Shown here: positions 1-32,000 of the stretch, in pieces
Numbering within the stretch: position 1 is the first letter of the stretch
Layout of the letters: each line of letters begins with the position of its first letter
Assembly: GCF_003231495.1 (NCBI RefSeq)
Contig: NZ_PQWO01000013.1
Span: 136,901 to 168,900, forward strand
Reading direction: 5' to 3'
Length of the DNA stretch: 32,000 nucleotides
Origin: Acaryochloris thomasi RCC1774
Lineage (GTDB): Bacteria; Cyanobacteriota; Cyanobacteriia; Thermosynechococcales; Thermosynechococcaceae
Notes under the pieces: generated by a model
Told to the model about the DNA's origin: nothing
The model's input: the letters and a program-made list of their open reading frames with translations, nothing else
Database searches by the model: none
Translations under genes and position numbers: made by a program

Positions 1-915
1 AGCTGGCTAGTGATTTCAGCGACGCCATCACCGTCAGCGTCGACAGGTGTTTCTAGCGCGTCTCTGAGCAGGAAGTTATTTTTCCATGGACCTGCACCTT
101 CAGCGTATCGTTGACTGATCACCTGCAAAAATTCAGGGTTATCGAGGTCGCTGTAGAGCGTGTCCTCAGACAGCGGATTTTCAGCAGCATCAAGGAATTC
201 CTGGCCATAGATTTCCACTAGATTATTGCGCTGCTGCACATTAAAGCGGATATCAAAAGGCACCGAGAACGTCTCATCAGGATTTGCGCCATCGGTGGCA
301 TTTCCATAGAGCTGCACGAGGGGAATATCACCAAGATCTTCGGCATCCAGCATCGCTTGAAGTTCGATCAGGTTCTGAAATTCAAAGGATTGAATAAAGA
401 TCCGATTGGGGTCAGTAAAGCCAGTTTCTTGGAGTGTATCAATGAGTTTCTCCTCTAAAGAAAGTCCCTGGAGATCAAAGAAGGTAGGATGCTTTGTTTC
501 AGGGTAGATACCCACGGCTCGGCCAGTCTCAGCCTCAACTTCTTGAACTAGCTCAATAACTTCCTGGAACGTGGGAATTTCGAAGGCATCATTGAAATCT
601 TGAGAGCGGAAATTGCGGGACTGAACGGCACGAAGCTGCTTGATCTCAGCGAGGGTAAAATCCTCAGCGAAGTAAGCTGTTGTTTCAACGCCATCCAGAA
701 ACTTTGTAGACATCCGTTCAGAACCGAAGACCTCAGCGACGTTGGTGGTGTCGTCCAGGATCGGTTCATGACGGGCAATGAGAACACCGTCTTTGGTGCT
801 GACCAAATCTGGTTCGATGAAGTCTGCGCCTTGTGCGATCGCAACTCGATAAGCCTCAAGCGTATGCTCAGGCAAAACACCGCTAGCTCCCCGGTGACCA
901 ATCACAATGGGATCT
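1..915 (-). other. Glycerophosphodiester phosphodiesterase (GlpQ/UgpQ, GDPD) domain, truncated by the window edge
   Basis: PIVIGHRGASGVLPEHTLEAYRVAIAQGADFIEPDLVSTKDGVLIARHEP (translated by hand from 781-910) closely parallels the E. coli GlpQ N-terminal catalytic block HRGASGYLPEHT...GADYLEQDLVMTKD. Confidence 0.85.
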
Positions 916-3900
916 TGACTATTAAGCGTATTGAGTTCTACTGGATTGGGGGTCGGAATCGGGGCATCCAACAACGTCCCGTTCGCACCAAAGTGGAGCA
1001 GATAGGGACCAAACTCATCACCGACGTAGATGTCACCATTGCTGCCAATGACGAAGGATTCAATATCAAAGTCAGCCCCGGTGAGCAAACGCTCGGTCGT
1101 GTCTCCGTTTTGGATATCGAAGGGAATCAGGCCATTGGGATCGCTGAGCTGAATAAAATCTTCAATCTCAACACTGCCGTCGCCCCCTTCAGAACCGACA
1201 AAACTGGGGTCAGCCCTATAGAGTCTGAGAAGGTAATCAGCACTGTTTTCTTGAGCGCCGAAACCATTGTCAGACAAAAACCAGAAGCTGCCGTCTCTGT
1301 CAGCAAACTGAACACCACTAAAGCCCTGGACAGGCTGCCCTTCAAAAGGACCGGTGCGGCCATTAGCATCAATAGGGTTACCCTCACCGTCATCGTTTCC
1401 GGCAGGTGGCCCTTCAGCAAAGGTATCGGCAGGCAGGGAAGCAAAGCCAACCAACTCCGAGCTCGGCGCGTCGGGTGCCACTCCAAACAGCGTTTGATAT
1501 GCCACCCGATAAATATCAGTGTTGTCTGTCGTGGCTGGCAGTAGGTCTGCGTTTAGACCATAGGTTTTGGAGACAATCCCTCCGTTAACGTCAGAATCAG
1601 TAGCCCAGGCAACGCCAAACTCAAACGTATCGCCGTTCGCATCAGGAGCCCCAGTCACAAATGGTTCAAAGATATCAGTGCTGAAACCAGGCACGTCATT
1701 GCTACCGTCAACATCATCGACTTGGACCAGTGTGCCGTCGGCTTCATCACCAAAGGCAGCCAATTCGGCTTGAGTCCGAAGTGTTAGCCCAGAATCAGGC
1801 AGCTCTGGATCAAGTCCAAATCCATCAATAGGCACATCATCAACCTCTAGCCCCCCTGCGTCAGAATCTGCAGCCGTAATCACCAAGGTGTTGGGATCAG
1901 TATTATCAACAAAATCAAGAGCAACACCAATTGCCTCATCCGCACGCAGGGCTGCTTCAATGGTGCCGGCAGCATTGTTATCGTTACCAAAGTTGTCTGT
2001 TCCTTCTTCTTCCAAAGCTAAGAAGAAACCATCAGGATCGCGGTCTAGAATGGGCAGCGCCACCTGGAGCATCTCAGCAACAGTAGGTGGATTGGGATTT
2101 AGGGGCGGCTGACCGTAAAGGATTAAATCGCCATTCTCATCCACCAATCCATCTCGCCGCAGTTCGTCCTCAGAAAAGTCGTTATAGGTATCTTCAGCAG
2201 CAAAGATGCCTAACAGGCGATCGGTGGTAGTAGAATCAACGGCCAGCAGTTCCTCGCGGTCAAAAACAACTGTATAACCTGCTGCTTCAGCTTCTTCAAT
2301 CAGGTTGCGGCCGTCAGTACGCGTCCCTTCTTCGCCAAAAACACCAGTGGTTCCAACTGGCAGGTAATCGGTTTCACCGGCCCCAAGGATCACATCTGGT
2401 CGCTGATCCAAGATTTCAGCGGTAATTTCCTCCGTTTGGCCCCGATTGTCCACATCAGCCAGAAAGACGCCGGTTCCGGGTTCAGCAATAAAGCCAGAGT
2501 TAATGATACCGACTGCTTTTCCTGCGGCCTGGGCCTCTTGGGCAATGGTGGCATTCTGACCAGAGAGCGCAGTAATCTCTTGACCTCCTTCATCAACCGG
2601 CGCATCAAACCCAAAACTGCCCGAAAAGGGTTTAACACCGTAGGCGTGAACAACAGCCCCAGCGTTTGATGTAGAAACTAGACGATCTTCAATATGGCCT
2701 AGATAAACGCCCGCGTTACTCAACTGATCCCAATTCAGGCGACCATCAGTCCCTTTGGATGCAAGCCTTGCCGCCGCATAGTGGGAAGGACTGGTTCCGT
2801 CCGGATGAATGAAAATCACATTGCCAGTATCGGACGTCGGTTCTGGCGCTTCACGAGGCACGAGATCATCAGGCACGCCCTCTGGTGCATCTAAACGAAC
2901 ATCAAACAGACTCTCGTAGATTAATCGATAAATGGTTGTGTTATCGAGAGTTGCAGGTAGGCGCTCAGCCCCTTCCCCGTAAGCCTTAGAAACAATACTG
3001 CCCGCGAAGTCCGGTAGGCCTGCCCAAGCAACACCGAATTCATAGCTGTTGCCGTTGGCATCAGGAGCACTGACAAAGGGTGCGGTATCACTGCCAGTAG
3101 TCCCATCCAGCGGAACTGTAATACCGCTATCTTCTCCTGCTTCGTCCAACTGTGGCTGGGTGGTGGTGGTTCCCACCGTCGGACCGGAAACATCATCAAT
3201 CTCTAAAGCGCCTCCCGCACTGTCGGCAGCGGTGACGACAAAGGTATTAGAGTTGACGTTCTCAATAAAATCTCGGGCTACCCCAATAGCAGCATCGGCT
3301 CTTAAGGTGGCATCAATTGTGCCGCGGGCATTGTTATTGTTGCCGAAGTTGTCTGTGCCTTCTTCTTCGAGAACAATGAAAAAACCATCTTCTTCTTGAC
3401 TAAAGAGATCAAGATTGAGTGTTGCCTGCAGCATCTCGGCCACAGTGGGCGGATTGGGGTTAATGGGTGGCTGACCGTAGGTAATCAGTTCACCGTTTTC
3501 ATCGACAAGACCATCTTCAATGAGTTGTCCTTCGGGCACATCGTTGTAGGTATCATCGGCAGCAAACACACCCAAAACTCGCTCGGTATCTGCTGGAAGG
3601 CTTTCCAACTGCTCATGAGTGTAGACAACGGTGTAACCCAGTGCCTCTGCTTCTTCAATCAAGTTACGACCATCGGTGCGGGTCCCTTCTTGGCCGAAGA
3701 AACCAGTCGTTCCGATGGGTAAATAATCAATTTCACCCGCAGCCATGATTACGTTCACGCCAGATTCCAAAACCTGGGCGGTGATGCCCTCGCGATCGCT
3801 ACGGCTCTCAGCATCAGCCAGAAAAACACCCGTCCCAGGCTCAGCAACGAAACCTGAGTTAATGACGGCTGTCGGACGACCCGCAACAATGGCCTCTTCC

Positions 3901-4208
3901 AGCGCGGTTGCATTTGGAGCCGAACCAGCAACATTCTGCCCCTGTAAGGCAGCTAGAGACTGGTATTCATCACCATTTTCATCAAAGCCAAAGCTGGGAG
4001 CCACGGCCTTGATGCCGTAGGCGTGAACCACAGCGCCTGCATTAGACGTTGCCACAACCTGATCATCCAGATGCCCAAGATAGACACCAGCAGCAGGGGC
4101 TTCATCCCAATTCAAGCGACCATCGGGGCCCACTGATTCAAAACGGGCGGCTGCAAAGTGGGACGGGTCCGCACCATCTGGATGGATAAAAATGACATTA
4201 CTCGTCAT
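1..4208 (-). CDS. Giant multidomain exo-phosphoesterase, N-terminal 1402 aa only (gene runs off the left edge): 2 tandem alkaline-phosphatase-like domains + phytase-like domain + GlpQ-type glycerophosphodiester phosphodiesterase
   Basis: Absent from the ORF track because the frame never closes inside the window. Hand translation of the minus strand from ATG 4208-4206 gives MTSNVIFIHPDGADPSHFAAARFESVGPDGRLNWDEAPAAGVYLGHLDDQVVATSNAGAVVHAYGIK. The segments I translated (about 4020-4208, 3000-3400, 1441-1560, 780-910 and 1-60) are all in one open frame, ending ...RDALETPVDADGDGVAEITSQL at base 1 (4208 nt = 1402 codons + 2 nt). A GAGGTGA Shine-Dalgarno-like motif lies about 7 nt upstream of the ATG. 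The minus-strand ORFs listed in this span (548-901, 1127-1486, 2390-2653, 2921-3199) are all in a different frame. Confidence 0.93.
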   Translation of the reverse strand, partial: MTSNVIFIHPDGADPSHFAAARFESVGPDGRLNWDEAPAAGVYLGHLDDQVVATSNAGAVVHAYGIKAVAPSFGFDENGDEYQSLAALQGQNVAGSAPNATALEEAIVAGRPTAVINSGFVAEPGTGVFLADAESRSDREGITAQVLESGVNVIMAAGEIDYLPIGTTGFFGQEGTRTDGRNLIEEAEALGYTVVYTHEQLESLPADTERVLGVFAADDTYNDVPEGQLIEDGLVDENGELITYGQPPINPNPPTVAEMLQATLNLDLFSQEEDGFFIVLEEEGTDNFGNNNNARGTIDATLRADAAIGVARDFIENVNSNTFVVTAADSAGGALEIDDVSGPTVGTTTTQPQLDEAGEDSGITVPLDGTTGSDTAPFVSAPDANGNSYEFGVAWAGLPDFAGSIVSKAYGEGAERLPATLDNTTIYRLIYESLFDVRLDAPEGVPDDLVPREAPEPTSDTGNVIFIHPDGTSPSHYAAARLASKGTDGRLNWDQLSNAGVYLGHIEDRLVSTSNAGAVVHAYGVKPFSGSFGFDAPVDEGGQEITALSGQNATIAQEAQAAGKAVGIINSGFIAEPGTGVFLADVDNRGQTEEITAEILDQRPDVILGAGETDYLPVGTTGVFGEEGTRTDGRNLIEEAEAAGYTVVFDREELLAVDSTTTDRLLGIFAAEDTYNDFSEDELRRDGLVDENGDLILYGQPPLNPNPPTVAEMLQVALPILDRDPDGFFLALEEEGTDNFGNDNNAAGTIEAALRADEAIGVALDFVDNTDPNTLVITAADSDAGGLEVDDVPIDGFGLDPELPDSGLTLRTQAELAAFGDEADGTLVQVDDVDGSNDVPGFSTDIFEPFVTGAPDANGDTFEFGVAWATDSDVNGGIVSKTYGLNADLLPATTDNTDIYRVAYQTLFGVAPDAPSSELVGFASLPADTFAEGPPAGNDDGEGNPIDANGRTGPFEGQPVQGFSGVQFADRDGSFWFLSDNGFGAQENSADYLLRLYRADPSFVGSEGGDGSVEIEDFIQLSDPNGLIPFDIQNGDTTERLLTGADFDIESFVIGSNGDIYVGDEFGPYLLHFGANGTLLDAPIPTPNPVELNTLNSQDPIVIGHRGASGVLPEHTLEAYRVAIAQGADFIEPDLVSTKDGVLIARHEPILDDTTNVAEVFGSERMSTKFLDGVETTAYFAEDFTLAEIKQLRAVQSRNFRSQDFNDAFEIPTFQEVIELVQEVEAETGRAVGIYPETKHPTFFDLQGLSLEEKLIDTLQETGFTDPNRIFIQSFEFQNLIELQAMLDAEDLGDIPLVQLYGNATDGANPDETFSVPFDIRFNVQQRNNLVEIYGQEFLDAAENPLSEDTLYSDLDNPEFLQVISQRYAEGAGPWKNNFLLRDALETPVDADGDGVAEITSQ
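930..1480 (-). other. Phytase-like domain (esterase-like activity of phytase, PF13449-type)
   Basis: GQPVQGFSGVQFADRDGSFWFLSDNGFGAQENSADYLLRLY and DFDIESFVIGSNGDIYVGDEFGPYLLHFGANGTL, placed directly N-terminal of a GDPD domain as in many bacterial GDPD proteins. Recognised from memory of the family. Confidence 0.6.
1495..2830 (-). other. Alkaline-phosphatase-like domain 2 (tandem duplicate of domain 1)
   Basis: Same motif series: NVIFIHPDGTSPSHYAAAR, VSTSNAGAVVHAYGVK, PPTVAEMLQVALPIL, GFFLALEEEGTDNFGNDNNA, NTLVITAADSDAGG, GGIVSKTYGLNA. At DNA level the string ggctgaccgta occurs at 2107-2117 and 3469-3479, a 1362-bp (454-codon) register. Confidence 0.75.
2895..4208 (-). other. Alkaline-phosphatase-like domain 1 (PhoA/PF00245-like fold, non-canonical metal ligands)
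   Basis: By-eye colinearity with E. coli PhoA blocks: IFIHPDGA (D51 block), ATSNAGAVVHAYGIK (DSAASATA nucleophile block), PPTVAEMLQATLNL, DGFFIVLEEEGTDNFGNNNNA (EGxxIDxxxH block), NTFVVTAADSAGG (TADHAH block), GSIVSKAYGEGA. Borders approximate. Confidence 0.75.
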
Positions 4209-4506
4209 AGTCTTCACCTCAATCGGAGAACTAATACTCTGGGCTTATTACTAAAAGCGAAACGGACAACAGCTTTCCAAAATCACATTAAAAACTGCGA
4301 AAAGGCACTCTCAAGAGAAGAAAAAACAATATCTAAAACAAAAATTCCCAACTACATCAACTGCATCAAAGAAGAGAATCAATCATGAAATACGTGCTAA
4401 AAATGCTACGCAAAATCCAAACTCATTAAACAGGATCAAGAGATACGTAAAAATACAAGTACTCTCATATCCCTAATAAGCATAGTCTCACCATCACAGC
4501 GAAAAC

Positions 4507-4547
4507 AGGTTAAAGTCTAGTTCAAAAACCACTAAGATAAAATTAAA
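4507..4547 (-). promoter_or_regulatory. Candidate Pho box (SphR/PhoB site): four 8-bp units at exact 11-bp spacing
   Basis: Minus strand reads TTTAATTT(4547-4540) n3 CTTAGTGG(4536-4529) n3 TTGAACTA(4525-4518) n3 TTTAACCT(4514-4507). Units 1 and 4 match the cyanobacterial Pho-box unit PyTTAAPyPy(T/A) perfectly; units 2 and 3 carry core mismatches. It lies about 300-340 bp upstream of the ATG at 4208, in the gene's orientation. Confidence 0.35.
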
Positions 4548-4822
4548 TTCATAATGACACGTAGATGTATTCATAAAAACTATTTTTCATAAATTCTGTT
4601 TTTTAAGTATCTTCATTTATACAAAAAGCCATCATCTAAAAAAAGATAACGGATTTCAGCAAGAAGGAGAAATAGACTACATTTCTAGTTCGGTACACAA
4701 ATGAGTATTTATTTTTCATCTAATTTCTCTCAAGCTCAACCTCAGATTTCAGCTTAAACATCAGTTTTTTTTCTACCAACAACTCATAAGTGGTTGGCTA
4801 TTAAAACCAAGTTAGAGGCAAT

Positions 4823-4852
4823 CTACTGGAGAGCATGTTTGCTCTCCAGTAG
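4823..4852 (-). terminator. Perfect 13-bp stem / 4-nt loop hairpin, possible terminator of the 2439-aa gene
   Basis: ctactggagagca-tgtt-tgctctccagtag (4823-4835 / 4840-4852), the only strong GC-containing hairpin in the AT-rich spacer, about 350 nt downstream of the stop at 5200. No immediate U-tract on either strand. Confidence 0.35.
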
Positions 4853-5199
4853 CCTTCCGCAACAAATTAATATGCCAATCTTTCAGAGAATAATATTGCT
4901 ATATGCTTTATCAGGAGTAATAGTTAAATTAAATTCAGTGCTATGCAAAAACAGCCGATCATTTTCATTTAACTCAAGTCAAAAGGAATACTTTCATAAA
5001 AACCGACATCCACCTAATTGATCAGGCGAATTAACAACTACCTAAGGCCAGATGAATAAGAGTTTAAGAATTAGTTTCATCAAGCTGACACTAGAAGCAA
5101 TCACAAAGACTACTATTGAAATTTCATCAATTCAGACTTCTTAGAAATTCAGAAAGACATTGAGATAATACGCAGCACTGCTTCGAGGGCAGTTGACGA

Positions 5200-8100
5200 T
5201 TAAACTACGGATGAGAAGGTTTGAAAGGTCAAATCTTCTACCTCCGCAGCGACATTACTCAACACGGCAAGTTGCTGATTCTCCTCCTCAAAAACAATCA
5301 GGGTATTGCCGCCTTGAATGGAGACCCCGAGCTGATCAACGGTCAACCCATCCGATAGCCCCAGAGCATCTTGCCCCATCTCGAAGTCACGAATGAAATC
5401 TCGACCTTGACCGACTTCTAGAACAAACAGATCAGCGCCACGTCCTCCAGAGAGCAGATCACGGCCCGACCCGCCAATCAGCGTATCAGCCCCAAGGTTG
5501 CCTGCAATTTGGTCACGGTCTGCGCCTCCTGATAACAAGTCAGCTCCCCTGCCGCCAAGGATAAAATCGTTACCATTACCGCCCTCGATAACATCATCAC
5601 CGCGTCTGCCATCCAGTCGGTCAAAGCCGTTGCCGCCCAATAGAGTATCGTGGCCTGCTCCTCCTCGAATATTGTCGGAGCCATTATTGCCTAACAGGAA
5701 ATCATCACCCAACAGCCCTCGGATCACGTCGTTACCGTTCAGCCCCTCGATGGCATCTGATTCAGCAGTTCCGATCAGCACGTCGCTGAAGTTGGTGCCG
5801 GTAATCTCATTCACCTGAGGGGCATCGATCACCGTATCCTCACGGAAGTTGAGGTTCTGGATGCGAGTGTCTTCTGCTGGATCCGTTTCTGCGTCGCTGA
5901 AGGCAGGCGTCGTCGCATCATCGTCCGCCGGGAAGTTAGTGGCCAAGTACTCAGCAAGCACATCTTGCTCGGTGCCTGGATCGGCGAAGGTTGCAGCGCC
6001 AGCATCGGTCAATACATCAGGAAGATCAACACGATTAGCCTCTGGACCTGTGGGGAACGGATATCCGTCACCACCATCGGCAAGGAAATTCAGGGTCACA
6101 ATGCGGAAAGTGCGGCTGGTCTCGCCCACCAGCTCTCCGCCTTGAACCACGGTGTCGATATCGTTGCCGTCTGCATCTGTGATCGTAAGAGACTGTACTC
6201 TATCGCCAGGGTCAGCATCGGGATCGAAGCTAAATTGAACCCCAGAAATCTGAGAAAACTGACCGGGTGTAGCGCCTTCTTCAGTGGCCGCAACGCTGTG
6301 CTCAACTACCTCTAGTAGCTGATCAGCCGTCAAGGTCAGCAGCGTCAGGCTGTTGTTGAAGCGGAGAGAATTATCGATATCTAGCTGAGAAATTTGACCT
6401 TCTTCCTTGCCCGAAACAGGGTTAGCCTGTGGCGGTAACTCCTTACCGTCGGCGTCGATTTCGCCGATGGGTGCCCGAATCCCGCCGCCGTTCTTAAGAG
6501 AAAGAACAACGGTCTCGTCAAAGGCCTGTGCCGCTGCAAGGTTGGCATCGGCAGTCAAGTTTCCAATATTGGTCTCTTCGGTGCGGACGCTCTCTCGCCG
6601 ACCGTCGATAAAGACATCGGTTTGACCAAAGACGTTGCCGTCTTGCTCTGCTACGACATCCGAGACGGCATTGGTAAGCTGCTGAACTCCGGTGGCTTTT
6701 GTCGAAGATGCGATGGCCGAAGGCCGGCCTTCGGCCATCGCATCTTCGACACCCTCAGTCCCGTATACCTCATTGACCACCTCATCTGTGGTGGCATAGG
6801 CGCCACTCACCTCAGAATCAACGCTATCGGTAATCACGTTACCTTCAGCATCAAACTCTAAAACCAGACGACCCACATAGCTATATTCACCGTCTGTACT
6901 GACGATCAGCACAGGGTTGCCGTTGGCATCGGTGGTCTCAAAGGGATAGTCCCCATCAGCTACATCGCCGGGTCGGAGCGTATCTGTTGCATCGGCCAAG
7001 AGCGTATCGGAGCCGCCGGCAATAATCACATCCACACCGTCTAAAAGACCCGCTAACTCCTGCTCCAGTGCAATTTGCTGCAGGTGAGAGACCAAGACGA
7101 TCTTGTTGATGCCCAGGTCACGGAGGCGATCCACCTCGGGCTGTAGGGTCTCCGCTAGGGCCACCATGTTGTTCTCTTGGGGACCAATGACGGTTGTGCC
7201 CGTGGGTGAAGAAATACTGTCCAGAATCTGGGTGGTGGCACCAATGACGCCGATTTGTTCACCACCTTCGTCAATAATCGTCGAGGGAGCAATCTTCGGT
7301 ACTTCAGTCCCTGCAAGGGATTGCTCCGGCCCCGTGCGGAAGTCTGTATTCGTCAGGATCTCATTGGTGAACAGCTCACTAAGCACTTCATCACCGGAGA
7401 AATCAAGGTTTGCTGAGAGGTAAGGGAATAGAGCGCCGACATTGCGATCGTCTTCAAGACCTGGATCTCTGAAATCAGGCGCAATGATATCGGCCAGGGT
7501 ATCCGAACCGAGGTCAAATTCGTGGTTACCGATTGCTGAGGCATCGAAACCTATCAGGTTCATGATCGCGATATCGACTCGGCCACCGCCTTCGCGCAAA
7601 CCAGCGTAGAAATCTTCAATCGCATCGCCATCCACATCCGCCGGCAAGTTGAAGAGGCCGTTGTAGAGGTCGTTAAAGATGCCGCTATCTCGGAACGCAG
7701 CCTGATCGCCTGCGGCATTAAAGAAGGGACCGGCGAGATAGTTATCGCCTGCCGAAAGCGTGATGGAGTTCTCAAACTGATCTTCAAAATTATCAATGAG
7801 AGCCGCAAAATTGGGGGCGCGCCCAATGGCATCGACTCCCCCCTCTAAATCCGATGCATGGAGAATCTGCAGCGTGAAGTTACTGGCTGGTGCATCAGTG
7901 CCGATATTCAAGCGACTCACAAGAGGTTCGTGGTCACTGGCGACCACCGTATCGTTAAATTCAATTGCATTATCGTCACGGGTAAAGTCGTTATTAACGT
8001 GAACAATGTCAAATTTCGCCTCTGGGAGTAGCGAATCGCTGACAAACGAGTGGTCCAGGACCTGACTGTTGCCATCGAAAATGAAGGTTGAGGCATCTCC

Positions 8101-11100
8101 ACCGGCCTCAGCTTGGGAGACGAGGTTCGTCAAAACCTGCTCATCTCCGGTACCCGGCAGAATCTCAGCAAGGTCATTCGTGAACTGAAAGGTATTCAGA
8201 TCACCCGTCACAACGATATTGGCATCAGACTGCGCGGCCAACGCAGCATCAACATACTCGTTAATCGCCAGGGATTGAGCTTCCCGCTCTGCTTCAGCAG
8301 CTTGCACAAAGGGCTGAGTGCCACCAAAGATAGGGGTCGATCCAAACCGAGAGGAGAAATGATTATTAATGACCGTGACGGCCTCACCATTGAAGGAGAA
8401 GGTTCCTGCAAGAGGAATGCGGCTACCAGCGAGGGCGTCAGGATTGCTGACACCGGCTGATTCTAGATTGGCAGGTGTCAAAGCTTCGGTAGAGTCGAGC
8501 GAGACCCGTTCGGGGTTATAGAGGAAAGCATTGCGGATATTGCCGCCGGGAACGCCACCCTGTGGAATCGTACTTTCGTCGGCGCTGGAGTCGGCAAAGA
8601 CGTCAAAAAACTCGTAGGTGGGGCCGCCTGAAGTTGCGATCGCATCGACTAAATCCTGCAGAGTCTGAGAAGCGTCACTGACCGCAATGTTATCTCCTCC
8701 ACTTGCCCCATCGTTATCTTGGATTTCCTGGAGCGCAATAATGTCAGGTGAACCAAGATTAGCCACAATCTGCTCGGCCAGCAGCGATCGTTGTCGCGCA
8801 TCGGGATCGGTGACATCATCTTCCACCGCCGCTGTACTGGTCAAATTCAAGACGTTGTAGCTGGCAATCGTCAGCTGATCCTCGCTCCCCGTTAGCGTTG
8901 TGACTTCCTGCTCCAGGCCACCGGGGGTAACGACATTGACGGGTCCTGTCACATTAACCTCGAAGTTACCGAAGCTGTAACCGACCACTCCCGTTACATC
9001 TCCAAGCTGATCACCCACGTTTAAAGCCGGTGGTATCTCTTCTCCAGAAATTGTGGGATCAAACTGGATCTGAACCCGCTCTGGATTCTGATCGCCAGTA
9101 TTGTCAGGACCAGAGTTGAGGGGAATACCGCCCCGACTGTTGGGCGGATCGTCAGACGTTGCCCCCTGGTTAGGAAGCGTAAAGGCTTCTGCAGAGAAGT
9201 CACCAAAGACCCGCGTCGGTGAGACGGTGACCGCATCTTCAATCGTGACCCGCTGACCTTCAATACTTTCAAAGAAATCAATGGCATCATTTTCTGGATC
9301 AAAAGTATTCGCCGCATCGTCGGCTGTATCCCGTAGATTCACCGGCAGCTCATCGTCACTAATGACGGTTGTATTCGACGGTGACCGGCCACTCTGCCTA
9401 ATCACCACAGCTTCTGGCAAAGCATTACCACTGGAAAGAACCGTAATCTCAGAAGATGCAATCTGAGTAATGGAGAGGTTACCGGTATCGGCCCCACCTG
9501 GAATAAATTCGCCCACGGTGCCAGCAACCTCTAGCTGATCACCCACGGCAATGTCAGGGGTAGACCCAGTGAACACAAAAATGCCATCTGAAGTGTTGTC
9601 GTTGCCGTCGCCGGTGGGGTCTTGCAGGTAGAAACCATTGAAGGCCACTGCGGTCACAACACCACTCGTCGTCACATCGCTATCCACCAGCGTCGAGACA
9701 TGGCCCTCTCCCTGAATCGTGGAGATAGAGGTTAGGCCGTCACCATCGCCTAAATCATCAATCTCGAAAATCGTAGTACTCCCGCTGACTTCGTTACCGA
9801 CGACAAGTAAAGGAGAACCGTTGGGACTGTCTTCAGCAGAAATAAACAGCAATCCCTCAGGGCCAAGATCGCCTGCCGCAGGGTTCAGTGTGCCGTCGGG
9901 TAGCTCCACATCAACGGTGAAGTCACGATTGTTGATGTACTGAACAAACTCAGAGTTTGCCGGATCAGAGACATCGAACACCACAATGCCACCAATCCGC
10001 TCTAGACCGATAAAGGCGTAGGTGCGATCGCCCACAACGCCCACCGCGAGGCCTTCTGGCTCTGGCCCACTGTCATTGCTACGGCTATCAAAACTCCCAT
10101 TTTCATCATTATCGGAGTTGAAGGCTTCTGGAAGTAACTCTGCCGTAATCCGTTCGAGCTGGTCCCCGCTGTCAAACACTAAATTGCCCAAGGCATCGCG
10201 GATAGAAAAAGAACGGGAGCCAAAGGCAAATAGCTGATCGAAGTCGCCATCACCATCGATGTCCCCATCTACGCTGGAAACCTCTAGACGCCCCAAGTTC
10301 TCTTCGAGCTGGAGATTGGCAGCATCAGGAAACGCCTCTGGGTCGAGTGTCAAATCTTCGACACGCTCAATATCGGTGAGATCGTCAAAACTATCTCGTC
10401 CATCACCTTCGTTAGCTGTGATGAAGAAGGTCTGACCATTGGCATCAAAAGAAGCAATGGTGTCGGGCTGGAACAATCCAAAAACCGGAAAATTATCAAT
10501 ATTGATACCCCCATCTTCATCGCTAGGATCTAAGCCATTGGTGGCTTCATCGAAGCTGATTAGCCCCAGTTGAGTGGATGTGCCAGGGCCTTCATAGTCG
10601 TTGTCGTTAATGACGGCAAGGCGGCCATCCTCAAGGAGAGCCAAGCCTTCGGCTTGAGCACTAGGACTAAAACCAAGGGACGGTAAATTCGTGACTTGAA
10701 TCTTGTTAACAGGTTGAATGCCTGCTGCGACAAGTTCATCAGGGGAGAGCTGCTCTATTGTGGTGCCTTCAGTTGCGTTGGATAAATCGGTCCCCAGAAT
10801 ATTTGTGGCTCCCTGGAGGTCAATCTGAAAAATGCGTTGCTGGGCTGTATCGATGTCTTCGTTATCGCGTTCAATGACATAAAATTGTCCATTTCCTGCG
10901 AACACCACATCGCCAATGCGATCGACTTCAGCATCACCAAAGTCGATCCCAGAATCTGTGGTGATCAATGATGGCGTTTGCAGAACGTAGACAAATTCCT
11001 CCACTGGCTCTCCAGTCGTTGGATCAATGCCTAAAATCCGCAGGATGCTAGATCCGTTACTGGTGTCAGTATCGGGGTTAGAAAGTGGCGTTTGAATAAA

Positions 11101-12519
11101 GCCGTACACGATGTTGCGTTCATCATCAAAAGCGATGCCTTCGAACCCTCGGTTGTTGCGACGGTTCAAGTAAACTTCAGGGAGTGTTTCAGTCCCAAAC
11201 GTTCCGGCGGTCGCACCTGATTCGTCTTGGGCGGCAAAGCCAGTGGGCACAAATCGATCAATCAATACGCCTTCAGAGGAAAAGACATTGATAGAGGGTC
11301 CCTGTTCGTCAGCAACAAAGAGGTTACCGTTCGGGGCTCTGACAATGCCTTCGCTGTCTAGGCCAAAAGGGTCGTTGGGCAGTGGCTCACCTGTAGCCGG
11401 ATCAACGGGTACTTCAAAAAATCCTGGAATGTTTGGCAGTCCTGTGATGGGAACTTGGGCCCCGTCTACCTCACGGGTCAGGCCCAGGCGATCGACAACA
11501 GAAACCTGACCAGAGGCTTCATCTAACTCGAGTGTGAGGACGGTGACCTGAAGATCGGGAACCAAGAAAGGGCGATTGCTTGAATCAGGATCGGGCGTAT
11601 CAATCGTGCCACTAACGGGGCCACGATCATTAATAGCCAAGAACCGCGGATTACCGTTCTCTGGATTGACGCCATCGAAGGCGAGTCCCGACAGCCCACC
11701 TAGAAAAATGGGATTGCCATCAGCATCCGTTCCGATTTGAAAGGAGTCTGTTGTTAGGTCAGGAATATCAAAGGTTTCGAGCTGCGGCAATCCTCGACTA
11801 AAGTCTGTAACGCCCAGGGGTAGAATATCCACCAACTCGGCAGTTTCAAGATTGACCACTGCAATGGCATTGTTCTCTTGCAGCGTCACAAAGGCAGTGC
11901 TGCCATCGGGAGCGACAGAGATAAATTCAGGCTCTAAATCTTGAGCAACGGTGCGACCGGGGAAGATGCGAACACCGTCACCTCGCAAATCGTTCTCGCG
12001 TCCATTAAAGGCAGAGAAATCAGCCGTTGCTACGGTTGCACCCTCTACTCCCTCAGTTAGATCGATGATACTTATAGACCCTTCGGGATCGAAAGTCAGC
12101 AAATCATCGTCATCACCAACGGGTTCGCCCTCATTCGCCACTACTAGCCTGGTACCATTCGGCGTAAAGGTGACGGCGTCTGGCAAAACGCCGACTCCAA
12201 CGACATTCAAGAGGCTTAGGTCAGCTGCATCAAAGAAGGCAACCGTTCCAGTTTCGGTGGCTGTGACATCCTCTAGAGCGACAGCAACAACTCCATTGGC
12301 AACGGCAACGCTGTTAGGTCCACCGCTGAGGCTGACGTCAATCGCGTCAATGAGGGTCGGACGGGTTGGGTCTGAGAGATCAAGAACATCAATACCGTTA
12401 CTATCACCATTGACAACAAAGAGTCTTTGACTAACTGAGTCAAAGGCCACAATTTCAGCGGCGCTTTCATCGAAGACACCCGTCGCAAATGTACCAATTT
12501 GATTGAGTTCAATTGCCAT
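5200..12519 (-). CDS. Giant (2439 aa) RTX-type mosaic exoenzyme: split choice-of-anchor-I-like beta-propeller with nested phytase-like domain + ExeM/NucH-type EEP nuclease + UshA-type 5'-nucleotidase + RTX repeats
   Basis: ORF track 5200..12519. No signal peptide (MAIELNQIGTFATGVFDES...). Motifs read in the translation: AAEIVAFDSVSQRLFVVNGDSNGIDVLDLSDP, TFFITANEGDGRD, GPEPEGLAVG..TYAFIGLERIGGIVVFDVSDP (propeller); NRGFEGIAFD, AEGLALLEDGRLAVINDNDY (phytase-like); ISTIQGEGHVS..GVVTAVAFNGFYLQDP..TSDGIFVF (NucH N-module); IASYNVLNL, IIALQEIQDNDG, VINNHFSS, VTGDLNT, ASDHEPLV (EEP); ILHASDLEGG, SAGDNYLAG, GNHEFD, VLVSHLQ, KNGGGIR, LNFLADGGDGYPF (5'-nucleotidase); about 12 GGxGxDxUx units. By my reading the protein has no Cys, no Trp and only 8 Lys. 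Confidence 0.95.
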   Translation of the reverse strand: MAIELNQIGTFATGVFDESAAEIVAFDSVSQRLFVVNGDSNGIDVLDLSDPTRPTLIDAIDVSLSGGPNSVAVANGVVAVALEDVTATETGTVAFFDAADLSLLNVVGVGVLPDAVTFTPNGTRLVVANEGEPVGDDDDLLTFDPEGSISIIDLTEGVEGATVATADFSAFNGRENDLRGDGVRIFPGRTVAQDLEPEFISVAPDGSTAFVTLQENNAIAVVNLETAELVDILPLGVTDFSRGLPQLETFDIPDLTTDSFQIGTDADGNPIFLGGLSGLAFDGVNPENGNPRFLAINDRGPVSGTIDTPDPDSSNRPFLVPDLQVTVLTLELDEASGQVSVVDRLGLTREVDGAQVPITGLPNIPGFFEVPVDPATGEPLPNDPFGLDSEGIVRAPNGNLFVADEQGPSINVFSSEGVLIDRFVPTGFAAQDESGATAGTFGTETLPEVYLNRRNNRGFEGIAFDDERNIVYGFIQTPLSNPDTDTSNGSSILRILGIDPTTGEPVEEFVYVLQTPSLITTDSGIDFGDAEVDRIGDVVFAGNGQFYVIERDNEDIDTAQQRIFQIDLQGATNILGTDLSNATEGTTIEQLSPDELVAAGIQPVNKIQVTNLPSLGFSPSAQAEGLALLEDGRLAVINDNDYEGPGTSTQLGLISFDEATNGLDPSDEDGGINIDNFPVFGLFQPDTIASFDANGQTFFITANEGDGRDSFDDLTDIERVEDLTLDPEAFPDAANLQLEENLGRLEVSSVDGDIDGDGDFDQLFAFGSRSFSIRDALGNLVFDSGDQLERITAELLPEAFNSDNDENGSFDSRSNDSGPEPEGLAVGVVGDRTYAFIGLERIGGIVVFDVSDPANSEFVQYINNRDFTVDVELPDGTLNPAAGDLGPEGLLFISAEDSPNGSPLLVVGNEVSGSTTIFEIDDLGDGDGLTSISTIQGEGHVSTLVDSDVTTSGVVTAVAFNGFYLQDPTGDGNDNTSDGIFVFTGSTPDIAVGDQLEVAGTVGEFIPGGADTGNLSITQIASSEITVLSSGNALPEAVVIRQSGRSPSNTTVISDDELPVNLRDTADDAANTFDPENDAIDFFESIEGQRVTIEDAVTVSPTRVFGDFSAEAFTLPNQGATSDDPPNSRGGIPLNSGPDNTGDQNPERVQIQFDPTISGEEIPPALNVGDQLGDVTGVVGYSFGNFEVNVTGPVNVVTPGGLEQEVTTLTGSEDQLTIASYNVLNLTSTAAVEDDVTDPDARQRSLLAEQIVANLGSPDIIALQEIQDNDGASGGDNIAVSDASQTLQDLVDAIATSGGPTYEFFDVFADSSADESTIPQGGVPGGNIRNAFLYNPERVSLDSTEALTPANLESAGVSNPDALAGSRIPLAGTFSFNGEAVTVINNHFSSRFGSTPIFGGTQPFVQAAEAEREAQSLAINEYVDAALAAQSDANIVVTGDLNTFQFTNDLAEILPGTGDEQVLTNLVSQAEAGGDASTFIFDGNSQVLDHSFVSDSLLPEAKFDIVHVNNDFTRDDNAIEFNDTVVASDHEPLVSRLNIGTDAPASNFTLQILHASDLEGGVDAIGRAPNFAALIDNFEDQFENSITLSAGDNYLAGPFFNAAGDQAAFRDSGIFNDLYNGLFNLPADVDGDAIEDFYAGLREGGGRVDIAIMNLIGFDASAIGNHEFDLGSDTLADIIAPDFRDPGLEDDRNVGALFPYLSANLDFSGDEVLSELFTNEILTNTDFRTGPEQSLAGTEVPKIAPSTIIDEGGEQIGVIGATTQILDSISSPTGTTVIGPQENNMVALAETLQPEVDRLRDLGINKIVLVSHLQQIALEQELAGLLDGVDVIIAGGSDTLLADATDTLRPGDVADGDYPFETTDANGNPVLIVSTDGEYSYVGRLVLEFDAEGNVITDSVDSEVSGAYATTDEVVNEVYGTEGVEDAMAEGRPSAIASSTKATGVQQLTNAVSDVVAEQDGNVFGQTDVFIDGRRESVRTEETNIGNLTADANLAAAQAFDETVVLSLKNGGGIRAPIGEIDADGKELPPQANPVSGKEEGQISQLDIDNSLRFNNSLTLLTLTADQLLEVVEHSVAATEEGATPGQFSQISGVQFSFDPDADPGDRVQSLTITDADGNDIDTVVQGGELVGETSRTFRIVTLNFLADGGDGYPFPTGPEANRVDLPDVLTDAGAATFADPGTEQDVLAEYLATNFPADDDATTPAFSDAETDPAEDTRIQNLNFREDTVIDAPQVNEITGTNFSDVLIGTAESDAIEGLNGNDVIRGLLGDDFLLGNNGSDNIRGGAGHDTLLGGNGFDRLDGRRGDDVIEGGNGNDFILGGRGADLLSGGADRDQIAGNLGADTLIGGSGRDLLSGGRGADLFVLEVGQGRDFIRDFEMGQDALGLSDGLTVDQLGVSIQGGNTLIVFEEENQQLAVLSNVAAEVEDLTFQTFSSVV
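5418..5749 (-). repeat. About 12 tandem RTX (hemolysin-type Ca-binding) nonapeptide repeats, followed by a roughly 70-aa C-terminal tail
   Basis: EGLNGNDVIRGLLGDDFLLGNNGSDNIRGGAGHDTLLGGNGFDRLDGRRGDDVIEGGNGNDFILGGRGADLLSGGADRDQIAGNLGADTLIGGSGRDLLSGGRGADLFVLE. The 27-nt periodicity is visible in the DNA. The antisense ORF 5498-5818 shows the mirrored P/S-rich repeat. Confidence 0.9.
6040..7880 (-). other. UshA-type 5'-nucleotidase module (metallophosphoesterase + 5'-nucleotidase C-terminal domain)
   Basis: NFTLQILHASDLEGG at about 7841-7880; GNHEFD; VLVSHLQ; VDVIIAGGSDTLL at about 6990-7040; RIVTLNFLADGGDGYPFP at 6051-6105. Confidence 0.8.
7905..9735 (-). other. ExeM/NucH-type extracellular nuclease module (OB-like N-part + endonuclease/exonuclease/phosphatase domain from about 8876)
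   Basis: ISTIQGEGHVSTL at about 9690-9735; DQLTIASYNVLNLT at 8841-8880; ASDHEPLVSRLNIG at about 7900-7940 (all hand-located on the minus strand). The catalytic EEP residues appear intact (E in ALQEIQ, NH in NNHF, D-N in GDLNT, DH in SDHEP). Confidence 0.8.
9745..10539 (-). other. Beta-propeller, C-terminal half (choice-of-anchor-I-like)
   Basis: GLDPSDEDGGINIDNFPVFGLFQPDTIASF..FFITANEGDGRD..LFAFGSRSFSIRDALGNLVFDSGDQLE..SRSNDSGPEPEGLAVG..LERIGGIVVFDVSDPANSEFVQYINNRD. Confidence 0.6.
10540..11790 (-). other. Nested phytase-like (PF13449-type) domain inserted in the propeller
   Basis: About 417 aa between LGVTDFSRG and GLDPSDEDGGINIDNFPVFGLFQPD (the latter at about 10481-10536), containing LSGLAFDG, DSEGIVRAPNGNLFVADEQGP, NRGFEGIAFDDERNIVYGFIQTPL, DRIGDVVFAGNGQFYVIERDN, AEGLALLEDGRLAVINDNDY. 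Confidence 0.6.
11791..12519 (-). other. Beta-propeller, N-terminal half (choice-of-anchor-I-like)
   Basis: Ends at ...ILPLGVTDFSRG (hand-located at about 11791-11820). In family members as I remember them this motif is followed directly by GLDxSDxDG. Confidence 0.6.
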
Positions 12520-13159
12520 GGAAAACCTTTACCTATAGAAAAAGAAAAATTGAATTAACTGAATGCGCGATCAGATTCGCTTTTCCAACGCCGTTTTTCA
12601 GCACCGAACGGGAAAAGTTAAAACTAGACAACAACGTCCAAGTCAGAGACAGAGCAAGCTATCAGAAGCTCCAAACACTCCAGCAAAGAGACTCCTGCCG
12701 TCACAGAACCTTATTTCAGGCTCACGCTGCAGAGTGAGACTGAAGCAGGAAAGTAGAGAATCAGCGATTGCAGGCAAACAACCAGGAGGCTGATTAGAAA
12801 ACCTCAAAATATTTGTTAGTTCTTCAACTAATGAGCTGCAGCTAAATAAACGCTCAAGATTTACGCTGCTTAACACTCAGACTTGACCGCAGCCGAAATC
12901 CCCTTGATTAGATTCCCAAGGATATGTAAATACCAGGACAAGAAGAGATTAAGGCCAGCAGTATTTTCGTTTAAAGTTGGCTTAAGTCAGTCAATGCAAA
13001 GCTGAAAGTTCTGGGCAAGCAGCCTGAAGCAATCATGTTCAAAACGCAGCCGCCCCTAAATCTAAGCCATGCTTATTTTGACGGCGAAGCTGTCTAGCAA
13101 GAACAATTAGACCAGACAAGAGGGATGCAATAGAGAGTCTTTATGCTGAAATCTAAAAA

Positions 13160-13232
13160 TGGAGCTAAGCGGATTCGAACCGCTGACCCCCTGCATGCCA
13201 TGCAGGTGCTCTACCAACTGAGCTATAGCCCC
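13160..13232 (-). tRNA. tRNA-Ala (anticodon GGC)
   Basis: Reverse complement = GGGGCTATAGCTCAGTTGGTAGAGCACCTGCATGGCATGCAGGGGGTCAGCGGTTCGAATCCGCTTAGCTCCA (73 nt). It has a 7-bp acceptor stem with the G3:U70 alanine identity pair, D-arm GCTC/GAGC, anticodon stem CCTGC/GCAGG with loop ATGGCAT, T-arm AGCGG-TTCGAAT-CCGCT and discriminator A73. The 3' CCA is not encoded (TTTTT follows). Confidence 0.93.
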
Positions 13233-13441
13233 AAGGAATATTCATCATGCCTTGAAAGCTGACATGCCGTCAAGAATGTGTCTAATCCTCGCCCCTCTCA
13301 ACACAAACAATAGCTTTTGTAAACGATTTAGATAAGAAAAGCTAATAAGCTTCATCAAAACAACTGATGTTTTTGGCTATGATTGAGGCATCCAGATGCG
13401 GGTGATGCATCATCTGCATGTTGTCACTGAGGAAGCAAGCC

Positions 13442-13588
13442 ATGAAACTCATGCAAATGCTCAATCAAGCGTTTCGCTATCTAACGGAAGCAATGGTGCG
13501 GACTTTTACGCCAGCAGAACATCACTATCCCGCAACAGGCGTTGTTCCATTTATGGGCGATGACTACGGGCAGTCGTGGGCTGATTAA
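13442..13588 (+). CDS. Possible 48-aa small protein (below the ORF-track cutoff)
   Basis: ATG 13442 preceded by GAGGAAG (13429-13435, 6-nt spacer). Translation MKLMQMLNQAFRYLTEAMVRTFTPAEHHYPATGVVPFMGDDYGQSWAD, stop TAA 13586-13588. A GC-rich hairpin follows 37 nt downstream. No family recognised. Confidence 0.3.
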   Translation: MKLMQMLNQAFRYLTEAMVRTFTPAEHHYPATGVVPFMGDDYGQSWAD

Positions 13589-13624
13589 TCTGCTGTAGCC
13601 TGGAAGAGCTTAGCCTAGGGGGAG

Positions 13625-13648
13625 ACTTTCCCCTAGGACAGACGTATA
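13625..13648. other. Perfect 8-bp GC-rich stem-loop (CCTAGGGG-gagacttt-CCCCTAGG)
   Basis: Read directly at 13625-13632 / 13641-13648. There is no U-tract, so a terminator role is uncertain. Confidence 0.3.
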
Positions 13649-13754
13649 GCCGTCGCCAGCTGAGTTAGGACAGCACTTCTCCAGCGGACATCGTTTTCAA
13701 TTTTCCTAATGCCCTAATCAATATGTCAAAGACTATATTTTCAGGTTGTCTTCT

Positions 13755-14168
13755 ATGACAGAGGGATTAGTTTGGTCAGCTCTACTGCTGGTTTTTATCG
13801 GCTTGGGCTGGCTTGGCTGGCAAGAGTACCAAAAGGTAGAAGCCTACAAAACGTGGGCAGCGCAGTTTGAACGCAGTAAGTACGATATCTATGCTGTGCT
13901 GGGTCAAGCAGGAGAAACCTTGACTTGGGGGAAGCCCACGCGCAAGGGGCCGGTGGATCTTATCAGCTGTAGCTTTGCTGAAATTGAGGCTGTGCAGCTT
14001 CGTGTTGATAATCAGATTGTTGATTGGCAGCAGCCCCCTGAAGAGGGCAGCAAGGTTTTGATTGAGCTGATTTCGAAGACGCAGCCAGAGCCGATTCAGG
14101 TGCCGTTTACGGATGTTGCGATCGCAACCGACTGGGCAAAGTATTTACACCAAGCCGTGCAAAGTTAA
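13755..14168 (+). CDS. Hypothetical protein with one N-terminal transmembrane helix
   Basis: ORF track 13746..14168 (the track start is a TTG; the first ATG is at 13755, MTEGLVWSALLLVFIGLGWLGW...). No family recognised. Its stop overlaps the convergent gene's stop (shared TTAA at 14165-14168). Confidence 0.6.
   Translation: MTEGLVWSALLLVFIGLGWLGWQEYQKVEAYKTWAAQFERSKYDIYAVLGQAGETLTWGKPTRKGPVDLISCSFAEIEAVQLRVDNQIVDWQQPPEEGSKVLIELISKTQPEPIQVPFTDVAIATDWAKYLHQAVQS
14119..14126. repeat. HIP1 (highly iterated palindrome GCGATCGC), representative copy
   Basis: Exact copies found by eye start at 835, 3792, 8636, 10024, 14119, 16349, 19834, 21752, 23522, 24925, 25966, 26907, 30067, 31026, 31456 and 31541. 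This density is characteristic of many cyanobacterial genomes. Confidence 0.9.
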
Positions 14169-14566
14169 CGCTTCAATACGCCCCAGCGTAGATATTTCCC
14201 TTGGATAGCCAGGTAACCAGCGGGAAGGCCACAGACAAGCAGACCAACCAAAGCTCGTCCCAGATGACCGTGGGTGAGACTGCCGCCAGCATGGGTTAGG
14301 TAGCCACAGAAAATAATGGTGCCGATCATGCGTAGAGTAATCGGGTGGCTCTTGGGGGAAAGAGACGAGATCGCAATCACCAAACAAAAAACCGCAAATC
14401 CATAAAAAGTATAGGAATCGGCCAACCCGTTTGGCTCGAGGGCCGTCAGAAAGAAACCAGCAGCGCAGACTAAAGCAATGACGGCAATGATGATGCGTGA
14501 ACCTGCACTCACTAAATTAAGCTCCCAAAATTTGAACATCTGCTGCTTTCGCAGCTCTTTGAACAC
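14165..14566 (-). CDS. Hypothetical integral membrane protein (about 4 TM helices)
   Basis: ORF track, 133 aa, with hydrophobic segments IIIAVIALVCAAGFFL, FYGFAVFCLVIAISSL, MIGTIIFCGYL, ALVGLLVCGLPAGYLAI. No family recognised. Confidence 0.55.
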   Translation of the reverse strand: MFKELRKQQMFKFWELNLVSAGSRIIIAVIALVCAAGFFLTALEPNGLADSYTFYGFAVFCLVIAISSLSPKSHPITLRMIGTIIFCGYLTHAGGSLTHGHLGRALVGLLVCGLPAGYLAIQGKYLRWGVLKR

Positions 14567-14759
14567 TTTGCTGCTCTCGCAGCTCGTATATTAGACTCAT
14601 CTTCACCATGAGTGTGCCCACAAATGTGATTGAGACTTACGAATCGGCAAATTTACCAATGCCAGGGATAATGTTAAGGGAGTAATGAAGACTCGTCCAG
14701 CAACCCGGAACGAGATCGCTCTTCTGTTACCGTAACCAGTAGTAGATTTCTCAATCAAT

Positions 14760-15743
14760 ATGGCTGAAGTTCTGTTATTTAATGCGCTGCGCGAAGCACT
14801 TGATGAAGAGATGGGGAAAGACCCGACCGTCATGGTAATGGGCGAGGATGTCGGCCATTACGGCGGCTCCTATAAAGTCACAAAAGGGCTATACGACAAA
14901 TATGGAGCCCTACGTGTCCTAGATACCCCCATCGCTGAAAACAGCTTCACCGGCATGGCTGTGGGTGCCGCCATGACAGGGCTAAAGCCAATCATCGAAG
15001 GCATGAACATGGGCTTCTTGCTCCTAGCCTTCAACCAAATCGCTAACAACGCCGGTATGCTGCGCTATACCTCCGGCGGTAACTTCAAGATCCCGATGGT
15101 AATTCGCGGACCGGGCGGAGTCGGACGGCAGCTAGGAGCTGAACACTCCCAACGCCTTGAAGCCTATTTTCAGGCTGTTCCGGGTCTAAAAATTGTGGCC
15201 TGCTCGACGCCCCACAACGCTAAGGGACTGCTTAAAGCAGCGATTCGAGATCCCAATCCGGTTTTATTCTTTGAGCATGTGCTGCTTTACAACCTTAAAG
15301 AAGAGCTGCCCAGCGAAGAGTACGTTCTGCCCCTCAATAAGGCAGAAGTGGTGCGCTCCGGCAAAGACGTGACGATCTTGACCTACTCTCGGATGCGGCA
15401 CCATGTCCTGCAGGCGGTGAAAACGCTGACAGCAGAAGGCTATGACCCTGAAGTCATTGATCTGATTTCTCTCAAGCCTCTAGACTTCGACACAATTGGC
15501 GAGTCAATTCGCAAAACCCACCGCGTGATTATTGTTGAAGAATGTATGAGAACGGGTGGCATTGGTGCTGAACTAACGGCTTCAATCAATGACCGACTGT
15601 TTGATGAACTAGATGCGCCTGTTCTCCGTCTATCTTCTCAAGACATTCCCACTCCCTATAACGGCAAGCTAGAAAACCTCACCATCGTCCAGCCTCAGCA
15701 AATTGTGGAAGCTGTACAAAAAATAGTAGCGCTGCAGGTTTAG
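14760..15743 (+). CDS. pdhB: Pyruvate dehydrogenase E1 component beta subunit
   Basis: 327 aa: [70 protein letters not shown]; typical transketolase-like E1-beta. Confidence 0.95.
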
Positions 15744-15854
15744 CGAGCGCCCAGAAAGTTTGGGCTGACTCCTGGGTTCTAGAAGGAAGTCGATGGTTAG
15801 GCTATCATTAGACCCCGGAAATATATTCATCATTGGACGGACAAGGTGGCTTAG

Positions 15855-17264
15855 GTGCTTGGCAAACAACGATTTTTACTAGCTTTTATTGTGGCCCTTG
15901 TGATCGGCGCGATGTTCGTGGTCACGCAGGTGCCGATCAAGCTGGGACTTGACCTGAGGGGTGGCTCTCAACTGACGCTGCAGGTGCAAACCAATGAGAA
16001 AGTGCCCGAAATTACGCCACGGGTACTAGAGGCCGTGCAGCGCGTCGTGGAAGGTCGCATTAATGCACTCGGCGTTTCTGAGTCGCTCGTTCAAACCTCC
16101 GGCACCAGTCAGCTTCTGGTACAGCTCCCCGGCGTGAGTGATCCCAAAGATGCAGAGCGAATTCTGGGCGGGACGGCACAGCTTGATTTTCGCCAGCAGA
16201 AGCAAGGGTCTGAAGCCCAGCTTCTGATTGAGCGGCAGCTACAGGAAGAGCATTTGATCGAGCAGGCACAGCTACAGGCTGCTGAGCAGACGCCCGAGAC
16301 CGAGAAAGCCCTGACAGATATTAAGGAGAAGCTAAAGGCAAGTGAAGATGCGATCGCAAAGCTTTACGAACCGGCAACCCTAACCGGCGACAATCTGCGC
16401 GATGCCTTTGCCCAGCCCCTGCAGGGATCGAACTCGTGGACCGTCGTGATTCGCTTCGATGGTACAGGCGGAGAAAAATTTGCTGAACTCACCAAAAACG
16501 TAGCCGGCACCGGACGTACATTGGGCATTTTTCTCGATGGCCGTCTTTTGAGTTCTCCAACCGTAGACGTCAAATTTGCAGAGAGCGGCATTACCGGCGG
16601 TAGCGCTGAAATTACCGGTGGCTTTACCGCAGAGTCAGGTAACGACCTCGCCGTTCAGCTTCGGGGTGGTGCCTTACCCGTCCCCGTACAGATCGTTGAG
16701 AACCGCACAGTGGGAGCCACCCTCGGTAAAGACAGTATTCGCAGCAGCGTCTATGCCGGTCTCGGTGGTCTTTTGCTCGTGCTGATTTTCATGGTCGCCT
16801 ACTATCGATTGCCCGGTGTAATTGCTGACGTCGCCCTCTGTGTCTATGGCTTGCTAACCTTTTCTATTTTTGTCCTAGTCGGCGTCACCTTAACGCTACC
16901 CGGAATAGCAGGCTTCATTTTGAGTATTGGCATGGCCGTAGACGCCAATGTTTTAATCTTTGAGCGCACCCGCGAAGAGCTGAGATCAGGCCGGACCCTC
17001 TATCGCTCTATTGAGTCTGGCTTCAATCGCGCCTTCACAAGTATTCTAGACAGCAATGTCACCACGCTGATCGCCTGCAGCGTGCTGATCTGGTTAGGAT
17101 CTGGCCTCGTCCGCGGTTTTGCCATTACGCTCGCCATTGGCGTTTGCATGAGCATGTTCACCGCCATTACCTGTAGCCGCACCCTAATGTTCTCAGCCAT
17201 CAGCTTCCCCAACCTGCGTAAGGCCGAGCTATTTGACACGAAAAAGGTAAAGGTCGTCTCATGA
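15855..17264 (+). CDS. secD: Protein translocase subunit SecD
   Basis: 469 aa, GTG start. [27 protein letters not shown], then six C-terminal TM helices with [19 protein letters not shown]. Confidence 0.93.
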
Positions 17265-18226
17265 AACTCAACCTAACCAAGCGCCGTTCTCTGTGGTGGT
17301 CTATCTCCGCTGTCGCCATCGCCGTGGGCATTGCCGCAATGGTGTTCTCGTGGCAACAGTACCAGGCTCCACTGCGGTTGGGACTCGATTTTTTGGGCGG
17401 CACCCGTCTCCAGTTTGAGCGGGACTGCACCCAGGCTGATTGTCAGTCCCCTATCACCCCAGAAGAGGTCCGGTCTGTGCTTTCAGACAAGGGCCTCGGG
17501 AACAGTAATATTCAGGTCCTAGGAAACGAGAGGCAAGCCGTTTCTATTCGAACTCAGCCCTTAGACGTTGAGAAGCGAACCGACCTCCAAACGGCCTTAG
17601 TTGAAAAGCTAGGGACCTTCGACAATCAGAAGACTCAGATCGACACCGTTGGCCCCACCCTGGGCAAGCAGCTTTTAACCTCCGGTTTATTGGCTCTATT
17701 TGTCTCCTTTGGCGGCATTATTGTCTATCTCACCATTCGCTTCCAGTTTGACTATGCCCTGTTTGCGATCGTGGCTCTGTTTCACGACATCTTAATTACA
17801 ATGGGGGCCTTCTCAATTCTGGGTTTGGTGACTGGCTTAGAAGTCAACAGCCTATTCATCGTTGGTCTGCTGACGATTATTGGCTTCTCAGTCAACGATA
17901 CTGTGGTTATCTACGACCGCATTCGTGAAAACTTTAAGCTCAAGGGCAGTAAAGGAAATGTTGGAGAAGCCGTAGACCTATCGGTTAACCAGACGCTAGG
18001 ACGCTCAATCAACACCACGCTCACGACAACCCTCCCGTTACTGGCCATTTATTTCTTTGGTGGCGAAACTCTTAAAGACTTTGCCCTAACTCTGATGGTC
18101 GGTTTCTTAGCAGGAGCCTATTCCAGCATTTTTATCGCCAGTACGCTTCTTGGCTGGTGGCGTGAACGTCGCGCCCCTCAAAACGCCAGTTTTGAAGCAA
18201 CAATACCCAGCCCAAAAGAGAACTAA
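17261..18226 (+). CDS. secF: Protein translocase subunit SecF
   Basis: 321 aa. [29 protein letters not shown]. Its start overlaps the secD stop (ATGA), which suggests translational coupling. Confidence 0.93.
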
Positions 18227-18235
18227 GAGTCGGTG

Positions 18236-18670
18236 ATGGGTAGACTTTTAAAAGACAAAACACACCCTACCGACCCAATGGCATATCAAGATCCGCAATT
18301 GAAGGCAGAAATCGGGCGTTTACATCAACTGACGGTCTATGGGCGATGGTTGTTTGTATTTTGCCTGTGGATAACCGTTGGCCTCTTGAGCTTCATGGGC
18401 CTCAGATCTAGCATCGACCTGTGGCTGGAATACTTTACCTGGGCCGCCTTCCGGGCTGCTTTTCGCTACAATGGCTTGGCAACAGCCGGACTGGGCCTTT
18501 GTTTGGGCACAACGCTGGCAGTATTGCTGTGGCAAAGCCGCAATATTCTTTTTGGTCTGCCCAAGCAAGAACGAACTCGCCTTAGACAGCGGGTAATGAA
18601 GATTCGCCAGCAAGGTCACAACCATCCTCTCTGGAAGCTGGTTTGTCAGAGCAAATCTCGCCCTCAGTAA
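18236..18670 (+). CDS. Hypothetical membrane protein (2-3 TM helices) downstream of secF
   Basis: ORF track 18233..18670 (GTG immediately followed by ATG at 18236). Hydrophobic WLFVFCLWITVGLLSFMGL and LATAGLGLCLGTTLAVLLW. No family recognised. Confidence 0.6.
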   Translation: MGRLLKDKTHPTDPMAYQDPQLKAEIGRLHQLTVYGRWLFVFCLWITVGLLSFMGLRSSIDLWLEYFTWAAFRAAFRYNGLATAGLGLCLGTTLAVLLWQSRNILFGLPKQERTRLRQRVMKIRQQGHNHPLWKLVCQSKSRPQ

Positions 18671-18721
18671 GGATTTTAGCTATATCTGACAAAAGTACAG
18701 CCTTACGAATAGAGTCGGCTG

Positions 18722-19132
18722 TTATTGATTGAATCCCTTCCGATATTTCATCAGGCGCTTATGTTGCCGGGTTTCTGGTGATGAGATGTAGACAGGTTTA
18801 ATTTGTTCAAGTGCGGTCAGCTTGGCTAATTTGAGAGCATCATCCTTATCGGTTTTGCATTTTACATTCTTCCATTGCCAAGCATCTGCACTGGGATTGG
18901 CCACCAACACCGAATATCCCAGTTGCTGACACAAGTCGTGAATTTGACCACAAATCGTACCAGTCTCGAAGACAACTTTGTCGGGTTGAGTTTCATAGAG
19001 CAATTGCTAAAAAGCCAAGCGAAGAGTAGGTATGGCCTAGAACTGAGTTTGATTACTGTCGGTCTCAAAGAGGCAGGAAACGCTCTTTAATTTTCCTAAA
19101 TCAATTGCCAGAATCTTCATATAAACCTTCAT
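18722..19132 (-). pseudogene. Decayed IS110-family transposase gene (N-terminal DEDD domain fragment only)
   Basis: The minus strand from ATG 19132 or 19120 reads MKVYMKILAIDLGKLKSVSCLFETDSNQTQF*AIPTLRLAF*QLLYETQPDKVVFETGTICGQIHDLCQQLGYSVLVANP... It has two in-frame TAG stops (19039-19037 and 19009-19007). It ends after about 135 codons, whereas I recall intact IS110 transposases being several-fold longer. Confidence 0.8.
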
Positions 19133-19610
19133 CAATGGTAACTGTGAGGGTCGTTGCACCGACCTCCAGAGTATTGGAGGCTTTTCTTCACAGCTTACAT
19201 AGATTCTAGAGACGTGTAATAAGCTTCTAGAGACCTATACACAGCAAAGCTTTTAGGAATAATTATTTTCAAGCTTTTCAACCATTTAGATCACACCAAT
19301 TTTTTTAAAAGCCTTACCCTTACGAAATTCCATCTAAATCAACGGGGGGTGAATCGCTTATTCAAACGGAACCGGCACTGTTTACATCTAGGCTGATCCC
19401 CTTGTGCTTTATGTTCCCAGCAATCTCAGCGAGAGATCTAGATTGTGATGCCAAGAAGTTGAGTCTGTTGGGACATTAGGCAAGCCAAGGGGGCTGAATC
19501 GTTCGTTTTGTTCTGCAGGATGATTGATTGGGGCAGATTATTCAATATTTCAGATCGGCAGTTCTGGAAACCCGCAACCAGTTGTCCAGTAATATCGGAA
19601 TCGGGTGCAT

Positions 19611-20471
19611 CTACAGAACTTTTAGACTTTTCAAACTCTGTCGAGTCACTGCGGCTCTAGTACTCAGATCTGCCTCATCGCGAATGTTGATATTGGTAGC
19701 GAAGAAGTAAGTATTGTCATCTTGTTCCACATAGCCAACATACCAACCGATCTGGGATTCGGATGCCCAGCCGGTTTTGGCACGCATTGTATAGTCTGGG
19801 GTTCGCTCCACGATCATGATGTTTTTTACGGTTGCGATCGCATCATCTGAGAAGGGCAATTCATTTTTATGTAAGCGTCGCAGAAACTGAATTTGCTGGT
19901 GGGGCGTGATCCGTAAATCGCCCGTTAGCCAGAAGGTATCAATATCGTCTGCCTCTCCGATGGCTTGGTTGCCGTAGCCAACTTTAGCAATCCACTGCTG
20001 CATTCGTTCGTAGCCAATGCGACGAGCTAAGACCTGATAGAACCAGACTGCTGATACCTGAATAGCTGTCTGCATATTGAGATCTCGATTCCATGCTGGA
20101 ATACTCCGTTCTACTCCGTCCCAAGTCAAAATTGAGAGTTCGTTGTCAATCACCCCAGTTTCTAGAGCGATCAGCGAGTTTAGAACTTTAAAGGTGGAGG
20201 CGGGTAAAAAGGGGGTCACATTCCGCTCAGGGTTGTGCTGATAGGTGCGGTCTCGCTCCAGGTCATAGATTAAGATCGAGCCTTTCACACCCAAGTCTCG
20301 GAAATGCTGAGCAAAGTCAGGCTGTGTGAACTTGTTTTGCTGAGTCACCAAGGGTGCTGCAGATGCAAGAATGGACGAATCTAGGAAAGGTGACAGTGTG
20401 ATGCAAATGCTTGCGATCACACAGTTAAGCCCATAAAAGATATTTTTCATCTTGTCTTGTCTACGCTCCAT
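19611..20471 (-). CDS. Class D (OXA-type) beta-lactamase, secreted
   Basis: 286 aa (alternative start MKNIFYG at 20450). All class D boxes are present: STFK (ASTFKV hand-located at 20183-20200), SAV, YGN, KTG, WYVGY. It has a hydrophobic N-terminal signal-like segment. Confidence 0.88.
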   Translation of the reverse strand: MERRQDKMKNIFYGLNCVIASICITLSPFLDSSILASAAPLVTQQNKFTQPDFAQHFRDLGVKGSILIYDLERDRTYQHNPERNVTPFLPASTFKVLNSLIALETGVIDNELSILTWDGVERSIPAWNRDLNMQTAIQVSAVWFYQVLARRIGYERMQQWIAKVGYGNQAIGEADDIDTFWLTGDLRITPHQQIQFLRRLHKNELPFSDDAIATVKNIMIVERTPDYTMRAKTGWASESQIGWYVGYVEQDDNTYFFATNINIRDEADLSTRAAVTRQSLKSLKVL

Positions 20472-20733
20472 TGCACCGCCATTTTAAATACTAATCTCAC
20501 ACTGACTATGAAATAGACAACACAGCCCATATAGGCCCAGAACGGAACGAATCTGACTGTAAAAACCTCGAAACTTTTCTAATTGAGTTCGGACGATTGC
20601 AGCATCCACACGCGTTTACCGATGATTATGCAGTTGGGTCAAGAGATCCAGAATGTTGCTGTGCAGGTATCTGCCAGTGCATTGACACTTTTCCTGTTTC
20701 AGCTTCCAGCATAGATATATACAAGGTTCAATT

Positions 20734-21192
20734 ATGCATGTATCGCTCCGTGAGGTCACGGCTGAGACGGTCCGCAGCGTGGCTGACCTGACTGTGAATG
20801 ACGCCCAAAAACACTTCGTCGCCAGTAATGCATTCTCCTTAGCCCAGGCACTCTTCAGCGAAGAAGCCTGGTATCGAGCTATCTATAACGGAGAGTCACC
20901 CGTTGGCTTTGTCATGCTCTATGACGAAACCCTGCGCTCTAATCCACCGGCAAATCCAAAAGTAACGCTTTGGCGATCCATGGTGGATGCTAATTGTCAA
21001 AGGCAGGGGGTTGGTACGGCGGCCCTAAAACTTATCATTGATCATGTTCGTTCACAGGGCTTCTCTTCTTTGACGACCTCCTATGTGCCAGGTCCTGGTT
21101 GTCCTGAGGGCTTCTACTTGAGAAACGGTTTTCGTCCTACAGGGGGAGTTGAGGATGGAGAAACTATCATGGAACTCCTCTTGACGGCCTGA
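20734..21192 (+). CDS. GNAT family N-acetyltransferase
   Basis: 152 aa with the acetyl-CoA motif QRQGVGTAALKLIIDHV and a C-terminal FYLRNGF block. Substrate unknown. Confidence 0.8.
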   Translation: MHVSLREVTAETVRSVADLTVNDAQKHFVASNAFSLAQALFSEEAWYRAIYNGESPVGFVMLYDETLRSNPPANPKVTLWRSMVDANCQRQGVGTAALKLIIDHVRSQGFSSLTTSYVPGPGCPEGFYLRNGFRPTGGVEDGETIMELLLTA

Positions 21193-21237
21193 GCTGGAGT
21201 AAACAGCGATTGCAAATCATCGATGTATATGTGTACA

Positions 21238-21873
21238 TCAAGTCAGCAGATACTGATGCGCCCAAAGGGCCGCTTGGGTGCGATCTCGTACATCCAGCAC
21301 ACAAAAGATGTTCGTCATGTGATTTTTGATCGTCCCCTCCGTCAGATTCAGGGCTGCGGCAATCTCGCGGTTGCTTTGTCCCTGACCTAAAAGCCGAAGA
21401 ATCTCCAGTTCTCGCTCACTAAACTGGTTATAGTCTGTTTGTTCATGACCCATGTGCGGATCGAGGTGAGAAAAAACCTTGGGCGCAATGGTAGGGCCAA
21501 GCTGACTGTATCCCTGATGCAGATGGCGGATGGCCGCTGCAACCTCTGGGGCGGGCGTACTTTTGAGCAGATATCCTAATGCTCCCGCCTGCAGCGACTG
21601 AAACACATACTCATCGTCATCAAAGGTGGTCAAAACCAGAATCCGGATCCAGGGATAGCGGGCATGAATTTCTTGAGTGGCCTGGACGCCATCACAGATG
21701 GGCATCCGCACATCCATTAGCACGACATCAGGCTGAAGACGATGGGTAAGTGCGATCGCATCTTGCCCGTGATTGGCTTCACCCACGACCTCTAAATCTT
21801 CTTCAAGGGAGAGAAGCGACGCGAGACCCTGACGAAAAATCGGCTGATCATCAGTCAGCAAGAGTCGAATCAT
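21238..21873 (-). CDS. NarL/FixJ (LuxR-type HTH) response regulator
   Basis: 211 aa. Receiver domain (LLTDDQ, VVLMDVRMP, LKS) plus LuxR HTH (SERELEILRLLGQGQSNREIAAALNLTEGTIKNHMTNI). The start overlaps the kinase stop by 4 nt (ATGA at 21870-21873). Confidence 0.92.
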   Translation of the reverse strand: MIRLLLTDDQPIFRQGLASLLSLEEDLEVVGEANHGQDAIALTHRLQPDVVLMDVRMPICDGVQATQEIHARYPWIRILVLTTFDDDEYVFQSLQAGALGYLLKSTPAPEVAAAIRHLHQGYSQLGPTIAPKVFSHLDPHMGHEQTDYNQFSERELEILRLLGQGQSNREIAAALNLTEGTIKNHMTNIFCVLDVRDRTQAALWAHQYLLT

Positions 21874-23093
21874 TGCGGCACCGTGACCTGCAGGCAGGTT
21901 CCCTTTCCAGGCGTACTATTGACCTGTATCGAGCCGCCAATCAACTGCGCTCGCTCCCGCATGCCTCGTAAGCCAAATCCAGCGGTTGACTGAGTCAAAT
22001 CAAAGCCAATGCCATTGTCTTCCAACATGAGAGTGACACCTGTAGATGAAGTCTGTCCCTGCAGGGTAATGAACTGAGCCTGACTGTGTCTGCGGATATT
22101 CTCTAATCCTTCTTTGACGATGCAGTAAAGCTGGTGACTGGTTTGCAGCGGCAGTTTGGGTAGATCAATTTTAGTCTCGACTGTTAAAGATGATGGCTCA
22201 GAGGTTAAAGATTCTATCAGGCGAGTCAGGGCCAGATTGAGATCAAACGCTTCCTCTCGCATGGTCGTCACGGCACGACGGACCTCCCGTACCGATTGCC
22301 CCGCCAACATTTTCGAGGTATTCAGAGCCTGCTGAACCTGGTCAGACTTTCGTTCATAGAGCCGTTGCGCTAGTTCTAGCTGCACGTCGAGAGACGTAAG
22401 AGTGTGTCCGAGGGAATCATGAATATCGCGGGCAATCCGGGTGCGCTCTAAATCCGCCGCTAGAATCTCGACTTCCCGAGCTAAGTCTGCTTCTCGATAA
22501 CGGCTTTTCCGTTCAGAGATGATCGTAAAACCCAGCAATATGAGCAAGGAGCTGGCCGTAATGAAAATGCTGACATTGTTGAGGACAAGATTAAAAATAG
22601 CGAGGGGGTGAGGAATTGCATAAAACTCTTCTATCTCAGCTTGCATGACCTCAATAGGTTGCGAAAATCTCGTCACAAAGTATTGAACTAAAACCATATG
22701 CCACGCAGTACCAGAAGCAATCGTCGTGAAGATGACTTCCCGCTGACTGAGCAGAAAGCAACTTTTCACAATGATGAGATACAGCAACAGATCTAAGCCC
22801 CAGTGCGACCATAGGCGAGTCGATAAAAGGCAGCCAATTTCGACCCAGATATAAATGCGCCGCTGCCAAAGGGGACGATGAATGGGGAACCAAAAGCTCA
22901 GAATTGCCAACAGCCCGAACACGACAAAGACAAGTAAGTCCCCGATATCGCCTTCGTAGGCAAAGGACGGGTATAGAATTGGGAATAGAATCCTGAGGGC
23001 GATGATGCTTAAAAAAAGCCACTCTAGGTACCGCAGAATTTTAGGGATTGAGGGGGATGTCGTGAAGATAGTCTCCGTTGCTCTGCGGGTCAT
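21870..23093 (-). CDS. HisKA_3-type sensor histidine kinase with polytopic membrane N-terminus
   Basis: 407 aa. About 190 N-terminal residues form 5-6 hydrophobic helices joined by short loops. These are followed by the H-box RIARDIHDSLGHTLTSL and a HATPase_c domain (DNGIGF, GFGLRGMRERA). Confidence 0.9.
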   Translation of the reverse strand: MTRRATETIFTTSPSIPKILRYLEWLFLSIIALRILFPILYPSFAYEGDIGDLLVFVVFGLLAILSFWFPIHRPLWQRRIYIWVEIGCLLSTRLWSHWGLDLLLYLIIVKSCFLLSQREVIFTTIASGTAWHMVLVQYFVTRFSQPIEVMQAEIEEFYAIPHPLAIFNLVLNNVSIFITASSLLILLGFTIISERKSRYREADLAREVEILAADLERTRIARDIHDSLGHTLTSLDVQLELAQRLYERKSDQVQQALNTSKMLAGQSVREVRRAVTTMREEAFDLNLALTRLIESLTSEPSSLTVETKIDLPKLPLQTSHQLYCIVKEGLENIRRHSQAQFITLQGQTSSTGVTLMLEDNGIGFDLTQSTAGFGLRGMRERAQLIGGSIQVNSTPGKGTCLQVTVPQ

Positions 23094-23193
23094 GGCAGCG
23101 TCCCTCCTGTAGACCTTGATCTTATCGAAGCTAGCTTAAGATCGCGATGACAAACGTCATGCAACTGAGTGACCTTTTGTTATGGACTGGTGT

Positions 23194-23895
23194 CTAGGCC
23201 GCACTGACATCCAAAGCAGGTGTAGGGACTAAATATCCATCTTCCATGTATACAATTCGGTCGGCAATGTCCAAAATGCGGTTGTCGTGGGTGACTAGCA
23301 AAATAGTGCATCCCTGCTCCTGAGCAAGACGCTGCATGATCTCTACGACATCGCGACCTGACTTTTTATCTAGGGCGGCGGTGGGTTCGTCGGCCAGGAT
23401 AATTTTAGGGTGACTGACGAGGGCACGGGCAATCGCAACCCGCTGTCGCTGTCCACCGGAGAGAGCGTCGGGATAATAGTTGATGCGATCTGCTAAACCA
23501 ACGGCGGTGAGCATATTGGATGCGATCGCATCTAAATCCTGTTCTAAAAAAGAATCATGCAGCTCCAAAGACATCCGAACGTTTTGCTTGGCCGTCAGAA
23601 AGCTCAACAGATTGTGAGCTTGAAAGATATAGCCAATGTTGCAGCGAAGCTTACCAAGCTGCTGCTTTGAAGCCCCCAAAATCTCTTGACCGAGAATTGT
23701 GAGGCTACCGCTTTGAGCGGCTCTCAGGCCACCCAACAGCGTTAGTAGTGTTGTTTTGCCCGAACCCGAGGGACCGGTGAGGATGACGATTTCGCCAGCC
23801 CTGATCTCTAGATCAATATCAAATAAGACCTGCTTCTGGAGCTGACCTTCACCAAAATGGTGGCTGAGTTGATGAGCAGTAATGATGGCAGACAT
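23194..23895 (-). CDS. DevA/MacB-type ABC exporter ATP-binding protein
   Basis: Start chosen at MSAIITAHQLSHHFG (cat at 23893-23895); the ORF-track extension to 24018 has no family support. Walker A GPSGSGKTT, signature LSGGQRQRVAIARAL, Walker B ILADEPTAALD. Confidence 0.9.
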   Translation of the reverse strand: MSAIITAHQLSHHFGEGQLQKQVLFDIDLEIRAGEIVILTGPSGSGKTTLLTLLGGLRAAQSGSLTILGQEILGASKQQLGKLRCNIGYIFQAHNLLSFLTAKQNVRMSLELHDSFLEQDLDAIASNMLTAVGLADRINYYPDALSGGQRQRVAIARALVSHPKIILADEPTAALDKKSGRDVVEIMQRLAQEQGCTILLVTHDNRILDIADRIVYMEDGYLVPTPALDVSAA

Positions 23896-24115
23896 AGTGT
23901 TCCTTTCACAGAAACTTAGAACAGCGACACAAGCGAAGAGGTTGCTTTGAAGTGAGCAAGATATCTGAATTGGCTCCCTGAATTTCCCACCAGTGAGGGA
24001 CTTTGGGACTGGAGTCAATATAAGGAGCAGCCATATGGTTTAACGGAAGGGTGGACGGTCTCTCCCCCAATTCTGGAGGGAGACGGGGGGCGAATGCAGT
24101 GCTTTCTTGGAATCC

Positions 24116-24838
24116 TCAAACATCCTCATCAAGCGAATGTCCTAAAAACCACTCGTAGCCCGCTTTGAATTGAGCCTTGCCGCCGGTCTCTACAACATTG
24201 CCATGGGCCGGAATGACGCTATCAAAATCCCATTCCAAGACGTGTCGAACAGAAACCTCGACCTTTTCTTTGTCTGGACTACCCCACTTCTCTAAATAGG
24301 ATGGTCTGAGCGCTTTGTAGAATCCCAACGCTTGCGCAGCCAGCTGCATTTCCCAGCTACTTTCCTCGTCAAAGTTGAAGGCTGTATCCGTAAGAATGAG
24401 ACTCCGACTCGACCGATGCAAAAAGACGGTTTCATTGGCCAAGGAAGCTCCCCCTGGCAAGATTGTCCCAAAGCCTTCAAAGGGAAAGTAATCGAGTTCT
24501 TCGTCAAAATTCCCAATCTGGTTGAGAAGGGCATCCAGCTCCAGATCTGGGCACTTATCCACTAAGCCTTCGACACCCCAGACCTTTGCGGTGGGGAAGA
24601 GAGACTGGGCTTGCTTCAAAAAAAGGTGATGGAACAGATTAGGGGCAATTAAATGCCGAACGGTTCCAAGTGCACCTATTGCTGCAACATCACTCTCCTC
24701 CAGACGAATAGGAGAAATCAGAATCAGATCGTCCTGGTTGAGTCGGACCACGACCATGCGTGTGCCAACCTCTAGACCTAGAAATCGCAGCGGCTGAGTT
24801 GCAGTCCAGAGATTGTCTGCTAAAGAGATGAGGTTCAT
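24116..24838 (-). CDS. DUF4336-like protein (metallo-beta-lactamase-fold-like, function unknown)
   Basis: Start chosen at MNLISLADNLW (cat 24836-24838), which removes the overlap with devC. Hallmarks as I remember the family: LWTATQPLRFLGLEVGTRMVVVRL, LILISPIRL, RHLIAPNLFHHLF, FPTAKVWG, LILTDTAFNF. Confidence 0.65.
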   Translation of the reverse strand: MNLISLADNLWTATQPLRFLGLEVGTRMVVVRLNQDDLILISPIRLEESDVAAIGALGTVRHLIAPNLFHHLFLKQAQSLFPTAKVWGVEGLVDKCPDLELDALLNQIGNFDEELDYFPFEGFGTILPGGASLANETVFLHRSSRSLILTDTAFNFDEESSWEMQLAAQALGFYKALRPSYLEKWGSPDKEKVEVSVRHVLEWDFDSVIPAHGNVVETGGKAQFKAGYEWFLGHSLDEDV

Positions 24839-24881
24839 AATAGCTTGATACCAATGGTGTACAAGGGATAAAACTAAGACA

Positions 24882-26051
24882 TCAAAAGATGTCAGCAGGG
24901 TCGGCTGAGCGAAGTTTTCGCATTGCGATCGCACCTGAAGCCGAACACATCAAAATCGTCATAATCAACACCGTTACGGCTCGCTGCACCGTCATCGAAA
25001 TCGGCAACATCGTCGCGGCAAAGGCCAACTGATAGAGCCCCAAAGCCAAAAAAACGCTGGGCAAATAGCCAAGAAAGGCCAGCAGCAGCGCCTCTTGGAT
25101 CAGCACACCCAGCAGATAGTTATCGGTGTAGCCCATCGCCTTGAGCGTGGCGTATTCTGGCAGGTGCTCTGAAACATCGGAATAGAGAATTTGATAAACA
25201 ATGACAATGCCGACGATAAAACCCACCCCAACACCAAGACCAAAAATAAAACCAATGCCGGTCCCGTCGGACCAGTAGTCTCGTTCGATTTGGGCAAAGT
25301 CTTCGGTGGTTCCAATCAGCACATCATCGGGTAAAGCGGCAGCTAACTGAGCACGCACTCGGTCAATGTCAGCCCCCGACTTGAGATGAATTAAGCCCAC
25401 TTCAATCTGATTGGGACTGCGATTAGGAAAAAGCTGCAGAAAGGTTGAATCGCTTGTAATCACGTTGCCGTCTGCGGCAAAGGAGGCTCCGTTGGTGAAT
25501 ACACCATCCACCTCAATTAGCTTGCCGTTGAGTTCCGTTTTGAAGATGCCCGTTTGCTCAAATTGCTCAGCAGCGAATCCGTATTCAGGCCGTCCTGCCT
25601 GGTCAAACAGGACGCGATTGAGCGGTTGAATCTTATCAAGATTTTGATTGACCTCAGGGAAGTTAAATGAGGGTTCGACCGGATCAATTCCCCAGACTAA
25701 AATCGCGCGCTCTAGCTTTGTGTCAGGATTTTTCCATTGGCCCGTAGACACATAGATGCCGTTGACGGACTTCACATCGGGGTGGGCTAGCGTCTGGTAC
25801 AGGCGCTCCCGAGGGAAGGCTTTGACAGAGAACAACGTCTGCATCTGTGGGTTGGTCAGCACCAGATCTGCCTGCAGATTGCGGTGGGGCTTAATGGCGG
25901 CATCGTACAGTGCCCCCTCAAAGCCCATCTGAATAAAAATCAACATATCGGCAAAGGCAATACCTGCGATCGCAACCATCAATCGCGTCCGCTCCCGCGT
26001 CACCTGGAACCAGGCCAAGGGCGTTTTCTTGAGAAACTTAGGTCGCTGCAT
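24882..26051 (-). CDS. DevC-family ABC exporter permease (FtsX/MacB-type)
   Basis: 389 aa: N-terminal TM (LMVAIAGIAFADMLIFIQMGF), a roughly 220-aa periplasmic domain, then three C-terminal TMs including ATLKAMGY. This is the typical DevC/MacB topology. Confidence 0.88.
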   Translation of the reverse strand: MQRPKFLKKTPLAWFQVTRERTRLMVAIAGIAFADMLIFIQMGFEGALYDAAIKPHRNLQADLVLTNPQMQTLFSVKAFPRERLYQTLAHPDVKSVNGIYVSTGQWKNPDTKLERAILVWGIDPVEPSFNFPEVNQNLDKIQPLNRVLFDQAGRPEYGFAAEQFEQTGIFKTELNGKLIEVDGVFTNGASFAADGNVITSDSTFLQLFPNRSPNQIEVGLIHLKSGADIDRVRAQLAAALPDDVLIGTTEDFAQIERDYWSDGTGIGFIFGLGVGVGFIVGIVIVYQILYSDVSEHLPEYATLKAMGYTDNYLLGVLIQEALLLAFLGYLPSVFLALGLYQLAFAATMLPISMTVQRAVTVLIMTILMCSASGAIAMRKLRSADPADIF

Positions 26052-26129
26052 CAGTCCCTCCCGTTGACCGATCTATTGATGACGACGGCCTTCTTTTCAA
26101 ATCGAACGTTCGTTATCCCAAAAGTCATT

Positions 26130-27440
26130 TCAACGCCCCTTTGAGACTTGAATAATGGCCTGCACTTGCAGGTTGCTGAGGTTGGCAACCCGCTGGCTAT
26201 CTTTAGAATTAAGGGCAATTTTGACCTCCACCACCCGACGATCTAAGTTCTCGCCCGGATCGCCGCTAAAGACCTGCTGGCGGCTAATCTGACGGCCGAT
26301 CTCAATGACCTTACCCTGCAGTTCATCGTCGAAACCTTGGCCGCGTACAGTGACTGGCTGCCCCATTTCAACCCGGCTGATATCGCTTTGGTAAACCTCT
26401 GCGACAGCCAGCATCTGGCCGGTTTGGCCTAGGGCAACAATGCCCTCCGTACTCAACTGCTCACCGGGCTGCGTGTAAATCTTGAGAATCTGCCCTGCCC
26501 TGGGAGCCTTGATCGTCGCCCTAGAAAGATTCTTCTGCGCTTTGAGTAGAGATGCCTGAGCTGTTGCCACTTCGGCTTGAGCCACCTGAACATCAACAGG
26601 CCGCACTTCAGCCACTTCATCCAACCGAGAGCGAGCTGTCGCAAGCTGGGCTTGACCCGTGCTCCCTAGGCGAGCCAGTTCGGCACGGGCTTCTTTGAGT
26701 TGGCGCTGGGCCGTGGTGATGGTGCGCGATAGGACTGCTTGAGCCTGTTTTAGAGCTTGGCGGGTGGTATCCACACTGAGCTGCTTGCTATCAAAGAGCG
26801 AAGCTGAAACCGCGCCAGCCTCATAAAGAGATTTGTAACGCACCAGCTCTGTTTCAGCGGTGCGGAGCTCGGCTTGAAGCCTCTGTACTTCAGCGGTTTG
26901 GGCGTTGCGATCGCCTTCATACTGCGCCTCAACCCGCGAGATCGCTTCCCGCTGAACCCGTGACTGCCCTGCCAGCTCAGCCGACTGCTGAATCACAGTG
27001 GCTCTTTGGGCCTCAATCGCACCTGTTTTGGCTCCGGCCTGCACTTGAGCCAGTCCTGCCTGAGCGACGCGAAGCTGCGCTTGGGCTTGGGTTACTTCGT
27101 CCTCAAGGCGGTCATGGGAATCTAAAACGGCAATCGGATCACCCGGCTCAACCGTGTCCCCGACCTGCACGAGCAGATCGGCGAGGCGATCGCCATCCAA
27201 CGCCAGCGGAGCTGCAATTTCAACAATTTCTCCGGTTGGCTCCAGTCGCCCCAGCGCTGCCACGCTCGGCAATTCTGAAGTCTGAGCTGTGATAGATTCT
27301 GAAGACTGAGTGGCAATCCATCCCCCTTGAGAGAGACCGATGGAGACAATACCTCCGGTGACGGCAAGGCCTGCAAATACGGTACCGAGTAGCCAGGGCT
27401 TCGGCTTAAGCTTGAGCGGAAGACTGTTCATAGCTAACAA
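26130..27440 (-). CDS. DevB-family membrane fusion protein (HlyD-like)
   Basis: 436 aa: N-terminal TM anchor, lipoyl-like VGDTVEPGDPIAVLD, a long A/Q-rich coiled coil (QAQAQLRVAQAGLAQVQAG...), and a beta-barrel C-terminal part. The start may be 27431. Confidence 0.88.
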   Translation of the reverse strand: MLAMNSLPLKLKPKPWLLGTVFAGLAVTGGIVSIGLSQGGWIATQSSESITAQTSELPSVAALGRLEPTGEIVEIAAPLALDGDRLADLLVQVGDTVEPGDPIAVLDSHDRLEDEVTQAQAQLRVAQAGLAQVQAGAKTGAIEAQRATVIQQSAELAGQSRVQREAISRVEAQYEGDRNAQTAEVQRLQAELRTAETELVRYKSLYEAGAVSASLFDSKQLSVDTTRQALKQAQAVLSRTITTAQRQLKEARAELARLGSTGQAQLATARSRLDEVAEVRPVDVQVAQAEVATAQASLLKAQKNLSRATIKAPRAGQILKIYTQPGEQLSTEGIVALGQTGQMLAVAEVYQSDISRVEMGQPVTVRGQGFDDELQGKVIEIGRQISRQQVFSGDPGENLDRRVVEVKIALNSKDSQRVANLSNLQVQAIIQVSKGR

Positions 27441-27993
27441 TCATTTGGATCATAAGTTGACTTTGGTGCTGGAGCCAGTTGGCATCTTGGGTCTCTCGGT
27501 TGTAGATGTACTGAACAATCAGGCCATCGATGAATACCATTAGAAAGTCGGCCATCGCAGCATCAGAAAGCTGCAGGTATTCCGTCAAGGCATCGCGGCT
27601 CCGGTTCCAGACCTGACGCAGAAAATTGACTTGTTCGTGGCCTTCTTTCTGGGTTTGCTGAAAGAAATCAACCCACAGCAATAGTTGCTGCTGGTAATGC
27701 TGCAGATGCATAAAAACAAAATCCATAATCGCCTGAAGACGAGCCTCTAGCGTTTTTGCTTCAGGCGCTTGGGCCAAGAAGCTAGAGATATCCTGTTCAC
27801 ACAGCTCCTGAACGAGCTGTACAAAAATAGTCTCCTTGCTTTCGAAGTAGTGATACAGCGTTCCGGTCGAAACGCTCAACCCCTCAGCAATCTGCCGCAT
27901 GGTGATCGAACCGTAGCCCTTTTGAGCGAAGAGTTCAGCACATCCGTTGAGCAATTCTTTGCGATAACGCTCGTGATCAACAACCTTGGGCAT
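27406..27993 (-). CDS. TetR/AcrR family transcriptional repressor
   Basis: HTH region ELFAQKGYGSITMRQIAEGLSVSTGTLYHYFESKETIF. Start chosen at MPKVVDHERYRK (cat 27991-27993); the ORF track allows 28020. The 3' end overlaps the devB start by about 26-35 nt. Confidence 0.9.
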   Translation of the reverse strand: MPKVVDHERYRKELLNGCAELFAQKGYGSITMRQIAEGLSVSTGTLYHYFESKETIFVQLVQELCEQDISSFLAQAPEAKTLEARLQAIMDFVFMHLQHYQQQLLLWVDFFQQTQKEGHEQVNFLRQVWNRSRDALTEYLQLSDAAMADFLMVFIDGLIVQYIYNRETQDANWLQHQSQLMIQMIVSYEQSSAQA

Positions 27994-28024
27994 GGACAAC
28001 GATGTAAACAACCAGAGCATTTTA

Positions 28025-28074
28025 CTACCTCGACTTATTTATAACATATGTTCGTTATAAATAAGTCGAGGTAG
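28025..28074. promoter_or_regulatory. Perfect 21-bp inverted repeat with 8-bp spacer, candidate TetR operator / promoter-overlapping palindrome
   Basis: CTACCTCGACTTATTTATAAC (28025-28045) - atatgttc - GTTATAAATAAGTCGAGGTAG (28054-28074). The arms are exact reverse complements. It lies about 31 nt upstream of the tetR ATG at 27993. On the minus strand it contains TATAAA, a -10-like hexamer. Confidence 0.5.
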
Positions 28075-28150
28075 TTTGTTCTAGGTCGAGTCTCATTTGG
28101 GTCGCTCGTGAATATGCTGTCGGTGCTGAAGAGTAAGTGGGTAGATAGAC

Positions 28151-28489
28151 TTAAGAGGCACTGTCAAGCCGCCCAACAGCAATATTGAACAGTGGTTCAT
28201 GGCGCAAAAAATCGTGATCTAGCAGATCTTCGCAGCCTTGGGCAATACCATAGATGCGTTGGGCTATGAGATCCGATAAAGAGTGCTGAATCCGTTTGGG
28301 GTTACGCAGATCGCTGAAGCAGTTTGCAAAGCACTGGGTCAGTTGAAAGTGTTCATCGACTTGCTTAATCAGAAGAAGCCCTCCACCACTGGTAAGGCTA
28401 CCTCCATTGAAATCAGCCATGATCTCGCGGTTGTCTAGCTTGCCAAAAAGGTGTAGCTGCGAAGAACACTCAGTTGGGATTAAAGGCAT
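28151..28489 (-). pseudogene. IS1380-family (IS4-like DDE) transposase, N-terminal 112-aa remnant
   Basis: ADFNGGSLTSGGGLLLIKQVDEHFQL..DLRNPKRIQHSLSDLIAQRIYGIAQGCEDLLDHDFLRHEPLF matches the N-terminal block I remember for this family (DFDGGxLTSDxGxLLLRE..D.R....H....L.QR..GIAxGYEDxNDHDxLRxDP). As I recall, intact transposases of this family are several-fold longer and include a DDE catalytic domain, which is absent here. Confidence 0.7.
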
Positions 28490-28712
28490 GAGATCAAGTT
28501 GCTAGATGTTATGTCTTCACTGCATTCTCGCTGTTTTTGATTCACCTTTTCAATCGGATTTATCTATCCAGGCTTACCTTAATTCAATTGCTTTTCACGA
28601 TAGAGTGGTGTTGGGATGTTCTCTCACTGATGTTGCCTAATCACCAACGAAAAGCAGAAGAAGATACTTTGCTATCCCTAAAATTTAGTCGTCTCAAGAA
28701 GTAGTATTCATC

Positions 28713-29360
28713 ATGCTGATTCCAGATCTTATGCTTGCCTTTCAAGAAGGGCATAAGCTTGCTCTTGATACTGAAGAAGTTGTTTTTTCTCCTTTTTTTG
28801 TTGGCGATCTGGTCGTCGTCTCAGGAGAAATAATGGCAGCAGATCCCCTAGTACGATTTGCTGAAGCCCCCTTTGAATTATCAGTAGAGCCAGGGCATTA
28901 CCCAGTTACATTAAGTCTTGCTAATTTCTGCAGTCGTTCATATAAGGAGGAGCGCGTTGCTTATGCAATGTTAACTATTCAGGAAACTTATCCAGTTAAA
29001 TGGGAAATTGCAAAATGTAGTCGCTTAGTTGACGGTGTCCCCATCAGTCATAAAGATGAGGGTTATGCTGTTGACTCAGCTACTGGAAGTTTTATGGATA
29101 CTGAGGTTGAGCAGATTTTACTGGACAAAGAACTAATTCAACCAGAGGAAGAGACTCCTTGGTATAAACTCATAGAACTACTAGAAGAGAATTGGAAAAG
29201 ATCTCCAGCAAGTTGGGCAAATCTTTGTGTAGATGAAGACCACCAAGGGAATGTAATAGCATTTACTTCGGGCTGGGGAGATGGTAGCTATACTAGCTAT
29301 TTCGGATACAGTGTGGATGGTGAAGTATCTAGAATTGTCACTGATTTTTGTGTATTTTAA
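28713..29360 (+). CDS. DUF4241 domain protein
   Basis: 215 aa. VDSATGSFMD and the C-terminal AFTSGWGDGSYTSYFGYSVDGEVSRIVTDF match the family signature as I remember it. The gene is visibly lower in GC than its neighbours (21 G/C of 60 in 28741-28800 by my count). Confidence 0.75.
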   Translation: MLIPDLMLAFQEGHKLALDTEEVVFSPFFVGDLVVVSGEIMAADPLVRFAEAPFELSVEPGHYPVTLSLANFCSRSYKEERVAYAMLTIQETYPVKWEIAKCSRLVDGVPISHKDEGYAVDSATGSFMDTEVEQILLDKELIQPEEETPWYKLIELLEENWKRSPASWANLCVDEDHQGNVIAFTSGWGDGSYTSYFGYSVDGEVSRIVTDFCVF

Positions 29361-29605
29361 GATATCAACATATGTCAATATTTCTATAATTGATCTACTG
29401 AATAACATCCAATTTTCCTGATTGAATATTATGATTTTCTAGCTCTTTCAAAGCCTCTAGCACTAATCCTGGATGCATCACAACGATGGGAGTCTTTGTC
29501 GAGAGCACTGTACAGACTGATTCTAAATTAATAGGCTAATCATACACACTATTGTATTTTCTGTGTCATTGAAACCTATTCAGGCAAATCTTTTTAAGCT
29601 ATTTT

Positions 29606-30277
29606 TTAAAGGTGTTTGAGAGAAATGCAGGATGTAGTACGCGTGTAATTCTCGATGGCGTTGGGGATGGTAATTTCGGACGGTAAGCGCGGATCGGGCT
29701 TTGGTGCAGTGGTGGTGAGCTGTAAAGGCAATACCCCTGCCCATACCGGAAGTTGATAATCGGCTTCATCATCAAGGGGTGGGCCAGTGCGAATTTTAGC
29801 GGAGGCTTCTGTTAGTGGCAATGTAAGGACGAGCGTTCCTTTCAGCTCTTGGGATGTGGGGGGTCTCACGTCAGACCAGCGTTGGGGGACGACATGATCC
29901 GTGAAGGCTTTGAGGGCCTGCCACTTTTCTTCAGGATCAGTGACGGTGGTCGCGGCACCAAAGATGACGACTGAGCGATAGTTCATGGAATGGTGATAGG
30001 CAGAGCGTGCGAGAACGAGGCCGTCTAAGAGGGTAATAGTGACACAGATCTCTAGGTTGGTTTGGAGCGATCGCAACATTCGACTCGCTGGTGAACCGTG
30101 TATGTAAAGCCGGTCGCCCACTCGACCGTAGGCCGTCGGAATCACAATAGGCTGACCGTCAGAGACAAATCCGACATGGCAAACCAAAGCTTCATCTAAA
30201 ATCTGATAGATCACATCAAGATCGTATTCACCCCGCTGGGGAGTACGGCGGACCTGGGTTCGAGAGGTTGGCTGCAT
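29606..30277 (-). CDS. Pyridoxamine 5'-phosphate oxidase-like FMN-binding protein (Pyridox_ox_2/NimA-like)
   Basis: 223 aa: RRTPQRGEYDLDVIYQILDEALVCHVGFVSDGQPIVIPTAYGRVGDRLYIHGSPASR. Confidence 0.8.
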   Translation of the reverse strand: MQPTSRTQVRRTPQRGEYDLDVIYQILDEALVCHVGFVSDGQPIVIPTAYGRVGDRLYIHGSPASRMLRSLQTNLEICVTITLLDGLVLARSAYHHSMNYRSVVIFGAATTVTDPEEKWQALKAFTDHVVPQRWSDVRPPTSQELKGTLVLTLPLTEASAKIRTGPPLDDEADYQLPVWAGVLPLQLTTTAPKPDPRLPSEITIPNAIENYTRTTSCISLKHL

Positions 30278-30371
30278 TGTTGTGATCTCTACTTTGGGGT
30301 AACTGCTGCCAATCTAAGGGCATAACTGGACTGATTCAAGAGCCAATTTTATTATTGTATATAAGTCCACT

Positions 30372-31865
30372 TTGAGATTTAGCGTTGTGTACAGTGATTT
30401 AGCTATTCACCTTGACGGCGATCAGCCACTGCAGCAGCAGCTTTACCGAGAACTGCGGCGGGCAATCTTGGGCGGCCGGCTATTGCCGAAGCAGAAAATT
30501 CCCTCAACGCGATCTCTAGCCCAATCCCTTGGCATCTCGCGGACCACTGTCACCCTCTGTTATGAACAGCTTCTAAGCGAAGGATACCTGGAAGCTGTGG
30601 TGGGTTCTGGGACCTACGTCTGTGCCCAGATTCCTGACGATTTGCTGCAGTCGGAGGCTGCCGTTGCAGCAGACTCACATCCAGCTCTGCCGCTCCAGCT
30701 CTCGCAATATGGCGCAGTGCTGGAGGAGACAGATCTGTCGCGCCCACCCGAGCCAGAAGTTCCCTTCAGCTTTCGCTATGGTAGGCCTGCGCTTGATCAG
30801 TTTCCACGAAAGCTGTGGCGGAAGTTACTGTCTCAGCGCTGTACAGCAGCAGATTGGTTGGATTATACGATTGATCCACTGGGCTACTATCCGCTGCGTG
30901 AGCAGATTGCCCAGTACCTCGCCCGAGCGCGAGCGGTGCAGTGCATACCAGAGCAAATCGTGATCACAAATGGCTCCCAGCAGGCGCTGGATTTGATTCT
31001 ACGGTTGTTGATCGATCCGGGGGATGCGATCGCAATGGAAGATCCAGGCTACCCAAGTGCCCGCCAGTTATTCTTGACTCAGGGCGCAACGATTATCCCT
31101 GTTACTGTTGATGAAGCTGGACTGCGGGTTTGTGACCTGCCCCAGGGGCTTGCAATCAAGCTGGTGCATGTGACGCCCTCCCATCAGTTTCCGACTGGGG
31201 CAATTCTATCGCTGCCGCGTCGATTGGAGCTGTTGGCCTGGGTGCAGCAGCGGGGAGCGCTGATCATTGAAGATGATTACGACAGTGAATATCGCTACGG
31301 CGAGCGTCCGATTCCGGCCCTTCAGGGCCTCGATCATAGCGGGTCCGTTTTATACATCGGTACCTTTTCTAAGGTGCTGTTTCCGTCGCTTCGGATCGGT
31401 TACTTAGTGTTGCCCCAGCGTTTGGTGGCCTTGTTTGGAAAGGCCAAGTGGCTTTGCGATCGCCAGCTCCCTCTCTTAGAACAACAAGTTCTCACAGATT
31501 TTATACAAGGTGGCCATCTAGAGCAGCATATTCGGCGGATGCGATCGCTCTACGATCAGCGACGACAGACGATTGTTTCTGCACTTAACCACCACTTCGG
31601 CAAGCGGGTTTTGATCATGGGGGAGCAAGCCGGTATTCATGTGATGATCAAACTTCAGACCTCGCTTTCTGACCAAGCTGTGGTCGAGCGGGGAGCGCAA
31701 GTGGGCGTAGGCCTAATGTCAGCTCAGAGCCACTACCTCAACCCACACCACACTGGAGAATTTATTTTTGGTTATGCAGAACTGTCCGCAGAGGATATTA
31801 AGGTGGGCATTCGCCGATTGGCTCAGGTTTTGACTTTGAGAGGAAATGATTTACCGTCTGGGTAG
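30372..31865 (+). CDS. MocR/PdxR-type regulator (GntR HTH fused to PLP-dependent aminotransferase-like domain)
   Basis: 497 aa (TTG start in the track; GTG at 30387 is an alternative). HTH region LPSTRSLAQSLGISRTTVTLCYEQLLSEGYL, then an aminotransferase fold (VTPSHQFPTG, IIEDDYDSEYRY, GTFSKVLFPSLRIGY with the PLP-lysine context SK). Confidence 0.9.
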   Translation: MRFSVVYSDLAIHLDGDQPLQQQLYRELRRAILGGRLLPKQKIPSTRSLAQSLGISRTTVTLCYEQLLSEGYLEAVVGSGTYVCAQIPDDLLQSEAAVAADSHPALPLQLSQYGAVLEETDLSRPPEPEVPFSFRYGRPALDQFPRKLWRKLLSQRCTAADWLDYTIDPLGYYPLREQIAQYLARARAVQCIPEQIVITNGSQQALDLILRLLIDPGDAIAMEDPGYPSARQLFLTQGATIIPVTVDEAGLRVCDLPQGLAIKLVHVTPSHQFPTGAILSLPRRLELLAWVQQRGALIIEDDYDSEYRYGERPIPALQGLDHSGSVLYIGTFSKVLFPSLRIGYLVLPQRLVALFGKAKWLCDRQLPLLEQQVLTDFIQGGHLEQHIRRMRSLYDQRRQTIVSALNHHFGKRVLIMGEQAGIHVMIKLQTSLSDQAVVERGAQVGVGLMSAQSHYLNPHHTGEFIFGYAELSAEDIKVGIRRLAQVLTLRGNDLPSG

Positions 31866-32000
31866 TCCTAAATGGGTAAGGATATTCTATCGATAAGGGG
31901 ATGTATGTTCTCCTATGCTTATGCGAGTGTTGACTCGTCGTCATCCATCGTTTTCCGTGTCTTCTGCTCTACCAGCGTGTCCCAACTGTGCCTCTGAGAA

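Follow-up and report, generated by a model that had tools for sequence, protein, structure and literature searches.

Two giant modular RTX proteins of Acaryochloris thomasi RCC1774 as candidate secreted enzymes for the use of organic phosphorus

Dissolved organic phosphorus feeds marine primary producers, and surveys tally phosphatase genes by family with one assumed metal cofactor per family. Two adjacent giant genes of the marine cyanobacterium Acaryochloris thomasi RCC1774, here called A and B, raise the questions of whether proteins built from many phosphoesterase-like modules serve phosphorus scavenging, how they would reach the outside of the cell and whether the pair is a dedicated unit. 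Here, we analysed a window of 32,000 nucleotides that contains both genes. The reading that we favour, at a probability of roughly 70% and on the grounds of sequence comparison, is that A and B would be two giant modular exo-enzymes that free phosphate from dissolved organic phosphorus, exported by type I secretion and controlled by the Pho system.

A preliminary description of this DNA had two co-oriented minus-strand genes filling about 11.5 of the first 12.5 kb, and the list of open reading frames bears this out:

5200..12519, minus strand: gene A, 2439 aa, with its ATG at 12519; 100% identity and coverage to P0001 (NCBI "Trifunctional nucleotide phosphoesterase protein YfkN", A. thomasi RCC1774)
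3..4208, minus strand: gene B from its ATG at 4208 to the window edge, the first 1402 of 1874 aa; NCBI "Glycerophosphodiester phosphodiesterase, periplasmic", A. thomasi RCC1774; 3' end outside the window
4209..5199, minus strand: spacer between A and B, 991 bp, AT-rich (33% GC), with terminator-like hairpins at 5008-5031 and 4629-4652

Recovery of the missing end of B had been suggested, and the public full-length protein P0121 (1874 aa, 100% identical across the part within the window) supplies it at the protein level. Neither open reading frame can be extended upstream. An Rfam scan of the whole window returned tRNA-Ala alone; neither riboswitches nor sRNAs turned up in the two long upstream regions, which are rich in AT. 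Weak Pfam matches to Mur_ligase and Metalloenzyme fell below their cutoffs and were discarded.

Pfam and NCBIfam scans recovered every module named in the preliminary description (a GDPD, two AP-like domains, two phytase-like domains, an ExeM/NucH nuclease and a 5'-nucleotidase), as well as one that it had missed, a choice-of-anchor-I (COA-I) domain at the N-terminus of A (NF038117, 568 bits against a cutoff of 300). Protein A thus runs from a COA-I propeller, which a nested phytase-like propeller divides in two, through the nuclease and the 5'-nucleotidase to the RTX block and a tail:

11767..12465, minus strand: COA-I beta-propeller, N-terminal half (A residues 19-251; PF22494 profile 13-244)
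10594..11703, minus strand: "phytase-like" PF13449 propeller nested in COA-I (A residues 273-642; profile 3-284 of 284, 160 bits)
9760..10578, minus strand: COA-I propeller, C-terminal half (A residues 648-920; PF22494 profile 226-489)
7906..9669, minus strand: ExeM/NucH-type extracellular nuclease, EEP fold (A residues 951-1538; NF033681 profile 1-545 of 546)
6058..7878, minus strand: 5'-nucleotidase-like module, metallophosphoesterase and substrate-binding halves (A residues 1548-2154; PF02872; CD73 E = 8e-36)
5422..5799, minus strand: 14 RTX nonapeptide units (A residues 2241-2366; PF00353, units counted)
5203..5421, minus strand: C-terminal tail (A residues 2367-2439), presumed uncleaved type I secretion signal from its likeness to the tail of B

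The two stretches that flank the insertion cover positions 13-244 and 226-489 of the PF22494 profile and place the N-terminus of A in the COA-I family (NF038117 / PF22494). The same nesting of PF13449 inside COA-I is found in 84 of the 120 best homologue clusters. An AlphaFold model of the phytase-like region of A is all-beta (pLDDT 77.8, pTM 0.77), and a PDB fold search with the model of A residues 1-930 returned generic double beta-propellers only (query-normalised TM 0.13-0.17), which do not indicate a function. In BLASTP comparisons, A residues 19-251 align with residues 36-258 of PhoA from cyanophage S-SM2 (E = 2e-19) and residues 767-919 with its residues 301-419 (E = 3e-11 for the C-terminal half), while tblastn matches to the COA-I of gene A occur in nine Synechococcus phage records from six phages, with E down to 1e-11. 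The S-SM2 phoA is a contiguous single gene of 420 aa that adjoins pstS, and its protein passes PF22494. Judged by these alignments, the COA-I of gene A is homologous to phoA of the picocyanobacterial or phage type.

The nuclease of A matches NF033681 nearly end to end, though at 166 bits it scores below the curated cutoff of 300. It also matches the solved structure 9sf9 (E = 5.5e-75, residues 9-614 of the queried segment), and its EEP catalytic motifs are complete (ASYNV, LQEIQD, NNHF, GDLN, LDH and SDHEP). The next module carries the C-terminal domain of the UshA-CD73 type, with 89-94 bits against PF02872 (5_nucleotid_C; gathering threshold 23.6), and keeps the GD and GNHEFD motifs and H1812. 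The full dimetal set (DxH, GD, GNH(E/D), H, GHxx) is broken at motif I, which reads D1557-Q-E1559, and at motif V, which reads AGGS; two His ligands are thereby replaced, by Glu in motif I and by Gly in motif V, and both replacements are invariant in 17 full-length relatives.

Protein B begins with two alkaline-phosphatase domains, followed by a phytase-like propeller with a nested GDPD and, at the end of P0121, by 12 RTX units and a tail:

3216..4199, minus strand: AP domain 1 (PF00245 match at B residues 4-331; fold to about residue 455)
1845..2822, minus strand: AP domain 2 (PF00245; B residues 463-788; fold to about residue 910), 60% identical to domain 1
933..1337, minus strand: phytase-like PF13449, N-terminal part (B residues 958-1092; profile 1-112 of 284)
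3..896, minus strand: GlpQ-type GDPD nested in the phytase-like domain (PF03009; B residues 1105-1402, cut by the window edge)

The remainder of the phytase-like domain (profile 98-284) comes after the GDPD, at P0121 residues 1467-1652. The GDPD scores 124-163 bits against PF03009, above the gathering threshold, with the HR...E.D...H motifs in place, and aligns with the E. coli GlpQ structure 1t8q (E = 9e-39), including its HRGASGxLPEHT, E.DLV.TKD and H(E/D) motifs; the NCBIfam GlpQ equivalog gives 158, under its cutoff of 254. Both AP domains belong to Alk_phosphatase (PF00245, two stretches, 244 bits against a cutoff of 24.4), and the tandem duplication recurs in 116 of 120 homologues. A model of B residues 1-950 (pLDDT 85, pTM 0.87) has E. 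coli AP as its best fold match (Foldseek probability 1.0, target-normalised TM 0.69), and the model indicates that the predicted arrangement of the two domains is confidently fixed. The two AP folds in one chain would probably be the intramolecular equivalent of the usual AP homodimer, an idea for which the fold search was made at the level of the single chain.

From this content, a division of labour may be proposed. In A, the ExeM/NucH-type nuclease would cut extracellular nucleic acid and the 5'-nucleotidase-like domain would dephosphorylate the products, with other esters attacked by the atypical-PhoA-type COA-I propeller and its nested PF13449 propeller; in B, the GDPD nested in a PF13449 propeller would act as a GlpQ-type glycerophosphodiesterase.

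The metal sites require caution. In the AP family, all 238 domains keep the nucleophile Ser102 and the equivalents of D51, E322, D327 and D369 without exception. The canonical H331 is replaced by N in all 238 and H370 by S in 237 of them, H412 aligns with F or V, K328 has become N and R166 lies against a gap, which leaves the AP domains without the Zn1/Zn2 histidines (H331, H370, H412) and Arg166 of PhoA. Four other His residues, in the motifs FIHPDG, PSH, YLGH and AVVHAYG, are invariant in the family at non-canonical positions; an "all-oxygen, His-free" metal site was rejected on their account, and because of them the metal cannot be inferred. Since canonical metal ligands of both the AP and the 5'-nucleotidase domains are altered, their activities cannot be assumed, and by sequence these domains could have another activity, another metal or none.

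Such changes invite the view that A and B are surface proteins, S-layer-like structural or adhesive RTX proteins whose modules are mostly degenerate and bind Ca2+ or other ligands, with phosphorus scavenging not their main role. The canonical His ligands are indeed gone from the AP and 5'-nucleotidase domains, PF13449 is uncharacterised, the relatives of COA-I include the sea-urchin MSP130 biomineralisation proteins, which have Ca2+ sites and are not known to act as enzymes (PMC11878542), and many RTX proteins are encoded in Acaryochloris genomes (PMC3034196). The pattern of conservation is nevertheless that of enzymes, as the AP nucleophile and all acidic ligands are invariant, the catalytic motifs of the nuclease and the GDPD are complete, and GNHEFD and the other 5'-nucleotidase motifs are invariant as well. 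The company that the modules keep also speaks against a structural role: they co-occur with PhoD in other genomes, phage phoA adjoins pstS, and Pho-box-like arrays lie upstream of both A and B (see below). We therefore regard a mainly structural or adhesive function as quite unlikely.

Within the favoured reading of A and B as phosphate-releasing exo-enzymes, the altered ligands allow a speculative extension, which we advance tentatively and at low odds: RTX exo-phosphoesterases may be a rewired-metal, zinc-sparing extracellular toolkit, in which the tandem AP duplication gives an in-chain dimer. The idea derives from the loss of H331 and H370, the alignment of H412 with F or V and the four new invariant His in the AP domains, together with the replacement of two of three His in the 5'-nucleotidase. 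If it holds, the AP and 5'-nucleotidase domains might use seawater-abundant Ca2+ or Mg2+, or a rebuilt metal site, and not scarce Zn2+, and an ancient AP duplication would provide a dimer within the chain, as a protein that leaves the cell unfolded and is then diluted in seawater would have no other way to form one. "PhoA" counted as zinc-dependent in surveys of marine cyanobacteria, e.g. in Halothece (PMC6713934), would then be misassigned, and should the altered ligands change cofactor use, arguments on Zn-P co-limitation for cyanobacterial "PhoA" would need revision.

The phytase label is a separate matter. Two PF13449 domains are present across A and B (157 and 181 bits), but the preliminary description over-read the family name when it counted phytase-like domains among the phosphorus hydrolases. 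Among the listed Pfam matches of genes A and B at E <= 0.01 there are no other phytase families, and no solved structure matches the phytase-like regions by sequence. We know of no demonstrated activity for PF13449, and neither domain falls in a family with demonstrated phytase activity; "phytase" in "Esterase-like activity of phytase" is a family name and not evidence of phytate hydrolysis.

How the proteins would leave the cell is suggested by their ends. The claim that neither has a signal peptide agrees with the N-termini, which are not hydrophobic (within the first 50 residues, Kyte-Doolittle means over 12 residues peak at 1.05 in A and 0.57 in B), and with open reading frames that cannot start further upstream. 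There is not one Cys in the 4313 residues of A and B together, and D+E make up 17-18%; the lack of signal peptide and Cys and the acidic composition are seen also across the homologues inspected. The RTX block that had been reported at the end of A is there, with 14 repeats instead of the stated 12 or so. The RTX-plus-tail cassettes of A and B are 55% identical (E = 3e-58) and differ by exactly two repeats. With an RTX block, a presumably non-cleaved C-terminal tail and no signal peptide, both proteins have the predicted features of type I (RTX) substrates. The preliminary description had gone further and taken the repeats to imply type I secretion, for which composition and cassette argue; no secretion genes of the HlyB/HlyD/TolC type are found in the 32-kb window, and we consider type I secretion of A and B a reasonable expectation from their sequences. 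The sole ABC exporter in the window (23194-27440) is of the DevBCA type and was rejected as the secretion system, as the DevA, DevB and DevC models score above their cutoffs and type I models match weakly. A type I secretion system would probably carry each protein out of the cell in an unfolded state, with the shared C-terminal cassette serving for recognition and Ca2+ binding driving folding outside the cell.

Regulation was approached through the form that the cyanobacterial Pho regulon takes, namely at least three tandem 8-bp boxes of consensus CTTAACCT with 3-bp linkers upstream of the gene. A best-3-of-4 periodic score was used, with shuffles and comparison to orthologous promoters, and yielded one candidate array per gene:

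12924..12986, minus strand: six 8-bp units in an 11-bp register, candidate Pho boxes upstream of A (-467 to -405; consensus scan), with units CTTAAGCC, TTTAAACG, ATACTGCT, CTTAATCT, CTTGTCCT and ATTTACAT
4507..4547, minus strand: four 8-bp units in an 11-bp register, candidate Pho boxes upstream of B (-339; top four-unit score in the window), with units TTTAATTT, CTTAGTGG, TTGAACTA and TTTAACCT

The score upstream of B was reached by 0.2% of Markov shuffles; for the arrays upstream of A, B and both A. marina orthologues the range was 0.2-2.2%, with imperfect units throughout. The array of six units that precedes A and the array that precedes its A. marina orthologue are collinear, and upstream of homologues in other genomes the signal was mixed. 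A strict scan for three consecutive boxes placed its single best match inside secD (16347) and is uninformative alone. The evidence is a matter of consensus matching in AT-rich DNA, at sites 340-470 bp from the start codons. Nevertheless, the claim of a phosphorus-scavenging locus, which already fitted the module content, is strengthened by these putative arrays upstream of both genes. Given the terminator-like hairpins downstream of A, the two genes are probably transcribed separately, and each would probably have its own promoter, induced through Pho boxes by the SphS/SphR (PhoR/PhoB) phosphate-starvation system. In Synechocystis, the phoA-nucH operon is SphR-regulated (PMC1906773), and the targets of PhoB include a gene for type I secretion as well as an RTX protein, the latter being the most abundant exoprotein under phosphorus limitation (PMC11126600).

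The proteins could instead be active enzymes that serve something other than phosphorus nutrition, such as remodelling of biofilm eDNA, defence against foreign DNA or scavenging of nucleosides or carbon, without Pho control. ExeM-type nucleases are tied to extracellular DNA and biofilm in Shewanella. The Pho-box evidence is one of consensus matching, and A. thomasi is described as having a distinctive lifestyle (PMC6002478). Such roles are hard to square, as far as DNA removal alone is concerned, with seven of eight catalytic-type modules being phosphate-releasing or phosphodiester-cleaving; AP, GDPD and 5'-nucleotidase are classical Pho-regulon functions, and the periodic array that precedes A has a conserved counterpart in A. 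marina. We thus hold a purpose outside phosphorus nutrition to be unlikely, and retain phosphate scavenging as the preferred function of A and B.

Whether the two genes belong together is a different question, since the preliminary description proposed a functionally coupled, co-selected tandem unit and not chance neighbours. Adjacency, common orientation and a shared secretion cassette are compatible with coupling, as are three other cyanobacterial loci in which A-type and B-type modules lie side by side or in one chain. The synteny that was to be surveyed tells otherwise: about 1.2 Mb separates the orthologues in A. marina MBIC11017, the other Acaryochloris genome that was analysed, and a B-like neighbour within 10 kb accompanies 3 of 80 A-like loci and is missing from the other 77. 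The 991-bp spacer, moreover, holds terminator-like hairpins and a Pho-box-like site of its own. Co-selection of the tandem is hence very unlikely in our estimation, and the claim that the gene pair is special was not sustained. Among the 120 best homologue clusters, 32 reproduce the module order of A exactly and about 30 different permutations occur besides, and a Hydrococcus open reading frame joins A- and B-type modules in one chain of 2956 aa (AP-AP-Phytase[GDPD]-nuclease-5'-nucleotidase). These comparisons of sequences show that the modules have been widely shuffled and that the pair is one of their permutations rather than an operon that is dedicated and conserved.

Nor does the fusion stand as undescribed. 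Both proteins carry NCBI annotations, the order of A and the Hydrococcus chain place them among many relatives, and the review of Linhartova et al. in 2010 already had RTX proteins with such predicted functions, about 20 of them as nucleases, nucleotidases or phosphodiesterases, 5 as phosphatases and 4 as phytases; its count of RTX proteins for A. marina was 28 (PMC3034196). Proteins like A and B are common and already annotated in cyanobacteria, of a kind that is known but uncharacterised, and as a genomic object the locus belongs to a large family and has its annotation already. Its wider meaning would be that benthic and epiphytic cyanobacteria pack atypical PhoA, classical-fold PhoA, NucH, 5'-nucleotidase and GlpQ into giant, apparently type I-secreted proteins; in a recent review of cyanobacterial phosphorus acquisition, the terms RTX, type I secretion, fused and multi-domain are all absent (PMC11665274). 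The shuffled modules may also be viewed as a natural experiment that tells which fusions of enzymes a secreted protein can tolerate.

Several known systems resemble parts of this arrangement. The AP domains of B share with classical PhoA (E. coli AP) the fold, Ser102, D51, E322, D327 and D369. The E. coli enzyme is a Zn2Mg homodimer, whereas in B a single chain carries the fold twice in tandem, with the changes at H331, H370, K328 and H412 given above. As in type I RTX exoenzymes (serralysins, RTX lipases), a C-terminal GGxGxDxUx block and a presumably uncleaved tail are combined in A and B with acidic composition and the lack of signal peptide and Cys; unlike those enzymes, A and B are much larger, carry many enzymes and have no cognate ABC transporter, membrane-fusion protein or TolC adjacent.

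In Synechocystis PCC 6803, an atypical AP and the extracellular nuclease NucH are encoded side by side in phoA-nucH (sll0654-sll0656), which phosphorus starvation induces through Pho boxes of 8 bp, set in tandem with linkers of 3 bp (PMC1906773, PMC11665274). A COA-I module of phoA type and a NucH-type module are likewise present in gene A, with a Pho-box-like array upstream; it differs in adding a 5'-nucleotidase on one RTX-tailed chain, and B adds a classical-fold AP and a GDPD. The atypical enzyme PhoAaty is known from Synechococcus PCC 7942, picocyanobacteria, cyanophages and eukaryotic algae, and the COA-I of A aligns with the S-SM2 phoA product, a PF22494 protein; that phage phoA is PhoAaty is taken from the literature (PMC11098088, PMC4548154). 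Picocyanobacterial phoA is described as a distant homologue of atypical PhoA (PMC11098088), and further relatives are reported in algae, marine animals, cyanobacteria and proteobacteria, with Ca2+ restoring the activity of algal members (PMC4548154, PMC6156274). Unlike PhoAaty, the propeller of A has an entire PF13449 domain inserted in it and forms one module among several.

A parallel in pathway logic to A is the combination of Shewanella ExeM or Vibrio cholerae Xds with UshA/CpdB. There, nuclease and nucleotidase are made as two proteins with Sec-dependent export, whereas in A they are fused and RTX-tailed, with an NCBIfam score for the nuclease under the family cutoff; common to both would be the route from extracellular DNA through nucleotides to phosphate.

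Two giant multi-module genes lie in the same orientation in this part of the genome of the marine cyanobacterium Acaryochloris thomasi RCC1774. The preliminary description of the pair held up with corrections: all seven of its modules are real according to Pfam and NCBIfam domain scans, and an eighth, the choice-of-anchor-I (COA-I) module of gene A, had been overlooked.

Genes, with the public NCBI proteins that match them (P0001, P0121), and modules by residue
5200-12519, minus strand: gene A, 2439-aa ORF, 100% identical to P0001 ("Trifunctional nucleotide phosphoesterase protein YfkN")
4209-5199: spacer, 991 bp, 33% GC, terminator-like hairpins at 5008-5031 and 4629-4652
Left window edge to ATG 4208, minus strand: gene B, 1402 aa inside the window, matching residues 1-1402 of P0121 (1874 aa; "Glycerophosphodiester phosphodiesterase, periplasmic") at 100% identity
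A 19-251: COA-I, half 1 (NF038117/PF22494 profile 13-244)
A 273-642: complete PF13449 "Phytase-like" domain, inserted between the COA-I halves
A 648-920: COA-I, half 2 (profile 226-489)
A 951-1538: ExeM/NucH-type EEP nuclease
A 1548-2154: 5'-nucleotidase
A 2241-2366: 14 RTX nonapeptide units, then a 73-residue tail
B 4-331: alkaline phosphatase (AP) domain 1, Pfam match
B 463-788: AP domain 2, Pfam match
B 958-1092: Phytase-like, N-terminal part
B from 1105: GlpQ-type glycerophosphodiesterase (GDPD)
B 1467-1652 (P0121, outside the window): Phytase-like, C-terminal part
B thereafter (outside the window): 12 RTX units and tail

In each gene one domain is nested inside another, and the split COA-I domain of gene A scores 568 bits overall with NF038117 (cutoff 300). 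"Phytase" is a name only, since to our knowledge no activity has been demonstrated for PF13449.

The most interesting point is the family-wide replacement of canonical histidine metal ligands in AP and 5'-nucleotidase, two folds that classically depend on zinc, together with an apparently ancient tandem AP. When 238 AP domains from 120 homologues were compared (E. coli PhoA numbering), D51, S102, E322, D327 and D369 were invariant, H331 was replaced by N in all 238 and H370 by S in 237; H412 aligned with F or V, K328 was N, and R166 had no aligned counterpart. Four non-canonical histidines, in the motifs FIHPDG, PSH, YLGH and AVVHAYG, are invariant in 235-238 of these domains (gene B residues 9, 17, 46 and 62 in domain 1; 468, 476, 505 and 521 in domain 2). 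As the corresponding residues of E. coli PhoA are I, E, Y and W, these histidines are candidate replacement metal ligands, and the site would be rewired rather than His-free. The gene A 5'-nucleotidase retains GD, GNHEFD and H1812; its motif I reads D-Q-E and its motif V A-G-G-S, so that of the three His ligands known from CD73/UshA two have been replaced, and 17 full-length relatives show the changes in both motifs without exception. The gene A nuclease has the full set of EEP motifs (match to the solved structure 9sf9, E = 5.5e-75), and the GlpQ motifs are kept in the gene B GDPD (structure 1t8q, E = 9e-39).

The two AP domains of gene B are 60% identical, the DNA shows a direct repeat with a spacing of 1359 nt, and the duplication recurs in 116 of 120 homologues. 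We read it as old, because like-numbered domains of distant homologues are as similar as unlike-numbered ones, or slightly more so. The model of residues 1-950 (pLDDT 85.2, pTM 0.87) found classical AP chains as its best fold matches, E. coli AP first (target-normalised TM 0.67-0.69). So high a pTM for a two-domain chain suggests fixed packing, compatible with the tandem taking the place of the AP homodimer within a single chain.

Residues 1-930 of gene A gave an all-beta AlphaFold model (pLDDT 77.8, pTM 0.77) that in a fold search of the PDB resembled generic double propellers only. Searched against phage genomes by tblastn, they matched only Synechococcus myovirus "phoA: alkaline phosphatase" genes (nine records, six phages), in two pieces flanking the insertion. 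The phoA of phage S-SM2 (L085 1396-2658) adjoins pstS and encodes a 420-aa PF22494 protein that aligned to gene A residues 4-262 and 767-919. Picocyanobacterial phoA has been described as distantly homologous to the "atypical PhoA" (PhoAaty) that Synechococcus PCC 7942 possesses (PMC11098088). Relatives of PhoAaty are reported from cyanobacteria and proteobacteria as well as from algae and marine animals (PMC4548154), and animal MSP130 proteins contain a seven-bladed propeller of the COA-I kind that bears Ca2+ sites (PMC11878542). From the phage alignment made here and this literature, which supplies the last step, we read the gene A N-terminus as an atypical-PhoA-type module. Through its PF22494 membership the S-SM2 protein, the product of a cyanophage auxiliary gene, links the phage "alkaline phosphatase" with the propellers of the COA-I/MSP130 family.

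No upstream extension is possible for either ORF. The absence of a hydrophobic N-terminus and of cysteine (0 in 4313 residues), the acidic composition (D+E 17-18%, K+R 4-5%) and the homologous RTX-plus-tail cassettes, 55% identical over 201 residues and differing by exactly two repeats, fit predicted type I secretion with Ca2+-driven folding outside the cell. The 36 homologues inspected have the same type of start and 0 or 1 Cys. No HlyB-type transporter was found within the window; the exporter genes at 23194-27440 are of DevBCA type, with a TetR regulator. The genus Acaryochloris is not known to form heterocysts. PhoB targets in Synechocystis include an RTX protein as well as a gene for type I secretion (PMC11126600).

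Other features of the window
13159-13233, minus strand: tRNA-Ala(GGC), adjoining the promoter region of gene A on its upstream side, same strand as both genes
19611-20471, minus strand: class D (OXA-type) beta-lactamase, 286 aa (295 bits with NCBIfam NF012161, cutoff 250), here on the chromosome of a marine cyanobacterium
23194-28020, minus strand: TetR regulator, then devB, devC and devA-type genes of a tripartite ABC exporter, all above curated cutoffs; a 272-aa DUF4336 ORF lies between devC and devA
28151-28489, minus strand: N-terminal fragment (112 aa) of a DDE_Tnp_1_4 transposase, remnant of an insertion sequence

Scanning with a cyanobacterial Pho box model (8-bp units, 3-bp linkers, four-unit periodic match) placed the top match of the whole window at 4547-4507, 339 bp upstream of gene B. 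Upstream of gene A, a six-unit Pho-box-like array (12986-12924) is collinear with that upstream of its A. marina orthologue.

Array units
A. thomasi gene A: CTTAAGCC / TTTAAACG / ATACTGCT / CTTAATCT / CTTGTCCT / ATTTACAT
A. marina orthologue: CATAATCA / CTTAACCG / CTAGAAGC / CTTAATCT / GTTTAGCT / CTTTACAT

The best-3-of-4 score of all four promoters (genes A and B and both A. marina orthologues) was reached in just 0.2-2.2% of first-order Markov shuffles, and the signal in other genomes was mixed. These putative boxes are suggestive, not proof, of Pho-type control, for which the Synechocystis phoA-nucH operon is an experimental precedent (PMC1906773). AT-rich non-coding stretches of 0.64-1.35 kb precede both genes and both A. 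marina orthologues (window 4209-5199 and 12520-13158; L002 8647-10000 and L005 8553-9352 in A. marina), with 33-36% GC in three and 43% upstream of A. thomasi gene A (genes about 52%). No Rfam family matched the two window stretches.

Among 8000 candidates scored, 1313 homologues of gene A and 506 of gene B were found at E <= 1e-10, with near-full-length gene A relatives beyond cyanobacteria (e.g. a Rhodovibrionaceae genome, 55% identity over residues 1-2433). The 120 best gene A homologue clusters include 32 with its exact module order, 84 with Phytase-like nested in COA-I, and about 30 other permutations of these modules. In A. marina MBIC11017 the orthologues lie far apart (A at about 1.87 Mb, B at about 3.10 Mb), and a B-like neighbour accompanies just 3 of 80 A-like loci; the tandem arrangement is therefore not conserved. 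The A. marina gene B orthologue (L002 2284-8645) adjoins a cluster of zinc-homeostasis type (cobW, a paralogue of ALAD/hemB, znuA, znuC, znuB and a cation-efflux gene), an intriguing neighbourhood given AP domains without canonical zinc-binding histidines. Of the three loci with a B-like neighbour, that of Hydrococcus sp. Prado102 joins the modules of both genes, without COA-I, in one 2956-aa ORF (L009 5633-14503; AP-AP-Phytase[GDPD]-EEP nuclease-5'-nucleotidase), and that of strain SU2 has three adjacent genes (Phytase + COA-I; AP-AP; nuclease-5'-nucleotidase). The third, six large co-oriented genes in a row in Cyanobacteria bacterium UBA5018 (L075 67-23974), looks like a dedicated exo-phosphatase island: Phytase/GDPD (two ORFs, apparently through a split), AP-RTX, an RTX protein, a 2771-aa COA-I[Phytase]-5'-nucleotidase and a 1490-aa PhoD with DUF4114. 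These modules form a toolkit that has been shuffled, with the A. thomasi pair as one of its arrangements.

The proposal that the pair serves phosphorus scavenging is a reasonable one and has gained some strength; the novelty first claimed for a fused tandem pair is not supported. No biochemical study was found on any full-length member of this protein kind, and the words RTX, type I secretion, fused and multi-domain are all absent from a 2024 review on how cyanobacteria acquire P (PMC11665274). A 2010 review put the number of A. marina RTX proteins at 28 and predicted that nucleases, nucleotidases, phosphodiesterases, phytases and phosphatases of RTX type exist (PMC3034196). Gene A and gene B are of a kind already known and widespread, though uncharacterised.

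Follow-up and report, generated by a model that had tools for sequence, protein, structure and literature searches.

The window analysed here is a stretch of 32,000 nucleotides from the marine cyanobacterium Acaryochloris thomasi RCC1774. It contains an open reading frame (5200..12519, minus strand) that is a complete CDS with an ATG start and a stop codon at 5200-5202, encoding a protein of 2439 aa. Its sequence matches the NCBI entry 'Trifunctional nucleotide phosphoesterase protein YfkN [Acaryochloris thomasi RCC1774]' at 100% identity. The protein has over 1300 homologues; it is a member of a large, already annotated family and its kind is already known. A second giant gene is adjacent, downstream and on the same strand. 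The features of the locus are the following:

3..4208, minus strand: second giant, with two alkaline phosphatase domains, a Phytase-like domain and GDPD, at least 1402 aa, running off the window
4495..4547, minus strand: 4-5 Pho-box-like units in an array upstream of the second giant
5040-5079: further Pho-box-like array
5203..5421, minus strand: C-terminal cap (LEVGQGRDFIRDFEMGQDALGL) and putative uncleaved secretion signal, residues 2367-2439
5422..5772, minus strand: RTX nonapeptide block (GGxGxDxUx), 13 consecutive repeats, residues 2250-2366
5830..7884, minus strand: 5'-nucleotidase-family module (metallophosphoesterase and 5_nucleotid_C), residues 1546-2230
7885..9729, minus strand: ExeM/NucH-like extracellular nuclease module (accessory part and EEP domain), residues 931-1545
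9730..10593, minus strand: choice-of-anchor I propeller, part 2, residues 643-930
10594..11703, minus strand: Phytase-like (PF13449) beta-propeller inserted into the first propeller, residues 273-642, 157 bits
11704..12519, minus strand: choice-of-anchor I (MSP130-like) beta-propeller, part 1, residues 1-272, NF038117
12924..12953, minus strand: Pho-box-like array CTTAATCTcttCTTGTCCTggtATTTACAT, made of three 8-bp units at an 11-bp phase; the ATG follows about 400 nt downstream
23194-24018: DevA
24882-26051: DevC
26130-27440, minus strand: DevB-family membrane-fusion protein (TIGR02971, 315 bits)

The initial annotation, made from the sequence alone, described a mosaic of nuclease, 5'-nucleotidase, phytase-like and RTX parts, and the domain search agrees. 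The choice-of-anchor I domain passes its curated cut-off (NF038117, 567.8 bits against 300). The Phytase-like propeller is modelled by AF2 with a pLDDT of 83.7; a fold search with the N-terminal 930 aa returned only generic beta-propellers as PDB matches, and we therefore assign no activity to this part. The nuclease module consists of an N-terminal accessory part followed by an EEP catalytic domain with SYNVLN, LQEIQD, GDLN and SDHEP motifs. It scores 166 bits against NF033681, below the cut-off of 300, with positions 1-545 of the 546 in the model covered, and its residues 932-1537 match PDB 9sf9 with an E value of 4.9e-74.

In the 5'-nucleotidase module, the C-terminal substrate domain 5_nucleotid_C (PF02872, 89 bits) extends to about residue 2200. 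Around 400 residues align to CD73, and the GNHEFD motif and the motif-IV His are kept. A complete dinuclear metal site (D-x-H, GD, GNH(E/D), H, GxH) is not found in this module: D-x-H of CD73 motif I is replaced by SDLEG, and GGHSN of motif V by GGSDT, each with loss of a His metal ligand. Both replacements (D-L-E and GGSD) are family-wide. Pfam Metallophos has no match in the protein at E < 0.01. The deposited name YfkN is unsupported, with 129 bits against a cut-off of 2554 for NF006937 and 106 against 2801 for NF006935.

The two ends of the protein bear directly on its export. The choice-of-anchor I domain begins at residue 1, and the open frame begins merely 3 codons upstream of the ATG, so that there is no room for a signal peptide; by heuristic judgement, the N-terminus MAIELNQIGTFATGVFDES also has neither a basic n-region nor a hydrophobic core. 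At the other end, the C-terminal GGxGxDxUx repeats of the initial annotation are confirmed as 13 repeats in exact 9-residue register. HemolysinCabind (PF00353) matches residues 2235-2400 in 5 stretches (E value of 3.8e-20), and the AF2 model of residues 2214-2439 (pLDDT 92) is a beta-roll with a 3-residue strand every 9 residues, for which the best Foldseek matches are CyaA RTX blocks, T1SS lipases and serralysins. The C-terminal ~60 aa of RTX proteins are rich in D/L/T/V/F and poor in K/R/P, with a hydrophobic end (PMC8861453). The last 60 aa of the A. thomasi protein contain no K, R or P and end in ...TFQTFSSVV, a signal-type composition that points to a putative secretion signal.

The composition of the protein is unusual over its whole length. 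The residue count agrees with the initial annotation (0 Cys, 0 Trp and 8 Lys) and adds 5 Met (start included), 10 His and 24 Tyr. With the remaining 18 ORFs in the window (5101 aa in total) as background, the expected counts are 23 for Cys (0.96%), 33 for Trp (1.35%), 45 for Met (1.86%), 44 for His (1.82%), 67 for Tyr (2.76%) and 83 for Lys (3.41%), with binomial P values for the depletion ranging from 6e-11 for Cys to 1e-26 for Lys. Ordinary Lys contents are found in two Sec-exported proteins of the window, an OXA-type beta-lactamase (3.8% Lys, 7 Trp) and DevB (3.7% Lys). The very high D/E/G/T/N content also noted holds for Asp (264, 10.8%), Asn (150) and Gly (265, 10.9%), enriched 2.2x, 2.3x and 1.5x over the same background, and is overstated for Glu (163) and Thr (182), enriched merely 1.15-1.2x. 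Computing the composition and pI, as the initial annotation proposed, gives a pI of 4.05 and a net charge of about -335 (K+R-D-E = -335), with Cys, Trp and Lys contents that are not normal. The absence of Cys and Trp and the near-absence of Lys and Met are thus genuine and extreme.

Nearly all of the remaining His (9 of 10) and half of the remaining Lys (4 of 8) occupy family-invariant columns. Conserved Lys is replaced by Q at 9 columns and by R at 2; all three conserved Trp are lost, conserved Tyr is replaced by F at 13 of 35 columns, and Met by I or L. We considered a nucleotide-level cause of the bias and rejected it: Asn, encoded by AAY, is enriched even though Lys, encoded by AAR, is purged, and the GC content is unremarkable. 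Nitrogen saving was also discarded, Asn being enriched and Arg kept. Finally, the Uversky charge-hydropathy test gives no support for disorder of the modules, which all fall just on the folded side (+0.016 to +0.046, compared to +0.045 to +0.11 for ordinary proteins). This position is compatible with marginal, counter-ion-dependent folding.

Acidic, Cys-free RTX exoenzymes exported by type I secretion are textbook examples, and the initial annotation read the Cys-free, acidic sequence as a signature of this route. We compared the same N-terminal domain between 59 signal-peptide-bearing and 26 leaderless RTX representatives, in a comparison that ignores phylogeny and calls signal peptides by a crude hydrophobicity/charge rule. 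In the leaderless RTX group, Cys, Met, Tyr, Trp, His and Lys are lower (Mann-Whitney p values from 2e-3 to 3e-9) and Phe is higher, with no difference between the groups in Asp, Glu and Arg. Accordingly, the acidity is a property of the domain family and not a mark of type I secretion, and only the Cys half of the proposed signature survives: Cys absence tracks leaderless RTX export. Among the 120 closest homologues, 108 are Cys-free, and the four with a signal peptide have 0-5 Cys (2-5 in three of them), 9-31 Trp and 23-46 Met. RTX toxins as a rule have an acidic pI, S-layer proteins of the RTX type contain no Cys, and RTX proteins are abundant in Acaryochloris (PMC3034196).

The other depletions are a matter of degree. 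RTX homologues reach 3.6% Lys and 0.67% Trp, so a Lys- and Trp-free sequence is unnecessary for the type I route. For the joint purge of Lys, Trp, Met and Tyr, the A. thomasi protein is the second lowest of 94 RTX homologues, and its 8 Lys compare to 29 expected from the RTX-family medians (P = 3e-6). Leaderless RTX exoenzymes show a graded syndrome in which Met, Tyr, Trp, His and Lys give way to Phe and Gln, and this protein carries it to near the functional minimum.

Could the bias arise apart from the export route? One explanation is that the composition reflects the domain family together with the economy of proteins lost to the environment, the cheap Gly, Asp, Asn, Ala, Ser and Thr substituting for the costly Trp, Tyr, His, Met and Lys, with the RTX tail incidental. 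Extracellular proteins are indeed known to be economical (PMC2932507), and those homologues of the domain that carry a signal peptide are themselves already acidic (9.2% Asp) and poor in Cys (0.20%), Trp (0.53%), His (0.65%) and Lys (2.5%) compared to ordinary proteins. The mean synthetic cost of the A. thomasi protein, 20.3 ~P per residue, is also below the 22-26 of 17 of the 18 other window proteins (DevB, 20.1). Nonetheless, Phe is enriched (5.5% versus 4.2%) although only one residue is more expensive, and it replaces Tyr at equal cost, and Lys is down 10-fold while Arg, of similar cost, is down merely 1.6-fold. The leaderless RTX group is moreover significantly more depleted than the Sec group for the same domain, and the A. 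thomasi protein lies far under the RTX-family medians. Based on these results, we regard economy as an unlikely explanation for the bias.

A second explanation is chemical. Singlet oxygen reacts most readily with Cys, Met, Trp, Tyr and His, and HOCl/HOBr with Met, Cys, His, Trp and Lys, then Tyr; Arg, Phe and Gln are poorly reactive to both. The depleted set matches the most reactive side chains, and the substitutions (Tyr to Phe, Lys to Gln, Met to Ile or Leu) run in the direction expected if the purge, which spares Arg and Phe, hardened a long-lived exoenzyme and was no secretion requirement. Candidate agents would be singlet oxygen, UV-B, photo-oxidation, glycation and the hypohalous acids that haloperoxidases produce in algal biofilms. 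In line with such hardening, the calculated A280(0.1%) of the protein is only 0.14, its bias surpasses the RTX norm, and across the 94 RTX homologues Lys rises and falls together with Tyr (rho 0.55) and Trp (0.35), not with Arg. In the same 94 proteins, however, Lys drops as Asp and Glu climb (rho -0.33 and -0.40), and a charge or halophile-like trend fits equally well; in E. coli, oxidation-prone residues explain little of extracellular composition (Smith & Chapman). We therefore find it quite doubtful that hardening in place of a secretion requirement accounts for the bias, and we give slightly more credit, while still judging it improbable, to the idea that the purge is a selected 'damage-proof' design for very large exoenzymes that have to last long in sunlit, oxidant-rich seawater or biofilm, exposed to singlet oxygen, UV-B and hypohalous acids. 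If that idea were true, the composition would be no by-product of type I secretion or economy, and would define a recognisable compositional class of marine exoproteins and offer a recipe for oxidation-resistant enzymes. Beyond type I secretion and economy, any cause of the depletion is putative.

The initial annotation stated that no HlyB-type ABC, MFP or TolC gene is present in the window. Neither a HlyB/PrtD-type ABC gene nor a TolC gene is found in the 32,000 nt, while the statement on the MFP is literally wrong, DevB being a membrane-fusion protein. It is right in substance, since DevBCA belongs to the MacB-type exporters, which are no protein T1SS. The DevB, DevC and DevA genes, together with a TetR regulator, lie 11-15 kb from the 2439-aa gene.

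Linkage to a T1SS is found at homologues elsewhere. P0013, a homologue with the same architecture (locus L082) with which the C-terminal 75 aa of the A. thomasi protein align, is followed 93 nt downstream by genes for a PrtD-type ABC (TIGR01842, 754 bits) and a HlyD-type adaptor (TIGR01843, 382 bits), both above curated cut-offs. A second homologue, P0061 (locus L088), is followed 110 nt downstream by a gene for a 581-aa ABC exporter with Pfam ABC_membrane and ABC_tran, 59% identical to the PrtD-type ABC of L082 (tblastn). These two loci have a GC content of 61-63% and ABC proteins closest to alphaproteobacterial ones, and are probably proteobacterial contigs. No T1SS genes are found at 3 other cyanobacterial loci carrying homologues, nor in 80 loci around orthologues of the neighbouring giant; a linked exporter is thus missing from every cyanobacterial locus examined. 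P0040 and a T1SS ABC (P0219) seemed to lie on one contig, but their contigs agree in length by chance. The L082 ABC and MFP, searched by tblastn against 89 loci (1.5 Mb), match at L082 and L088 alone, and the relatives retrieved with the L082 PrtD-type ABC as query are all proteobacterial-type, none named Acaryochloris; a tblastn against plasmids was no more informative.

As the frame leaves no space for a signal peptide, the tail is modelled as an RTX beta-roll of 13 repeats with a cap, and P0013 is linked to a T1SS, the reading of the protein as a T1SS substrate whose exporter is encoded elsewhere, as first proposed, is well supported, and mostly by evidence other than composition. By analogy with the T1SS-linked homologues, the exporter to expect would most likely be of PrtD/AprD rather than HlyB type. 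DevBCA/MacB-type pumps take their substrates from the periplasm or membrane. A non-T1SS route (DevBCA-type, two-step), or a cell-associated protein with the RTX part as a Ca2+-dependent folding or anchoring module, could draw on the nearby DevBCA genes and TetR regulator, on the lack of linked T1SS genes at the cyanobacterial loci examined and on the many different surface anchors with which choice-of-anchor I domains by definition occur, but is very improbable, as a protein lacking a signal peptide would not reach the periplasm or membrane from which DevBCA draws, and its C-terminal module is the same as in T1SS lipases, proteases and the T1SS-linked P0013. The protein, a leaderless and calcium-repeat-tailed predicted nuclease/nucleotidase, very probably leaves the cell by type I secretion.

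The neighbouring giant shares several of these properties. It is leaderless and Cys-free with 0.86% Lys; its A. marina orthologue has 1881 aa and RTX repeats at the end, and its orthologues are Cys-free and leaderless in 12 of 12 cases. The regions upstream of the two genes hold Pho-box-like arrays, defined as at least 3 tandem 8-bp boxes with 3-bp linkers. Six of the seven best window positions for such arrays are upstream of the two giant genes, and arrays are found upstream of homologues at 4 of 7 other loci. The array at 12924-12953 scores 19 of 24, with p = 0.11 against shuffles of its own region, and the one upstream of the second giant has p = 0.07. None reaches significance by itself when the AT-rich regions in question are dinucleotide-shuffled (p 0.05-0.16), and a strong window-wide enrichment is largely gone against this background. 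As a Pho element, the 12924-12953 array is suggestive only. In Synechocystis PCC 6803, the phoA-nucH operon is SphR-activated (PMC1906773), and by analogy the two giants together may mirror this Pho-regulated pair.

Taken together, we propose, with good though not full confidence, a leaderless, Cys-free, polyanionic multi-enzyme that is exported by an unlinked T1SS and serves extracellular phosphate release. The T1SS, most likely composed of a PrtD/AprD-type ABC, a HlyD-family adaptor and a TolC-like channel, would recognise the C-terminus. From what is established for T1SS, the chain would leave the cell in a single step while still unfolded, without meeting the periplasm or its disulfide machinery; the absence of Cys would fit such a route without Dsb. 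Outside, Ca2+ binding would let the RTX block fold together with the highly acidic passenger domains, and the protein and the adjacent RTX alkaline-phosphatase/GDPD giant may then free phosphate from DNA, nucleotides and phosphoesters. Going by Synechocystis phoA-nucH, this would probably happen under Pho (SphR) control.

The two very large leaderless multi-enzymes of this locus thus look like the extracellular arm of phosphorus scavenging, the RTX tail being seen on the 2439-aa protein itself and, for the second giant, on full-length orthologues. The presence of one domain behind both Sec signals and RTX tails provides a natural experiment on what T1SS passengers require: the RTX route is accompanied by absent Cys and reduced Met, Tyr, Trp, His and Lys, and not by acidity. 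The A. thomasi protein stands at the extreme of this trend, its His and Lys being nearly confined to invariant positions, and is a useful start for weighing secretion against economy and chemical robustness, and for engineering T1SS cargo.

The closest parallel in export is with the PrtD/AprD RTX exoenzymes (serralysin/alkaline protease and the Pseudomonas and Serratia lipases), which are likewise leaderless, acidic and Cys-free and end in a nonapeptide beta-roll, a cap and an uncleaved signal, the last of these putative in our case. Compared to these, the A. thomasi protein is five times larger, has three or four catalytic or propeller modules, is far more depleted in Lys, Trp, Met and Tyr, and has its exporter unlinked in the window. 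With ExeM/NucH and the Synechocystis PCC 6803 phoA-nucH system (sll0654-sll0656) it shares the EEP nuclease module with accessory domain, a nuclease gene adjoining an alkaline phosphatase gene, and upstream Pho-box-like arrays, which are suggestive only in our case. Unlike ExeM/NucH, the nuclease shares its chain with propellers, a 5'-nucleotidase module and an RTX tail and scores below the NF033681 cut-off (166 versus 300 bits); unlike in phoA-nucH, the nuclease gene comes before the phosphatase gene, the spacer between them is 955 bp long and Pho control is putative. The 5'-nucleotidase family (UshA, CD73, B. subtilis YfkN) has 5_nucleotid_C, GNHEFD and the motif-IV His in common with the A. 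thomasi module, in which the two His metal ligands replaced set it apart from UshA and CD73. Finally, choice-of-anchor I/MSP130 proteins, described as a seven-bladed propeller with predicted Ca2+ sites (PMC11878542), share the NF038117 propeller above cut-off; these proteins carry a Sec signal and a surface anchor, whereas the A. thomasi protein is leaderless and RTX-tailed, and its propeller is interrupted by a second one.

The single very long ORF of the window (5200-12519, minus strand, ATG start) encodes a 2439-aa protein, hereafter the query, whose N-terminus cannot be extended since the open frame starts just 3 codons 5′ of the ATG. A deposited protein, 'Trifunctional nucleotide phosphoesterase protein YfkN [Acaryochloris thomasi RCC1774]', is 100% identical to it; we rejected the name YfkN, whose own model scores 129 bits against a cut-off of 2554. 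More than 1300 database proteins match the query (E <= 1e-10), the majority from marine cyanobacteria and many with the same architecture. The family is large and known, the query is already annotated within it, and RTX exoproteins with acidic, Cys-free sequences are textbook cases. A tRNA-Ala(GGC) gene lies about 640 nt upstream on the same strand (13159-13233, minus strand). The following features were assigned along the protein:

Residues 1-930: choice-of-anchor I domain (NF038117, 568 bits, cut-off 300)
Residues 273-642: 'Phytase-like' segment splitting the choice-of-anchor I domain (PF13449; Pfam/NCBIfam)
Residues ~931-1545: ExeM/NucH-like EEP nuclease module (NF033681, 166 bits, cut-off 300; PDB 9sf9, E 4.9e-74)
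Up to residue ~2200 (window 5830-7884, minus strand): 5′-nucleotidase-family module (Pfam/NCBIfam)
Residues ~1550-1560 and ~1835-1840: altered metal motifs of the 5′-nucleotidase module (D-L-E for D-x-H; GGSDT against GGHSN in CD73)
Residues 2235-2400: RTX repeats (Pfam/NCBIfam)

Residues 1-930 were modelled as two beta-propellers (pLDDT 83.7), and a structure search with this model returned generic propeller matches only; 'Phytase-like' is a family name and assigns no activity. Choice-of-anchor I domains have been tied to MSP130 propellers with predicted Ca2+ sites (PMC11878542). In the nuclease module, NF033681 is covered over its whole length yet stays below its cut-off, and the EEP motifs are intact. 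The 5′-nucleotidase module retains GNHEFD and the motif-IV His, and a Pfam search reported no Metallophos match for it. Two of the CD73 His metal ligands are replaced across the query family (D-x-H by D-L-E, GGH by GGSD), so the metal site may be unlike the canonical one; judging from these motifs, it may use harder oxygen-donor ligands.

The initial annotation had proposed the composition of a type I secretion system (T1SS) substrate, with no Cys, no Trp and 8 Lys. These counts are exact and the bias is more extreme than stated: the query contains 0 Cys, 0 Trp, 8 Lys, 5 Met (including the initiator), 10 His and 24 Tyr, where the background of the 18 other window ORFs (5101 aa) predicts 23, 33, 83, 45, 44 and 67, respectively. 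Binomial probabilities of these depletions range from 6e-11 to 1e-26, and the bias is present across all four modules. The very high D/E/G/T/N content also claimed holds for Asp, Asn and Gly (raised 1.5- to 2.3-fold), while Glu and Thr show only a slight excess. Phe is more frequent than in the background (5.5% vs 4.2%), and Arg is only mildly reduced (3.4% vs 5.6%); the pI is 4.05 and the net charge about -335. The compositional observation is therefore confirmed and statistically overwhelming.

That the query is a T1SS substrate is well supported by its RTX tail, the lack of a leader and the genes linked to its homologues, not by composition alone. The propeller domain begins at the very N-terminus, where nothing resembles a signal peptide. 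At the other end, residues 2250-2366 form 13 nonapeptides in perfect 9-residue register. Residues 2214-2439, modelled from an alignment of 15 homologous tails, give a beta-roll with a small capping sheet (pLDDT 92), whose top structural matches are CyaA RTX blocks, Pseudomonas/Serratia T1SS lipases and the serralysin/alkaline protease family. Lys, Arg and Pro are absent from the final 60 residues, which finish on a hydrophobic stretch, the same bias as reported in a survey of RTX C-termini (scarce Lys/Arg/Pro, hydrophobic end; PMC8861453).

Gene linkage provides the strongest support. P0013, a homologue of the same architecture (55% identity, full coverage), is followed at its locus (L082) by two genes starting 93 nt 3′ of it:

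585-aa PrtD-type T1SS ABC gene (TIGR01842, 754 bits, cut-off 510)
446-aa T1SS adaptor gene (TIGR01843, 382 bits, cut-off 209)

The C-terminal 75 residues of the query and P0013 align throughout. Another homologue, P0061, has a 581-aa ABC-exporter gene (ABC_membrane + ABC_tran) 110 nt downstream, 59% identical to the L082 ABC. Both loci are probably alphaproteobacterial, given their GC of 61-63% and the Kiloniellaceae and Pelagibius proteins that are closest to the L082 ABC. Some leaderless Cys-free homologues (P0031, P0044, P0045, P0052, P0058, P0081 and P0093) are without a C-terminal RTX block and carry in its place a conserved DUF4114-type tail (...DQDFNDITIKINSIA), possibly a different C-terminal signal for export or anchoring.

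Within 10 kb, no T1SS ABC or adaptor gene was found in the window or at three other cyanobacterial homologue loci, and the query's exporter is presumably encoded elsewhere in the A. thomasi genome. The initial annotation's claim that the window has no membrane-fusion protein (MFP) gene does not stand as worded, since DevB is an MFP. It belongs to a MacB-type tripartite exporter set (23194-28020, minus strand):

27406-28020, minus strand: TetR regulator, upstream in the DevBCA gene group
26130-27440, minus strand: DevB (TIGR02971, 315 bits)
24882-26051, minus strand: DevC (TIGR01185, 505 bits)
23194-24018, minus strand: DevA (TIGR02982, 360 bits)

Because MacB-type exporters pick up what they transport in the periplasm or membrane, DevBCA is an unlikely route for the leaderless 255-kDa query. 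A DUF4336 ORF (24116-24934) sits between devC and devA, overlapping the devC end by 53 nt. Also in the window (19611-20471, minus strand) is a homologue of class D (OXA-type) beta-lactamases (NF012161, 295 bits, cut-off 250) that has a signal peptide and an S-T-F-K motif and adjoins an IS110 transposase fragment (18722-19003). This fragment and a truncated DDE transposase (PF13701; 28151-28489, minus strand) point to past mobile-element activity in the region.

Because choice-of-anchor I domains are found behind many different signals for export and anchoring, composition can be compared between export routes within one family, as a natural experiment. An exhaustive search with query residues 1-930 gave 150 diverse representatives, 59 of them signal-peptide-bearing by a crude hydrophobicity/charge rule and 26 leaderless with at least 3 GGxGxD motifs (RTX group).

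Residue content (median %, homologous region only) by export class
Residue; signal-peptide (n = 59); leaderless RTX (n = 26); query domain
C; 0.20; 0.00; 0
W; 0.53; 0.33; 0
M; 1.29; 0.55; 0.11
H; 0.65; 0.33; 0
Y; 3.48; 2.40; 0.75
K; 2.54; 1.86; 0.11
F; 4.56; 5.05; 6.34
R; 3.23; 3.25; 3.66
D; 9.2; 10.2; 11.18
E; 5.9; 6.5; 6.99

The groups differ in C, W, M, H, Y, K and F (Mann-Whitney p 2e-3 to 3e-9, kinship among sequences ignored), so leaderless RTX export is associated with an absence of Cys and with reduced Met, Tyr, Trp, His and Lys. By the same test R, D and E do not differ between the 59 and 26 sequences; strong acidity is therefore a trait of the domain family under any export route, and this part of the proposed T1SS signature falls away. 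The query domain lies far outside even the RTX-group values. Over whole proteins, K+M+W+Y+H+C sum to 1.93% in the query, the second lowest of 94 leaderless RTX homologues (median 4.21%; 12.2% in ordinary window proteins), and its Lys deficit against the family medians has P = 3e-6 (kinship ignored). Few members of its family are as extreme as the query. Lys reaches 3.6% in some RTX homologues, and export of the RTX type hence does not require a Lys-free chain. We conclude that the signature is partly family trait, partly T1SS correlate and partly unexplained excess.

In an alignment of the query with 23 full-length homologues, family-invariant columns hold 9 of its 10 His and 4 of its 8 Lys, so that His and Lys are retained almost exclusively at positions without variation in the family. 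Where most homologues have Lys, the query differs at 14 of 18 columns, mainly by Gln (9) or Arg (2). Conserved Tyr is Phe in the query at 13 of 35 columns, and all 3 conserved Trp are lost. The organism does not impose this bias on every exported protein, since two Sec-exported products of the window, the OXA-type homologue (K 3.8%) and DevB (K 3.7%), have ordinary Lys contents, and the former, with 7 Trp, is ordinary in Trp as well.

Synthetic economy contributes to the bias: the query costs 20.3 ~P per residue, whereas all but one of the 18 other window proteins cost 22-26, in line with PMC2932507. Nevertheless, economy leaves the Phe enrichment unexplained, Tyr to Phe swaps are of equal cost, and Lys is down 10-fold while Arg is down only 1.6-fold. 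The Lys loss would also fit a charge or halophile-like trend, as it deepens across homologues when Asp and Glu climb (rho -0.33 and -0.40). Marginal, cation-dependent folding would be compatible with a charge-hydropathy test, in which all modules fall narrowly within the folded region. The purged set (C, M, H, W, K and Y, with R and F spared) matches the residues expected to react most readily with singlet oxygen and hypohalous acids. Lys covaries with Tyr and Trp but not Arg among homologues, and the calculated A280(0.1%) of the query is 0.14; selection against such reactive residues has a low probability.

A milder form of the syndrome (C 0, W 0.43, M 0.43, K 0.86%) is found in a second giant, leaderless open frame on the same strand, 955 bp downstream of the query:

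3-4208, minus strand, running off the window's left end: two alkaline phosphatase domains, a Phytase-like segment and a GDPD domain

All 12 orthologues examined are Cys-free and leaderless, alkaline phosphatase fold included; the E. coli alkaline phosphatase fold depends on periplasmic disulfides. The A. marina MBIC11017 orthologue (L009:10013-15658, 1881 aa) ends in RTX repeats, so two giant RTX phosphoesterases stand in tandem in the window. Across 80 mostly cyanobacterial loci around orthologues of the second giant, neither a T1SS ABC nor an adaptor gene was found within 10 kb. At the A. marina locus, znuABC-type zinc uptake and CobW-family metallochaperone genes (4665-7544 and 2296-3333) adjoin the phosphatase giant and may be relevant to its metal loading.

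Finally, the giants are separated by a 955-bp ORF-free, AT-rich spacer (4245-5199, GC ~0.33) containing terminator-like hairpins (5031-5008 and 4652-4629, minus strand) and Pho-box-like arrays. Such arrays (8-bp units, 11-bp phase) lie upstream of both giants and of homologues in 4 other loci, each reaching only p = 0.05-0.16 against dinucleotide shuffles of the same AT-rich regions. From these motifs, Pho control of the giants is plausible. The pair recalls phoA-nucH of Synechocystis PCC 6803, where a nuclease gene likewise lies beside a phosphatase gene in an SphR-activated operon (PMC1906773).
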